From Pseudomonadota bacterium (lineage in GTDB: Bacteria > Pseudomonadota > Gammaproteobacteria > Acidiferrobacterales > UBA6901): a stretch of DNA of 64,000 bases. Positions 1-64,000 of this stretch are shown here, one piece after another (the first letter of the stretch is position 1; the number at the start of each line of letters is the position of its first letter). The stretch covers positions 1,715 to 65,714 of the forward strand of contig JAJYEE010000010.1 of assembly GCA_021790335.1 (NCBI GenBank), read 5' to 3'. A model generated the notes under the pieces. That model did no database searches. It was not told the origin of the DNA and saw nothing but the letters and a program-made list of their open reading frames with translations. The position numbers were made by a program, and so were the translations under genes.

Positions 1-35
1 CCACTCGATTCCAGCCTTGGCGCGCGGGCCTATTG

Positions 36-611
36 ATGGCAGTAGCGACAGGATTATTCTGGCATGATGTTCTTCACGCTGCGGAGAATGCGGACATGCA
101 ACTTCCACAGATCGCACCAGGTTTCGACCAGCCACTCTGGATGTTGCGCGCCTGTCACACGCGCATTCTGCGACAATGTGACAGCCTGATCCACCTGGCA
201 CAACACCTCGCTGGTAAAGGCGTTACCATTGAGGCGCGTGAAACCGCCAATCAGGTGCGTCGATACTTTTCAAGCGCTGGGAAACAACACCACGAAGATG
301 AAGAACAAGACCTGTTTCCGGTGCTGCTTACCGTGCGCCCAGACCTGGCGGACAGCATCCACGAACTTGGGCTGGAGCACCGTGAAATGGAACATTTGTG
401 GGTGCGGCTCGAACCAATGCTGGCCGACATCGGCTCGATAAGCGACATCGCGGCATTCACTCATGCTGTCCTTCAGTTCCGGGCAGCCTACCTCTCTCAC
501 ATGGAACGCGAGAACTCGCAGATCCTGCCGGCGGCACAAGAAGCCATGTCGGCCACCGAACTCAGCGCGCTGGGCGCACGGATGGCACGTCGCCGCGGCG
601 TCAGCCTGTGA
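36..611 (+). CDS. hemerythrin-like (HHE cation-binding) domain protein
   Basis: ORF track 33..611 (TTG at 33, ATG at 36). It contains KQHHEDEEQDLFP and a second His/Glu-rich half (HLWVRLE, SHMERE), typical of hemerythrin HHE domains. The 3' end overlaps convergent waaA by 11 nt. Confidence 0.7.
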   Translation: MAVATGLFWHDVLHAAENADMQLPQIAPGFDQPLWMLRACHTRILRQCDSLIHLAQHLAGKGVTIEARETANQVRRYFSSAGKQHHEDEEQDLFPVLLTVRPDLADSIHELGLEHREMEHLWVRLEPMLADIGSISDIAAFTHAVLQFRAAYLSHMERENSQILPAAQEAMSATELSALGARMARRRGVSL

Positions 612-1923
612 TCAGCATCTCGAGCAGCACAAGAGTTCTCTGCAGTGCGCCCCGATTTTCCTCTACCATCTTTCGTCCGGATTCTCCGGCATTGAACCGC
701 AAATCCGCGTTCGCGAGGTAGGCAGCAACGGCTGCACCCATCTCGCCGCTGTCGCGCACCCGCCTGCCGGCACCGCGCTCGACCACAAGACGGGCGATCT
801 CCGAGAAATTGAACATATGCGGACCGAACACCACGGCGATACCTGCCGCTGCCGGCTCAAGCAGGTTGTGCCCTCCGGCTGGCACCAGACTGCCGCCGAC
901 AAACGCTACATCCGCCGCAGCATAAAGAAGCGGCAGCTCCCCCATGGTGTCGCCGACCAAGATGTCGACGCCGGTCGATAGGCCTACATCACGCTCGCTG
1001 CGAAGTGCGATGGCGAGGCCGGTGCGTCGGCACAGGCGGGTCACATTCGCAAAGCGCTCGGGATGCCTCGGTACAAGTACCAGCAGCAGGTCCGGAAATC
1101 GCTCCCTCAGCAACTGAAACTGTTCCAGAACAAGCTCGTCCTCGCCTTCGCGCGTGCTAGCAGCGATCCACACCGGGCGCTGCGCCCCCCATTGTCGGCG
1201 CAGCGCCTGCGCCTGTTCGCGCAGACTTGCCGGTGGACTGATCTCGAACTTCATGCTGCCCGTGACCTGAACCCGCTCTGGGTCGGCGCCGAGCGTCCGC
1301 AGGCGCGCCGCGTCCGCTTCCGACTGGGCCGCGAACAGCCTTACATGCGAGAGCGTGGCACGCGTCAGCCCAGGGAAGCGCAAGTAGCGGTGCATCGATT
1401 TTTCCGACATGCGGACGTTGGCGACGACAACGGGCACCGCGCGCGCATCGCAACCGTAAAACAAATTCGGCCACAGTTCCGTTTCCATGACGAGCGCAAG
1501 CCGGGGCCGCGTACACTCGAGAAAGCGCGCCACAGCGGAGGGCAGGTCATAAGGAAGATAGCAGTGCGCGACACGGGCACCGAAAAGTTCGTGTACCTGT
1601 ACAGATCCGGTGGGCGTCATGGTCGTGATGAGAATACGCTGTCCGGGGAAACGCTGTTCCAGCGCTGTCACCAGCGGTACCGCCGCGCGGACTTCGCCAA
1701 CGGATACCGCATGCACCCATAACGTCCCTTGCGGAAGGCGTGCTACAAATCCGAAGCGCTCATTCCAGCGATGCCAGTAGCCGCGATTGCGCATACCGCG
1801 CAGCAGCAAGCGAATCAGGACCGCCGGCACCAGCAGATAGAGCAACAGCGAGTAAAGTCTTCTTGTCACGTGTGTCTTGGCACGGCAGCGGAAATTGGCA
1901 CCTATTGTACACGTTACCGACAC
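601..1923 (-). CDS. waaA: 3-deoxy-D-manno-octulosonic acid (Kdo) transferase
   Basis: 440-aa ORF. The N-terminus (LYLLVPAVLIRLLLRG..YWHRWNERFGF...LWVHAVSVGEV) matches the WaaA/KdtA pattern seen in E. coli (RKRWGERYGF...HSVSVGET). The true start may be the in-frame GTG at 1869, which would give 422 aa. Confidence 0.9.
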   Translation of the reverse strand: MSVTCTIGANFRCRAKTHVTRRLYSLLLYLLVPAVLIRLLLRGMRNRGYWHRWNERFGFVARLPQGTLWVHAVSVGEVRAAVPLVTALEQRFPGQRILITTMTPTGSVQVHELFGARVAHCYLPYDLPSAVARFLECTRPRLALVMETELWPNLFYGCDARAVPVVVANVRMSEKSMHRYLRFPGLTRATLSHVRLFAAQSEADAARLRTLGADPERVQVTGSMKFEISPPASLREQAQALRRQWGAQRPVWIAASTREGEDELVLEQFQLLRERFPDLLLVLVPRHPERFANVTRLCRRTGLAIALRSERDVGLSTGVDILVGDTMGELPLLYAAADVAFVGGSLVPAGGHNLLEPAAAGIAVVFGPHMFNFSEIARLVVERGAGRRVRDSGEMGAAVAAYLANADLRFNAGESGRKMVEENRGALQRTLVLLEMLITG

Positions 1924-2147
1924 GCTCTACGGCCGATCGCCGGCTTCCCAGGGAAGAGCCCCCAACACCCCGGAGCCCGCTTGACCCGGCGCGGGCTTGC
2001 CTACTTTGCGCGGTATGCATTGCCCGGGGATGCACCACGGTGTCGCCCTGAAAACGGCGTTCGTGCCGCATCTAGATTGTGCTGGTCCCGGGCCCCGGCC
2101 TTTCAGGTCAATTCAGAAAGCTCCGAGACATGCGAATTTCTGCATGG

Positions 2148-2183
2148 CCTTACCGGAACCATTGGGTAATGGAATCGGTAAGG
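2148..2183. other. nested stem-loop in the waaA upstream gap
   Basis: The sequence ccttaccg-gaa-ccatt-gggt-aatgg-aat-cggtaagg forms an 8-bp outer stem and a 5-bp inner stem. It lies inside a gap of about 530 nt with no credible ORF. Confidence 0.4.
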
Positions 2184-2450
2184 TTCGTATCTGCATTATG
2201 CGGCACGCGGACTGAGACGGAAGAGACAGGGTGCCGATGGTCCGAGCAGGCTAGGACAACGCGGCGGCTGAGCCCTGACTGACCTCTTGAAATCTCCGGA
2301 AATTTTGGCTGCCCTTAGGCCGAAGGTCCGGACGAGTACACCCGGGAGAAACCCTGCAATGCCGCATGGAGGCGGTATGAACGGGCGCCTCTGGTTTGCC
2401 ACGGATGGTGATCCAATGACTGGCAGGCAGAAATGTCGCCCGCCTTTCGG

Positions 2451-2684
2451 TCATTCATCCGCTCTCAATACGTACACTGCGCCGCAATAAGGACAGCGCG
2501 CCTCGCGACTCTCCTCGAGAGGCAGGTAAACTCGCGGGTGCGAATTCCACAGGCTCATGCCTTCCATAGGACAGTGCAGCGGCAGGTCTGCCTGGGTCAC
2601 TTCATAGCGGTTCTGGGCGTTAGCCTGGATCTCTCTTGAGTTCGGCACCCGCTGGGGAGCGCCTGTTCCGTGCATTTCCGCCAT
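2451..2684 (-). CDS. small zinc-finger (zf-CHCC-like) protein
   Basis: ORF 2451..2720, with the probable start at ATG 2684, 11 nt after the ilvE stop. The C-terminus LHCPMEG...CPYCGAVYVL carries a Cys/His zinc-ribbon signature. A small protein of this kind commonly follows ilvE in beta- and gammaproteobacteria. Confidence 0.6.
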   Translation of the reverse strand: MAEMHGTGAPQRVPNSREIQANAQNRYEVTQADLPLHCPMEGMSLWNSHPRVYLPLEESREARCPYCGAVYVLRADE

Positions 2685-2695
2685 GGCCGTATCTC

Positions 2696-3622
2696 TCAGT
2701 CGCCTACCGCAGTGAGCCACTCGCGAAACGCCGCGCGGCGTCCGTGTACCTGGTCAAAATACAGCGCCTGTAGCCGCTCCGTTACCGGGCCGCGGCTACC
2801 GGATCCGATGCTGCGCCCATCAAGCTCACGGATCGGAGTCACTTCGGCGGCGGTGCCGGTAAAGAACGCCTCGTCGGCAATGTACACTTCGTCTCGCGTG
2901 ATGCGCTTCTCCCGTACTGGCACTCCGATCTCCGCCGCCAGTTTGAAAATTGTGTCGCGCGTGATGCCGTCCAGGGCAGAAGTCAGCTCGGGAGTAAAAA
3001 GCGTGCCATCACGCACGATGAATACGTTCTCGCCACTGCCCTCCGACACGTAGCCTTCGGTGTCTAGCAGCAGCGCCTCATCAGCGCCGGAGGATATCGC
3101 CTCGCGCAAGGCGAGCATGGAGTTCATGTAGTTGCCGTTTGCCTTGGCGCGGCACATCGCGATGTTCACATGATGCCGGTTATATGAAGACGTACGGACC
3201 CGGATGCCCTTTCGCTGTCCTTCATCGCCGAGGTAGGCACCCCAGGTCCAGGCAGCTACGATGACATGCACCTTGAGATTATCGGCACGCAGCCCCATCC
3301 CTTCCGATCCATAGAAGCACATAGGCCGTATATATGCCGACTCGAGCCGGTTCTCACGCACCGCGGCACGCACCGCGGAATCGAGCGTCAGCTTGTCGTA
3401 GGGCATGGGCATATCGAGAATGTGCGCCGAGCGGAACAGGCGGTCTATATGGGCGTCCAGGCGGAAAATCGCAGTCCCACGTTCGGTCTTATAGGCGCGT
3501 ATTCCCTCGAATATGCCCATTCCGTAATGCAAGGTATGGGTTAGGACATGGGTCGTCGCCTCGCGCCAGGGAACAAGCTTGCCGTCATACCAGATGACGC
3601 CGTCACGGTCAGCCATAGACAT
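2696..3622 (-). CDS. ilvE: branched-chain amino acid aminotransferase
   Basis: 308 aa. The sequence MSMADRDGVIWYDGKLVPWREATTHVLTHTLHYGMGIFEGIRAY is a near-canonical IlvE (class IV aminotransferase) N-terminus. AGGAGA lies upstream of the ATG. Confidence 0.93.
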   Translation of the reverse strand: MSMADRDGVIWYDGKLVPWREATTHVLTHTLHYGMGIFEGIRAYKTERGTAIFRLDAHIDRLFRSAHILDMPMPYDKLTLDSAVRAAVRENRLESAYIRPMCFYGSEGMGLRADNLKVHVIVAAWTWGAYLGDEGQRKGIRVRTSSYNRHHVNIAMCRAKANGNYMNSMLALREAISSGADEALLLDTEGYVSEGSGENVFIVRDGTLFTPELTSALDGITRDTIFKLAAEIGVPVREKRITRDEVYIADEAFFTGTAAEVTPIRELDGRSIGSGSRGPVTERLQALYFDQVHGRRAAFREWLTAVGD

Positions 3623-3662
3623 CTGTTTCTTTCTCCTTCAATAAAGATATTCGCAAAAATGC

Positions 3663-6581
3663 TTAGCTTGCGGCTGGACCAGGCTCCATCGCGGCGTGCC
3701 ATATCCGTACGACCTGTCCCGGAAATTCTCCGAGTTCCCCGACAGCAACCAGTGTCTGGCGCTCCAGAAGTTTCAGCCGGTGCTCGACAGAGAGATAGCG
3801 GCGATAGGCACGGACAAGAACCTCTGCGTCGCGGGTGTCGAGCAGACCGGCACCAGCCAAAGCCTCCAACAAGTGGATATTACCCCGGTAACCAATGAGT
3901 CCAGGATATTCGTGCGCCCGCCACAGAACCCAATATTGCACCATAAATTCTATATCAATCATACCGCCTGGGTCTTGTCTTATATCAAACAGGTTTTCGG
4001 CGTGCGCGGGCACAGCCGCGCGCATGCGGGCGCGCATTTCGGCAACATCCCGTTGCAGGAGACCGGGATCGCGTTGCAGGCAGAGAACCTCTTTGCGCAC
4101 CGCGTCAAAGTTCTCGCTGAGTTCCTTGCTACCGGCTACCGGACGGGCCCGCACAAGCGCCTGATGCTCCCAGGCCCACGCCTCGCCGAGCTGGTAGCTT
4201 CGAAACGCATCCAGGCTGGTAACCAGAAGACCGCTGCCACCGCTCGGACGCAGACGCATGTCGATCTGATATAAAAATCCGGCGGGAGTGCGGGTAGCGA
4301 TGATGTGGATCAGCCGCTGCCCGAGCCGCGTGAAAAATACCTCGTTGGCCACGGCCCGAACCCCATCGGTCATACCCTCACCATGACAGCTGTCGTACAG
4401 GAATATCATGTCGAGATCGGATGCGTAACCGAGTTCGCGGCTGCCGAGCTTGCCGTAGGCGATGATGGCAAATCCCGGATGACTGGACGCTCCGGCCATG
4501 CGGCACACTGGCCGGCCGTAGCGGTCGGCCAGGCTGGTTTGCGCTAACGCCAGCGCCTGTTCAAGAACGCACTCGGCGATGTCGGCGAGTTGCAGGCTTA
4601 CCATCTCATCGTCCAGACCCGGCCCCACATCCGCGGCCGCAACCCGCAACACATACCCATGATGGAATTCCCTCAACAGATCCATCTCTGTCTCAAGATC
4701 ATCCGCCGCGCGTGCCGCCAGACGCGCCTGAAGCTCCGCACGCATAGTCGCAGGTACCAAAGGGGCGTAAAGGCTTAGTGGGTCAATCAGTTCATCGAGC
4801 AAGATCGGATGCCGGCTGATCCAGTCCGCAATCCAGGCGCTGGCAGCGCACAGTTTTACCAGTTGCGACAACGCCATGGGGTTCTCTACAAGCAGAGAAA
4901 GATAGACCGACCGACGGGCTATGGCTTCGATCAGCGTGACAACCCGGGCCAGTGTCGTCTGGGGATCAGGGCTAAGTATGACCGCACCCAGCAGCAGCGG
5001 CATCAACCGGTCGAGACGTTCGCGCCCTTCTGTGGACAGCTCGTCATATTGCCGGCTCTGACGCAGGCCCCGCAGAACCTCCAAAACGGAAGACCCGTCA
5101 CGAAAGCCGGCATGCTGCAGTCGTTGCACGGATGTCTCGTCGTCAAGAGTTGCGAGCCACACAGCCGCCAACCCGAGTCCATCTTCGGCAGGCTGACTCT
5201 GGGGCGCGGTGAAAACCTGCTCGAAATACCCATGCACCCTGAGCATGTGGCGCCTTAACTCGGCGTGGAATCCCGCCCATTCGGAAAAACCCATGGAGCT
5301 GGCCAGCCGCAGCTGCTCCACTGTATCTTCCGGCAAGACATGCGTTTGCCGGTCGTCAGCCATCTGCAGACGGTTTTCCGTGCGCCGTAAAAACACGTAC
5401 GCAGCATCCAGATCGGCCACTGCCTGGGATGTAAGATCGCCCCGCTGACCCAGAGATATCAGTATCTTTTGGATCGACCGCTCGCGCAGCGCCGCCTCGC
5501 GGCCCCCGCGAATGAGCTGAAAGGCCTGTCCGATAAATTCGATTTCGCGAATTCCTCCGGGACCAAGCTTTATGTTCTGCTCGATCCCCTTGCGCAGCAG
5601 CTCCCGCTCGATCAGGCCCTTGAGCGAGCGAATTGCCTCGAACGCGCCATAGTCAAGGTAGCGCCGGTAAACGAATGGCCGCAAGCGCTCGAGCAGCGCC
5701 GCGCCGGCCGCGCGGTCGCCCGCGACCTGGCGCGCCTTGATCAGCGCATAACGTTCCCACTCGCGGCCATGCGCTTGGTAGTACTGCTCCATTGCGTCGG
5801 CCGACAGCACCAGCGGACCGCTGGCCCCGTGCGGGCGCAATCGCATATCCACGCGAAACACCAGGCCATCGACGGTGAGTTCGCTCAGGACATCGATCAA
5901 GCTGCGTCCCAGACGGGAAAAGAACTCGTCGTTGCTGAGCAGCCGCGGACCCACCACCTCGCCTTCGCCCGTATACACGAATATGAGGTCAATGTCCGAC
6001 GAGAAATTGAGCTCTTCGCCGCCGAGCTTGCCCATGCCCAGCACAATCATGGACGCCTCCGTGCCGTCCGCGGTCAAAGGCCGGCCGGCACGCGCGACCG
6101 ACCATGCAAACAGACGCGTCAACGCGGCTTCCAGACATGCCTCGGCGAAGGCGGAAAGCTCCGTCATGACTTCGCCAAGCGGTGCCCAGCCGGCAAGGTC
6201 GCGCCAGGCTATGCGTAGCATCTCGCGCCGCCGTGCACGGCGAAACGCGGCCTTAAGTCCAGCCTCGTCCCTCGCCTCGGCGACCATCATACCCACACGG
6301 TCACTTAGGTCCTGCCCGACATACGCGCGAAACAGGTCGCCGCTGACAGCAAGTTCATCGAGCAGACTGGGGTGGGCAATACAGACACGTGCCACAAAAT
6401 CGCTTGCGGCCCAAACGCGGGGCAATGACTCGAACTGGTCCTGTGACTCCTCGGATGGCACTGCGGCTGCTGGCTGCACTTGGGCGCAATAGTCCTCCCA
6501 ATAGGCGCGGACCCGGGACTGCAAGGGCTGCGGAAGCCCGGCAAGAGCGGTATCGACGATGACGTATCGAGGATCGACCAT
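3663..6581 (-). CDS. glnE: bifunctional glutamine synthetase adenylyltransferase / adenylyl-removing enzyme
   Basis: The ORF runs 3663..6650. The likely start is ATG 6581 (MVDPRYVIVDTALAG...). There are two nucleotidyltransferase halves (GMGKLGGEELNFSSDIDLIF and AYGKLGSRELGYASDLDMIF), and the length of about 970 aa fits GlnE. Confidence 0.93.
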   Translation of the reverse strand: MVDPRYVIVDTALAGLPQPLQSRVRAYWEDYCAQVQPAAAVPSEESQDQFESLPRVWAASDFVARVCIAHPSLLDELAVSGDLFRAYVGQDLSDRVGMMVAEARDEAGLKAAFRRARRREMLRIAWRDLAGWAPLGEVMTELSAFAEACLEAALTRLFAWSVARAGRPLTADGTEASMIVLGMGKLGGEELNFSSDIDLIFVYTGEGEVVGPRLLSNDEFFSRLGRSLIDVLSELTVDGLVFRVDMRLRPHGASGPLVLSADAMEQYYQAHGREWERYALIKARQVAGDRAAGAALLERLRPFVYRRYLDYGAFEAIRSLKGLIERELLRKGIEQNIKLGPGGIREIEFIGQAFQLIRGGREAALRERSIQKILISLGQRGDLTSQAVADLDAAYVFLRRTENRLQMADDRQTHVLPEDTVEQLRLASSMGFSEWAGFHAELRRHMLRVHGYFEQVFTAPQSQPAEDGLGLAAVWLATLDDETSVQRLQHAGFRDGSSVLEVLRGLRQSRQYDELSTEGRERLDRLMPLLLGAVILSPDPQTTLARVVTLIEAIARRSVYLSLLVENPMALSQLVKLCAASAWIADWISRHPILLDELIDPLSLYAPLVPATMRAELQARLAARAADDLETEMDLLREFHHGYVLRVAAADVGPGLDDEMVSLQLADIAECVLEQALALAQTSLADRYGRPVCRMAGASSHPGFAIIAYGKLGSRELGYASDLDMIFLYDSCHGEGMTDGVRAVANEVFFTRLGQRLIHIIATRTPAGFLYQIDMRLRPSGGSGLLVTSLDAFRSYQLGEAWAWEHQALVRARPVAGSKELSENFDAVRKEVLCLQRDPGLLQRDVAEMRARMRAAVPAHAENLFDIRQDPGGMIDIEFMVQYWVLWRAHEYPGLIGYRGNIHLLEALAGAGLLDTRDAEVLVRAYRRYLSVEHRLKLLERQTLVAVGELGEFPGQVVRIWHAAMEPGPAAS

Positions 6582-6682
6582 CACTGACCCGTACTTATAT
6601 ACTGGAGCATGAGTCCCCGCCGGCAGGGGACAGCCCCGGGCATCCCGCACTGAATATCGGCCAAAAGTACAGGAGGTGAGCC

Positions 6683-7324
6683 ATGAAGCACCTGGTCAGC
6701 GAGGCTATTGAAGGTTACTGCAGGGAACATTCCACCGCCCCGTCTGCGTTGCTCCAGGAGCTGGAAGCATACACGATTGGTCATTGCGCTCAATCGCAGA
6801 TGCTGACCGGGCCCATGGAGGGCGCCCTGCTGCGCCTGCTCGTGCAGCTCACCGGGGCACGTCGGATCCTCGAGCTGGGAATGTTCACCGGCTATTCCGC
6901 GCTGACCATAGCTGAGGCGCTCCCCGAAGACGGCACGATACTGTCCTGTGACATCAATCCGGAAACCACCGCGATTGCGCAATCGTTTTTCGATCGCAGC
7001 ACACACCGCAGGAAGATCGAGGTACGTCTGGGGCCGGCACTGGAGACACTTGCGGCGTTGCAGACGGGACTAGAGTTTGATCTGGTTTTCATCGACGCAG
7101 ACAAGGAAAACTACATCCGCTACTACGAAGCCACTCTGCCGCGGCTGCGGACCGGCGGTCTGATGATTGTCGACAATGTGTTGTGGTCAGGCAAAGTTCT
7201 GCATCCGCAGCACCAGAGTGACCACGCCATCGTAGCGTTTAATGATCACATACGGAACGACCTGCGCGTGGAGAACGTCATGCTAACGGTGCGGGACGGC
7301 GTGACCTTGGCCCGGAAGCGCTGA
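6683..7324 (+). CDS. class I SAM-dependent O-methyltransferase (caffeoyl-CoA OMT-like family)
   Basis: 213 aa with AGGAGG 6 nt upstream of the ATG. The SAM-binding motif ILELGMFTGYSAL and the FIDADKENY motif are typical of the O-methyltransferase family 3. Confidence 0.85.
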   Translation: MKHLVSEAIEGYCREHSTAPSALLQELEAYTIGHCAQSQMLTGPMEGALLRLLVQLTGARRILELGMFTGYSALTIAEALPEDGTILSCDINPETTAIAQSFFDRSTHRRKIEVRLGPALETLAALQTGLEFDLVFIDADKENYIRYYEATLPRLRTGGLMIVDNVLWSGKVLHPQHQSDHAIVAFNDHIRNDLRVENVMLTVRDGVTLARKR

Positions 7325-7491
7325 CAGTCGTTACGGAATTCGCGGCACGGCCGCAAAGCCCCAGTCTGGCCGCTTTCTGCCACCCCGACCGGCAGGGCAA
7401 AAACAGGTGCATATCCGCGCTGGCACCCTGCCGGGCATGCACAATCGGGTAGCAGGCGGGGTCACCCCGCCGTCCTCCCACGCCACCGGAC

Positions 7492-7912
7492 GTGCGGGTT
7501 CTGCATTTGGCGTTCATTGAACGCACTGTTGGGAGTCGCCCGAGAATATGGACAGGGACAACATCGCCATCCGGACGCGCTTTCGATTTCCCGCGAGGAA
7601 AGCCATTGGCAATGTATTACAGTCTGCTTTCTGGCGGGTTTATTGACATGGTGGGGATCTTGCCGCTGACACACGAACTCGGTTTGCTGGGCAGACTGGG
7701 CACCTAGGATAGGTTGCATACCGCTGACGTTTACGGCCTGACCAATGACGGCTACTTCAGCGGCGTCGCCACCGGTTTGACGTATGGCGTCAGCGCCCAA
7801 TACATCCTCACCCACGCCATCGCGCTGCGATCTGGACACGTACGACGTGGGCAGCTCCTTTTCTCCCGCCCATTGCAATGTCTGGACTCTTGGGCTTTCG
7901 TATGGATTTTAA
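7492..7912 (+). pseudogene. decayed outer-membrane beta-barrel protein gene (in-frame stop plus frameshift)
   Basis: Frame-1 pieces (GFIDMVGILPLTHELGLLGRLGT*, then DVYGLTNDGYFSGVATGLTYGVSAQYIL) have the alternating aromatic/Gly pattern of beta-barrel OMPs. A switch to frame 2 near 7800 reads ...DLDTYDVGSSFSPAHCNVWTLGLSYGF*, ending in the classic OMP C-terminal Phe at 7907..7909. No single intact ORF spans the region. Confidence 0.35.
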
Positions 7913-8363
7913 GAACTGTAGCTTGCCAGTACAGTTAAGTGATCGCCCAGCAATATCAAAAAACCCGAAGCCGTCGACTCCCGGACGGTCCGAGCATTAC
8001 CAGGTTGTGGGGCGAATGGCCGCCCCTCGGCGCTAGTGGAAGACCCGGCCAGTCGGCGCGGGACGAAATCAGAATCGTTTCTATGCTCGATTTCTAACGA
8101 GCGCCAACACTTTACCCTTTACCGCAAGGTGTACAGAGCATCGGTCTGGATACCCCTTCTGGACCGGGAAAAACAACATGCCAGCGAAAGCCCCCAAACG
8201 GCGAAGTGTAAAGAGTAGAAAGCCCACCGGCCCGAAATACATCCACGCGGCCGAGATCGAGAAGCTATACGGGGCGGCCCGAGAGGGCCACTTCATCCCC
8301 TTGCCGGGCAAGCAGAGGACTTCCACCTCCGAGTGAGTGCGCCCTGCCGGGCGCACAATAAGA

Positions 8364-8391
8364 AAGGCCCCGCTTTTTTGAGCGGGGCCTT
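8364..8391 (-). terminator. GC-rich hairpin downstream of groEL (probable intrinsic terminator)
   Basis: The sequence aaggccccgc-ttttttga-gcggggcctt is a perfect 10-bp stem lying 29 nt after the groEL stop. On the minus strand it is followed by tttcttatt. Confidence 0.6.
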
Positions 8392-8419
8392 CCAGATACT
8401 AAGAGAGGCAATGCGGCGC

Positions 8420-10084
<1,665 letters not shown>

Positions 10085-10120
10085 TCACTGAGTTCGTAAA
10101 TGTTCCGGGCAGGATGAGAG

Positions 10121-10414
10121 TTACTTGCCTTCGACCACACCCATGATGTCTTCTTCACGCATCACGAGCAGTTCTTCGTCACCGACCTTTACTTCGGTAC
10201 CTGAATACTTGCCGAACAGCACTCTGTCGCCGACCTTCACGTCGAGCGGGCGTACTTGGCCGTTCTCCAGAATCTTGCCCTTGCCAGCAGCAATGACTTC
10301 GCCCTGGATGGGTTTTTCCTTGGCGGTATCTGGAATGACGATGCCGCCCGCAGTTTTGCGCTCTTCTTCCAGACGGCGCACGATGACACGGTCATGAAGT
10401 GGACGAATTTTCAC
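10121..10414 (-). CDS. groES: co-chaperonin GroES
   Basis: The ORF extends to 10453, but the GTG at 10414 ((V)[17 protein letters not shown]) gives the canonical 97-aa GroES and sits 7 nt after AGGAGA. Confidence 0.95.
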
Positions 10415-10513
10415 TGATGCTTCTCCTGGTTTCTTGGCAGATTGTGCAGTCATTGCCTTTCCTCCTGATATGTCAATGACGGGTCTAACCTTCGAGGCGA
10501 TGCGCTATTGTTA

Positions 10514-10540
10514 TTAGCACTCGCCTTAGGTGAGTGCTAA
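10514..10540 (-). promoter_or_regulatory. CIRCE operator (HrcA binding site)
   Basis: TTAGCACTC-gccttaggt-GAGTGCTAA is a perfect match to the CIRCE consensus TTAGCACTC-N9-GAGTGCTAA. It lies 100 nt upstream of the groES start. Confidence 0.9.
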
Positions 10541-10567
10541 TGATAGGGATTATGGCTTTATTGTCAA
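10540..10567 (-). promoter_or_regulatory. sigma70-type groESL promoter
   Basis: The minus strand reads TTGACA (10567..10562), 16 nt, then TATCAT (10545..10540). The -10 element abuts or overlaps CIRCE, the usual layout for HrcA-repressed promoters. Confidence 0.6.
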
Positions 10568-11068
10568 GCCCGAAGCTGTCCGCCGGCAGACAACCGGAGC
10601 CTGCAGCTTCCGGGCAGAGGGGATCGGCCGTACGAGCAAGACGCAGTTCCGTGGCTAACTGAAGATAGAACCATTTACTGCGTGGGGTGACGCCCCACCC
10701 TCGTTCTGTTGTACTGCGGCAGCAATATCCGAAAACCGATAGCTTGGCCGCCGCTCGAGGGGAAACGTTTCCCCAGATCGATTTTTTGTACGGGGTCAGA
10801 ATCCCGCGAATGCGTACAACGCCGGACGGAACGGGGAATATCGAGGCCGTCGTTACCGTCAACCCCAAGGGGCCGGTATCACAAACCAGAGCGGGATTGG
10901 GCGGGATGACTGGGAGATGAGATAACGTCTGCCCAGCCCGCGTAGTATTCAGCAGACTTAGGAGCTGGACCGGCCGGCTGCAGAAACAACACTTCGCAGG
11001 CATGGAATCGTTCTGAACTTTGAAGCGAGGGGCACTGCCGTTTTACGGGGGTTCTATCGGATTTTCAT

Positions 11069-11104
11069 AAAAAAAGGGCGACACGACGTAATGTTATGTC
11101 ACCC
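11069..11104 (-). terminator. orphan intrinsic-terminator-like hairpin + T7 tract (minus strand)
   Basis: The minus strand reads gggtgaca-(13 nt loop)-tgtcgccc-ttttttt. The single non-Watson-Crick pair is G-U on the minus strand but C-A on the plus strand, which favours minus-strand function. No minus-strand gene lies upstream of it. Confidence 0.5.
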
Positions 11105-11208
11105 TAACCACTTAAATTAACACGCAAGGAGGAGTCCGAAAGCTGCCGGTGCGAGCCACCGATCCGGACTATTCTTGTGACCCCTCGATGCCTACCGGAG
11201 TTCCCGCC

Positions 11209-11538
11209 ATGACTGTCGCGCTTTACCAGCTGGTTCTGACGACCATGCCCGACGGGCAATCCGCGCGACAGCTGGGTGAAGTGCTGGTGCGCGAAGGGCT
11301 CGCAACCTGCGTCAACATTCTGCCGCCGATGCAATCGATATATACTTGGCGGGGCAAAGTCGAGACTGCCACCGAACACCTTGTTCTCGTCAAATCTCTA
11401 GTTTCGCGCTACGCGGCCATCGAGGAGCGGATTCAGACTTTGCATCCTTACGAACTTCCCGAGATTATCGCGGTCCCAATCGCGAACGGCCTACCCGCCT
11501 ACCTAGCATGGCTTCACAACCCGGAAATCACTCCATGA
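11209..11538 (+). CDS. cutA: divalent-cation tolerance protein CutA
   Basis: ORF 11149..11538. YQLVLTTMPDGQSARQLGEVLVREGLATCVNILPPMQSIYTWRGKVE...HPYELPEIIAVPI aligns with E. coli CutA (VVVLCTAPD...LYYWEGKLE...HPYQTPELLVLPV). The start is ambiguous: GTG 11149 after AAGGAGGA, ATG 11188 or ATG 11209. Confidence 0.85.
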   Translation: MTVALYQLVLTTMPDGQSARQLGEVLVREGLATCVNILPPMQSIYTWRGKVETATEHLVLVKSLVSRYAAIEERIQTLHPYELPEIIAVPIANGLPAYLAWLHNPEITP

Positions 11539-13856
11539 GACACCTGTTTTACGCCATGCTGGCCATGGGATCGGCCGCCTTGGCCACCATCGCGCCTAGT
11601 CATGCCGATTCGCTACCCGACGGACTTCTAAAGCCTGACAAGGCGTTCGTGCTCAGCACTCAGGTGCGTAATGCCGACACTATTGTAGCCCACTGGCGCA
11701 TCGCGAACGGTTACCATCTTTACCGCGACAAATTCAAATTCGCAGTACGGAACAGCGGCGTTTCTCTGGGAAAACCTGTTTATCCGCCGGGAATTCGCAT
11801 AAATGATGCGATTGTCGGTAACACCGTGATCTACCGCAACGGAGTGAGCGTGTTGTTGCCCTTGACACGCACTGATCCGGCGACCCGGACGGTGAACCTT
11901 CAGGTGACTGCCCAGGGCTGCGCCGATATCGGCATATGCTTTCCACCCATGGTAAAGACGGTAGCGCTCACGTTACCGCCCCTCCGTGTGCCGACAGCCG
12001 TGCATGCACTGCCACCGGCTCAGGCCGTAGAAACATCAGGGATGACTGGCGGTTACCAATTCCTGAGACCTGGCCAGGCGTTCCATCTCGAGGTCGTGCA
12101 ACGCAATGCCCAATCACTCAGTGCGCGCCTCGCCATCGCGCCTGGCTACTATCTCTATCGCAACAAAGTTCATTTCAAGCTGATGCCAGGTCTCGGCATA
12201 CGTCTGGCGCCCTATGTGCTGCCCCACGGCTTCGTGAAGGTCGACCCGTTCATCGGGCGCACCGAAATCTATCGGACTCCGGTCAGAGTCACATTGCCCC
12301 TCATTGGCTACAGCGGCCAGGTGTCGTCACTCCAACTTAAGGCAAGTTACCAGGGGTGTGCCGAAAAGGGGATTTGCTATCCTCCTGTCACGAAAATCAT
12401 AACCGTTGCGATGACCGGTGCCGGCAATCCAAGCGCTGCCTCGTCGGCCGACATATCTTCTGCCGGCGGGCCGGTACACCACGCCAGCATCGAGACCTAC
12501 CTGCTCGCGATGCTTGCGGCCTTCGGAACCGGGGTCCTCCTGACCTTCACCCCCTGCGTTTTGCCCATGATCCCGATACTGTCGAGCGTCATCGTGGGGC
12601 AGAGCCACCGCGATGCAACCAAGCTGCGCACCGGACTGTTGTCATTTTCCTACGTGTTGGGCACGGCCGTGACCTACACTGTTGCCGGTGCGCTGGCGGG
12701 AGCGACCGGGATTCAGCTGCAGGCCTATTTCCAGAATCCCTATGCGATCGGTCTGTTCAGCGCCATCTTCGTTTTCCTTGCACTTTCGATGTTCGGCTTG
12801 TATGACCTGCAGGTACCGGCTTCCATACAGTCGCTCCTGCACCACCATAGCCAGGAGCTACACAAGAAGAGCCACCGCTTCCGGGGTGGTGCATTCATCG
12901 GGACCTTTGCGCTCGGCCTGCTATCGGCGCTGATTGTCGGTGCCTGCGTTTCGCCGCTGCTTATCTCCGCACTGGGCATCGCCATCTCCACTCACGATCC
13001 GGTTCTTGGCGCAGCTGTCATGTTTTCGATCGCTATGGGAACCGGCACGATGCTCGTTGCAATCGGTGTCGGCGCCGGTGCACTGCTTCCCAAGGCCGGG
13101 TCCTGGATGGACAGAGTAAAGCACGTTTTCGGGGTACTGCTTCTCGGCATTGCGATCTACGTACTGAGCGCATTGCCTCAGGTGCCGGTGCTGCTGCTGT
13201 GGGCGGGCTTGCTGATCGTCACGGGGGTGTACCTCGGGGCAACGCAATCCCTTGCAAAGGGCGCGAGCGGCTGGAGTTACCTGTGGAAGGGAATCGGTAC
13301 AGTAATGCTCATCTGGGGCATCGTCGCGCTGCTCGGCGGCCTGAGCGGCAGGCGGGACATACTCAATCCGCTTCCTCCCGAGGGCATTGCAGGCATCGCC
13401 GCCCGGGTCACGGCCGGCAAGCAGCCGGAATCGGCGGCGCCGGCGCTTCTGTTCCGGCGCTATTCCCGGCCGAAGGAAATTCTGGCTGCCATGGCTCAGG
13501 CGCGTGCCCAGGGCAAGCCGGTACTCCTCGATTTTTACGCGTCCTGGTGCCTTGATTGCGTGCAGCTGGAACGCAGTACTTTCTCAGATCCGCGCGTACG
13601 TGCTGCGTTGCAAGGTTTCGTCACTCTCCAAGCCGACGTTACCGACAATGATGCGGCAACGCGGTCGCTCAAGCAGAAATTTGGCGTTCTCGGCCCGCCG
13701 GCTGTGCTGTGGTTTTCTCCCGACGGCAGAGAGATGAAACGGCTGCGCTTCTACGGATACCGCTCGCCGGATCGGTTCCTCGCCACGGTAAGGCAGGCCG
13801 AAGCCGAATTTTCCGGGAAAAATCGGATTTCATCACAATCTGGGGCAACTTCATGA
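11535..13856 (+). CDS. dsbD: thiol:disulfide interchange protein DsbD with two tandem N-terminal alpha domains
   Basis: The start ATG 11535 overlaps the cutA stop (ATGA) and is followed by a signal peptide (MRHLFYAMLAMGSAALATIAPSHA). There are two DsbD-alpha-like modules, each with the Cys pair (AQGCADIGICFPP and YQGCAEKGICYPP). The TM core carries TPCVLPM, and the C-terminal thioredoxin domain carries WCLDC. At 773 aa it compares with about 565 aa for E. coli DsbD. Confidence 0.9.
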   Translation: MRHLFYAMLAMGSAALATIAPSHADSLPDGLLKPDKAFVLSTQVRNADTIVAHWRIANGYHLYRDKFKFAVRNSGVSLGKPVYPPGIRINDAIVGNTVIYRNGVSVLLPLTRTDPATRTVNLQVTAQGCADIGICFPPMVKTVALTLPPLRVPTAVHALPPAQAVETSGMTGGYQFLRPGQAFHLEVVQRNAQSLSARLAIAPGYYLYRNKVHFKLMPGLGIRLAPYVLPHGFVKVDPFIGRTEIYRTPVRVTLPLIGYSGQVSSLQLKASYQGCAEKGICYPPVTKIITVAMTGAGNPSAASSADISSAGGPVHHASIETYLLAMLAAFGTGVLLTFTPCVLPMIPILSSVIVGQSHRDATKLRTGLLSFSYVLGTAVTYTVAGALAGATGIQLQAYFQNPYAIGLFSAIFVFLALSMFGLYDLQVPASIQSLLHHHSQELHKKSHRFRGGAFIGTFALGLLSALIVGACVSPLLISALGIAISTHDPVLGAAVMFSIAMGTGTMLVAIGVGAGALLPKAGSWMDRVKHVFGVLLLGIAIYVLSALPQVPVLLLWAGLLIVTGVYLGATQSLAKGASGWSYLWKGIGTVMLIWGIVALLGGLSGRRDILNPLPPEGIAGIAARVTAGKQPESAAPALLFRRYSRPKEILAAMAQARAQGKPVLLDFYASWCLDCVQLERSTFSDPRVRAALQGFVTLQADVTDNDAATRSLKQKFGVLGPPAVLWFSPDGREMKRLRFYGYRSPDRFLATVRQAEAEFSGKNRISSQSGATS

Positions 13857-14386
13857 AAAAGTTTCTTTTGCTGGCAGCAGCCGCCTTGCTTGCCGGAGTG
13901 GCCGGGATGTGGCTCGGCCGGCATTTTCACCATTCATCGTTAGCAATGCCCACCATTGCGAGCGGACAGGCTGTCACATTTTCGCTGCCAGATATCAACG
14001 GGCATGAACGCAGCGTCCAGGACTGGACCGGCAAGGTCCGCATAGTCAATTTTTGGGCAACCTGGTGCCCACCCTGTCGCGAGGAGATTCCCGAGTTCAT
14101 CAAGGCCCAGAGGCGCCTTGGCCCCAAGGGCCTCCAGATCATCGGCATCGCCGTGGATAGGCCTTCGCGCGTGGTCCAGTTTTACAAGGCAAAGAAGATG
14201 AACTATCCGGTGTTGCTCGGCGAACAGCAAGGAATGCAATTGATGACCCGTTATGGGGATGTGGAGGGTGGTCTGCCGTACAGCATCATTCTCGACCGGC
14301 AGGGTCGGATCGTGGCCAGCAAGCTCGGAGCATTCACAGGGGCCAGCCTGAAAAAAGCCCTGAGCCCCTATCTCCAGTCCCCATAG
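13853..14386 (+). CDS. TlpA/ResA-family periplasmic thiol:disulfide oxidoreductase
   Basis: ATG 13853 overlaps the dsbD stop (ATGA). The protein has a signal/anchor (MKKFLLLAAAALLAGVAG) and the WCPPC active site within NFWATWCPPCREEIP. Confidence 0.85.
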   Translation: MKKFLLLAAAALLAGVAGMWLGRHFHHSSLAMPTIASGQAVTFSLPDINGHERSVQDWTGKVRIVNFWATWCPPCREEIPEFIKAQRRLGPKGLQIIGIAVDRPSRVVQFYKAKKMNYPVLLGEQQGMQLMTRYGDVEGGLPYSIILDRQGRIVASKLGAFTGASLKKALSPYLQSP

Positions 14387-14585
14387 TGACTGACGGGAAC
14401 CGATTGGCCTGCAAGGCCATGTCCTGCGATTCTTGGGCCCGAACTCCGGCGAATTTACTGGAATTTGTCTTGAACTGGACAAACCCTGCTTGACTGCGTA
14501 CTATCCTCGTCCCATTCGGTACTGATGCTTTCTGTGCGCCGGTCAGTCTGGATCTGCACGGGGTCTGCCAATCAAACAGGGATCT

Positions 14586-15068
14586 ATGGCCGAGATATTG
14601 GTACTTAACGGACCAAACCTCAACTTGCTGGGAACGCGCGAGCCCCGGTATTACGGTTCTACCGGTCTTGAAGCGATCAACGCCGAACTTGCCATGATTG
14701 TGGCCAAAACTGGCCATCATTTGAGCTTTTTTCAGAGCAACGCTGAGCACGAACTCGTACAGCGCGTGCACCAAGCCATGGAGCAGAAGACGGGGTTCAT
14801 CCTGCTAAATCCCGCCGCCTTCACGCATACCAGCATCGCGCTACGCGATGCGCTCGCGGCTTCGGCGATTCCCTTCATCGAAGTCCACCTTTCCAATATT
14901 CACGCGCGCGAGCCGTTCCGCCACCAGTCCTTTTTCTCCGACCTCGCCAACGGAGTCATCAGCGGGCTTGGTGCCCAAGGTTATGAATTGGCACTCGCGG
15001 CAGCAATCCGGTACTTAGAAAATCAGGACAAAAACCGTGGACATACGCAAGATCAAGAAACTCATTGA
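14586..15068 (+). CDS. aroQ: type II 3-dehydroquinate dehydratase
   Basis: [24 protein letters not shown]...[18 protein letters not shown] is canonical AroQ. The gene overlaps accB by 32 nt. Confidence 0.92.
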
Positions 15069-15483
15069 GATGCTTGAAGAATCCAACCTTTCGGAAATCG
15101 AAATCCGGGAGGGAGAGGAAACCATCCGGCTAAGCCGCATATTGACGGCCGCCCCGGTACCCCCAACGATCGTTCATGCACCGCTCCCGGCAGCACCGGC
15201 GCCTGCTCCGGTTGCTGAAAGGCCTGCGGAGGCTTCCCCCGTCCCATCTGGTCATATCGTCACTTCCCCAATGGTCGGCAGCTTTTATCGCTCGCCGTCG
15301 CCCAGTGCCGCACCGTTCGTGGAAGTCGGCAACCAAGTGAAGGTCGGCGATACGCTGTGCATTATCGAAGCAATGAAGATGCTCAACCCAATCGAGGCTG
15401 ACAAGGCGGGAACAATCAAGGCGATCCTTAAAGAGAATGGCCAGCCGGTAGAATACGGCGAACCGCTGTTTGTCATCGAATAA
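15037..15483 (+). CDS. accB: acetyl-CoA carboxylase biotin carboxyl carrier protein
   Basis: GTG start. (M)[27 protein letters not shown] is nearly identical in pattern to E. coli AccB. It has an Ala/Pro linker and the biotinylation motif EAMKMLN. Confidence 0.93.
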
Positions 15484-15505
15484 TCACCCCCTCCCCGGCA
15501 ATTCC

Positions 15506-16846
15506 ATGATCGAGAAAGTAGTTATAGCCAATCGTGGTGAGATCGCATTGCGCATCCAGCGGGCGTGCCGCACTTTGGGCATCCGGACCGTCGCGCTGCA
15601 CTCCGAGGCTGATCGGGACGCGAAGTACGTCAAGCTTGCGGACGAATCCGTGTGCATCGGTCCACCGCCAGCCAGGGACAGCTACCTGAACATCCCGGCG
15701 GTCATCAGTGCTGCCGAAGTCACCGATGCGGTCGCCATTCATCCGGGCTATGGCTTTCTTTCGGAGAATGCGGATTTCGCCGAACGCGTCGAACAGAGCG
15801 GGTTCATCTTCATCGGTCCGCGGGCCGAAACCATTCGACTGATGGGCGACAAAATCTCCGCCATCCGGGCCATGAAGAAAGCCGGAGTACCGTGCGTGCC
15901 CGGATCCGACGGACCGCTCGCGGAAGACGACGACGAAAACCTCAGACTCGCTGCGGACATCGGTTACCCGGTGCTCATCAAGGCAACCGGTGGCGGGGGC
16001 GGAAAGGGGATGCGCGTGGTACACAGCGAAGCCGCTCTGCGCAACGCCATATCGCTTACCCGTGCCGAAGCGAAGGCGGCTTTTAATAACGACATCGTGT
16101 ACATGGAGAAATACCTGGAGAATCCACGTCACGTGGAGTTCCAAGTTCTGGCCGACGAGCACGGCAACGCCATACACTTGGGCGAACGCGACTGCTCTAT
16201 GCAACGGCGTCATCAGAAAGTGGTCGAGGAAAGCCCCGCGCCGGGTATTTCGGAACGAATACGCCAGCGCATGGGCGAACGCTGCGCGGAGGCCTGTCGC
16301 AAAATCGGATACCGCGGAGCCGGGACCTTTGAATTCCTGTATGAGAACGGCGAATTCTATTTCATTGAAATGAATACACGTGTGCAGGTGGAACATCCGG
16401 TGACAGAGATGGTTACCGGTGTGGATATCGTCCGCGAACAGTTGCTGATCGCCTCCGGCGAGCGCCTGTCATATCGCCAGAAGGATATTACGTGGCAAGG
16501 TCATGCGATCGAGTGTCGTATCAACGCTGAAGACTCTCGAACCTTCATGCCTTCGCCGGGGCGCATTACGCAGTTCCATCAGCCGGGCGGACCGGGCATC
16601 CGCGTCGATTCGCATGTGTACAATAACTATGTGGTCCCACCCTTTTACGACTCGATGATCGGCAAGCTCATTGCATACGGAACGACTCGCGAGATCGCCA
16701 TGGCCCGCATGCGTATTGCCCTGAGCGAGATGGTGATCGACGGGATTCGAACGAATATTGCCCTGCACCAGGACATCATGAATGACGCCGCATTTGCCTC
16801 TGGCGGTGTAAACATTCACTACCTGGAAAAGAAGCTAGGGCTTTGA
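15506..16846 (+). CDS. accC: acetyl-CoA carboxylase biotin carboxylase subunit
   Basis: [26 protein letters not shown]... with an ATP-grasp domain. The start was chosen at ATG 15506 within ORF 15470..16846. Confidence 0.96.
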
Positions 16847-16964
16847 CGGACAAGCGGTCGCCGACCGGCTACGGCCGTCCGGCACCGCGAGGTGAACCCA
16901 AGCGATGCATCCCGCATGTCGAAACCGATGGCAGCTGTCGTGCAGACTCTTTACGTGAATCGCC

Positions 16965-17858
16965 ATGCCTTGGCTCCGCGTCCACTTGAGGGTTGACCGC
17001 GAGCAGGCGGACAGCGTCGCGGATGCCCTGGAGCGCTGCGGCGCGCTTGCGGTCATGCTGGAAGACGCCGGCAACGAAGCGCTTTTTGGCAGCACCGGCA
17101 ACGACGAGCCGCGCCTTTGGGCGCATACCAACCTGAGCGCCTTGCTGTCCGACGGCACCGAGCCATCGCGGTTTGTCGGCGATGTGATGGCCCTGCTGGG
17201 CATGGATACGCCCCCCACCTGGGCAGCCGACCCTTTACCGGACCAGGACTGGGAGCGGGCTTGGATGGACCGCTTCACGCCACTGCACGTCGGCGGGAAT
17301 CTATGGATCTGTCCCAGCTGGCATGCTCCGCCACCGCCGCCGGCCGTGGCTGTCATTCTCGATCCAGGCCTCGCGTTCGGTACTGGAACACACGCCACGA
17401 CTGCATTATGTCTGGATTGGCTCGCGACCCACATGCTGTCAGGGAGGGAAATCATCGATTTCGGCTGCGGTTCCGGCATCCTCGCCATCGCTGCACTGAA
17501 GCTGGGCGCACGCAGCGCCTGGGCAGTCGATATCGACGCTGGCGCGCTGGCAGTGACCTGCGAGAACGCACAGCGCAACGAGGTGGGCAACCGGTTGTCC
17601 ACCGCCATGCCACAGTCCTTGCCGGCGTGCGTGGACGCCGATATCGTCGTCGCCAACATTTTGGCCGATCCCCTGATCCAGCTCGCTCCGCGCCTTAGCG
17701 GGCTCACACGCGCTGGCGGTGTGCTACTGCTATCGGGGATGCTGGAACAACAGGCTGCCGAGGTCGAGCGCCACTATGCGGCGGCATTTTCCATCGAAAC
17801 CCGCATCCGGGACGGGTGGGCGTTGCTGGCTTGTCGCAGATCCGCGCTGAGCGGTTGA
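16965..17858 (+). CDS. prmA: ribosomal protein L11 methyltransferase
   Basis: 297 aa. It has the PrmA pattern (FTPLHVGGNLWICPSW..., DPGLAFGTGTHATT, DFGCGSGILAIAA) and sits in the conserved position after accBC. Confidence 0.92.
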   Translation: MPWLRVHLRVDREQADSVADALERCGALAVMLEDAGNEALFGSTGNDEPRLWAHTNLSALLSDGTEPSRFVGDVMALLGMDTPPTWAADPLPDQDWERAWMDRFTPLHVGGNLWICPSWHAPPPPPAVAVILDPGLAFGTGTHATTALCLDWLATHMLSGREIIDFGCGSGILAIAALKLGARSAWAVDIDAGALAVTCENAQRNEVGNRLSTAMPQSLPACVDADIVVANILADPLIQLAPRLSGLTRAGGVLLLSGMLEQQAAEVERHYAAAFSIETRIRDGWALLACRRSALSG

Positions 17859-17879
17859 ATTCCTTACGGTCATCGAATC

Positions 17880-18674
17880 ATGTACACCCGCTGCCCGCGC
17901 TGCCACACCGTTTTCAGTCTTACCGAGGCGCAGCGTGCAGCCCGCAGCGGCCTGGTCCGATGCGGGCGGTGCTCCGCGGTATTCCAGAGCAACGACGTAC
18001 TGCTGCATGGACTGCCCCGGGAAGATGAGGCGCTGAGCAGCACTGCCGCCGCCGCGACGCCAGACCGGAAAGTGGCTACTGCAGGCATCGCTGACCGTGT
18101 TGTCGCTGCCACGTCGACCGATGGCTCATTGCCTGAAGTACCGTCCGAAGCCGGAACGCCGGAGTTCCCCCTGTTGCGCCGTGCACGCCGAGCGCGCACG
18201 CGCACGCCGTTCTGGGTCTTGGGTAATCTGCTTCTCGTGCTCCTTCTTGGTGCACAGGTACTGTACTTCTATGGCCCGACACTCTCGCTGTGGTATCCGC
18301 CGATCAGCCGGGTCGTGGCGGATGCCAGGCGCTGGCTCGGGCTCAGGACCGCTGCGCGAACGGACGTCGCCTTGATCGACCTGGAACGGGCACAGATCTC
18401 CCTGCATCCAAAAGTCGCCAACGCCCTGCGCATTACCGCAACCTTGGTCAATCGCGCTTCCAGTACACAACCTTATCCGCTGCTCGAAATCACCTTTAAC
18501 GGCAGCGGCGGCGATGTGATCGCCCGGCGTGTATTTCGTCCCCGCGATTATCTTGGCAGGGCGCCCGCCTACGCCGGCATGCCGCCGAACGTTGCGATTC
18601 CGGTCTCCTTCGACGTGCTCAACCCCGGTGCGCGCGCGGTCGGTTACGAGATCCAGCTGTTCGCCGCCCGGTAG
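17880..18674 (+). CDS. zinc-ribbon (MJ0042-type) / DUF3426 domain protein
   Basis: It has an N-terminal double CxxC (MYTRCPRCHTVF...VRCGRCSAVF), a central TM segment and a C-terminal beta-rich domain. This architecture is typical between prmA and dusB. Confidence 0.75.
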   Translation: MYTRCPRCHTVFSLTEAQRAARSGLVRCGRCSAVFQSNDVLLHGLPREDEALSSTAAAATPDRKVATAGIADRVVAATSTDGSLPEVPSEAGTPEFPLLRRARRARTRTPFWVLGNLLLVLLLGAQVLYFYGPTLSLWYPPISRVVADARRWLGLRTAARTDVALIDLERAQISLHPKVANALRITATLVNRASSTQPYPLLEITFNGSGGDVIARRVFRPRDYLGRAPAYAGMPPNVAIPVSFDVLNPGARAVGYEIQLFAAR

Positions 18675-18844
18675 CGGTGGCCACGCCACAATCCGAGGCT
18701 CTGGTCACCGTGCCCGATGCACCGGATGCGGCGCAACGCCACCCGGCTGGGCGCGGGCAGCACACATCGAGCCACCTCTTCCCTGCACCCGCAATTTATG
18801 AGTATTATGCCGCCCTTTCCCTCTGCAATACGAACAAGACCTTG

Positions 18845-19843
18845 ATGCGACTGGGCCCCTATTCTCTGAAGAACAACCTGATCGTCGCGCCCATGGCCGG
18901 GGTCACGGACCGCCCGTTCCGCCAGCTGTGTCGCAGGCTCGGTGCCGGCATGGCAGTGTCCGAGATGGTTTCTTCCAACTCGCTTTTGTGGGGAAGCGAG
19001 AAAACGCTGCGGCGCGCAAATCATGATGGCGAGCCGGAACCGAAGTCGGTGCAGCTCGCCGGAGCTGATCCGGCGATGATGGCCGAAGCGGCGCGCCACA
19101 ACGTGGATCGCGGAGCGCAGATCATCGATATCAACATGGGTTGTCCGGCCAAAAAGGTGTGCAATGTGCTCGCCGGTTCAGCATTGTTGCGCGATGAGCC
19201 GCTCGTCACGCGTATCGTCGAGGCCGTGGTACGGAGCGTCGATGTTCCGGTCACCCTCAAGATCCGTACCGGCTGGGACCGGGACCATCGCAACGGTGTG
19301 AGGATCGCACGTATCGCCGAGGAGGCCGGAGTCCAGGCGCTGGCTGTACACGGTCGCACCCGCGCGGACGCCTACCAGGGTGATGCGGAATACGAGACCA
19401 TTGCTGCGATCAAGGATGCGGTCCGGATCCCGGTCATCGCCAATGGCGACATCGACTCCCCGGAAAAAGCCAGGTACGTGCTCGAAAAAACCGGTGCCGA
19501 CGGTATCATGATCGGTCGCGCCGCCCAGGGCAGACCATGGATTTTCCGGGAAATCGGGCATTTTCTTCGCACCGGAACCCTTCTCCCGGTACCGAGTCCG
19601 CGCGAGATCCGTGACATTCTGCTCGGTCATCTCGGGGATCTGTACGGGTTTTATGGCGAGCACCTGGGCGTGCGCATCGCACGCAAGCACATATCCTGGT
19701 ACAGCAAGGGCTTCGTTGGCGGCGGCACATTCCGTCATGCCATCAACCAGGCAGAGACGGCGACGGCACAGATCGACATGATCGAGGAATTTTTTGCTCG
19801 GCAGGCCGACGCGACCGCACGGGCCGCCGGAATCGCGGCATGA
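18845..19843 (+). CDS. dusB: tRNA-dihydrouridine synthase B
   Basis: The start was chosen at ATG 18845 (MRLGPYSLKNNLIVAPMAGVTDRPFRQLCRRLGAG) within ORF 18677..19843. It lies in the conserved dusB-fis pair. Confidence 0.92.
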   Translation: MRLGPYSLKNNLIVAPMAGVTDRPFRQLCRRLGAGMAVSEMVSSNSLLWGSEKTLRRANHDGEPEPKSVQLAGADPAMMAEAARHNVDRGAQIIDINMGCPAKKVCNVLAGSALLRDEPLVTRIVEAVVRSVDVPVTLKIRTGWDRDHRNGVRIARIAEEAGVQALAVHGRTRADAYQGDAEYETIAAIKDAVRIPVIANGDIDSPEKARYVLEKTGADGIMIGRAAQGRPWIFREIGHFLRTGTLLPVPSPREIRDILLGHLGDLYGFYGEHLGVRIARKHISWYSKGFVGGGTFRHAINQAETATAQIDMIEEFFARQADATARAAGIAA

Positions 19844-20085
19844 AAGAGCACCATCGCAAAGGGCCGCTTGCCGCCTGCGTAAGGAGCGCGCTGGAGCGCT
19901 ACTTTCATGACCTCGATGGCGAGAAGCCGGGCAGCCTGTACGCCATGGTCATCGGCGAGGTCGAGCGTCCGCTGCTTGAGGCAGTCATGCAGCACGCACA
20001 GAGTAACCAGTGCAAGGCAGCTCGGATGCTTGGGATCAACCGCAATACTTTGCGCAAGAAGCTCAAATTGCACGGACTGGAGTGA
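19840..20085 (+). CDS. fis: DNA-binding protein Fis
   Basis: 81 aa. The C-terminal HTH is NQCKAARMLGINRNTLRKKLKLHGL. The ATG overlaps the dusB stop (ATGA). Confidence 0.9.
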   Translation: MKEHHRKGPLAACVRSALERYFHDLDGEKPGSLYAMVIGEVERPLLEAVMQHAQSNQCKAARMLGINRNTLRKKLKLHGLE

Positions 20086-20211
20086 CGAGCTCCGGCTATT
20101 GCGGGCACAAACACGTGCGCATCTGCGTGACTTGCCTGCGCAAAAGCACAGCGGTACCCGATTTTTCGGATCTTTGTCCAGGGTCTCGCCAACAACCGGT
20201 TAAGAGGCAGC

Positions 20212-21783
20212 ATGTCGATCATCAAACGCGCTTTGATCAGCGTCTCGGAAAAGACGGGCATTGTCGAATTTGCCAGGTTTCTTCTATCCCGCGAAGTCGA
20301 AATCATTTCAACCGGCGGAACCGCCAGGCTGCTTGCTGACAACGGCATTAAGGTCACGGAAGTGTCGGACTACACCGGCTTTCCTGAAATGCTCGATGGG
20401 CGGCTCAAGACGCTGCATCCTCGGATCCACGGCGGCGTGCTCGGGCGGCGCGACCTACAAAGCCATCTTCAGGCTATGGAACGGCACGGCATCCAGCCAA
20501 TAGACCTGGTAGTCGTCAACCTCTACCCATTTGAGCAGACCGTGGCACGCAGCGACTGCACGCTCGATCTGGCGATCGAGAACATCGACATCGGCGGCCC
20601 GACGCTGCTGCGCGCCGCCGCGAAGAATCACGCAGCGGTGACCGTGGTCGTAGACAACGCCGATTTTAGGGTCGTGATCGAGGAAATGAAGGCACACAGT
20701 GGTGCGCTGACCGATGGCACGCGCTTCGCGCTGGCGGTGAAAGCCTTCGAGCATACGGCGCGCTATGATGGCGCCATCGCCAATTATCTCGGCACCCTGG
20801 AACCCGGCGGCGGACACACGCGCTTTCCGCGGACCTTTAACGCCCAGTTTGTCAAAGCCCAGGACATGCGCTACGGGGAAAACCCTCATCAGCAGGCCGC
20901 GTTCTATCGGGAGCAGGCCCCCGCGGAGGCCTGCATCGCGACCGCGACGCAGCTGCAGGGCAAGGAGCTGTCGTTTAACAACATTGCCGACACTGACGCC
21001 GCGCTGGAATGCGTTAAGTCCTTTGACGAGCCGGCATGCGTCATAGTCAAACACGCCAATCCCTGCGGCGTGGCGGTAGCCGACACGGTGCTCGACGCCT
21101 ACCAAAACGCCTACATCACCGATCCGACTTCGGCATTCGGCGGCATCATCGCTTTCAACCGCGCGCTGGACGCCTCCACGGCGCGCGCCATCATCGAGCG
21201 CCAGTTCGTGGAGGTAATCGTTGCTCCATCGGTCATGCCGGATGCGCGTGCGGTTCTCGCAGCGAAGCAGAATGTGCGCGTGCTCGAGTGCGGTGAATGG
21301 CGGGGTGAACGGCCGCCCGGTCTGGATTTTAGACGCGTCACCGGCGGGCTGCTGGTTCAGGAGCGCGACAACGCCGCTCTTGGCCGGGCTGACCTCAAGG
21401 TTGTCACGCGCCGCGCACCAACCACGAACGAGATCAATGACCTTCTGTTCTCCTGGAAGGTCGTCAAGTTCGTGAAGTCCAATGCCATCGTTTACTGCAA
21501 GGCCGGGCGTACCGTGGGCGTGGGTGCGGGTCAGATGAGCCGGGTGTACAGTGCACGCATCGCTTCCATCAAGGCAGCGGACGCCGGCCTCGAGATTCGC
21601 GGTTCGGTGATGGCGTCGGATGCGTTCTTTCCGTTCCGCGACGGCCTAGATCAGGCAGCGGAAGTCGGCGTGACCGCGGTGATCCAGCCGGGCGGCTCCA
21701 TGCGCGACCAGGAGGTCATCGAGGCAGCGGATCAGCACGGCATTGCCATGGTCTTTACCGGCATGCGGCACTTTCGCCACTAG
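20212..21783 (+). CDS. purH: bifunctional AICAR transformylase / IMP cyclohydrolase
   Basis: 523 aa. [17 protein letters not shown]...[13 protein letters not shown]... ending in FTGMRHFRH is canonical PurH. Confidence 0.96.
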
Positions 21784-21825
21784 CACCGTTTGCGCGACGG
21801 CCCGCTGAGTCCCTTTCATGTCGAT

Positions 21826-22257
21826 ATGACCATCGTCATTGTCACCACTGAAAGCGAATTCAGGCGCTGCTTTACCGTCATGGCGCAGCTGCGCACGCAT
21901 CTGGCCGAAGACCAATTCGTCGCGCAGGTTCAGCTCCAGCAGCTTCAAGGCTACCAACTAGCCTGCCTTGGGGACAGCGACGAGGTGCTTTCGCTGGCCG
22001 GGTTCCGCATCATGGACAGGCTGTCACGTGGAAAGGTGATGTACATCGACGACCTTGTTACTGCGCAGGATCGTCGATCACGCGGCTACGGAAGCCGGCT
22101 GTTCGACTGGCTGGTGAAACACGCCGCCGCGCAAGGGTGCATCGAGATGCACCTGGATTCCGGCGTGCAGCGGTTCGCTGCACATCGCTTCTACTGCGCC
22201 CGACGCATGCACATCTCCGCCCACCATTTCTCTCTGAACCTGGACGAATACTCATGA
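21826..22257 (+). CDS. GNAT family N-acetyltransferase
   Basis: The acetyl-CoA binding motif pattern is VMYIDDLVTAQDRRSRGYGSRLFDWLVKHAAAQG...AHRFYCARRM. The start was taken at ATG 21826 within ORF 21790..22257. The stop overlaps the purD ATG. Confidence 0.75.
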   Translation: MTIVIVTTESEFRRCFTVMAQLRTHLAEDQFVAQVQLQQLQGYQLACLGDSDEVLSLAGFRIMDRLSRGKVMYIDDLVTAQDRRSRGYGSRLFDWLVKHAAAQGCIEMHLDSGVQRFAAHRFYCARRMHISAHHFSLNLDEYS

Positions 22258-23537
22258 AGGTCCTTATCGTGGGCGGCGGCGGGCGCGAGCACGCGCTGGC
22301 CTGGAAGGCAGCACAGTCTACGCGGGCCGAAAAGATCTTTGTGGCACCGGGCAACGCCGGCACCGCGCGTGAGCCCAAGTGCGAGAATGTCGCCATCGGC
22401 GCCGAGGATATCGACGGCCTGCTACACTTTGCGCTCGACTCCAGAATCGATCTGACGATTGTCGGGCCCGAAGCGCCGCTGGTGCTCGGCATCGTCGACC
22501 GCTTCAGGGAAGCCGGTCTGCGCTGCTTCGGTCCGAGCCGTGCGGCGGCACAGCTTGAGGGCTCGAAGGTCTTTGCCAAGGATTTTCTGGCACGGCACCA
22601 CATTCCGACCGCCGCCTATGGCAGTTTTACCGATGCCGCTCAGGCGGAAGCCTACATACGCAGGATTGGCGCGCCCATCGTCGTCAAAGCCGACGGCCTT
22701 GCTGCCGGGAAAGGAGTAATCATCGCGCAGACGACAGAAGAGGCGGTAACGGCCGCACACGCCATGCTAGCCGGCAACGCATTCGGTGAAGCCGGGCAAC
22801 GCGTGGTCGTGGAGGAATTTCTGGCGGGGGAAGAGGCGAGTTTCATCGTGATGGTTGACGGCAAGCACGTGCTAACGCTTGCGACCTCACAGGACCACAA
22901 GCGCCTGCGTGACCAGGACCAAGGACCGAACACCGGCGGCATGGGCGCGTACTCACCGGCACCCGTTGTCACGCCGCAGATCCATGACCGTGTTCTGCGT
23001 GAGGTTATCGAACCCACGGTGCGCGGCATGGCGGCCGAAGGTCACCCCTATACAGGCTTTCTCTACGTCGGCCTCATGATCTCCGCCGACGGCACACCTA
23101 GAGTACTCGAGTACAACTGTCGCTTCGGCGACCCGGAGACCCAGCCGGTCATGATGCGCCTGCGCTCGGATCTTCTGGTCCTGCTGGAAGCTGCGGTCGA
23201 GGGTCGACTCGACGGCGCCCAGGCGCAGTGGGATCCGCGCGTCGCACTCGGTGTAGTCATGGCGGCGGCGGGTTATCCCGGTCCCTACCGCAAAGGCGAT
23301 GTGATCCGCGGCCTGGATGTGAAAACTGGGCCAGAACAGAAGGTATTCCATGCCGGAACGGTCGTGTCGGACGGAGAGGTGCTGACCGCCGGCGGACGCG
23401 TTCTGTGTGCGACCGCGCTCGGCGACAGCGTCGCCGAAGCGCAGCGGCTCGCCTATGCACTCGCTCGCAGCATCAGCTGGAATGGCGTGCAGTACCGCAC
23501 CGACATAGGCCATCGCGCAATCGCCCGCGGCCTGTAG
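22254..23537 (+). CDS. purD: phosphoribosylamine-glycine ligase
   Basis: MKVLIVGGGGREHALAWK is the canonical PurD N-terminus. ATG 22254 overlaps the GNAT stop (ATGA). Confidence 0.95.
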   Translation: MKVLIVGGGGREHALAWKAAQSTRAEKIFVAPGNAGTAREPKCENVAIGAEDIDGLLHFALDSRIDLTIVGPEAPLVLGIVDRFREAGLRCFGPSRAAAQLEGSKVFAKDFLARHHIPTAAYGSFTDAAQAEAYIRRIGAPIVVKADGLAAGKGVIIAQTTEEAVTAAHAMLAGNAFGEAGQRVVVEEFLAGEEASFIVMVDGKHVLTLATSQDHKRLRDQDQGPNTGGMGAYSPAPVVTPQIHDRVLREVIEPTVRGMAAEGHPYTGFLYVGLMISADGTPRVLEYNCRFGDPETQPVMMRLRSDLLVLLEAAVEGRLDGAQAQWDPRVALGVVMAAAGYPGPYRKGDVIRGLDVKTGPEQKVFHAGTVVSDGEVLTAGGRVLCATALGDSVAEAQRLAYALARSISWNGVQYRTDIGHRAIARGL

Positions 23538-23646
23538 CAGGCTGCCGCCGGACCCGCCCGCTTCTCGGCTACCTGAGCCGCTGCCTTGCGGTTTTTCTGT
23601 ATAATCCGGCGTAGTCAACGTAAAATAAATCCAGCACCGGGAGACA

Positions 23647-24159
23647 ATGCAGATGGTCATGCCTTTCGTAGCGGTTTTGATGGGCTCCGATTCGGACCTG
23701 CCAACAATGGAGACGACTGCCGCCGTGCTGAAGAAGCTCGGGGTGCCGTTCGAAATGAAAATCACCTCCGCGCACCGCACACCGGATGCTACACATGCCT
23801 ATGTCAAGGATGCCGATGCACGCGGCTGCGCCGTGTTCATCGCTGCTGCCGGGCTGGCCGCACACCTCGCAGGGACGGTCGCCGCGCTCACCGTCAGACC
23901 GGTCATCGGAGTACCCATGGAGGGCGGTCCCCTGAACGGAGAGGATGCCCTGCTTTCCACCGTGCAGATGCCCGGCGGGATCCCGGTGGCGTGTGTAGCG
24001 ATCGGCAAACATGGCGCAAAGAACGCCGCCTACCTGGCCGCACAGATCCTGGCCCTTGGTCAACCAGCCCTAGCAGGCCGGCTGGCGGATGAACGCGCCG
24101 CCAACTCGGCCGAGATTATCGCGAAAGACCAGGCGCTACAGCTGAAGTACGGAAAATAG
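23647..24159 (+). CDS. purE: 5-(carboxyamino)imidazole ribonucleotide mutase
   Basis: [40 protein letters not shown] is the canonical PurE motif. Confidence 0.93.
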
Positions 24160-24161
24160 CC

Positions 24162-25635
<1,474 letters not shown>

Positions 25636-25698
25636 GGTTCGGCCGCCCGGCGACGCACTGTCCGGCTGCGGGAAGGCTGTGAAGGAGACCACATCCGG

Positions 25699-26460
25699 CT
25701 ATGTCTTCGCCTTTTGCAGACTGTCGCGAAAGGTGGTGAGGATATCCACGGGCAGCGGGAAGACGATGGTCGAACTCCTTTCGCCGGCAATGGTCACCAG
25801 GGTCTGCAGGTAGCGTAGCTGCAGGGCCTGCGGGCTCTGGCTGATGAGTTGCGCCGCCTGCACGAGTTTTTCCGCCGCCTGGAATTCGCCTTCGGCGTTG
25901 ATTATCTTGGCGCGCCTCTGGCGCTCGGCCTCAGCCTGTTGGGAAATGGCACGCACCAGAACGGCGTCGATATCCACGTGCTTGATCTCGACGTTCGCCA
26001 CTTTGATGCCCCAGGCGTCGGTCGCAGAGTCCAGGATCTTCTGAATGTCGACGTTCAGCTTGTCACGCTCCGCCAGCATCTCGTCAAGCTCGTGCTTTCC
26101 GAGAACACTGCGCAAGGTCGTCTGCGCGAGCTGGCTGGTTGCTGCATAGTAGTCCTCTACCTGGATGATTGCCCGCTGCGGCTCGATCACCCGGAAGTAG
26201 ACAACCGCACTGACCTTTACCGATACGTTGTCGCGGGAAATCACGTCCTGCGGCGGCACCTCGAACACAATGGTGCGCAAATCCACCTTAACCATCTGCT
26301 GAATGACGGGGATGATGAGGACCATTCCCGGTCCCTTGACCTTCCAGAACCGCCCGAGAAGAAACACCACGCCGCGCTCGTATTCACGCAAGATGCGCAC
26401 TGCAGAAATTAGCAACACCAGCACGACCAGACCGATGACGGCCAATGACAGGAATTCCAT
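25699..26460 (-). CDS. SPFH/band-7 (stomatin-like) membrane protein
   Basis: 253 aa with an N-terminal TM segment. The stomatin pattern is [28 protein letters not shown]...[22 protein letters not shown]. The start lies 1 nt after the nfeD stop. Confidence 0.9.
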
Positions 26461-26461
26461 G

Positions 26462-27829
26462 CTAGTCGACCTCCTCGCCGAATGGTTCTACCAACAGCAC
26501 CAGACCCTCCATGCCCACCACTTTGACTTTCTGGCCCCGGACCAGCGGCAGGCGTGTGCGTGCTTGCCACTCCTCGCTATGCACCCTCACCCGCCCGTCG
26601 GTCTTGAAAGTGGAAAGCGCCTCGCCGACGGCGCCGATCATCTGCTCGCGTCCGCTCACGACCGGCCGCCGACGTGCCCTCAGCGCCAGACTGACCACCG
26701 TCATGAAAAACGCCGCGCTCATCAGCGCCACACCGCCAACCAGCCACCATGACGGTCCGAACCCCGGCGAAGCCGCATCCAGCAGCATTACCGAACCTAC
26801 GACGAATGCGGCGACCCCTCCCAGACCGAGCGCCCCGAAGCTCGGCACAAATACCTCGGCCACCATCATCCCAATGCCAAGCAGTATCAGGCCAATACCG
26901 GCGAAGCTCACTGGCAGGACCTGAAAAGCGAACAGGGCCAGCAACAGTGATATGGCGCCAAGGACGCCGGGGAAAACGAGCCCCGGATGCCACATCTCGA
27001 AGAACAGCCCGTAGATCCCAAGAAGCATCAGAATGTATGCCATGCTCGGATTAGTGATCACCGAAAGCAGGCGATTGCGCCAGCCGGGATTTATGCGAAT
27101 TACGGACGCGCCGGCGGTTTCCAGGGTAATCGAACCACCAAGGACGCCGACCGTGCGCCCATTGACCTTGGCCAGCAGGTCGGGAACATTCCGGGCGATG
27201 AGATCGATGACTCGCAGCTTGAGTGCTTCCTCGGCAGGCAGGCTTACTGCATGGCGTACCGCCTTTACCGCCCAGGCAGCATTACGCCGGCGCAGCTGGG
27301 CGAGGCCGCGTATGTAGGCGGCAGCATCGTTGACGATCTTCCGCGTTTCGGTGCCCGTCCCGCGCTCTGCGCCCGATTTTCCGCTGCTGCCGGCCTTTGG
27401 GGGCGACTGCCCTTTGCCGGAGCCCGGCAGAGTGCCGATCTCTATGGGAGTAGCCGCTCCCAGGTTGGTGGCAGGTGCCATGGCGGCGATGTTACAGGCA
27501 TACAGAATGTAGGTGCCGGCGCTCGCCGCACGCGCTCCGCTTGGCGCGACGAACCCCGCCACTGGTACGGGCGAAGCAAGAATGTCACGTATGATCCGGC
27601 GCATGGCCAGGTCCAAGCCGCCCGGCGTATCCATGCGCAGCACCACGAGTACGGCATTAAGCGATTTGGCACGCGCCAGCCCGCGGTGCACATAGTCGCT
27701 CGTAGCCGGACCGATGGGCCCATTGATATCGAGTTGCACAACAACCCGGTCCGATGCCAAGGCGGCCACAGGGGAGAGTACCGAAATGGCAACGAGCACA
27801 CACAAGACGAGCAGGCGTGGGCGCGACAT
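26462..27829 (-). CDS. NfeD-family membrane-bound ClpP-class serine protease
   Basis: 455 aa. It has a signal peptide, a ClpP-like domain ([15 protein letters not shown]...MDTPGG), multiple TM helices and a C-terminal OB-fold NfeD domain. It pairs with the downstream SPFH gene in the classic arrangement. Confidence 0.88.
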
Positions 27830-28338
27830 GGCACTACATTACCAGCATTGCCCAGCGATGAGTAGGAATAGATCCAGACATTCCGCCAGCAGCGCTTCGG
27901 CAACTGCGCATGCAGGATCGGATCAGCTTTGTCTTGCAGTCGAGACGCTTTAAGTACGTGAAAACCGGATCCGAAACCGGACGTTCCTTCCGGTCTGACG
28001 CTGCTCTGGCTATGCAGCCTCCCAGCCGGGCAACTGGACGCGGATCATGTCGGTCTGGCCGGGTTGTGCCAGTGCCAACCCCGATTCGCGACACTGAGAG
28101 ACTGAGTGAGGGGAGGGCATGCCGCCCACGCGTGAGTCCGTAACAGGTCGCGCGGCCTGAATACCCCGCGAGCGGGGACATGCGGGCCCGGTTCGGCAAT
28201 TCTTGAGATAGGGTGCAGATACCGTCCCCGGCGTGTCCGTGGAGCCAGGTTAGGGTTACACAGCTGGACTTGTCCTGCGCTGTCGAAATGCGGGTTTGCC
28301 GACATTCAATACGTGGCGCAGCCGCGCCACGCCGGACT

Positions 28339-29769
28339 TCATCCGATGACCGGCTTCTCTTTCTGCTTGTAGCGGTGCAACGGACTGTGCTTCGGCTGCG
28401 GCGTTTCGGCTTTGGAAACCGTCGCCTTCGGAACCTCGGGTGCCGCGGATAGTGGTGGTTGTTCGCGGACCCTGCCATCCGGCTTCGCGACGGAATGCCG
28501 CCGTGAACGATCCGCCCCGCGTCCACGCGGCCGTGCGTCATGATGGCCCGGAGGGCGCCCATGTGCGCGCGCAGCCCAGCCGGGAGGCTGCTCGAGCACG
28601 GGCAGCAGGTCGTCGCTCAAGCGCTCGACCGGGATCTTGTGCCCGATGTACTGCTCGATGTCCATCAATGAAAATGCGTATTCCTCGCAGGCAAAGCTGA
28701 TGGCGTCGCCGGTCGCGCCGGCGCGCGCGGTACGCCCGATGCGATGCACATAGTCCTCGGGATCCTGCGGCAGATCGAAGTTGAATACGTGGCTCACGTC
28801 AAGAATGTGCAGCCCGCGGGCCGCAACATCGGTTGCTACCAGTATCGGAAGCTTTCCATCCTGGAATTCGCGCAACAGATGCTGGCGCTTGGTCTGCGGC
28901 ACATCCCCCGAAAGCACCTCAGCATTGAAACCATTTGCCGACAGCCATGCACGCAGCCGCTCCGCGGCGCCTTTGGTGTTGGTGAAAACCAGGCTGCGCC
29001 TCGGATCCGTTCGCCGCAGCAGGCCTACAAGCAACGGGATCTTTTCCTCGTTGGCGGTGTGGTAGATCGTTTCAGTGACGTTGTCGGCAGTGATCTTGTC
29101 CGGCTCAATCTTGATGAGCTGCGGGTTGTTCATATGTTCGTAGGCGAGCTCGATAACGCGATAGGACAGCGTCGCGGAGAACAGCATACCCAAGCGCTGG
29201 TCAGGCGGAGGCATCCGCCGCAGCAGATAGCGGATGTCCTTGATGAAGCCGAGGTCAAACATGCGGTCGGCTTCATCCAGCACCATGACCTGGACCGCAT
29301 CGAGTCCAAAAACATGCTGCTTGAAATAATCGATCATGCGCCCCGGAGTCCCAACCAGTACATCCACCCCCTGTTCCAGGGCACGTCGCTGGGATTCATA
29401 TCCGGTACCGCCGTAGACCAGGACCAGCCGCAGACCGGTATGCGCGCCCAGCATTTCGGCATCCTTGTGGATCTGTATGGCCAGCTCGCGAGTGGGCGCA
29501 AGAATCACGACCCGCGGCTGGTCGGCGCGGCGGGTCGTGGCCGCCGGATGTGTCAAGAGATGATTGAACGCCGCCAGCAGGAATGCCGCGGTCTTACCGG
29601 TGCCTGTCTGTGCCTGACCAGCAACATCATGCCCCGCCAGCGCCAGCGGCAGGGCTGCTGCCTGGATAGGGGTGCAGTATTCGAATCCGAGGTCGCGTAC
29701 ACCTCGCAGCAGAGGTTCCGCCAGGCTCAGGTCGGCAAATCGCCGGTCAGTAGGGTGTTGTGTGCTCAT
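28339..29769 (-). CDS. rhlB: ATP-dependent RNA helicase RhlB (DEAD-box)
   Basis: It shows close collinear similarity to E. coli RhlB ([76 protein letters not shown]) and has a basic C-terminal tail. It is divergent from trxA-rho, as in E. coli. Confidence 0.9.
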
Positions 29770-29971
29770 TGATTGTGTGCCAAGAATAACAGGAAATGCC
29801 CACCTTTGGGACAGGAATTACACAAATCTGGCCTGAAACCACCGATTTGCGGTGGCATCCTTGCAATGACAGGGCGAATCCGCTCAAAATATGAGGGCTC
29901 GGCATACGGCAATGGAGCGCCAGAATGCCTTTTGGCAAATCACCCCACAGTCACGTCGGAGACAATCGACC

Positions 29972-30298
29972 ATGAGTCAAGACATCAGTCATGTTACGGA
30001 CAGCTCGTTCGAGCAGGAGGTACTCAAGGCGCCGGGACCGGTGTTGGTCGACTTCTGGGCGGAGTGGTGCGGACCCTGCAAGATGATTGCTCCAGTCCTT
30101 GAAGAGATCTCGGGAGAGTACGCAGGCAAGCTCAAGATCATCAAGCTCAACATCGATGAAAATCCGGCAACACCACCGAAATACGGCATTCGCGGTATTC
30201 CGACGCTGATGCTTTTCAAAAATGGCAACGTGGAGGCAACCAAAGTCGGCGCAGTCTCCAAATCGCAGCTGTCGGCGTTCATCGACGGCAATCTGTGA
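29972..30298 (+). CDS. trxA: thioredoxin
   Basis: 108 aa from ATG 29972. [18 protein letters not shown] carries the WCGPC active site. Confidence 0.95.
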
Positions 30299-30503
30299 TG
30301 GCGTCACAGGACGCATACTGGACGACAGCCAAAACAGGTGCTATGGTTGCTCATCAAGAATCGAATAATTCCTTTTTGAATTTCCAACTCCAATTAGTCA
30401 GGTTTAAGCTCTTTTCTTTCAACCCATAGGGCCGCCCCGTTGGGCAGGCCCGCCCTGTTCCCTCCCTATGTACCCAGCCGCCACCGATCCGACCCAAAGA
30501 CTT

Positions 30504-31760
30504 ATGAACCTTTCAGAACTGAAGAAAAAACCCGCCACCGAACTGGTCGACATGGCCACGGCCATGGACCTGGAGGGCGGCAGCCGGCTGCGCAAGCAGG
30601 ACCTGATATTCGCATTACTCAAGGCCCAGGCAAAAAAGGGAGAGGACATCACCGGCGAAGGCGTGGTGGAAATCCTTCAGGACGGATTCGGATTCCTGCG
30701 GTCGGCCGACAGTTCCTACCTGGCCGGACCGGATGACATCTACGTTTCGCCGTCCCAGATCAGGCGCTTCAACCTGCGCACTGGCGACACAGTGAGCGGC
30801 ACCATCCGTCCGCCCAAAGAATCGGAACGTTACTTCGCGCTGCTCAAGGTGGACCAGGTCAACTACCAGTCCCCCGAGGAAGCCAAGAACAAGGTACTGT
30901 TCGAGAACCTGACGCCGCTGCATCCAAATCGGCGACTCAAGCTCGAGCGGGACAATGCGTCGAGCGAAAACCTCACCGGCCGGGTAATCGACCTGATCGC
31001 CCCCATAGGCATGGGGCAACGCGGTCTGATCGTTTCGTCACCGAAGAGCGGGAAAACGGTGATGTTGCAAAACATCGCCCATTCGATCACTGCCAATCAT
31101 CCGGAGTGCCTGCTGATCGTGCTGCTGATCGATGAGCGCCCGGAGGAAGTGACGGAAATGCAGCGCTCGGTCCGCGGCGAAGTGATTTCTTCGACGTTCG
31201 ACGAACCCGCAACCCGTCACGTGCAGGTCGCGGAGATGGTGATTGAGAAGGCCAAGCGGCTGGTCGAGCACAAACGCGATGTGATCATCCTGCTTGATTC
31301 GATCACGCGTCTGGCACGCGCCTACAACACGGTTGTTCCGGCTTCAGGCAAGGTGCTTACCGGTGGCGTCGACGCAAACGCGCTGCAACGTCCAAAGCGG
31401 TTCTTCGGCGCAGCGCGCAACATCGAAGAGGGCGGCAGCCTCACCATTCTGGCAACGGCGCTGATCGAGACCGGCTCCAAGATGGACGACGTCATCTACG
31501 AGGAGTTCAAGGGCACGGGCAACATGGAGATCCATCTTGACCGCAGGCTCTCGGAAAAGCGCGTCTACCCGGCCATCAACATCAACCGTTCCGGCACGCG
31601 CCGCGAAGAACTCTTGATAGAGCCGACGGAACTGCAGAAAATGTGGATATTGCGCAAGCTGCTGCATCCGATGGATGACATGGAGGCCTCCGAATTCCTG
31701 CTCGACAGGATGCGGTCGACCAAGAACAACGCCGAATTTTTCGATTCCATGAAACGCTGA
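30504..31760 (+). CDS. rho: transcription termination factor Rho
   Basis: [18 protein letters not shown]... with the Walker A PKSGKT. It is 418 aa from ATG 30504, within ORF 30468..31760, and is preceded by an AT-rich leader. Confidence 0.97.
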
Positions 31761-31843
31761 GCCGGGCTTGCGTCGCACCCGAGTTTTGCTTAAGATGCAC
31801 GGCCCTTGGGGTCTTCCGATCCCGCCCAGAGCAGAGGTAACCC

Positions 31844-32056
31844 ATGAAAACCGGCATACATCCCGAATACACGGAAATCCAGGTAACCTGCGCCTGCGGC
31901 AATGGATTTACGACCCGCTCCACCCTCGGCCATGACCTGCAGGTCGAAGTCTGTGCTAGCTGCCACCCCTTTTATACGGGCAAACAGAAGATCGTGGATA
32001 GCGCCGGACGGGTAGAGAAATTCCGCCAGAAATACGGGATGAGCGCCAAGCGCTAG
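31844..32056 (+). CDS. rpmE: 50S ribosomal protein L31
   Basis: [20 protein letters not shown]...[13 protein letters not shown] is the zinc-binding type A L31. Confidence 0.95.
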
Positions 32057-32078
32057 CAGCCAGGATGCTTCTTGATGA

Positions 32079-32114
32079 AAAACAAGAAGGCGCCGGATGG
32101 CGCCTTCTTGTTTT
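32079..32114 (+). terminator. rho-independent terminator after rpmE
   Basis: The sequence aaaacaagaaggcgcc-ggat-ggcgccttcttgtttt has a long perfect stem ending in a T tract. It lies 23 nt after the rpmE stop. Confidence 0.8.
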
Positions 32115-32246
32115 GGGCCGAAGAGACGCTCAGGCTAATCAGGCCTTCAGCGGAGAAAGGGGCCCGTCGCACAAGCCGGTGGCCGGCGTCCGCGATGGCG
32201 GCCACCGGCATATCGATACTTACCCAATCGTTTGGCTCGCAATCGA

Positions 32247-33542
32247 ATGAATGACGATTTCAGACAAGCCGCTCTCGACTATCACGCACTGCCGGTACCG
32301 GGCAAACTGAGCGTTACGCCGAGCAAACCCTGTGTTTCACAGTACGATCTGTCCCTGGCCTACACCCCGGGTGTGGCGGAACCGGTGCGTGAGATAGCCC
32401 GCAACCCGGAGACGGCCTACCGTTACACCAACCGCGGCAATTTGGTTGCAGTCATTACTGACGGCACTGCAGTACTTGGCCTGGGAAACGTCGGTCCGAT
32501 AGCGGCGAAACCGGTACTCGAGGGCAAGGCGGTGCTCTTCAAATATTTTGCCGGCATCGACGTATTCGACATCGAGGTCGCGGCGCGCACCACTGAAGAA
32601 TTCATCAGCACCGTGGCGGCGATCGCGCCGACATTCGGAGGAATTAACCTCGAAGATATCGCCGCACCAGAATGCTTCGTGATCGAGGAAGCCCTCATGA
32701 AGCTTTTGGATATCCCGGTATTTCACGACGACCAGCACGGCACAGCAGTGATCATTGCCGCCGGCCTGCTCAATGCTATCGAGCTTCAGGGGAAAAAACT
32801 TGCGGAGGCTCGCATCGTCTGTCTAGGGGCGGGTGCAGCCGGCCTGACGTCCATGGGTCTGCTGGAGACCCTCGGTGCCGATATCGGGAACATCCTTATG
32901 GTCGACAGCAAGGGTGTAATCCATAGCGGTCGCGGTGACCTGAACGTGTACAAGCAGCGCTTTGCCCACGTCACCGGGGCGCGCAGCCTCGCTGATGCGA
33001 TGAGCGGCGCCGACGTCTTCGTGGGCGTATCGGCCGCCAATCTGGTCACGCCGGATATGCTCGCGTCGATGGCTCCAAGGCCCATTGTTTTTGCGCTTTC
33101 CAACCCCGACCCAGAGATTCGCCCCGAAGTTGCGCACCGTGTGCGCAGCGACCTGATCATGGCTACCGGCAGATCAGATTTTCCGAATCAGATCAATAAT
33201 GTGCTGGGATTTCCGTTTATCTTCCGGGGGGCCTTGGACGTGCGTGCGCGCAGCATCAACCGGGAGATGATGATCGCGGCCGTCAAGACACTCTGTTCCC
33301 TGACACACGAACCCGTACCCGCCCAGGTACTCGAAGCCTATAAACTGGCCAGCCTGAGCTACGGACCCGACTACATCATTCCCAAACCTCTGGACCCAAG
33401 ACTGATCGAGGTCGTGCCGCCGGCTGTGGCTCAGGCGGCCATCGACTCGGGTGTGGCACGCGGTCCCTTCCCCGCTCATTACAACCGACCGGCGGACGGT
33501 GCCTGGCCAGGCCGCCAGCCCAAGAGCGTGTCGCTGGAATAA
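32247..33542 (+). CDS. NAD(P)-dependent malic enzyme (short form, no phosphotransacetylase-like domain)
   Basis: [43 protein letters not shown]...[13 protein letters not shown] is the canonical MaeB/YtsJ-type N-terminal domain. At about 431 aa the C-terminal PTA-like extension is absent. Confidence 0.9.
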
Positions 33543-33786
33543 CCCGGACACCTCGCCGCTGTCTGGATCCTTGATCGGAGTTTGTTCGACCTGAGGCAGG
33601 TTGGGCACGCAGCCGATAGTCCGGTCCGTGCGCACTCGTCGGCAGATGCAAGGCAGTCGGACGTGGCAACATGCCACACGGATTCGGTGCCGGGCAATGC
33701 ACCGGCCGGGAACTCCCCTCCGTTCTTCTATACTAAAAAAGTCGAAAGCGTGAACTGAGGTTCGGCAAACGGAAAAGGAGCGGTCA

Positions 33787-34716
33787 ATGGAAAAAATTAC
33801 CATCGTAGGCGCAGGACGGGTAGGCGAGTCGACAGCTCATAACCTCGCCAAGGCGGAGCTGTGTCGGCGGATCGCACTCATCGATATCAAGGAGGGCATG
33901 CCCCAGGGCACTGCTCTGGATATACAGGAATCCGCGCCGATATTCGGGTTCGACACCAAGCTTACCGGACACAACGAACTCGATGCGATGGCCGGCTCGG
34001 ACCTGATCATCATCACTGCCGGCGTCCCCCGCAAACCTGGAATGTCGCGATCCGACGTGCTGGATGTCAATGTCCCGGTTGTTACTGAGATAGTCGATGA
34101 GGCGGTGCGCTCAGCGCCGGAAGCCATGATTCTCATGGTAACCAATCCCGTTGACGTGCTTACCTATGTGGCATGGAAACGCAGCGGCTGGAAGCGCAAC
34201 CGGGTCTTCGGCCTGTCCGGGGTCCTCGATTCGACACGCATGGCAAGTTTTATAGCGATGGAAACCGGCTTTTCCATCAAGGACATCACGGCCATGGTGC
34301 TGGGGGGGCATGGAGACACCATGGTCCCGCTGCCCCGATACAGCTGCATCAACGGCATTCCCATCAGCTGTTTCCTGGACGCGCAGACCGTCGCGCGCAT
34401 CGCCGAACGAACACGTCAGGGAGGTGCGGAGATCCTGGCGTTGCGCAAAACCAGCAGCGCCTATGATGCCCCGGCAGCAGCGGTTGCGACGATGGTCGAT
34501 GCCATCCAGCACGGACGCAAGCGAATCCTGCCCTGCGTCGCCATACTCGACGGGGAGTACGGTCAGAATGGGATATGCATGGGGGTGCCGGTGATACTGG
34601 GCAGCGGCGGCATGGAGCAGGTCGTGGAACTGGAGCTGAATGAAGATGAGTCCGGCGAGTTTGTCCGCTCGGCCGAACACGTCCGCGCGGATCTCGCACG
34701 TCTCAGGCTCGGATGA
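33787..34716 (+). CDS. mdh: malate dehydrogenase (LDH-like family)
   Basis: MEKITIVGAGRVGESTA..., GVPRKPGMSRSDV (Arg at the substrate-selectivity position) and GGHGDTMVP. AAGGAG lies upstream of the ATG. Confidence 0.93.
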   Translation: MEKITIVGAGRVGESTAHNLAKAELCRRIALIDIKEGMPQGTALDIQESAPIFGFDTKLTGHNELDAMAGSDLIIITAGVPRKPGMSRSDVLDVNVPVVTEIVDEAVRSAPEAMILMVTNPVDVLTYVAWKRSGWKRNRVFGLSGVLDSTRMASFIAMETGFSIKDITAMVLGGHGDTMVPLPRYSCINGIPISCFLDAQTVARIAERTRQGGAEILALRKTSSAYDAPAAAVATMVDAIQHGRKRILPCVAILDGEYGQNGICMGVPVILGSGGMEQVVELELNEDESGEFVRSAEHVRADLARLRLG

Positions 34717-34724
34717 GGTGCGCT

Positions 34725-35318
34725 TCAGGGCGGCGCGCCTGATGTCATGCCTGCAGTGATCGCGAACCGCATCGCATCCTGCATGGTCATGGGAAGTGGT
34801 TTGATGGCGCTACGCGGCACGAGCACCATGTGCCCGCCGATCTGATAACTCAGCGGTATATACACCACCACGGTATCTTCACCGCCCATTTCCGGTGGAA
34901 CCCCGGTGAAGTTTTCGCGGGTGACAAATCCGAGCGTGCTGAGGTTCGTCTGGCCCAGGCTCACCAAAACCACCTGACTGAAGCCTCGGGTCTTGCTTCC
35001 GGAAAAAAAGCCCATGAGGTCGCGCACCGAACCGAAAATCACCTTTACCAACGGAATCCGGCCAAGAACAGCCTCGCCCCATCCGAACAGGCGACGCACC
35101 ACAAAGACCTGCATCAGCACACCCAGAGCAAAAACCAGCAATATGCCCGAGACCAGCCCCATCCCTACATGGTACAGGCCGGCGGGAAGCACCAGCTTTA
35201 TCGCCGCGCCCAGAATCGACTCCGCCCAGGATGCCAGCTTGATCAACACGAAAAAGGTAACGGCAATCGGCAATATGGCGAACAATCCTGTGAGAAACGT
35301 CTTGCTCAGGCCTTTCAT
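34725..35318 (-). CDS. DUF502 family membrane protein
   Basis: MKGLSKTFLTGLFAILPIAVTFFVLIKLASW... and GRIPLVKVIFGSVRDL are typical of DUF502. The start was chosen at ATG 35318 within ORF 34725..35399. Confidence 0.8.
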   Translation of the reverse strand: MKGLSKTFLTGLFAILPIAVTFFVLIKLASWAESILGAAIKLVLPAGLYHVGMGLVSGILLVFALGVLMQVFVVRRLFGWGEAVLGRIPLVKVIFGSVRDLMGFFSGSKTRGFSQVVLVSLGQTNLSTLGFVTRENFTGVPPEMGGEDTVVVYIPLSYQIGGHMVLVPRSAIKPLPMTMQDAMRFAITAGMTSGAPP

Positions 35319-35564
35319 GTCTGGTGTCTCCCAAAGGTGATTTCTGATCGTCGATAGTGTACGCCGTTCAGGCCGGTTCCGGCCGTCCGTCAGATGCACC
35401 GGGGTGAAGGTCGGACAGCAGCACTGCCGGCAGTGAGCGTTGCAGTCTGGTGCACATAACAGGGCTGCAGGGCGGTGCCTGTTTTGCCGCGCGGGACGGT
35501 CTTGCGCATTGAAAATATCGGAACCGGCACTGATTCCGCCACGGTCTGACCGACCGCGCCATAC

Positions 35565-35885
35565 GGTGTTATCGGGCGGGGGCGGTCGCTGTGACCCTGG
35601 TCTCGAAGGAGCCGGGCCGGGTTATACGGCGGCATCTTGCCGCCTTCCTGCGTTAGCTGGAAAGTGAAGTCGGGCGTGTGTCGTTACGGGTGCTCGCTGG
35701 CGCTGATGGATCTCGACGACTTTGGGGCCATCGATGATCGGCGCGGGCGCGATGCTGACGACGCGGTGCTTGGCGGCTATGGCCAGGGAGCAAACGCCCC
35801 AGGCCCGCGACAATCGGTCATGGACCTGTCTGGACGTTGGCGGACGGATGTCGGCCGCATAACCATTCTTGCCAGCCACGAACAA
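35565..35885 (+). pseudogene. remnant of a GGDEF domain (stop/frameshift-disrupted) upstream of, and partly in frame with, the next gene
   Basis: One frame reads ...GRVIRRHLAAFLR* (like LTGLxNRRxLxxxL). The next frame reads SLALMDLDDFGAIDDRRGRDADDAVL...SGRWRTDVGRITILAS, collinear with the GGDEF core (lallDiDhFKxiNDxxGHxxGDxvL...aRxGGDEFaill) but with key residues lost. Confidence 0.35.
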
Positions 35886-35975
35886 AAACGGCCTTCGGAC
35901 CAGCAAAATGGCGGAACTGCGGCCCGATTGCTGCGAAATTTGTCATTTTGTCCGCTGAAAGGTAGATTTTCCCTT

Positions 35976-37280
35976 GTGGATCATTTAAATCCGCAATCAG
36001 CCCAACAGAGGAAGCTATTTTTGACCGCCGTTCCTGCACTGCCTGACGAATCGGAGATTATTCGCACGCTGCTGGCACTCGCGAGCACCCTGCAACAGAC
36101 GCCTGACGGCGCTGTGTTGCACGCGCAGCTAGAGCAGGGTAGCAACATGCGCACGAATATTCGCAAGTCCGTCGACCGCGCTTTCATGGCCTTCGCCTAT
36201 GCGCTCTTGCGCCAGTACAGCAAGAACCCCCTGAGCGACTCCGCCACCCGTGTGCGCACCGTACTTATTCAGCAACGTATCGTTCCGTATCTGGACCCGG
36301 GCAAAAACGCGCGAACTGCGACGGATCCGGGACAAACGGCCGTCGAAGCCGGCGCGATCGGATCGATCGAAAACTTCGAGCAGCAGATCGCATCAGTGTT
36401 ATGGTCTGTGAGAAACCAGGAGATGAGTGATCGTCGCCAAATGCAGAGGCGGACAATCGGCGGTGTTACGGAACCAGATCATCGGACCGAGCGCAACCGT
36501 CTCGCCGAAGTTCATGCCGCGCTCGGTCAGAGTTTGGGGCGGGCACTGTCCGAAACGATCGATTTCATCGCCCACATCAAAACCGCCCAGCTCGCACTGC
36601 CTCAAGCCGACAATGCGTCGGAAGTCGTTGTCCTCCGGCAGATTCTTTTCGATTGCATGGACGAACTCATTCGCGACCACGGCCGCCTGGCCGGGCACCT
36701 GCGCACCGCCGAAAATCACGCGCACGAGCTTCAATCCCTTTGCGATCGGCTCGGAGAGGAAACGGCACGGCCGCACGACACAACGCTGACCGACAAGCTT
36801 ACCGGAATCCCCAACCGTGCTGCCCTGCTGTATCGCCTCAGGGCCGAGACGATACGTGCACAGCGTTATGGAATCCCGCTGGCGCTGGCAATTGTCGACC
36901 CGGACAGACTCAATGACATCGGCAGTTTTGCCGGTGCCGCGGCAGCCGATGAAGTGGTGCGCTGCTACGCGCGCGCGATTCTGGCAAGCTTCCGGGCCTA
37001 CGACATGGTGGCACGCTGTGGCAACGGCGGGGAATTTGCCGTGCTGCTGCCCAACGCCGGACGTGAACAGGCGGTGTCGGCACTGCACAAAGCCCGGCAT
37101 CGGGTGATCGGAGCTTACTTCGAGTATCAGGGCAAGCAGATGTCTGCGCCGACATTCTCATCCGGCCTTGCCTGGTATCTTCCCGGAGAAGGCCCCGAAG
37201 AACTGCTGCAGCGCGCCGCAATGGCACTGCGGCGCGCCAAAAGCGGGGGCCCTAACCGTATCGAGACCGCACTGTCGTGA
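35976..37280 (+). CDS. GGDEF-domain protein (putative diguanylate cyclase, non-canonical GNGGEF site)
   Basis: The ORF is open from TTG 35637. I place the start tentatively at the in-frame GTG 35976, downstream of the remnant. The C-terminal domain reads LTGIPNRAALLYRL...LALAIVDPDRLNDIG...RAYDMVARCGNGGEFAVLLPN. It has an RxxD I-site, and GNGGEF stands in place of GG(D/E)EF. Confidence 0.75.
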   Translation: MDHLNPQSAQQRKLFLTAVPALPDESEIIRTLLALASTLQQTPDGAVLHAQLEQGSNMRTNIRKSVDRAFMAFAYALLRQYSKNPLSDSATRVRTVLIQQRIVPYLDPGKNARTATDPGQTAVEAGAIGSIENFEQQIASVLWSVRNQEMSDRRQMQRRTIGGVTEPDHRTERNRLAEVHAALGQSLGRALSETIDFIAHIKTAQLALPQADNASEVVVLRQILFDCMDELIRDHGRLAGHLRTAENHAHELQSLCDRLGEETARPHDTTLTDKLTGIPNRAALLYRLRAETIRAQRYGIPLALAIVDPDRLNDIGSFAGAAAADEVVRCYARAILASFRAYDMVARCGNGGEFAVLLPNAGREQAVSALHKARHRVIGAYFEYQGKQMSAPTFSSGLAWYLPGEGPEELLQRAAMALRRAKSGGPNRIETALS

Positions 37281-37383
37281 GAAGCGGGGCTGTCGGGTGC
37301 TCCAATCAGAACAGCAGCGCACCGGCACTGACCGACGGGAAGAATGCAATCTGCGACGTTCCCGCTGGACGCGCTTTCAGGAG

Positions 37384-37776
37384 CTACCCGCGTCGCCTTG
37401 CAGCCAGACTGATGTGCGTAACCCCCGCGGCACGGCAGGCATCCATAACGGTCATCAGGTTCTGGACGGAAGCCTGCTTCGCGCCTTCTATCGTGACAAT
37501 GGCATGGGCAGGGTCTCGGCTTTGCAGGAAGGCGGTCAGATCGACCGCAGAGAGCATGCGACCACCTACAGTAATTGTTCCGTCCGGGCCCAGCGCCACC
37601 AAGACTTTAGGCCGCGGCATTGCGATGGCCGTAGAGCTGCGAGGAAGGGCGGTTACGATCCCTGCCGACGGAATCATGCGCAGCGTAATCATGATAAAAA
37701 AGACCAGCAGGAAAAACATGATGTCGATCATCGGAATTATTTCGATGCGTGCCTTTTTTTTGTCGAAGTAGCGCAC
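37384..37776 (-). CDS. exbD: biopolymer transport protein ExbD/TolR family
   Basis: IEIIPMIDIMFFLLVFFIM is the family's TM signature. GTG 37776 follows AGGAGA and lies 1 nt after the exbB stop. Confidence 0.85.
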   Translation of the reverse strand: MRYFDKKKARIEIIPMIDIMFFLLVFFIMITLRMIPSAGIVTALPRSSTAIAMPRPKVLVALGPDGTITVGGRMLSAVDLTAFLQSRDPAHAIVTIEGAKQASVQNLMTVMDACRAAGVTHISLAARRRG

Positions 37777-37777
37777 T

Positions 37778-38473
37778 TCAGATTTCTCCTGCCCTGAGCA
37801 CGCGCGGACCGGCCAGGCGCTCACGCCCGTGGGGGCTGGTCTGCAGCGGAACCCGGTAGTGGGGATACATGCGGTTGATGATCATGACTTTCAGGATTTC
37901 GAGCTGATGCAGAATCACGCGCACCCGGTTGCTGAGTCCATTGAACAGCACCAGCCCGATGATGGCCGCGAACAATCCCGAAGCAGTTGCTAGCAGCGCC
38001 TCGGCTACGCCGCCGGTGACTTTTGGCGATGCACCTGCACCGCTGGAGAGCACATGGAATGTACTGAACATGCCCACTATCGTCCCCAAGAGACCGAGCA
38101 GCGGCGCAAGAGTGACGATGGTGTCGAGCACCCAGAGGTGGCGGTCGATGCAAGGCGCTTCGCGCAATATGGCCTCCTCGATCCTGTCGGAAAGCCGCTC
38201 GAAGTCGTGATCCAGGTCGTGCTTGACGGTGGCCGCCAACACCTCGGCCGGCGGCAGATTCTTGCAGTCATCCGCTAGATTTCTCAGATGCTGCTCTTCG
38301 ATTCGGTCGATCGAATCGAGCTTTGCGATGATCCGGTTGCCCGCGATGAATGCACGCCTGAGATACCACGTCCGCTCAAACGCTATTGTCAGGGCAATGA
38401 ACAGCAGCGCTGCCATCAGATAGACTATCTCGCCGGTCGAGTTTGCCGCCTGCAAAAAGGTATCTAGATTCAT
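37778..38473 (-). CDS. exbB: MotA/TolQ/ExbB proton-channel family protein
   Basis: 231 aa. It has three TM segments and the conserved LGLLGTIVGMF...GVAEALLATASGL motif. Confidence 0.88.
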   Translation of the reverse strand: MNLDTFLQAANSTGEIVYLMAALLFIALTIAFERTWYLRRAFIAGNRIIAKLDSIDRIEEQHLRNLADDCKNLPPAEVLAATVKHDLDHDFERLSDRIEEAILREAPCIDRHLWVLDTIVTLAPLLGLLGTIVGMFSTFHVLSSGAGASPKVTGGVAEALLATASGLFAAIIGLVLFNGLSNRVRVILHQLEILKVMIINRMYPHYRVPLQTSPHGRERLAGPRVLRAGEI

Positions 38474-38750
38474 TTGTCCGCCCGCATTGATGAGAGTACC
38501 GTCGGCTTCCGTCGAGGTATACTGGGGGGAACCGCACCACGAACACCGTAGTTACCATTTTCCGCCCCGGTGCTGCCGCTATGGTTTTTCCCAGAGTCGA
38601 TCGTGAATTTAAACCAGGATTGTGACGTGCACGTGACACTTAGATGAATTGAGGACGACCGGCAAGGCAAGCGTGGGCGACGCCGCACGGATTCCGGCGT
38701 GGCGATCCTCTCCGTGGATTCACCCGCCGTCGGCGTACCACACCCTGCGA

Positions 38751-41243
38751 TCAGGAAAATTCGCGCAGCGTCTGCAGCGGCGGACGTGCAAGCACGAAGC
38801 GTGTACCCCATACGCCAAAGGTTCCGACGCCGGCGCCGCCGCCGATCAGCCCGACAACCCATAGCCTGGGATCGACGTGGTAATTAAGATGGAACAGGTG
38901 CCGCGCGACAAGGTAGCCCGAGACGGTTGCTCCCAAGGCAGCCAGCAGTCCGGTGACTAGCCCGATTGCGGTGAATTCCACCATCAGGCTCAGCGTGAGC
39001 TGGCGCGTGGTCGCCCCCAAGGCGCGCATCACGGCAACCTCGTGCGTGCGTTCGTCCTGGGTGGCCTGGAGCGCGGCGTAAAGCACTGTCAGTCCGGCCA
39101 GCAGTGTAAACAGAAACACATATTCCAGAGACAGATTCACGCGATGCATGATGCTGCGCACCTGGGCCATCACAGTCTGCACATCGATAATGGTAATGTT
39201 GGGAAAACGCTGCATCAGCCTCCGCAGCAGTCCATGCCGGTCCGCAGCGAGGTGAAAGCTCGTGATGTATGTCGCCGGGTAACCGTTGAGCAGGCCGGGA
39301 GGAGTGACTGCGAAGAAATTCACGCGAAAGGAATCCCACTCGACTTTCCGCAAATTCACAACCCGTACAGAGAGGTCGCGGTCTGCGATGCGGTACTCAA
39401 GCGTATCACCGAGCTTTATCCGTAGGGTCTTGGCGAGACCCTGCTCGATTGATACCAATGGCTTACCATACTGCGCCGCAGTCCACCATTGTCCGGCAAC
39501 GATGTGGTTGTCGGGCTGCGGCCGCAGGGTCCACGACAGATTGAATTCCCTCTCGATCAAATGACGGGCACGGATATCGGAATAGCTGGAAGCGCGTACC
39601 GGCCTGTGATTGATGGCAAGCAGCCGCCCGCGCACCATCGGATAGAGAACCGCGTCCTGCAGCCCGTTGGCGAAGAAAAACCGCCGCAGTGGCGCGACCT
39701 GTTCAGGCTGTACATTGATGACGAACTGATTCGGAGCCCCCGGGGGAAGGCTGCGCTCCCATTCATTGAGCAGGTCGCCACGCACCAGCGACAGCAACAG
39801 GAGCAGCATGATGCCGATCCCGAATGCGACCATTTGCACTACACTGGTACCGGCTCGTCGCGCGATGCCGGCAAGCCCGAGACGCCAGGCAACCCCGGAA
39901 TGTGCGCGCAGCAGTCTGAGCAGGCGTACCAGCGCATAAGCTACAGCGCTCAGGACGGCGAGCGTAAGCGAGGTAGCCGACAGCAGGTAGGCCGTGAGCC
40001 GTACGTCGCGTGTCTGCCACAGCATGAGCGCGGCGGCGACCGCCAGTGCCGCGACATAAACCATCCAGGTCCGCGCCGGCAGCTGGCCGAGGTCACGCCG
40101 TAGCACCCTAGCAGGAGTGACATCCTTCAGTCGCAGCACCGGCGGAAGAGCGAACCCGAGGAGGGCAACCAGGCCGGTAAGCAGGCCGGTCACGACTGGG
40201 AACCCGGACGGCGGAGGAAGCGGCGCCGCGACCAGCCCGGAAAGTAGGTACACGAGGACCTGTTGCGCGAAGTAGCCTACCGCGCAACCGGCCAGGCTGG
40301 CGACCAGGCCCAGCCACAGCATCTGCAGAACATGAAGCCATACGACATAACGCTGCGTAGCTCCGAGACAGCGCATGACCGCGGTGCCGTCGAGATGGCG
40401 CACAGCATAACGCCTTGTCGCAGTTGCGATGGCGACACCGGCAAGCAACACGCTGACCAGGGCAGCGAGCCCGAGAAATTTTTGCGCGCGATCGAGCGCC
40501 TCCCGCAGTTGCGGGCGAGCATCGCGAACATCTTCGAGGCGTTCCCCCGGTTCGAGGCGCCGGTCGACCCACTGTCGGAACTTTGCGAGTACCGGTGCCG
40601 GGCCTGCGATGAGCAGACGGTAGGTGGCGCGGCTGCCCGGGCCGATCAGCGCGGTAGCCGGCATGTCCTGGAGATTCATGAGCAGCCGTGGTGCGATGCC
40701 GAAGAGGTCGCCGCCATGGTCGGGTTCGTAGGCGAGGACCTCGGCGATCGTGAGAACCGAAGAGCCGAGCTTGATCTTGTCGCCGATACGCAGCCCGAGG
40801 CGGGTGAGTGCACGCGGACCTAACCATACCGTACCAGGCGCCGGAATGGTGCGCGTCGCCCGCTCCTTGCCATAGGGCAATTGCGCGACCCGCAGCACTC
40901 CGCGCAGCGGATAACCGGCGCTCACCGACTTGACCTCGAGCAGCTCGGTCGTGCTGCCGGCGAGCACAACGCTTGGAAAGGTGCCTGTTTCCGCGGTTTT
41001 CAGGCCAAGTCCACGGGCATTACTGGCAAACCCGGGATTGATAGGGTCGGAAGAAACAACCGCGAGGTCCGCACCCAGCAGCACCGAAGCCTGACGCTCC
41101 ATGAGCAGCGCTATCCGGTCGGTGAAAAACCCCACTGCGGTCGTGCTCGCGACGGCAATGACAAGCGCCAGCCCCAGCACCCGCAGCTCGCCCGCACGCC
41201 AGTCGCGCAGCAGGCCGAGCAGTGAGAGCCTAAATATTCTCAC
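38751..41243 (-). CDS. ybbP: ABC transporter permease, FtsX-like, YbbP family
   Basis: About 830 aa from GTG 41243 ((V)RIFRLSLLGLLRDWRAGELRVLGLALVIAVAS, the typical YbbP N-terminus). It has two FtsX permease repeats and follows the ybbA-like ATPase with a 14-nt overlap. Confidence 0.88.
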   Translation of the reverse strand: MRIFRLSLLGLLRDWRAGELRVLGLALVIAVASTTAVGFFTDRIALLMERQASVLLGADLAVVSSDPINPGFASNARGLGLKTAETGTFPSVVLAGSTTELLEVKSVSAGYPLRGVLRVAQLPYGKERATRTIPAPGTVWLGPRALTRLGLRIGDKIKLGSSVLTIAEVLAYEPDHGGDLFGIAPRLLMNLQDMPATALIGPGSRATYRLLIAGPAPVLAKFRQWVDRRLEPGERLEDVRDARPQLREALDRAQKFLGLAALVSVLLAGVAIATATRRYAVRHLDGTAVMRCLGATQRYVVWLHVLQMLWLGLVASLAGCAVGYFAQQVLVYLLSGLVAAPLPPPSGFPVVTGLLTGLVALLGFALPPVLRLKDVTPARVLRRDLGQLPARTWMVYVAALAVAAALMLWQTRDVRLTAYLLSATSLTLAVLSAVAYALVRLLRLLRAHSGVAWRLGLAGIARRAGTSVVQMVAFGIGIMLLLLLSLVRGDLLNEWERSLPPGAPNQFVINVQPEQVAPLRRFFFANGLQDAVLYPMVRGRLLAINHRPVRASSYSDIRARHLIEREFNLSWTLRPQPDNHIVAGQWWTAAQYGKPLVSIEQGLAKTLRIKLGDTLEYRIADRDLSVRVVNLRKVEWDSFRVNFFAVTPPGLLNGYPATYITSFHLAADRHGLLRRLMQRFPNITIIDVQTVMAQVRSIMHRVNLSLEYVFLFTLLAGLTVLYAALQATQDERTHEVAVMRALGATTRQLTLSLMVEFTAIGLVTGLLAALGATVSGYLVARHLFHLNYHVDPRLWVVGLIGGGAGVGTFGVWGTRFVLARPPLQTLREFS

Positions 41244-41955
41244 CGGCCGCTTCCGGCAGGTCGACCTGTCTATCCGCACCAGGTACGGAGTCGTCCCGCA
41301 ATCGGCCGGCTGCAAGGTGCAGCCGGCGGTGACAGTGTGCGGCCACCGCTTCATCATGGGTAACGAGCAAGATGGTGGTCGCGTGCTCACGATTGAGCGA
41401 AAACACCAGGTCGATCACGCGTTCGCCGGTGACCTGGTCGAGATTCCCGGTGGGTTCGTCGGCAAACAGAATCTTCGGGCCTGAAGCAAACGCACGTGCG
41501 ATCGCCACACGCTGCTGCTCGCCACCAGACAGCTGGCTGGGATAGTGACGCAGGCGATCCGCCAGCCCGACTCGCGCGAGAACCTCCCGCGCCGTGCGCC
41601 CCGGCGCCGTGCGCCCAATAAGCTCCAGAGGAAGCATGACGTTCTCGAGGGCAGTGAGAGAGGGGAGCAGCTGAAACGACTGGAACACGAAGCCCACGCG
41701 CCCGGCGCGCAACCGCGCGCGCCCGTCCTCGTCAAGCGTACCCAGGTCGATGCCGTCCAGCAGAACGCGCCCGGCACTGGGGGCATCAAGCCCGGCAAGC
41801 AGGCCGAGCAAGGTCGACTTCCCGGATCCGGATGCACCAACTATGGCGCAGGCCTCTCCCGCGGCAACTTCCAGATCGACCTCATCGAGCAGCGTAAGCG
41901 TTCCTTCCGGGCTCGCCACGCGCTTGCTGAGCTTTTGCGCCTGCACCATGCACAT
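41230..41955 (-). CDS. ybbA: ABC transporter ATP-binding protein, YbbA/LolD-like
   Basis: It has Walker A GASGSGKST, the signature LSGGEQQRVAIARA and Walker B ILFADEPTGNLD. The start is at ATG 41955 or 41949. It is divergent from tesA, as in E. coli. Confidence 0.9.
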   Translation of the reverse strand: MCMVQAQKLSKRVASPEGTLTLLDEVDLEVAAGEACAIVGASGSGKSTLLGLLAGLDAPSAGRVLLDGIDLGTLDEDGRARLRAGRVGFVFQSFQLLPSLTALENVMLPLELIGRTAPGRTAREVLARVGLADRLRHYPSQLSGGEQQRVAIARAFASGPKILFADEPTGNLDQVTGERVIDLVFSLNREHATTILLVTHDEAVAAHCHRRLHLAAGRLRDDSVPGADRQVDLPEAAGENI

Positions 41956-41973
41956 GGTGTAATACCCTCGGTC

Positions 41974-42663
41974 ATGCGACGATATCTGCTTTACGCGCTG
42001 CTGCTGTTCGCCGGCAATGCCGCAGCCGCCATACCGGCAATACTTGTCGTGGGCGACAGTCTGAGCGCGGGCTACGGCATTGCTCTGCACACGGCCTGGC
42101 CGGCTCTGCTACAACAACGGCTCGAACAACAAGGCTATCGCTACCATGTGGTTAATGCCAGCATCAGCGGCGATACGACCAGCAGCGGGCGCGCACGCCT
42201 ACCCGCGGCGCTGGCGCGTCACCGTCCGCGGGTCGTGATCATCGAGCTTGGGGCAAATGATGGTCTGCGTGGACTCCCGCTGACAGAGATACACGCCAAT
42301 CTTTCGGCCATGATCGCCATGGCTCTTCATCACGGAGCGCGCGTGCTGCTGGTCGGCATGTACCTGCCGACCAATTACGGCCAGGCTTACGCCGACAGGT
42401 TTCACCGGATCTACCTTGATCTCTCGCGCGAATATCATGTGCCGCTCGTTCCGTTCCTGCTTCAGGGGGTAGCCTTGGAGCCACAAATGATGCAACGGGA
42501 CGGACTGCATCCCCGGGCGGCCGGTGAACCGAGGGTGCTCGAAAACGTCTGGCGCGTACTCAAACCGATGCTGCGTGGCCGAGCCGCGCCCGCTCAACAA
42601 ACGGGCCGGATAATACAGAGATCTGCAGCTGCGCGCGAAGACCAGGAAACGCGGCCACATTGA
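41974..42663 (+). CDS. tesA: SGNH/GDSL arylesterase / acyl-CoA thioesterase I
   Basis: It has a signal peptide followed by ILVVGDSLSAGYG (the GDS(L) catalytic Ser block), ELGANDGLRG and the DGLHP block. The start ATG 41974 lies within ORF 41545..42663. Confidence 0.88.
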   Translation: MRRYLLYALLLFAGNAAAAIPAILVVGDSLSAGYGIALHTAWPALLQQRLEQQGYRYHVVNASISGDTTSSGRARLPAALARHRPRVVIIELGANDGLRGLPLTEIHANLSAMIAMALHHGARVLLVGMYLPTNYGQAYADRFHRIYLDLSREYHVPLVPFLLQGVALEPQMMQRDGLHPRAAGEPRVLENVWRVLKPMLRGRAAPAQQTGRIIQRSAAAREDQETRPH

Positions 42664-42726
42664 ACTCCACCGGAATCGGCTCCGGGAAAGCGTGCGCGAT
42701 GCAGAACGACCGGCGCGATCAGTTTT

Positions 42727-42741
42727 TCAATTATTAATTGA
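42727..42741. repeat. AT-only palindrome TCAATT-att-AATTGA
   Basis: It is a 6-3-6 inverted repeat between the convergent tesA and flavin oxidoreductase gene ends. It shares the TCAATT/AATTGA half-sites with the palindrome at 59786..59813. Confidence 0.4.
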
Positions 42742-42750
42742 TGCGGCACT

Positions 42751-43818
42751 TCAGCGCAGCTTTGCCCGTTGGTACTGCGCTGGCCATGGCAGGTCGAAAT
42801 CAAGGGCCCGGGCGGCATGCAGCGGCCAATATGGATCGCGCAGCAATTGCCGGGCGAGCAAAACGGCATCGGCAAGGCCGGTCGCCACGATCTGCTCCGC
42901 TTGAAATGGGTCGGTGACGAATCCCACGGCACCCGTGGCGATTTGTGCCTCGTTCCGGACCGCAGTCGCGAACGGAACCTGAAATCCCGGACCTGCCGGG
43001 ATGCGGGCGTCCGGGATCACGCCGCCACTGGAACAATCGATGAAGTCGATACCCGCGTCCTTCAACCGGCGTACGAGATGTAGCGACTGCTCTAGGTCCC
43101 AGCCACCTTCGATCCAGTCCGTGGCGGATATGCGCACGAATACCGGAAGGTCCTGCGGCCACACCTCGCGCACTGCCTGTGCGACACGCAACGGAAAACG
43201 CAGGCGGTTCACCAGACTGCCGCCGTACTCGTCATTGCGACGGTTGCTGAGCGGCGATAGAAATTCATGAAGCAGGTAGCCGTGCGCCATGTGTATTTCC
43301 GCAACCTTGAAACCGGCGTCGAGACTGCGGCGCGCCGCATCGGCGAACTCTCCGACCACACGGTCGATGTCTGCGCTGCCGAGTGCGGCGGGAACAGGGG
43401 AATCCGCAGCGAAGGGTACCGCGCTAGGCGCAAGCGGCTGCCATCCTCCCTTGTCCGCGGGCACCGGGCGGCCGCCATGCCACGGCACATCGGTCGACGC
43501 TTTGCGTCCGGCATGTGCCAGCTGGATTGCGGGCACCGCACCGTGCTCGCTGATGAAACCCGCGATCGGCGCCAGTTCCTGGGCGTGCGTATCCGACCAG
43601 ATTCCGAGATCCCGCGGCGAGATACGGCCTGCCTGGCTCACTGCGGCAGCCTCGGTCATCACCAGCGCTGCACCGCCGACCGCACGGCTTCCGAGATGCA
43701 CCAGGTGCCAGGAAGTGGCGATTCCATCCGGTGCCGAGTATTGACACATGGGGGAAACAAAGATGCGGTTCTTGAAACTCAGCCCGCGCAGTTTCAAGGG
43801 TGAGAACAACTGGCTCAT
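42751..43818 (-). CDS. NADH:flavin oxidoreductase, Old Yellow Enzyme family (YqjM/NamA-like)
   Basis: MSQLFSPLKLRGLSFKNRIFVSPMCQYSA..., LAHAGRKAS and NRRNDEYGGS are canonical OYE motifs. Confidence 0.9.
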   Translation of the reverse strand: MSQLFSPLKLRGLSFKNRIFVSPMCQYSAPDGIATSWHLVHLGSRAVGGAALVMTEAAAVSQAGRISPRDLGIWSDTHAQELAPIAGFISEHGAVPAIQLAHAGRKASTDVPWHGGRPVPADKGGWQPLAPSAVPFAADSPVPAALGSADIDRVVGEFADAARRSLDAGFKVAEIHMAHGYLLHEFLSPLSNRRNDEYGGSLVNRLRFPLRVAQAVREVWPQDLPVFVRISATDWIEGGWDLEQSLHLVRRLKDAGIDFIDCSSGGVIPDARIPAGPGFQVPFATAVRNEAQIATGAVGFVTDPFQAEQIVATGLADAVLLARQLLRDPYWPLHAARALDFDLPWPAQYQRAKLR

Positions 43819-43949
43819 AGCATACCCTCCCTTAGGGAAATTGCTGTGCGGGCCGGCGCACCGACAACCGCGGGTGGGATTTCAGCACCTTTTGGCACGA
43901 CAGCGCAATGGCGAATGCCCCGATGGATGCCGTACAATCGACACCGATC

Positions 43950-44888
43950 ATGAGCACCAAACCCCACCCGCAACCCACAACCGTGCGCCAGCTGGTGCTT
44001 TGGGGCGAACGGCAGCTGCGTGAGGCCGGAGTCACGTTCGGCCACGGTACCGACAACGCTCTCGACGAATCGGCGTGGCTGGTGGGATCGACCATCGGCG
44101 TTGCGCCTGCCGATCTGGAAAGTCAGTTCGACCGACCCTTAAGCGCATCACATCAGGCTGATGCGCGACGCATCATCGAAATGCGCATCCGTACGCGCAA
44201 ACCGGCGGCATACCTTTTGCGAGAGGCCTGGTTTGCGGGTCTCAGGTTCTATGTGGACGAACGGGTCATCGTGCCGCGCTCCCTGATTGGTGAATTTATC
44301 GTGGAGGAATTTCAACCATGGATAGACGGGGGGCGCGTGCACCGCGCACTCGATCTGTGCACCGGCAGTGGCTGCATTGCAGTGGCAATCGCTGGGGCTT
44401 TCCCGCAGGCACAGGTGGATGCCGCCGATATCTCGGCCGAGGCGCTTGAGGTGGCGCGGATCAATATCGGGGCGCATGGGCTGGAGGCGCGGGTGCGCCC
44501 GATCCAGTCCGATCTGTTCTGCGCGCTGGGCAGCGAACGGTACGACCTTATCGTGAGCAATCCGCCGTATGTTGCCGCAGGCGAGCTGGCGTCGCTTCCG
44601 GCCGAATACCGCCACGAACCGGAGCTGGCGCTTGCCTCGGGGGCCGACGGCCTGGAGGCGGTGGCGCGCATTCTTGTTCAGGCCGAGGATCACCTGACAT
44701 CCGGCGGAATCCTTGTCGTAGAGGTCGGCAACAGCCGCGAAGCGCTGGAACTGCGCTTCCCTCTGGTTCCATTCCTGTGGCTAACCACGCGCAGTGGAGA
44801 TGAAAGCGTTTTCCTGATGGACCAGGCAGAGCTGGTGCGCCAGCGTGCGACGTTGCGTAAGGCATTGGAAATTCCGGACTGCAGATAA
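43950..44888 (+). CDS. prmB: 50S ribosomal protein L3 N5-glutamine methyltransferase
   Basis: It has the PrmB pattern (DESAWLV..., EAWFAGLRFYVDERVIVPRS, DLCTGSGCIAVA, IVSNPPYV). The start is tentatively ATG 43950 within ORF 43908..44888. Confidence 0.85.
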   Translation: MSTKPHPQPTTVRQLVLWGERQLREAGVTFGHGTDNALDESAWLVGSTIGVAPADLESQFDRPLSASHQADARRIIEMRIRTRKPAAYLLREAWFAGLRFYVDERVIVPRSLIGEFIVEEFQPWIDGGRVHRALDLCTGSGCIAVAIAGAFPQAQVDAADISAEALEVARINIGAHGLEARVRPIQSDLFCALGSERYDLIVSNPPYVAAGELASLPAEYRHEPELALASGADGLEAVARILVQAEDHLTSGGILVVEVGNSREALELRFPLVPFLWLTTRSGDESVFLMDQAELVRQRATLRKALEIPDCR

Positions 44889-44908
44889 TCGCGTCCCTGG
44901 CATCCGCC

Positions 44909-46651
44909 TCACCGTGTCTGGCGACACAGATCGCGGCTGCGGTACATGTCCTCGATCTCCCTGGCAAAGCGCTCCTCGATCCTGTTCCGGCGCAGCTTGA
45001 GCGTCGGCGTGAGCAGGTCATTCTCCACCGTCCACGCTTCGGTAATGCGCGCGATGTGATATATCCGTGCGTACCCGGGGAAATTCCGCAGCTGGGCGTT
45101 GGCGCGCTCGCACAGCGCACGTTCGTCAGCAAGCCCGCTCACCACTAGAAGTCCGAGGTGCGGGCGGCCTTCACCCACCACCATCACCTGCTGGAAGACC
45201 GGATCGAGCGCAATCGCCTGCTCGGCATCCGCTGGCGGAATCTTTTCCCCATTGCTGAGCACGATGATTTCCTTGGCGCGTCCGACAACGTAAATCCGCC
45301 CTCCCTCGATGCGCACCATATCGCCGGTATGCAGCCAGCCTTCGGCGTCGATTACGGCGCCGGTGGCGGCCGGATTGTTCCAGTAGCCGAGCATCACCTC
45401 CGGCCCGCGCACCAGCAGCTCGCCATCGCCGAGGGTCCTGATCTCAACCCCGGTGACCGGCCGGCCGACCGACGTGGGGTCGTTATCCTCAAGACGGTTG
45501 CAACTCACGACGGGCGCAAACTCGGTAAGCCCATATCCCTGCAGCAAGGGAAGTCCGAGCCCGAGAAACGTGCGCGACAACTGCGGCGCGAGCGCAGCGG
45601 CGCCGGAGACAATCAGGCGCATGCGCCCCCCCAGCCGGCGGCGCAGCTTGCGCGCAACAAGCACATCGAGCAGAGGCCAAAGGAACGTGTCGCCCGGCCG
45701 TGCCTGGCCGGCGAAGCGCCTCCACCCGACATTCACTGCCAGGTCAAAAAGGCGTCGGCGCAAGGAACCGGGCGGCAGGCTCTCCTGCATGCGGGCATAG
45801 ATGCGTTCGAAGATTCGCGGTACACACACCAGCATCGTTGGACGCTGACTCAGGAGATCCTCGGGAAGTTCCGTGATGCCGCGCGCGAAAACGGTACTGG
45901 CGCCGATACACATCGACAGGTAGTAGCCGACGGTACGCTCGAACATATGCGAAAGCGGCAGAAACGAAAGAAAGACGTCTTCGGCATTCATGATCGGCAC
46001 GGCATCGAGACTGGCGCTGACGTTGCTCGCGATATTGCGGTGGCTCAGCATGACGCCTTTCGGCCGCCCCGTCGTGCCCGATGTGTAAACCAGAGTTGCC
46101 AGGTCTGTGGCACGCGCAGGACCTTCATCCAGGCTTTCGCCTCGCGCCGGAAGCCATGCTGATGCAGCGACCGCTGTCCCATCGCCCGCCGGCGCATCGT
46201 TGATGCAGACTACACGAACAAGCGTCGGAACCTGAGCACGCAGATCGCGCCACAACCCGCCATCCTCGAGCAAAAGCAGGCGCACGCCGGCGTCATTCAT
46301 GCACCACGCCATGTTCTCAGCCCTATCGTTATAGAACAGCGGCACGACAACCAGCCCGAGGCTGAGAGCTGCCTGATCGAACAGGATCCATTCGATCCGG
46401 TTGCGCATGCACAGCGCCACGCGGTCTCCGGCCTTGAGACCCTCGCTGCGCAGTGCCGCTCGCCAGCGCCCTGCCTCGCGTCCCGCCTGCGCCCATTCCA
46501 TGTCCTGCCATCGGCCGCGACCCGCATCCCTGGGCATACCGGGATCAGGGTGATACTGACGAAAGGCCCGGCCGTTCGGCGTATCGTGAATACGGGCCAA
46601 GAACAGCTGCGGCAGCGTTGTGTGCTCGGTTATCGGAACACGCATGGTCAT
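44909..46651 (-). CDS. AMP-dependent long-chain acyl-CoA synthetase (FadD/FadK-like)
   Basis: It has the AMP-binding signature LVYTSGTTGRPKGVMLSHRNI plus GYGLTE and TGDM motifs. ATG 46651 overlaps the stop of the upstream gene (ATGA). Confidence 0.9.
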   Translation of the reverse strand: MTMRVPITEHTTLPQLFLARIHDTPNGRAFRQYHPDPGMPRDAGRGRWQDMEWAQAGREAGRWRAALRSEGLKAGDRVALCMRNRIEWILFDQAALSLGLVVVPLFYNDRAENMAWCMNDAGVRLLLLEDGGLWRDLRAQVPTLVRVVCINDAPAGDGTAVAASAWLPARGESLDEGPARATDLATLVYTSGTTGRPKGVMLSHRNIASNVSASLDAVPIMNAEDVFLSFLPLSHMFERTVGYYLSMCIGASTVFARGITELPEDLLSQRPTMLVCVPRIFERIYARMQESLPPGSLRRRLFDLAVNVGWRRFAGQARPGDTFLWPLLDVLVARKLRRRLGGRMRLIVSGAAALAPQLSRTFLGLGLPLLQGYGLTEFAPVVSCNRLEDNDPTSVGRPVTGVEIRTLGDGELLVRGPEVMLGYWNNPAATGAVIDAEGWLHTGDMVRIEGGRIYVVGRAKEIIVLSNGEKIPPADAEQAIALDPVFQQVMVVGEGRPHLGLLVVSGLADERALCERANAQLRNFPGYARIYHIARITEAWTVENDLLTPTLKLRRNRIEERFAREIEDMYRSRDLCRQTR

Positions 46652-48693
46652 CCCCGCAATGCAGCGCGGCGCGCAAACAGGCCGGCCCTGCCCCATGCCT
46701 CATCGGGGGCAAATCGCGGCCCGTACTCCTGCGCTAGCCGCTGCAGACTGCTGGCGATGCCGACCTCGCCCAGCGCCTCGGCATAGCGCATGGGTCCACC
46801 CAGATAGGGCGCAAACCCGGTCCCGTAAACCATTCCCGCGTCCACCGCATCAGGATCACTGACCACCCCCTCGCGCAGGCAGGCAGCTGCCTCATTAAGC
46901 ATGCGCAGAATCAGCCGCTCGGTGACCGGGGCATCGCTGTGCCCGTGGACCGCCCGGCGGCGAGGCTTTCCTGATTTGTCATAGGAATAGAAGCCCCGTC
47001 CAGACTTTTTTCCAAGATCCCCGCGCGCGACGGCTTCGCGCAGGCGTTCCGGCACCGCGATACCAAGTGGACCGGAAAGCATCTCCGCCACTGACAGGCA
47101 GATATCGAGGCCCACTGTGTCGGCCAGCAACACCGGGCCCATGGGCATACCGAAGTGCGTCGCCGCCTGATCGATCTCCTCGATCGCAATTCCCTCCTGA
47201 GCCAGCGTCATTGCCTCGATGAGATACGGCATCAGCACGCGATTGACCAGAAAGCCCGGGCTGCTCCGGACATCCAAAGGAAGACGCTCGATTGCGACGG
47301 TGAATGCCCTGGCGCGTTCCAGGGATGATTCACTGGTCTGCTTTCCTCGCACGATCTCGACGAGCTGCATTTGCGCCACCGGATTGAAGAAATGCAGTCC
47401 GACCAGACGTGACGGATCCCTGAGCACCTCGCCTAGGACCTCCAAAGGAATACTTGAGGTGTTGGTCGCCAGAAGCGTGTCCGGACGTACCATGCTTTCG
47501 ACCGATCGAAGCAGTTCGCGCTTGGCATCCGCCTTCTCGACTATAGCCTCGATAACGAGATCGGCACGATGCAGACCATTGCCATTTGCATCAGGCATCA
47601 ACCGGTCCATCGCATCCTGAATGGCCACCGGTTTCTTAAGCTTCTTCTTGTAGAAGCCGTGGGCCTTCTTGACCGCCCGGGCGAGCGCTTCCGTCTGCGG
47701 ATCCTGCAGACTCACGCGAAAGCCCTTGAACGCGGCCCAGATGGCTATGTCCGCACCCATGGTACCGGCGCCGATCACGTGCAGGTGCGCGACGCCATGC
47801 GAGTGGCGGCGCCCGTGACGCTTCAGCTCCTCGCCAAGCAGAAATATGCTGACCAGGTTGCGGCTCGTACGCCCGACCATCAGCTCACCCAACGAAAGCG
47901 CTTCCTCGTCCTGCGAAGGATTGCGGCGCCACAGGTCAAGCGCCCGGTACGGAGCCGGATAATGATCGGGGTTCGCCTTTTTCCGCAGCTGCCGCTGCAG
48001 CAGGCGCGTGACCGGCTTGCGCAGCATCGGCCACGACGGCACGCGTTTCCACCAGGCTGCGCGCCTTCGACGTGAGTGGCGCGCAATGAACGCGTGCGCC
48101 GCGTGCATCAGGTGACGATCAGGCACGATTTCGTCAACAAGACCAAGCGCGAGTGCCTGGCGGGAACTCACCGTGCGGCCCGTCAGGATGAGATCAAGCG
48201 CCGCTAGATCGCCGATCAGCGGCGGAAGCCGCACGGTTCCGGCGAAACCCGGATGGATTCCGAGCCGTACTTCCGGCAGGCCCAGCCGCGTTGCGTCGTC
48301 TTCGCGCGCGATACGATAGGTGCAGGCGAGCGCCAGCTCAAGCCCGCCACCCAGGCAATTGCCATGAATCAGCGCGACGCTGGGGAATGGCAGGCCCGCA
48401 AGTCGATTGAACACGGCCTGCCCCGCCCGCGCCAGGGCGGCGGCCTGCACCGAGTCACCTATCTTCTGGAACTCGTTGACATCTGCGCCTACGATGAAGC
48501 CGTTGACCTTTGCCGAACGAATGATTAAGCCATGGAGCGGACGGACTTCGATTTGTCCCAGGATGCGGTCGAATTCTTCCAGCACCACGGACGACAGAGC
48601 GTTGGCGCGCTGTCCGACCACATCGAGCGTCAGCACGACGGTTTCGTCGGTTTCCTCGATGCGCCAATTGGCCGCGTCAATATCCATGTTCAT
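46648..48693 (-). CDS. fused enoyl-CoA hydratase / 3-hydroxyacyl-CoA dehydrogenase (FadB/FadJ-like)
   Basis: It has an N-terminal crotonase fold (IHGNCLGGGLELALAC) and a C-terminal NAD-binding HAD domain (HVIGAGTMGADIA). ATG 48693 overlaps the thiolase stop (ATGA). Confidence 0.92.
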   Translation of the reverse strand: MNMDIDAANWRIEETDETVVLTLDVVGQRANALSSVVLEEFDRILGQIEVRPLHGLIIRSAKVNGFIVGADVNEFQKIGDSVQAAALARAGQAVFNRLAGLPFPSVALIHGNCLGGGLELALACTYRIAREDDATRLGLPEVRLGIHPGFAGTVRLPPLIGDLAALDLILTGRTVSSRQALALGLVDEIVPDRHLMHAAHAFIARHSRRRRAAWWKRVPSWPMLRKPVTRLLQRQLRKKANPDHYPAPYRALDLWRRNPSQDEEALSLGELMVGRTSRNLVSIFLLGEELKRHGRRHSHGVAHLHVIGAGTMGADIAIWAAFKGFRVSLQDPQTEALARAVKKAHGFYKKKLKKPVAIQDAMDRLMPDANGNGLHRADLVIEAIVEKADAKRELLRSVESMVRPDTLLATNTSSIPLEVLGEVLRDPSRLVGLHFFNPVAQMQLVEIVRGKQTSESSLERARAFTVAIERLPLDVRSSPGFLVNRVLMPYLIEAMTLAQEGIAIEEIDQAATHFGMPMGPVLLADTVGLDICLSVAEMLSGPLGIAVPERLREAVARGDLGKKSGRGFYSYDKSGKPRRRAVHGHSDAPVTERLILRMLNEAAACLREGVVSDPDAVDAGMVYGTGFAPYLGGPMRYAEALGEVGIASSLQRLAQEYGPRFAPDEAWGRAGLFARRAALRG

Positions 48694-49988
48694 GCTGAGT
48701 CCCCTTTCGCGCGCACCAGCATCGCACCGCCCTGGCCGCCGCCGATGCAAAGAGTTGCAATGCCGAGCCCGCCCCCGTGACGCCGCAGCGAACGCAGCAG
48801 GTGCAGAACGATCCGCGCACCGCTAGCGCCGACGGGATGGCCGATCGCGACCGCGCCGCCTTCAGTGTTGAGGCGCGCCGGATCTACCGGACCTATCGGA
48901 GCGTCAAGACCGAGTTCGTCGTGGGCGTATTCGGGGCTTGCCCATGCAGCCTGGCAGGCGAGGACCTGAGCGGCAAACGCTTCGTTGAGTTCCATCTTTC
49001 GGATATCGTCCATGCTAAGCGCGAACCGGGCCAACAATCTTGCCACGGCATGCACTGGTCCAAGACCCATCTGGCTCGGATCGACGCCCGCCCATTCTTC
49101 GCCCAAGAGTTCGCCCAGCACCGTCAGGCCGTAGCGTTGCACGGCAGCCTCGCTCGCCAGCATGAGCATAGCCGCACCGTCGGTCACTTGCGAGCTGTTG
49201 CCCGAGGTCACCGAGCCGTACTTGCGGTCGAACACCGGTCTGAGCTTGGCTAGCTTGTCCATGTCGGTATCCCTGCGCAGTCCATTATCCTCCTCATAAA
49301 CACGGCCACGGGAATCGAATAGCGGAACGATCTCATCGTGCATCTGTCCGGCGCCATAGGCTGCCGCCAGTCGCTGATGGCTGCCGAGCGCATAGGCGTC
49401 CTGCTCCGTGCGCGTAATGCCGAATCGATGTGCGACGATTTCCGCGGTCTGGCCCATATTGAGTTTCACCAGCGGGTCGGTCAGCCCCAGCAGCAGCGTG
49501 TATACCGGGGCCAGATGTGACAGCCGGAAGCCGGCCACGGCACGCGCACGCGCAACGGGATTACGTGCACGCAGGACCCCAGCGAGCCAGCCCGTCATGG
49601 CGGTATTCCACTGGATAGGCGCGCGGCTCATCGCCTCGGTGCCGCCGGCGAGAACCAGATGCGCCCGCCCCTGCGCGATGCGCTCGCGCGCGCACGCCAG
49701 CGCCTGCAGCCCGGATGCGCAGTTGCGCTGGACCGTGAAGGCGGGGACGGTTTTGCCGCAGCCCAGGCGCAATCCGATAATGCGTGCGACGTTGGCTTCA
49801 TCCGGCGCCGGAATGACGCAGCCGACGATGATTTCGTCGACCTGTTCCGGCGCAAACGGCGCGCGCGCAAGCACTGGCCGGGCGGCGGCCACCGCCAGAT
49901 CGGCCGCACTGAACTCATTTGGCTGGCCGCGGGTTTTCAGAAACGGCGTGCGTAACCCATCGATGACGTAAACCTTTGCATCCGACAT
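48690..49988 (-). CDS. acetyl-CoA C-acyltransferase (thiolase, FadA/FadI-like)
   Basis: 432 aa. It has VQRNCASGLQA (the active-site Cys block) and, at the C-terminus, NTEGGAVAIGHPVGASGARI...CIGGGQG. AGGAGA lies 6 nt upstream of the ATG. Confidence 0.93.
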   Translation of the reverse strand: MSDAKVYVIDGLRTPFLKTRGQPNEFSAADLAVAAARPVLARAPFAPEQVDEIIVGCVIPAPDEANVARIIGLRLGCGKTVPAFTVQRNCASGLQALACARERIAQGRAHLVLAGGTEAMSRAPIQWNTAMTGWLAGVLRARNPVARARAVAGFRLSHLAPVYTLLLGLTDPLVKLNMGQTAEIVAHRFGITRTEQDAYALGSHQRLAAAYGAGQMHDEIVPLFDSRGRVYEEDNGLRRDTDMDKLAKLRPVFDRKYGSVTSGNSSQVTDGAAMLMLASEAAVQRYGLTVLGELLGEEWAGVDPSQMGLGPVHAVARLLARFALSMDDIRKMELNEAFAAQVLACQAAWASPEYAHDELGLDAPIGPVDPARLNTEGGAVAIGHPVGASGARIVLHLLRSLRRHGGGLGIATLCIGGGQGGAMLVRAKGDSA

Positions 49989-50010
49989 AGTTGTCTCCTA
50001 ATCGCCCACG

Positions 50011-50028
50011 GTGGCGGAAGCCCGCCAC
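50011..50028 (-). other. intercistronic hairpin between giant ORF and thiolase
   Basis: gtggcgg-aagc-ccgccac is a 7-bp GC stem with a 4-nt loop. It lies in the 55-nt spacer between the giant-ORF stop (50044) and the thiolase start (49988). Confidence 0.4.
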
Positions 50029-50043
50029 ACTGTCCTGCCTGAC

Positions 50044-53000
50044 TCAGTCGTCCCCGGCAGATTGCAGAGTGCCATCAGCACCCAGAAATCGCACCAGCGC
50101 AGGGATCCATTCCTCAAGGTCGCCGACACAGGCGATGACATGCGGTCCCGGATTCTGGTGCGACCAGCTGAAAATCGAAGCATCCGGATCGCGGTTGATC
50201 GCGATCACTATGGCACCCGGATCGATCCAACCCATGTGCTGTGGCGCCCCAGAGACGCCCAGCGCCAGCAGCAACGCCGGCGCCACCGGAACACCGGTCT
50301 GACCGATCTGCCGGTCGACCGGCAGAAGCTTGAGCTCTTGGGTCACCTTGCGCGTCGCCCCCAGCTCCACGGCCTCGCCGCTAAGACGTTCGAGCACCGC
50401 GCACAGAGGCGGAACGAGTTCTTTGTAATTGGATTCATTCGTAACGCCGAGTCCTACGTCTACGATGAACTTGGCCGTCGTCAGACCTCCTCCCGTAGCC
50501 ACGCGCACCTGAGCACGCCCTAGCGCCGAACTTCGCAGGTGCGCCTCGGGCAGCGGCGTGACCGGGAGCGGCAGGGATGCTGGAGCCGCCAGTGGCGGCG
50601 CGTTGCATGAACGGCCGATGATCAGCAGCGCAGCGTCGGGCAGCGGGTAATCCGCCTCGTAACCATCGCGGGAACAGGTCACAACGTCGGATGTGACCGC
50701 AATTACCTCATCGAACAACGCCACTCCGAGACGCGCTGCCAGCGCCGCGCCGAGCGCGCGATGTTCCGCGCTCAACACAATGCGGTGCGGTACGCCGATG
50801 TGCTCGGCCAGCAGGTCGGCCAGCGCCGCATGCAGCACCGCGCCGTGCAGCGGCAGCTGCCACAGACCTGCGAACCCAGGCTGGCCAAGCAGCAGCGATA
50901 CCGGGGGAAAGATCCGTCCGGCAGGAAGCCAAGCGAGTACGCCGAACCCGGCGTCCAGCCCGACCAGCGCGCGCAGTGCCGATTCGCGACTGGCGCCGGC
51001 CAGCACGTCCGCCGGGGTCAACCACAGATTGTGGCCGGCCAATGACAGCCGTGCCAACCGGGTCGCCGCCGGATCATCGGGGACGACACCCGCATTGAAC
51101 CGGCCCCTGAGCCAGGCTGCAAGCTCACCGACGTCCGCAAAGCGCTGCGGCAGATCGGCGGCCGGCGGCGGGGCCGGCAGTCGCACAGCCGTCGGCAGCG
51201 GATACCCAACGGCCTCGGCGCACGGCAGATCGGTGCGCAGTGCCACGAGCCAATCCCGCACTCCGTAACGACCGGCGCGGCCGCCCGGCTTCGGATCCCA
51301 CACGAATGCGATACGGCGCCGGTCGCTGATGAATCTCCGCCGCCAGGCAGCATCTTCCACCCACAAACCATGCGCAACATCGCCCAGGGCGGTCGCGCCG
51401 TCCACGAGATCGACACCAAGAAGCTGGCCCATGTTCGCGGCAAAGCCGCGGTCGCGGGGGCTCGACGCACCACATCCGAACGCCCATCGCCGCACCTGCG
51501 GCCAGGCTTGCAGGATGGAGGAAGCCGCGCCCGCCATTTCGGCGGCGCCAGCCGGCTGGGCAATGTGCAGAACCTCGGCACCGGCCGCCTGCAGACGGCG
51601 CAGTGCGTCGGCGGTGTCGCGCGGCGCGATCGCGGCGACTTTCACGTGCATGGCCGGGAACCGGTCCGACCACAACAGCAGGCGGTCGAGCACCGCCAGA
51701 TCGGCCGTATCCCATCCGGCCCACTCGAGACCACGGGGCCCGGGTTCGAAACGGCTGCGCAACACGGTCGCCCATTCTCCCGACAGTGCGCCCACTGCCA
51801 TGGGGCCATCATCCACCCTCGCCGGCACGGCCAGCGCTGCGCGTGCCAGGGCCAGGCCGGCGTCGCTGGGACCCGTATCACCATGCTCGGCCTGCTCGAA
51901 ATCCGAACGCACCATCCCGGCCACATCCTGCACGTGCTGCGCGATGCTGGCTTCACTCGCACGCAAACGCGCAATGTTCTCCCGGTCCACGGGGTCGCCA
52001 TGGGATTCCAGCAAACGGGTGCGCTCGTGCAGTGCCGACCAGCTGTAAAGTTCGGCTACCCAATCGACAACGGGGAACCAGCGGGCCTGCAGATCCGGAT
52101 TCTGCCAGACCCCGGCACCAAGCTCTGCGACACGACCCGCTGCAAATTCGCGGAACTTCTGGAGTGCGGCATCGAGCGGCGCATTGTCGGCAACCTGCAT
52201 TGCCTGTTCGCGCAGCAGGTTCGGCAGGTCCTTGAGCACAAGGAAGCGCTGGACCTCGTTCGTGCCTTCGTAGATGTTCAGGATACGGATGTCGCGCCGC
52301 CATTTTTCCAGCATCTGTTCGCGTGCGGCGGCATCGGGGCCATAGAGTCTCTCCAGCCAGCCAAGGATACGGTGCGCGCCCTCGGAGGCGAGGTACTTGG
52401 AAAGCGCCGCCTCAATGCGAAAATCTCCGCGCTGCAGGTCGGACCGGTCCATGAGGCCCACCAGGCGCGCCGCCAGGGTCTGCAGGCGGTCGCACTCTGC
52501 CTGAGCTGCGGCGTGCAAGGCCGGGTCCTTCTGCCACACTGTCAGAAACTCCCGCAACACGCGCTCGGCGAGCGTTGCACAGCTCATGACCAGGCCGCCA
52601 CGCCCAACACTCAGCGTCTCCAGTGCGTTCACCTGCCCATGACCCGTGAAGCCGATCACCTGATCCGCGCTTACCCGCACGCGGTCCAGAGTCAGCTCGT
52701 TGGTCGGCGAAGCACGCTGGCCGAGCTTGTTTTCGTTCGGACCGATGTGCAACCCCTCGGAGCGGCGTTCCAGCATAAAGCCGGTTTCCCCGGTTGCGGT
52801 CTGGGCATACAGACAGTAACGATCCGCGATTGAACCGTTGGTGATCCACATCTTGCTTCCCGACAGTTCCCAGTAACGATAGAAGGCCTTGCCATTTCTG
52901 ACGACAACGGTGCCGATGTCGTCATAGGGATATGTGTGCCCGCCGACGCAAATCCGGCGGCGGCCACTGTTACGCGCCAGATCCCAGTCACTGTCATCGA

Positions 53001-56000
53001 GGCTGGCCAGGCTGCCGTCCGGCATGCGAAAGAACGCGCGGCGCGACTCGAATACCAGACGCCGCGCATCCAGCAGACAACGCGGTTTTTCGGTGCCGAC
53101 GACAGTGAAGCGATACAGCCCCTGGTCGTCCGCATGCGCCTGCACCTCACGAAGGACCGCGCGCGCCTGAATGCCCCCGGTGTCGGAGCCGGCGGCCGGC
53201 TCCGTGAGCGCAAAGGCACTGATCTGTCCGCAGGCAAGGAACTGCAGAAAGCGCTCGTGTGCGCTCTCGCGCGCATCGATTTCCTGCTGTTCGTCTCTGA
53301 GCCGGGCGCGCACCGCCGGCAGGCTGTCCCGGCATCGTCGCAGGCAATCCCCGAAGGTCCCGAGATCATGCGCTTTCGCCGCTTGCATGGTCTGGCGCAT
53401 GAGCTCGAGAAAATCGCGGGTCAGGTACTTGAGTGTCGAACCGGAAAAGAGAAACATGCGCTGAACCCGTCCGCCGAGGCTCTCCAGCTTGCGCCGCAGG
53501 GGCTTCGGCTCCGGACGCTCGACCATTTCGATAAGTCGATCCAGGTCCTCCTTTAATTCCCGCCATCCGGACGCATCGGCCAGACACGCGTCGATCTCGT
53601 GGCGCAGCCGCGGCAGATCCTTGTCGCGGCCGAGCAACACCGGCATGGTGCCGATGCTGGTGCTGGCCATGATCAGCAAACCGGTGGCGGTATCCTTTTC
53701 TCCCATGCACAGATTGGTGAGCACCGAGTACTGGGCCTTGCTCCAGCCCTTTCCCCCGAGACTTGCGGGCACAACCGTCGCAAAGGCGTTGAATTCACGC
53801 AGCAGCTGAATGTCGCCTTCCGGCATTCCGTGCAGGAAGTCGATGTAACGACCATAGGGTTCGCCCCTGCGCGGGCTGCGAAAACCGCGGCGCAGCAGCC
53901 GCAGAACGTCGGCGCGTGTACGGCGCAGCAACGGGTCCCGACGGAAATGCTCAGGGACGAGCAGCTTGTCGGGCGCGAGCAGGTTTCCGCTCAGGAAGCC
54001 ACCGCTTTGGTAGGTGAACTTCCTGTATGCTTCCCACATCAGCGGAAGGCGCGGGCGCAGAGGCTTGTGCCGCAGTGGTTCGGCCCGCAGCGGGCGCAAT
54101 GTGCGCAGGCACCGGCGCGCGCTCGCGAACTGCAGCAGGCTATCGGCCACCACATAGTCTATGTCCGACTCCGGCAGCGTCTGCGCGAGCAGGCGCATGC
54201 CAAAGTCGGGATCTTCGCTCGCAAGCGCGCGCGATCCCGGCCATTGGCTGAACAGGATCGCGTCGCGGTAGCGGGGCGCGAGGATGTCCTCTTCAGAATA
54301 TGCCATGCCTCCGAAAATCTGTCCGGTGAGCCAGGGCACGCCATCCATCCACGGCCCCATGCACTCGCGCACAAGCAGCAGTACCCGCTCCGGCTCCCGC
54401 TGGCACCAGCGGCGCGCCAGGCCGAGAAGCGCATACGCGTACTCCACACCCGCCAGCATCTGCTTGACCACGCCGAACTTGGCGATGCTCTCGCGCCCCT
54501 CGCTGTCCCGCAGTTCGCCGCGGAACTGGACCCGGGTAGCGGCATATTCCAGTGCACGACGGCGCAGCACCGCCGCCTGGCCGAGAGCCAGCGCAACGCT
54601 CATTTCGGCAATCTCGGCGGTTGCGGAAAACCCGCTGACATCGTCCGCGACGCGCCTGCGCACCGGCTGGGCGGCGTCGGCGCCGGCACCGTGCGCAGCG
54701 ACTTCTCCGACAGATCTGCTGACGCCATGCAGGTCGACAAAGCGCTCGACGACCCCTGGCAACCAATTCGAATTTCCGTCTTCCTCGCGCCACAATGGCG
54801 CGGCCAGAACATCCGTGATCGTGTGTCCGGCGTAAGCCTCCGCCAAGTAGTGTCCGGCGGCCATCCACGCCAGCGCGCTCGACCAGCCTGCCAGCCATTC
54901 GACGGCGGCAGCACGATGTGCGCGCGCGGCGACGATCCAGTCACGCAAGGCACGCCGGTCGGAAAGCTCCCAGGGCGCGTGCCCGAGCAATTTGAGTCGC
55001 TCCGACGGAAAATCGGTCTTCAACCGCTCCCACACACGCTGATTGCGCTGCAGGGCGTGCGTGCCGTTGTCGCGCACGCCCTGCCCGTCGGCCGGCAACG
55101 CCCGCGCCTGCTCCAGCAGGGCGTGCACTTCGGTCTCCATCCAACCGTAGGCGTGGCGCTGCAACCACGCGTCCATGCGCGCGACTTTCGGTCGCGTCTG
55201 CTCGTTGTGAGGAATCGCCCTCAACAGTTTTTCCCAGGCACGCGGCCATTCCCCGGCAACCATCGCCGGTCGGGCGCGCAGCGACTGATACAGGCGCTGC
55301 CAGATGCTGCGCTCGGCAACGCTCAGAGGTAACGGCTCGGCCGAGACAAGTTCCAGCGCAGAAGTCACGGAAGAATCCGGGCCGCTTCGAGTATTTCCCG
55401 GAACCCGATAGGCAAATCGGTGATTGCTGTTACGATTCCAGTCCACCCCAGGCACCGTCACGCGGCAGGACTCACACTTGATGCAGTTTTCGTGCTGGCT
55501 CGCAACCCCGCCCAGCTGACCGACGAGACTGTAGACCTCCGCCGGGCAGACATTGCGCAGCTGCTGCGCCGCTGCGCCGAGACCCAAGGGTACGGTCACA
55601 TGCCGTGGGTCGGGTCGATAGCGCACGAGCGGAGCGATCCATGTTGTCGGGGAAGCAGCGCTTCGGTGGGCTTCGCCCCAGTCAAGCCGACTGCGCGTGC
55701 TATCGTCATAACGATGGTAAGGCCGCAGGAGCAGTTCGCGCAGCGGCAGGCGGCAGGCTTTGTACGCTGCGAGATCGCCGAGCAGCGACGCACCCCCGGT
55801 GAGCGCACCCAGCCCCAGGCCGGCAATGCGTGGCAGTGCCTGCGGCAGGCGCACCATGCTGCGCCAGACCAACGCCACGCGATCGGCGAACGCCGGCAAA
55901 CGCCGGCCGTAGAAATGACCGATCGCCTGGCCAGCCAGCGCCAGCAAAGGATCGTCCTGTACCGCGACCGGCACCGGCGCACTGCCGGCACGCGAGACCA

Positions 56001-57363
56001 GGAACCGCACATGCAGTGGCGGTGGCGCCGTCCGGAACACGCGCCAACGCGGGCCAAGTCCGCGCGCAAGGAGCAAGGCCTGGGCCGCATCGCTGCGCAA
56101 ACGGGTGAGCTGCACACCCAGGGCCCGGCGCCGCTGGGCGCGGGCGACGCCGGGCGGCAGCCGCTCGGCGTCGATCATCTGGCCCAGCATGGCTGGCAGG
56201 TGGTCGAACAGGGCCGGTCCACCGTGAATTGCCCCTGGCCAGCGCCGAATGAGTTCAGCATTGCGAAAATCGGTGGTGCTGCGCAGTGTTTCGGCGTACT
56301 CATGCTGCAGTTCCGCGCGCGTGTAATCAGAACCCCTCTGGCGTATGCGCAATACCGCATCGGCGAAAGTCAGCGCACTGGTGACGGCCGGGGCGATGAA
56401 ATTCGGGTACGGCACCTCCTGTCCGAGGCCAAGACCACCGCCGCCAACGGCCAGTCCTGCACGTACCCACTCCGGCGTCTCGTCGATTCCCCCGGAGCGG
56501 ATTACCTTGGCACCGTAGGCGATCTGCTGCGCACCCGCGAGGTAGGATGTGATCACCGGAATGTTGCGCACACGTTCAAACAAATGCGGATGATCGGCAA
56601 CGCCGGCCTGGGCCAGCCGATCAAGCGGGAGCACCAGCCCCAGTGAAAGCGTGTCGTGGTTCGTATAAAGGAAAGCCGTCATGTTGAGTCGCACCGGGCG
56701 ACCGGCGAGCTGGCCGTTACGCAGCAGCCACTCCTGCGCCATGCCTTCGCCCGGCCCCAGCTCGAAGCGTTTCTCGATTTCCGGCGACGGCAGGCGGAAG
56801 AGTGCCTTGATGCCTTGGGCATAATGCGGAAGCTTCGTCCGTTCCAAGCCTTCGCGCGCCAGCAATCCGGCCGCGTCGCCTTCGGCGAGGAACACCACGG
56901 AAGCGTCCACCGGCCCGCGGTCGGTATCGACGCCCACCACACGGTCGCCGTGATACCGCAGACCTGTCGCCGTAGTGGCGGTAATCAGCGTGGCGCCGAA
57001 ATCAATGGCGCGGCTCGCCAGCCAGCGATCGAGCTTAGGGCGCAGAACGGTCCATGCTTCGCCGTAATCATTGCCGGCATGGGCCCGGGCCTCGAAGCCT
57101 GCGGCATTGATACCGTCATGCAGATACAGGCTGCGCGCGACGATGCGCCGCTCCTTCGGGGCTTGCTGCCACAGCTCTCGCCCCAGAACATCCTCGCGCA
57201 GCAGGCCGTCAGCGTGATAGACGCAGCCGGACCAGTTCTCCGCGCCTGCATACTCCGCGCCCTCGAGCACCATCACCGAAACACCCGCGCGAACCAGCCG
57301 CAGCGCTGCCGCGATCCCAGCGGGTCCAGCGCCTATGATGAGGACTTCGGGCGAGGAGGGCAT
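50044..57363 (-). CDS. giant 2439-aa fusion protein: FixC-like ETF:quinone oxidoreductase + FixX-like ferredoxin + degenerate ACAD-like module + acyl-CoA dehydrogenase + ETF-beta-like + ETF-alpha
   Basis: One uninterrupted ORF. Domains read from the translation:
- aa 1-395 (nt 56179..57363): FixC-like. LIIGAGPAGIAAAL and FLYTNHDTLSLGLV align with E. coli FixC FLYTNENTLSLGLV.
- aa 585-656 (nt 55396..55611): FixX-like. CPAEVY...ENCIKCESCR...FAYRVPG compares with E. coli FixX CPAGLY...GCLECGTCR...EFRYG.
- aa ~905-1048 (nt 54220..54651): ACAD C-terminal-like helical module lacking the catalytic Glu.
- aa ~1110-1715 (nt 52219..54036): ACAD with AFALTEPAAGSD, SKMWITNG and IYEGTNEVQR.
- aa ~1860-2060 (nt 51184..51786): ETF-beta-like. 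HVKVAAIAPRDTADALRRLQAAGAEVLHIA.
- aa ~2100-2425 (nt 50089..51066): ETF-alpha. GATRKV...QIGQTGVPVAPALLLALGVSGAPQHMGWIDPGAIVIAINRDPDASIF. Confidence 0.85.
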   Translation of the reverse strand: MPSSPEVLIIGAGPAGIAAALRLVRAGVSVMVLEGAEYAGAENWSGCVYHADGLLREDVLGRELWQQAPKERRIVARSLYLHDGINAAGFEARAHAGNDYGEAWTVLRPKLDRWLASRAIDFGATLITATTATGLRYHGDRVVGVDTDRGPVDASVVFLAEGDAAGLLAREGLERTKLPHYAQGIKALFRLPSPEIEKRFELGPGEGMAQEWLLRNGQLAGRPVRLNMTAFLYTNHDTLSLGLVLPLDRLAQAGVADHPHLFERVRNIPVITSYLAGAQQIAYGAKVIRSGGIDETPEWVRAGLAVGGGGLGLGQEVPYPNFIAPAVTSALTFADAVLRIRQRGSDYTRAELQHEYAETLRSTTDFRNAELIRRWPGAIHGGPALFDHLPAMLGQMIDAERLPPGVARAQRRRALGVQLTRLRSDAAQALLLARGLGPRWRVFRTAPPPLHVRFLVSRAGSAPVPVAVQDDPLLALAGQAIGHFYGRRLPAFADRVALVWRSMVRLPQALPRIAGLGLGALTGGASLLGDLAAYKACRLPLRELLLRPYHRYDDSTRSRLDWGEAHRSAASPTTWIAPLVRYRPDPRHVTVPLGLGAAAQQLRNVCPAEVYSLVGQLGGVASQHENCIKCESCRVTVPGVDWNRNSNHRFAYRVPGNTRSGPDSSVTSALELVSAEPLPLSVAERSIWQRLYQSLRARPAMVAGEWPRAWEKLLRAIPHNEQTRPKVARMDAWLQRHAYGWMETEVHALLEQARALPADGQGVRDNGTHALQRNQRVWERLKTDFPSERLKLLGHAPWELSDRRALRDWIVAARAHRAAAVEWLAGWSSALAWMAAGHYLAEAYAGHTITDVLAAPLWREEDGNSNWLPGVVERFVDLHGVSRSVGEVAAHGAGADAAQPVRRRVADDVSGFSATAEIAEMSVALALGQAAVLRRRALEYAATRVQFRGELRDSEGRESIAKFGVVKQMLAGVEYAYALLGLARRWCQREPERVLLLVRECMGPWMDGVPWLTGQIFGGMAYSEEDILAPRYRDAILFSQWPGSRALASEDPDFGMRLLAQTLPESDIDYVVADSLLQFASARRCLRTLRPLRAEPLRHKPLRPRLPLMWEAYRKFTYQSGGFLSGNLLAPDKLLVPEHFRRDPLLRRTRADVLRLLRRGFRSPRRGEPYGRYIDFLHGMPEGDIQLLREFNAFATVVPASLGGKGWSKAQYSVLTNLCMGEKDTATGLLIMASTSIGTMPVLLGRDKDLPRLRHEIDACLADASGWRELKEDLDRLIEMVERPEPKPLRRKLESLGGRVQRMFLFSGSTLKYLTRDFLELMRQTMQAAKAHDLGTFGDCLRRCRDSLPAVRARLRDEQQEIDARESAHERFLQFLACGQISAFALTEPAAGSDTGGIQARAVLREVQAHADDQGLYRFTVVGTEKPRCLLDARRLVFESRRAFFRMPDGSLASLDDSDWDLARNSGRRRICVGGHTYPYDDIGTVVVRNGKAFYRYWELSGSKMWITNGSIADRYCLYAQTATGETGFMLERRSEGLHIGPNENKLGQRASPTNELTLDRVRVSADQVIGFTGHGQVNALETLSVGRGGLVMSCATLAERVLREFLTVWQKDPALHAAAQAECDRLQTLAARLVGLMDRSDLQRGDFRIEAALSKYLASEGAHRILGWLERLYGPDAAAREQMLEKWRRDIRILNIYEGTNEVQRFLVLKDLPNLLREQAMQVADNAPLDAALQKFREFAAGRVAELGAGVWQNPDLQARWFPVVDWVAELYSWSALHERTRLLESHGDPVDRENIARLRASEASIAQHVQDVAGMVRSDFEQAEHGDTGPSDAGLALARAALAVPARVDDGPMAVGALSGEWATVLRSRFEPGPRGLEWAGWDTADLAVLDRLLLWSDRFPAMHVKVAAIAPRDTADALRRLQAAGAEVLHIAQPAGAAEMAGAASSILQAWPQVRRWAFGCGASSPRDRGFAANMGQLLGVDLVDGATALGDVAHGLWVEDAAWRRRFISDRRRIAFVWDPKPGGRAGRYGVRDWLVALRTDLPCAEAVGYPLPTAVRLPAPPPAADLPQRFADVGELAAWLRGRFNAGVVPDDPAATRLARLSLAGHNLWLTPADVLAGASRESALRALVGLDAGFGVLAWLPAGRIFPPVSLLLGQPGFAGLWQLPLHGAVLHAALADLLAEHIGVPHRIVLSAEHRALGAALAARLGVALFDEVIAVTSDVVTCSRDGYEADYPLPDAALLIIGRSCNAPPLAAPASLPLPVTPLPEAHLRSSALGRAQVRVATGGGLTTAKFIVDVGLGVTNESNYKELVPPLCAVLERLSGEAVELGATRKVTQELKLLPVDRQIGQTGVPVAPALLLALGVSGAPQHMGWIDPGAIVIAINRDPDASIFSWSHQNPGPHVIACVGDLEEWIPALVRFLGADGTLQSAGDD

Positions 57364-57840
57364 GTCTTCTTATTGTTCCGTATATGGATAGTTATAGCAA
57401 AGGCCAGCACGGTGAGCATCGGTGTCCTGCCCGCCGTGAGTCGCAAGCCGACCGGCGCGCTGCGGTCGTGCCTGCCGCAGGATGACGGGAGCACCGCCCC
57501 ACACCCGTTCATGATCACTGCCGGCAATGCGCGGCGGCCTGCAGGTAGGCCGGAAGCCGCCGCGAAAACACCAAGGCCTTGCCAGCACAAAACCTCGTGC
57601 GAGGTGGGTCATTGCCGTCCGGTTCATCCAGGCATGGCATGCTTTCCGGTCAGATGCACCAGGCACCACCCATCCTTAAATTCGCAAATTTGGCGCCGAC
57701 AAGGGACAGCGTGCGAAAAGCACAATAAAGGTCGCCCCGGGGAATCAGGTACGCGGATGACCGCAATCACGTCCGGGCATTCGCAGACATGATCAGCACA
57801 GCGCGTACCCTGTATCTGGCCGAACCCAAAGCACCGCAGC

Positions 57841-58392
57841 TCAACCGGAACCGGTCACCGGCCTCCCGGATGAAATCGCCGGACGCGGAGCGTGCGGCAG
57901 CAGATGCATCAGGAGTGCCTGCAGCCTCGGATTCAGCCAGTTCCTGCCGCCGACCAGGACATCGACCACGCGTCCGTGCGGATCAATGATGTAACTTGTC
58001 GGCAATCCGATCATCCCCCACTTCCTGCTGACGGTGGAATTGCGGTCCAACAGGACTGGGTATTTTATTTTCATTTGCTCCACAAAGGGCGCAACCGAGC
58101 TCCAATTCTCGCCGACATCAACGCCGAGAATCACGAATCCTCTGTTCTTGAGCTTTTCGTAGGTGCGCTCCATGGAAGGAATTTCCATGCGGCAGGGCGG
58201 ACACCATGTCGCCCAAAAATTCACGATAATGAGTTTGCCGCGATAATCCGAGAAATGCCGTATCTTGCCGTTAAGATCCTTGAGGGAGAAATTCGGAGCA
58301 AAGTGCCCCGGAGCGGCGGCTGAATTGGCATAGGCCAGCGGTACGGCGGTGAGCCAGGCGATAACTGCCGCAGCAACGAAGCGATTAATCAA
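57841..58392 (-). CDS. TlpA/redoxin-family periplasmic thiol:disulfide oxidoreductase (second copy)
   Basis: It has the active site NFWATWCPPCRMEIP. The likely start is TTG 58392 ((L/M)INRFVAAAVIAWLTAVPLAYA, a signal peptide), which overlaps the upstream stop (TTGA). The ORF track extends to 58476. Confidence 0.8.
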   Translation of the reverse strand: MINRFVAAAVIAWLTAVPLAYANSAAAPGHFAPNFSLKDLNGKIRHFSDYRGKLIIVNFWATWCPPCRMEIPSMERTYEKLKNRGFVILGVDVGENWSSVAPFVEQMKIKYPVLLDRNSTVSRKWGMIGLPTSYIIDPHGRVVDVLVGGRNWLNPRLQALLMHLLPHAPRPAISSGRPVTGSG

Positions 58393-59015
58393 GGCAATTT
58401 CCCCATCGATGGATGCGCCGCAGCGCATAGCACGCGGCGCACCGTTGTCTGCTTCGGCACGCCGTTGTCCGTCCAACGGATCCGCAGATCGAAGTGCCGG
58501 CCTGCACCAAGATTGGCGGTAATCATCCCCTGCAGCCAGTCGCCTGGGCCGAGCCGATCCACGGTCGGTAGCAAGGCATAGCGGAAGGCGATCTGCGCCG
58601 GGCGCGAGACCCGTTCCTCACGCCATTCTTTGCGCCAGTCGGCTTCAAGTCGCAGTGGCTGCTCATGGCCGCTGGTGATCACACGCCAATCGGCGAGATT
58701 GAACCGGATCATCGCGGAAGAGGACCGGTTCTTTACGACGACCGCCATGACACAGGCGTCGGCAATCTGCCGTGAAGCGGCGGGCGCGAAGCCGCGCCCC
58801 TGGAAAAACGCCTCGGTCAGGTCGATCGGCCGCTGGACGAGTTCGACCGCCAGTCCGTCGGGCTGGGCCTCCGACCACTCGGGTGGCGTCGATCGGGACT
58901 GCGGTCCGGAAGCGTTCGCTGCCGCCGTCCAGCCTGCAGCCAAAACCAGCGGCAGAACCATCCACGCCATGCTGCAGCGGTGCAAGCCGCGGTTTCCGCG
59001 CGATACAGTGGTCAT
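58389..59015 (-). CDS. hypothetical secreted protein (no family recognised)
   Basis: The ORF track gives 58389..59357, but its 5' third overlaps the ArsR gene. A plausible start is ATG 59015 (MTTVSRGNRGLHRCSMAWMVLPLVLAAGWTAAANA, Sec-type signal), or alternatively ATG 58970. The mature part is rich in Trp/Arg (WRKEWREERV, RIRWTDNG). I recognise no motif. Confidence 0.5.
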   Translation of the reverse strand: MTTVSRGNRGLHRCSMAWMVLPLVLAAGWTAAANASGPQSRSTPPEWSEAQPDGLAVELVQRPIDLTEAFFQGRGFAPAASRQIADACVMAVVVKNRSSSAMIRFNLADWRVITSGHEQPLRLEADWRKEWREERVSRPAQIAFRYALLPTVDRLGPGDWLQGMITANLGAGRHFDLRIRWTDNGVPKQTTVRRVLCAAAHPSMGKLP

Positions 59016-59094
59016 GCGCCCGGCGCGGCCAAAAAAAATCCGCGTGCGCCAGCCTCTTCGAACCCGGATGTCTTCATGGACAAAACATTTCCCG

Positions 59095-59769
59095 TCAGTC
59101 GCGGGAACCGGCGGTTTCGACTGGCAGTCCTGACTCGCGCCATTCGGGAAATCCATCCTGCAACCGTCGTGCCCGATACCCCGCCCGGCGCAGTCGCTCC
59201 ACCGCCTCGAATGCCAACACGCAGTGTGGACCCCGGCAGTAGGCGACGATCTCCTGATCCTGCGGCAGGTCCCGCAACCGATGCTCAAGATCCTTGATCG
59301 GCAGGTTGATGGCTCCCGGCACATGGCCCGAGGCGTACTCCTCCTGCGGGCGAACATCCATCACTGTCACCAGTCCGCGGCGCACCCGGTCGAGAAGCTC
59401 TGCCCGAGGAATCGGCTCCAGATCGTCCTTGACGGTCAGATAGCTGCGCACCAGGCGATCAACCTCGGCTAGGTGAGTTTCCGCGAGTTTGCGCATGCTT
59501 GCAAGCAGCCGGACGACCTCGTCGTCGGTAATGCAATAGAAAACGTGCTGTCCTTCCTTGTGGGCTTTCACGAGGCCGCTTTGGCGCAGTATCTGGAGAT
59601 GCTGCGAAGCGTTGGCCACGGAAATGTCTGTAAGTCTCGCCAACGCATCGACGGTGCGCTCTCCTTGGGCAAGATACTCGAGCAGCTCCAGACGATTGCC
59701 GTGACAGACAGCTTTGCCGATGCGTGCAATTTCGCGATAGAGCTGTTGCTTAAGCGAGGGGCTTGACAT
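59095..59769 (-). CDS. ArsR/SmtB-family transcriptional regulator fused to a rhodanese domain
   Basis: It has an N-terminal winged HTH (HGNRLELLEYLAQGERTVDALARLTDISVANASQHLQILRQSGLV...VFYCI) and a C-terminal rhodanese domain with the active-site loop YCRGPHC. Confidence 0.88.
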   Translation of the reverse strand: MSSPSLKQQLYREIARIGKAVCHGNRLELLEYLAQGERTVDALARLTDISVANASQHLQILRQSGLVKAHKEGQHVFYCITDDEVVRLLASMRKLAETHLAEVDRLVRSYLTVKDDLEPIPRAELLDRVRRGLVTVMDVRPQEEYASGHVPGAINLPIKDLEHRLRDLPQDQEIVAYCRGPHCVLAFEAVERLRRAGYRARRLQDGFPEWRESGLPVETAGSRD

Positions 59770-59785
59770 GGGAACCTCTGAAATA

Positions 59786-59813
59786 TAGTATTCAATTGAT
59801 TAATTGAATTATA
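59786..59813. promoter_or_regulatory. AT-rich inverted repeat in divergent promoter region (candidate ArsR-type operator)
   Basis: The sequence is tagtaTTCAATT-gatt-AATTGAAttata. The core is a perfect 7-4-7 palindrome, extendable to 12-4-12 with 10 of 12 positions matching. It lies 17 nt upstream of the ArsR-rhodanese start and 61 nt upstream of the divergent desaturase gene. Confidence 0.45.
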
Positions 59814-59873
59814 GCAGTACGGACTGATTTTTCCAAACGGGCGGTATATTTTCTACTATCGGTAGGGGGCATC

Positions 59874-60725
59874 ATGCTTCAAGCGGTCGTGCAGCACGCC
59901 ATGGTTCTGCGGTTAGCCATGTTTTTCGGGATCCTTATAGTCATGATCCTGCTGGAACTTGCCCTGCCGCGTCGTGTACTTTCCTTGCCCCGGCTGCGCC
60001 GCTGGGGGAGCAACCTCGGCGTCGTGTTCCTCAACAGTGCGTTGCTGCGCCTGCTGCTGCCGGTGGCTGCCACCGGATTTGCGCTGCTGGCGGCCGACCG
60101 CAGCTGGGGATTGTTCAACATCCTTGCCGTTCGTCCGTGGGTCGCCGTTCTTGCCTCGGTCATCCTGCTGGATTTTGCGATCTATCTCCAGCACATCATG
60201 TTCCATGCGGTTCCGGCGCTGTGGCGGCTGCACCGCATGCACCATGCCGATCTGGATTTCGACGTCACCACCGGCGCTCGGTTTCATCCGATCGAGATCC
60301 TGCTCTCGATGCTGATCAAGTTTGCGGTGATTGCACTTATCGGCGCTCCGGCGGCCGCCGTGGTGATTTTTGAAGTGGTGCTTAACGCCACGGCCATGTT
60401 CAATCATGGCAATGTGCGGCTGCCACTTGGCCTGGACCGGGTGCTGCGTCTGCTGATCGTCACGCCGGACATGCATCGGGTACACCATTCTATCGAAGAC
60501 CATGAGGCCAACAGCAATTTTGGCTTTAACCTCTCCCTGTGGGACAGGCTGCTTGGCACCTACAAGAATCAGCCCGACGCCGGTCACGACGGCATGACCA
60601 TCGGTATTCGCGATTACCGCGAGCCGAAACTCGTAAATGATCTGCCGGGCATGCTGATCCTGCCCTTTCTCGGGCGTATCCGTGGCTACGCCATCAACCG
60701 TCGCGAATGGAGCCGGCCGTCGTGA
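59874..60725 (+). CDS. fatty acid hydroxylase / sterol desaturase family membrane protein
   Basis: It is polytopic with histidine boxes (HIMFH, HRMHH, MHRVHHS), characteristic of the di-iron fatty acid hydroxylase superfamily. Confidence 0.85.
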   Translation: MLQAVVQHAMVLRLAMFFGILIVMILLELALPRRVLSLPRLRRWGSNLGVVFLNSALLRLLLPVAATGFALLAADRSWGLFNILAVRPWVAVLASVILLDFAIYLQHIMFHAVPALWRLHRMHHADLDFDVTTGARFHPIEILLSMLIKFAVIALIGAPAAAVVIFEVVLNATAMFNHGNVRLPLGLDRVLRLLIVTPDMHRVHHSIEDHEANSNFGFNLSLWDRLLGTYKNQPDAGHDGMTIGIRDYREPKLVNDLPGMLILPFLGRIRGYAINRREWSRPS

Positions 60726-61762
60726 AACGCCAGACAATCTCGCGCCTTGTGATATCCGCTGTGCTCGCCGTCGGGATCATCGCAGCGTTTTTCAATCGGG
60801 GCGGGCTCAACGCCGCCGCGCTGCAGGCACAGGTTGCCGGTGCCGGTGCCCTCGGGCCGCTTCTTTTCATCGCGGCCTATGCTGCCGCCACGGTGCTGTT
60901 CCTGCCGGGTGCGGTGATCACGCTGGCCGGTGGCGCACTTTTCGGTCCAGTGTGGGGCACCCTGTACAGTCTCACCGGCGCCACCGCAGGCGCCACGATT
61001 GCGTTCCTGGTTGCCCGCTACCTCGCGTCCGATTGGGCGCATCGCCGGGCTGGCGGCTGGACCAAGTCGATCATCGACGGCGTTGAAAGGGAGGGCTGGC
61101 GATTCATCGCATTCGTGCGGCTGGTACCGCTGTTTCCGTTTAACCTGCTCAATTATGCGTTGGGTCTCACCCGCATCCGGCTGCTCTCCTATATAGTCGG
61201 CTCCTTCATATTCATGCTGCCGGGCGCGTTCGCCTACACCTACCTTGGCTACGCGGGGCGCGAGGCGGCGGCGGGCGGCGGCGGTCTGGTCCGCAAGGGA
61301 CTGCTCGCGCTCTCCCTGCTTGCCATGGTCGCGTTCCTGCCAGGACTCATCAAGCGTGTGTGCCGCAAGCCCGGCACGGGCACCATTTCCAGCGACGAAC
61401 TCAAGAAGCGCCTTGAGGGCAATGAGGGCCTGGTGGTACTCGACGTACGCTCGCCCGCCGACTATACCGGTGAGCTGGGGCACATCGCCGGCTCGCTCAA
61501 CATCCCGCTCGCAGAACTGGCACATCGCCTGACCGAGATCGAACTGCAGCGTGGACATCCCCTTGCCGTCATATGCCGCACCAACCGTATGTCCGGCAAG
61601 GCGGTCGAACTGCTGCGGTCGGCGGGCTTCGCCCAGGCGCTGCTGGTAAGCGATGGGATGGCCGGGTGGAAGAGCCGGGGGTTCGATACTGTACGCGAAG
61701 TTACGGCCGTCGGTTCAGAGACACGTCCGGAAAGCACCGGCTCGTTGGCGAAATCGGACTAA
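60707..61762 (+). CDS. TVP38/TMEM64 (DedA-related) membrane protein fused to a C-terminal rhodanese domain
   Basis: It has the TVP38 core (LFLPGAVITLAGGALFGPVWGTLYSLTGATAGATIAFLVARYL...FRLVPLFPFNLLNYALG). The C-terminal rhodanese reads VVLDVRSPADYTGELGHIAGSLNIP...VICRTNRMSG, with a CRxxRxS active-site loop. It overlaps the upstream gene by 19 nt. Confidence 0.85.
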   Translation: MEPAVVKRQTISRLVISAVLAVGIIAAFFNRGGLNAAALQAQVAGAGALGPLLFIAAYAAATVLFLPGAVITLAGGALFGPVWGTLYSLTGATAGATIAFLVARYLASDWAHRRAGGWTKSIIDGVEREGWRFIAFVRLVPLFPFNLLNYALGLTRIRLLSYIVGSFIFMLPGAFAYTYLGYAGREAAAGGGGLVRKGLLALSLLAMVAFLPGLIKRVCRKPGTGTISSDELKKRLEGNEGLVVLDVRSPADYTGELGHIAGSLNIPLAELAHRLTEIELQRGHPLAVICRTNRMSGKAVELLRSAGFAQALLVSDGMAGWKSRGFDTVREVTAVGSETRPESTGSLAKSD

Positions 61763-61777
61763 GCGGATGGCGATGTC

Positions 61778-62593
61778 ATGTGCGAATTATTCGGATTAAG
61801 CAGTAATTCAGCGCTGCAGCCACGGGAGCTGCTCGGCCGGTTCGGAGCGCACGGCGGTGGCGTCGCCGACAACCCGGATGGCTGGGGCCTCGCCTGGGTC
61901 GAGGGCGCCTCGTTCCGCATCGAGAAGGAACCGCAGCCAGCCGCCAGCAGCGCCCGCTTTCGCGAGTTGTGTGCGCGCACACGCGCGCCACTGATTGTCG
62001 GGCACGTGCGCAAAGCCAACCCGCCGACGGCGAGGGTGGCGGCCAACACACATCCGTTCCGCCGCAGCTGCTGCGAGCGCGAGTGGGTGTTCGCGCACAA
62101 CGGCGTGATTCCCGAAGCCGCGATGCCCTCGGCATCGCATACCATCCCGGTGTGCGTGCCCGGCGGCGACACTGATTCCGAACATGCTTTCTGCGTGGTG
62201 CTCGATCGCATTGCCACGGCGTTTTCGGGATCACGGACGCACAACGGGGGCCAATGGCTCAATGCGCTTGCCGATGTCGCCGGAATGCTGGCGTCGCGCG
62301 GCCGCTTCAATTTTCTTATGTCCGATGGCGAACATCTCATCGCCTACGGCCATGACCGGCTGTGGAGCCTGGACAACGCGTCCGCCACCTGTTGCGAGGG
62401 CGCAACATCGGACATTGCCGTGATCGCCACCGAGCCGCTCACCGAGACAGATGTTTGGTCACCCTTCAGACCAGGCGAGCTGCGGATCTATCTCGCCGGA
62501 CAGCAGATCGCGTGCTTCCTTACCAGACCGGTCGGTTTGGAACCGGAGTCCGGTGTGCCAGTGCCGGGCGGAATACCGCCGACGGCCTCATGA
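61778..62593 (+). CDS. class II (Ntn) glutamine amidotransferase, YafJ/EgtC-like
   Basis: It starts MCELFGLSS, with the nucleophile Cys directly after Met. It also has GWGLAW..., GHVRKAN...NTHPF and FAHNG motifs. Confidence 0.85.
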   Translation: MCELFGLSSNSALQPRELLGRFGAHGGGVADNPDGWGLAWVEGASFRIEKEPQPAASSARFRELCARTRAPLIVGHVRKANPPTARVAANTHPFRRSCCEREWVFAHNGVIPEAAMPSASHTIPVCVPGGDTDSEHAFCVVLDRIATAFSGSRTHNGGQWLNALADVAGMLASRGRFNFLMSDGEHLIAYGHDRLWSLDNASATCCEGATSDIAVIATEPLTETDVWSPFRPGELRIYLAGQQIACFLTRPVGLEPESGVPVPGGIPPTAS

Positions 62594-62675
62594 CCGACAA
62601 TCACATTAGGCGACACACACGTGCGGCCATGCACTAGATCTTTATCTGATTCAATTAAAAAAAGAGGCGGGTGGA

Positions 62676-64000
62676 ATGAGGCTCAAAGTTGCCGTGATCT
62701 GGGCGCTGGCGGGGGGCGCAGTGATTTTTCTCGGCTGGCGCATGCTGCGGCCGCTGGAGATTTTTTCGATTTCGAAACGCTTCGAAAATCCGCTGCCGGC
62801 GACGCCGATTCCGCCTCTCGGAAGCCTCAGTGCACGCAGCTGCGGCAGCTGCCACGTCGCCAATTATCGGGAATGGCGCACGACCATACACAGCCGCGCC
62901 TGGACCGATTCCTATTTTCAGACCGACTGGCGGGTGGAAGGGCGCAAGCAGATCTGTCTCGAATGTCACACACCTCTTGCCACACAGCAGCGGTACCGGG
63001 TGCTGGGCTATCATTGGGGCGACCGGTGGGATCCGGTACTGGCGGTCAACCCGGCCTTCAAGCCGGCGCTGCGCCGGCAAGGGGTGACCTGCGCCGCCTG
63101 TCACGTCCGGCACGGCGTCGTCTACGGACCGTTTGCAAAAGTTGACGCGCCGCATCCGGTCGCGCGCTGGAACAATGATAACGAGGCCTGTATCCGTTGC
63201 CATGTCGTCAACAATCGTCACCACGACGTGTTTTACCGCCTGCCGCCTTGCGGTACCGTGAAGGAGATCGCGCGCACGCGCAGCCGCTTTCGGCTGGAGG
63301 GTCGGGCGATCCAGACATTGCTGCCGGCCCTGGCATCGCAATCTTCCGTCGGTACGCAGGGTCATCGCGGGGGGCAGCAGGCGCGGGGGGCGCCTCCTGC
63401 AACCGGTAATGACGGCTACGGCGTGGCCATGTCGGCCGGCGCCCTCGCAGCACTCAACTGCGTGCAATGTCACATGCCGTCGGTCAACCGCCCGCTGGTG
63501 CCCGGAGGCAAGATCCGGCCATCGCGGCGGCATCTGTGGCGCGGCGGTCACGACCCGCGCATGGTACGGAATGCACTCAGCATCAGTTTTGCCCGGCTTG
63601 CGGCCGCGCCATCCGGCCGGGAGCGCTACGCACTGACCATCACCAACATCGGCGCCGAACACTACATCCCCACCGGTGTTCCAGACAGGCATCTGACCGT
63701 GGAGCTGCGCGTACTCGGTTCCCGCGGACACACCCTTAAGTCACAGGTCTTTACCTTGGAGCGATCCGTGCTCTGGCGGCCATTCATCATTGAGCTGCAC
63801 GATACCCGTCTGCGTCCGCTCGAGCCACGCACCTACGACATCGGGTTTTCCAATCACTCGCATCCTCGCCCGACAGCCGTCGAGGCGGTAGTGCGCTACT
63901 GGTTTATGGACACCTCGCATCGGGCCCATGACCACTATCGGGCACCGATTTCCTATGTGGTGTACCGTCGTCGCATCCTGATTGAACCGCAAAAAAGGTC
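62676..64000 (+). CDS. multiheme c-type cytochrome (partial, open at window end)
   Basis: It is not in the ORF track because no stop occurs before 64000. My translation from ATG 62676 (GAGG 9 nt upstream) is open for at least 441 codons. It begins with an N-terminal anchor (MRLKVAVIWALAGGAVIFLGW) and has five CxxCH motifs (CGSCH at 62841..62855, then CLECH, CAACH, CIRCH, CVQCH). These are followed by HLWRGGH and TNIGAEHYIPTG motifs. Confidence 0.8.
   Translation, partial: MRLKVAVIWALAGGAVIFLGWRMLRPLEIFSISKRFENPLPATPIPPLGSLSARSCGSCHVANYREWRTTIHSRAWTDSYFQTDWRVEGRKQICLECHTPLATQQRYRVLGYHWGDRWDPVLAVNPAFKPALRRQGVTCAACHVRHGVVYGPFAKVDAPHPVARWNNDNEACIRCHVVNNRHHDVFYRLPPCGTVKEIARTRSRFRLEGRAIQTLLPALASQSSVGTQGHRGGQQARGAPPATGNDGYGVAMSAGALAALNCVQCHMPSVNRPLVPGGKIRPSRRHLWRGGHDPRMVRNALSISFARLAAAPSGRERYALTITNIGAEHYIPTGVPDRHLTVELRVLGSRGHTLKSQVFTLERSVLWRPFIIELHDTRLRPLEPRTYDIGFSNHSHPRPTAVEAVVRYWFMDTSHRAHDHYRAPISYVVYRRRILIEPQKR

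Follow-up and report, generated by a model that had tools for sequence, protein, structure and literature searches.

A conserved protein of 2439 residues joins FixC-, FixX-, acyl-CoA dehydrogenase- and ETF-type modules and is a probable acyl-CoA:quinone oxidoreductase

The window, the whole stretch of 64,000 nucleotides analysed here, contains at positions 50044..57363 a gene on the minus strand that encodes a single protein of 2439 amino acids (ATG start, from the open reading frame listing) with a computed mass of 267 kDa and an isoelectric point of 8.6. From the N to the C terminus, the protein consists of a FixC-like module, a FixX-like module, a degenerate acyl-CoA dehydrogenase (ACAD), a complete ACAD, an ETF-beta-like domain and an ETF-alpha part. 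The original prediction had claimed one uninterrupted reading frame with these six domains in this order, and both claims hold: the translation of 50044..57363 contains no internal stop codon, and hidden Markov models, profile-profile comparison and predicted structures agree on the domains. The HMM searches that had been proposed as a check detected the ETF and FixC/FixX domains, and hhalign and Foldseek supported the divergent parts. The strand was not given in that earlier account; it is the minus strand.

The fusion gene heads a putative operon. It is followed on the same strand by genes for a FadA-type thiolase (48690..49988; Pfam Thiolase_N and Thiolase_C), a FadB-type enoyl-CoA hydratase/3-hydroxyacyl-CoA dehydrogenase (46648..48750; ECH_1, 3HCDH_N and 3HCDH) and an AMP-forming acyl-CoA synthetase of the FadD type (44909..46696; AMP-binding and AMP-binding_C_3). 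The true start of the FadB-type gene probably lies further downstream, since the listed TTG start overlaps the thiolase gene. The assignments are backed by synteny: the position of the thiolase gene is conserved in relatives, and the entire four-gene order, fadB and fadD included, recurs in relatives of the Acidiferrobacterales type. Moreover, thiolase and fadB genes adjoin the fusion gene at some Nitrospirota, Gemmataceae and Alcaligenaceae loci; in many phyla, the fusion gene stands alone, without beta-oxidation neighbours. Scans of the locus for promoters and terminators gave background levels.

The FixC-type FAD/quinone oxidoreductase module occupies aa 1-400 (56164..57363, minus strand) and carries an invariant dinucleotide-binding GAGPAG Rossmann motif at aa 11-16. 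The FixC/YdiS subfamily models of NCBIfam match it with an E-value of 6e-42, but the score of 144 bits is far below the family cutoffs of 466-610, so the module is not a FixC/YdiS orthologue. It is a distant member of the FixC family: hhalign aligns it with E. coli FixC over 379 columns (probability 99.9%, E 2.5e-37, 32% identity), and the family profile covers residues 1-396 of PDB chain 7koe_C (E 2.8e-54). The Pfam model for the quinone site, ETFQO_UQ-bd, matches aa 230-288 weakly (E 0.004; 18 bits against a cutoff of 27.7). Hydropathy analysis predicts no transmembrane helix in the 2439-residue protein, which is consistent with a possible monotopic membrane association of the FixC/ETF-QO type. 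The module is followed by a poorly conserved linker of unassigned fold (aa 401-574; 55642..56163, minus strand), for which there was no match in Pfam or the PDB and in which 1% of the columns are conserved; its G/A/L-rich segment at aa 513-531 stays below the transmembrane threshold. The FixX-type ferredoxin module (aa 575-660; 55384..55641, minus strand) contains one copy of the CPAxxY...CxxCxxC motif, in which Cys606, Cys627, Cys630 and Cys633 as well as P607 and Y611 are invariant. It is related to E. coli FixX according to hhalign (probability 88.5%, E 2.7e-6), and the match to Pfam Fer4_ETF_QO is very weak. Since there is a single four-cysteine motif, one [4Fe-4S] cluster is to be expected.

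The complete ACAD (aa 1130-1720; 52204..53976, minus strand) scores above the Pfam cutoffs for both Acyl-CoA_dh_M (52.5 bits, cutoff 33.3) and Acyl-CoA_dh_1 (59.4 bits, cutoff 22.4). It contains TEPxAGSD at 1387-1394, KMWITN at 1504-1509 and YEGTNE, whose Glu1699 falls on the FEGT/YEGT glutamate position in the profile alignment with VLCAD. This glutamate and the cis FAD motifs do not vary in 25-76 diverse members, and the same holds for the four FixX cysteines and for the SGAPQH, R and T residues of ETF-alpha. The family profile matches VLCAD, including its N domain, with an E-value of 3e-57, and in structure comparison Foldseek finds VLCAD/ACAD9 (E 2e-14) and many other ACADs with TM(target) values of 0.65-0.78. 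The module can be assigned to the ACAD superfamily, with the three-domain fold (N alpha, middle beta, C alpha) and a predicted catalytic glutamate, and has two family-specific insertions, one helical (aa 1251-1370) and one of beta structure (aa 1406-1495). The hallmark of the VLCAD/ACAD9 subfamily, an extra C-terminal helical domain of about 180 residues after the ACAD core, is found here as well (aa 1721-1855; 51799..52203, minus strand): the HMM alignment reaches VLCAD residue 517, and Foldseek aligns 743-809 columns to VLCAD chains of 554-589 residues (TM(target) 0.68-0.74). According to the profile alignment to VLCAD, two motifs of that enzyme, RxQFG and QxxGG, are missing from the active module.

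The preceding degenerate ACAD (aa 680-1050; 54214..55326, minus strand) is harder to recognize. It was not reported when the full-length family profile was compared with the PDB, no free-standing relatives came up when the library was searched with a single sequence, and an internal hhalign comparison of aa 660-1130 with aa 1130-1860 was not significant (probability 0.1%). A dedicated profile of 47 sequences of aa 680-1050 was needed to reveal its ancestry: 23 of the 24 first PDB matches are ACADs, the best being 1buc_A (E 2.6e-7), and the profile covers residues 68-353 of 2dvl_A. In the AF2 model of aa 655-1854, which is compact and of high confidence (pLDDT 87.7, pTM 0.86), the module has an alpha/short beta/alpha organization. 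Since the catalytic glutamate and the cis FAD motifs (equivalents of TEPxAGSD and WITN) are absent and WPGS replaces YEGT, we class the module as a non-catalytic pseudo-ACAD. It retains RVQF (R944, Q946, F947) and GQxFGG (G1014, Q1015, G1018, G1019), and we take RxQFG/QxxGG to be trans FAD contacts, as in the structure of MCAD. The two modules have lost complementary motifs, which suggests that they form an intrachain pseudo-dimer with one FAD, an arrangement whose geometry we infer.

The ETF part contains its beta-like and alpha portions in one chain, in the order B-A, rather than in two separate subunits. The ETF-beta-like domain with its arm (aa ~1860-2105; 51049..51786, minus strand) is strongly diverged: a single-sequence scan of the window protein gave no Pfam match in this segment, and PF01012 exceeded its cutoff only in distant members, in the region aligned with it. 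The assignment is supported by hhalign to E. coli FixA (probability 97%, E 1e-10) and by Foldseek matches to ETF-beta chains (E 1e-7 to 1e-5, TM(target) 0.45-0.57). In the alignment with FixA, a nucleotide loop resembling GxQxxDxDxxQxG is not conserved, and among 50 members, only 1 of 246 columns of the domain is at least 90% conserved. For ETF-alpha domain I, the other part of the scaffold (aa ~2106-2275; 50539..51048, minus strand), the count is 0 of 170 in the same number of members, and the Pfam ETF match at aa 2175-2235 is weak. Thus, the site that binds the bifurcating FAD or NADH in EtfB and EtfA domain I is not conserved (0-1 columns per domain at the 90% level). The picture is different for ETF-alpha domain II, the FAD head (aa ~2276-2439; 50047..50538, minus strand), which is recognized by Pfam ETF_alpha (E 1e-15, 57.9 bits, cutoff 27) and in which R2338, T2356, SGAPQH at 2371-2376 and N2390 are fully or almost fully conserved; all invariant residues of the ETF part are confined to this head. 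For ETF-alpha as a whole, the family profile covers residues 24-332 of the human protein, Foldseek aligns full-length chains (E 1e-16) and hhalign finds E. coli FixB (99%, E 5e-18). Along the entire protein, conservation is concentrated at the predicted cofactor-binding regions: the share of columns conserved to at least 90% is 26% in FixC, 21% in FixX, 41-46% in the ACAD middle domain, 30% in the ACAD C domain, 16% in the pseudo-ACAD C domain and 21% in ETF-alpha domain II, as compared to 0-0.4% in the ETF base.

Taken as a whole, the architecture leads us to regard the fusion as probably a self-contained acyl-CoA:quinone oxidoreductase that would wire the first oxidative step of beta-oxidation directly to the respiratory quinone pool. 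Long-chain acyl-CoA would be dehydrogenated at the VLCAD-like ACAD with Glu1699 as the base and one FAD, which would be completed in trans by RVQF/GQxFGG of the preceding degenerate module to give a single active site. The electrons would then pass, one at a time, from this FAD to the one in the C-terminal ETF-alpha head, with the ETF base (the beta-like domain and alpha domain I) acting as scaffold and hinge only. The head, at the very end of the chain, would swing to the FixX-type [4Fe-4S] cluster, and from there the electrons would reach the FixC FAD and finally the membrane quinone. The products of the other operon genes, thiolase, FadB and FadD, would complete the cycle. A path through two or three flavins in one chain of about 265 kDa had been envisaged originally; the cofactors can be refined to a likely complement of three FAD and one [4Fe-4S] per chain. 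The more specific idea that ACAD, ETF and ETF:quinone reductase have collapsed into one obligately channelled machine, with the ETF reduced to a nucleotide-free hinge with a shuttling FAD head and the ACAD to a single-site pseudo-dimer, is one that we put forward tentatively, at slightly less than even chances. If it is true, partners that meet only transiently elsewhere would be held here in a natural ternary complex of fixed stoichiometry, and the protein would also contain a minimal ETF.

So long a reading frame might also result from a chimeric assembly, from read-through of separate genes or from a decaying pseudogene. The sequences are known from metagenome assemblies only, and one relative (L060), located in a MAG chromosome labelled as complete, is interrupted by a run of N. 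An artefact is already contradicted, however, and its probability is negligible. In the 90%-identity cluster, nine sequences from NCBI, ENA and JGI, the exact window protein among them, are all 2439 aa long. Different phyla yielded more than 50 colinear ORFs of more than 2250 aa, no stop codon interrupts the frame, and the catalytic and cofactor residues are invariant. Full-length relatives of 2300-2900 aa, all of them found in MAGs, are spread over at least seven bacterial lineages. The fusion is genuine and has been conserved in several phyla. The Gemmatimonadota sequence L060 was considered separately as a shorter variant with ACAD and ETF only and was rejected because its ORF is broken by the run of N. 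The novelty of the architecture, on which the original prediction had left itself room, is a divided matter: the protein is already present in databases under generic names such as "FAD-binding protein", but no functional description was found in the literature, in a search outside of which the ETF-family classification of Garcia Costas 2017 lay.

As to the proposed function, we infer that electrons flow to quinone; direction is not readable from sequence. The same architecture could work in reverse, as an enoyl-CoA reductase dependent on quinol or a low-potential donor, for reverse beta-oxidation or for the anaerobic reduction of unsaturated acyl-CoA. This chemistry is reversible in principle, and the best matches of the N-terminal modules are the FixC/YdiS subfamily models and FixX. 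In E. coli, caiA, which adjoins fixABCX, is annotated as crotonobetainyl-CoA reductase; a reductive direction has been proposed for both CaiA/FixABCX and YdiO/YdiQRST, and the tie of FixABCX and YdiQRST, the closest FixC/FixX relatives, to reductive reactions counts against the oxidative reading. Further points against an acyl-CoA:quinone oxidoreductase in beta-oxidation are the weak match to the quinone site and the occurrence of the gene without beta-oxidation neighbours in many phyla. Moreover, the known cultured relatives of the host clade are chemolithoautotrophs, so that a role in fatty-acid catabolism is not obvious. The reductive direction nevertheless seems unlikely to us: acyl-CoA synthetase, thiolase and FadB in the operon make up the classical degradative set, the host lineages live mainly as aerobes or microaerophiles in soil and groundwater, and without the help of bifurcation, the site for which is not conserved, quinol is thermodynamically ill suited as a donor for most enoyl-CoA couples. 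Flavin-based electron bifurcation or confurcation of the EtfABCX or Bcd-EtfAB type, to which the original prediction had alluded with FixABCX, would let NADH react at a second FAD, located in the ETF-beta-like base, and would send electrons both to a high-potential acceptor (quinone or enoyl-CoA) and to ferredoxin or flavodoxin. It is true that FixABCX/EtfABCX (7koe) is the best structural relative of the FixC and ETF parts and that bifurcating Bcd-Etf and CarCDE complexes are among the ACAD and ETF matches. Yet no part of the protein is less conserved than the ETF base, which would have to hold the second nucleotide and has the 1 of 246 and 0 of 170 columns given above; in the window protein, its beta-like domain is below Pfam detection, and every invariant ETF residue is in the head. 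In addition, there is only one four-cysteine cluster motif, and two high-potential exits, ACAD and FixC, in one fusion offer no obvious bifurcation logic. Because the ETF base has no conserved second nucleotide site, FixABCX-style bifurcation is unlikely, and we consider this reading as a whole improbable. An acyl-CoA:quinone oxidoreductase remains our preferred reading, and the original idea of a beta-oxidation redox module gains support from the thiolase, FadB and acyl-CoA synthetase genes downstream and from their synteny in relatives.

The canonical chain of ACAD, EtfAB and ETF:quinone oxidoreductase in mitochondria and many bacteria (MCAD:ETF, 1T9G) has the same partners in the same expected order, and shares with the fusion the catalytic glutamate and FAD motifs of the ACAD and the residues of the ETF-alpha head. 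The fusion differs in being one polypeptide, in having a quinone reductase of the split FixC plus FixX type rather than the ETF-QO type, in the loss of conserved nucleotide-binding features from the ETF base and in an ACAD that would be an intrachain pseudo-heterodimer. The transient and dynamic nature of ACAD:ETF and ETF:ETF-QO complexes has limited structural and kinetic work on head-domain shuttling; a natural single-chain version with a fixed 1:1:1 stoichiometry would be an attractive model for cryo-EM and kinetics and could serve as a compact part when fatty-acid oxidation is engineered.

The adjacent E. coli genes caiA and fixABCX cover the same five protein families, an analogy drawn originally that matches the RefSeq annotation; ydiO and ydiQRST are a parallel set with the same five functions. 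In E. coli, these are separate proteins, whereas the fusion has a different order, beginning with FixC-FixX and ending with ETF, and contains a degenerate ACAD and a VLCAD-type extension in addition. Comparison of the family profile with E. coli CaiA returned the active ACAD module only (hhalign 96.5%). As a Rosetta-stone fusion, the protein provides independent support for the ACAD-ETF-FixCX partnership that has been assumed for the fix and ydi clusters. It would also mark a capacity for lipid oxidation in Acidiferrobacterales-type bacteria, Nitrospirota and other uncultured lineages that is now masked by the label "FAD-binding protein".

Thermotoga maritima EtfABCX and Azotobacter FixABCX (PDB 7KOE) are the best solved relatives of the FixC module and match ETF-alpha and ETF-beta as well. 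In the fusion, an ACAD is joined to these parts, the bifurcating-FAD/NADH site is not conserved and there is a single four-cysteine motif; bifurcating EtfX/FixX carries two [4Fe-4S] clusters. The B-A order of aa 1860-2439 also occurs in SaETF of Sulfolobus acidocaldarius, a single chain in which EtfB precedes EtfA (PMC12042025). That protein bifurcates electrons as a stand-alone ETF and has two FADs, whereas the ETF of the fusion is a C-terminal quarter with a degenerate base.

For the ACAD part, VLCAD/ACAD9 and bacterial VLCAD-like enzymes (3B96, 8PHF, 3OWA, 2Z1Q) are the best matches to aa 1130-1855 in sequence and fold, the extra C-terminal helical domain included. VLCAD is a homodimer with two active sites that keeps RxQFG/QxxGG, whereas the active module of the fusion has lost both motifs and, unlike VLCAD, has the large insertions at aa 1251-1370 and 1406-1495. 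The closest parallel to the proposed division of labour between its two ACAD modules is provided by ChsE4-ChsE5 (FadE26-27) and ChsE1-ChsE2 (FadE28-29) of Mycobacterium tuberculosis. In such mycobacterial alpha2beta2 ACADs, the isoalloxazine, the catalytic glutamate and the substrate lie in the alpha subunit, and the role of the beta subunit is limited to binding the ADP-ribose part of the FAD (PMC11153573). Unlike in these enzymes, the partners are fused here with the degenerate one first, and the active one is VLCAD-like with a C-terminal extension. Moreover, the partners are not detectably close in sequence to these mycobacterial proteins, none of which is among the PDB matches of the degenerate module. 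The complementary decay of the two modules would represent a second, independent half-site ACAD design beside that of mycobacterial steroid catabolism.

The giant gene, at 50044..57363 (-) of the window, is a single open reading frame with an ATG start that encodes 2439 aa. The ORF listing and the translation, which contains zero internal stops, bear out the original prediction of one uninterrupted frame, and the start codon is credible because the N-terminus, MPSSPEVLIIGAGPAG, lines up in register with the starts of the homologues. The computed mass is 267 kDa at a pI of 8.6, and in a hydropathy analysis of the whole 2439 aa, none of the segments reached the hydrophobicity needed for a transmembrane helix. 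The identical protein sequence is on record from both NCBI and ENA. That the frame might be an artefact is barely conceivable: All nine members of the 90%-identity cluster, which come from NCBI, ENA and JGI assemblies, are 2439 aa long, and 53 of the 75 loci drawn from the best 80 matches among GTDB species representatives yielded colinear ORFs longer than 2250 aa.

At least 75 matching loci are present in these representatives. Among the best matches, the hosts named are Acidiferrobacterales, other Gammaproteobacteria, one member of the Alcaligenaceae, Gemmatimonadota, Acidobacteriota, Verrucomicrobiota, Planctomycetota (Gemmataceae) and Nitrospirota (including Leptospirillia). All 75 loci belong to metagenome-assembled genomes, and no cultured isolate carrying the gene was found among the best 80 matches. 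A word-indexed search with the giant protein returned 312 relatives; the best 120 of these are nearly all 2300-2800 aa long and align with the query over its full length, with identities that fall to about 30%. When the family-specific middle part (aa 400-1130) was used as query in an exhaustive HMMER search of 1.84 billion representatives, 73 clusters at 50% identity were found, almost all of them giants or giant fragments. Taken together, these results make the six-module architecture rare, phylogenetically widespread and under selection. One homologue, in the 'chromosome' of Gemmatimonadota bin113 (L060; CP070823.1 9647..14251), appears as a 1534-aa ACAD-ETF protein without the FixC, FixX and pseudo-ACAD parts. 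A stretch of N, translated as X, lies near its start, and it probably reflects a scaffolding gap rather than a natural short form.

The six modules that had been named from the sequence were all confirmed, in the same order, by Pfam, profile comparison, hhalign and Foldseek; all are encoded on the (-) strand. The FixC-type module (aa 1-400) matches the NCBIfam FixC/YdiS subfamily models with an E value of 6e-42, although its scores stay far below the model cutoffs, and Thermotoga EtfC (7koe_C) with E 2.8e-54 for the family profile; in hhalign, 379 columns align with E. coli FixC (32% identity, 99.9% probability). At aa 304-314 (~56422..56454 (-)), the whole family has GGxxxG with invariant G307 and G308 where E. 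coli FixC has GDAAG. This motif presumably resembles mitochondrial ETF-QO rather than FixC, and the module may fall between these two types. A poorly conserved linker without any match in the Pfam scan (aa 401-574) leads to the FixX-type module (aa 575-660), which shows the pattern CPAEVY...C-IK-C-ES-C and matches E. coli FixX (hhalign, E 2.7e-6). In the family alignment Cys606, Cys627, Cys630, Cys633, P607 and Y611 are invariant; as these four cysteines are the only clustered ones in the protein, the module would carry one [4Fe-4S] cluster.

The two acyl-CoA dehydrogenase (ACAD) modules are best considered together. For the degenerate module (aa 680-1050), a 47-sequence profile found ACADs as 23 of the first 24 matches in the PDB sequence set, with 1buc_A at the top (E 2.6e-7) and one alignment covering residues 68-353 of 2dvl_A, and the AlphaFold model has helices, a short sheet and helices in order. 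In this module WPGS replaces the YEGT of ACADs, so that the catalytic Glu is missing, and so are the cis FAD motifs. Its RVQF(x)G and GQxFGG motifs are invariant (R944, Q946, F947, G1014, Q1015, G1018, G1019) and butyryl-CoA dehydrogenase has RVQFG and VQIFGG at the aligned positions. The complete ACAD (aa 1130-1720) has the Pfam middle and C-terminal domains above cutoff, and its nearest relatives are VLCAD and ACAD9 (E 3e-57 by profile, E 2e-14 by Foldseek). TEPxAGSD, KMWITN and YEGTNE with Glu1699 are invariant in the family alignments; the RxQFG and QxxGG positions are missing in the alignment to VLCAD. At the level of motifs, the decay of the two modules is therefore complementary: what one has lost, the other has kept. 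In the MCAD structure, RxQFG and QxxGG contact, as we assume, the ADP part of the FAD on the partner subunit. Mycobacterial alpha2beta2 ACADs have a matching division of labour: the isoalloxazine, catalytic Glu and substrate fall to the alpha subunit, and the ADP-ribose of FAD to the beta subunit (PMC11153573). From the complementary decay and this parallel we infer that the two modules would form an intrachain pseudo-dimer that has a single FAD and a single active site. The AlphaFold model of aa 655-1854 is confident and compact (pTM 0.86) and is consistent with such a putative geometry. The active module is followed by a VLCAD-type helical extension (aa 1721-1855; profile alignment, Foldseek) and contains two family-specific insertions: a five-helix bundle between the ACAD N domain and the beta domain (aa 1251-1370, window 53254..53613 (-)) and an extra beta segment within the middle domain (aa 1406-1495, window 52879..53148 (-)). 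Both have high model confidence and weak conservation, and the ETF or FixC modules may dock onto them.

The ETF-beta-like domain (aa ~1860-2105) is strongly diverged. A Pfam scan of this region in the giant protein itself detected no domain; in distant members, the region that aligns with it scores above cutoff for PF01012. With the family profile, E. coli FixA is matched at E 1e-10, and the model (pLDDT 86.9) matches ETF-beta chains in Foldseek (E 1e-7 to 1e-5). A full ETF-alpha with domains I and II follows (aa ~2106-2439): Pfam ETF_alpha is above cutoff, the family profile spans residues 24-332 of human ETF-alpha, hhalign matches FixB with E 5e-18, and Foldseek matches full-length ETF-alpha chains with E 1e-16. 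Among 50 members, the share of columns that are at least 90% conserved is 26% in FixC, 21% in FixX, 41-46% in the ACAD middle domain, 30% in the ACAD C domain, 16% in the pseudo-ACAD C domain and 21% in the ETF-alpha head domain (domain II, which carries FAD). It falls to 0.4% in the ETF-beta-like domain and 0% in ETF-alpha domain I, which together make up the ETF base. Judged by the alignment, conservation is thus concentrated at cofactor positions, and the unconserved base suggests a role as scaffold and hinge.

The best-supported reading of the giant protein is a self-contained acyl-CoA:quinone oxidoreductase. Electrons from acyl-CoA would pass to the ACAD FAD, then to the FAD of the ETF head domain, the [4Fe-4S] cluster of FixX and the FAD of FixC, with quinone as the predicted acceptor and a predicted content of three FAD and one [4Fe-4S] per chain. 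The position of the head domain at the extreme C-terminus fits the idea that it acts as a swinging carrier. The direction of this path is predicted as well, and operation in reverse, as an enoyl-CoA reductase, is unlikely in our view. An electron-bifurcating enzyme is a decidedly poor candidate. The ETF base holds the AMP site in canonical ETFs and a second FAD and the NADH site in bifurcating ETFs; both the near absence of conserved columns in this base and the presence of a single Fe-S motif speak against bifurcation of the FixABCX style.

The genomic context of the proposed acyl-CoA:quinone oxidoreductase is a fad operon. Directly downstream of the giant gene lies a thiolase gene (48690..49988 (-)), followed by genes for a FadB-type hydratase/dehydrogenase (46648..48750 (-)) and an AMP-forming acyl-CoA synthetase (fadD, 44909..46696 (-)). 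As listed, fadB (TTG start) and fadD (ATG start) extend into the genes before them by 61 and 49 bases, respectively; probably their translation begins later than listed, or there is translational coupling. Eleven Acidiferrobacterales-type loci, with identities as low as 42%, keep this four-gene order. Single loci from Nitrospirota, from Gemmataceae and of unclassified origin likewise have thiolase and fadB beside the giant gene; the Alcaligenaceae locus has only fadB there. In other Nitrospirota and in Verrucomicrobiota the giant gene stands alone, in the latter near genes for a glycerol-3-phosphate dehydrogenase-like protein and a glycerophosphodiesterase. In L077, L078 and L079 (the last two from Verrucomicrobiota) it is monocistronic with a DUF4139 gene on one side. 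On the other side, L078 and L079 have a small ORF, a glycerophosphodiester phosphodiesterase gene and a gene for a GlpD-like DAO/DAO_C dehydrogenase; L077 has the GDPD/DAO pair too, at a distance of about 9 kb downstream. Such a setting points to phospholipid breakdown and differs from the fad operon of the window.

Upstream, a 477-bp gap separates the giant gene from a gene for an AhpC/TSA thioredoxin-like protein (57841..58476 (-)), beyond which lie an ArsR-HTH-rhodanese fusion (59095..59769 (-)) and a VTT/DedA membrane domain-rhodanese fusion (60707..61762 (+)). These genes may form a sulfur- or redox-sensing neighbourhood; the first two hold their place in the closest relatives (L001, L004 and L007). 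A 322-aa candidate ORF (58389..59357 (-)) overlaps these two, has no Pfam match, and gives tblastn matches of 44-84% identity in the same three loci; it may be genuine or a shadow ORF of the adjacent frames. About 1 kb beyond fadD, past a PrmC-like methyltransferase gene on the opposite strand, an Old Yellow Enzyme-family NADH:flavin oxidoreductase (42751..43818 (-)), whose relative position is also kept in these relatives, may assist in the handling of unsaturated acyl-CoAs or be unrelated. The remaining window is ordinary chromosome (GlnE, GroEL, DsbD, PurH, PurD, Rho).

In the databases the giant proteins are named only "FAD-binding protein", "acyl-CoA dehydrogenase family protein" or "electron transfer flavoprotein-quinone oxidoreductase". 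Our full-text literature search found no description of the six-module fusion, though a brief earlier mention is possible. All parts of the protein belong to known families, and the closest systems include the ACAD/ETF/ETF-QO relay, E. coli caiA-fixABCX, EtfABCX (7KOE), the fused EtfBA of Sulfolobus and the alpha2beta2 ACADs; what is new is that all parts are joined in one chain, which also has a pseudo-ACAD and an ETF base that is degenerate.
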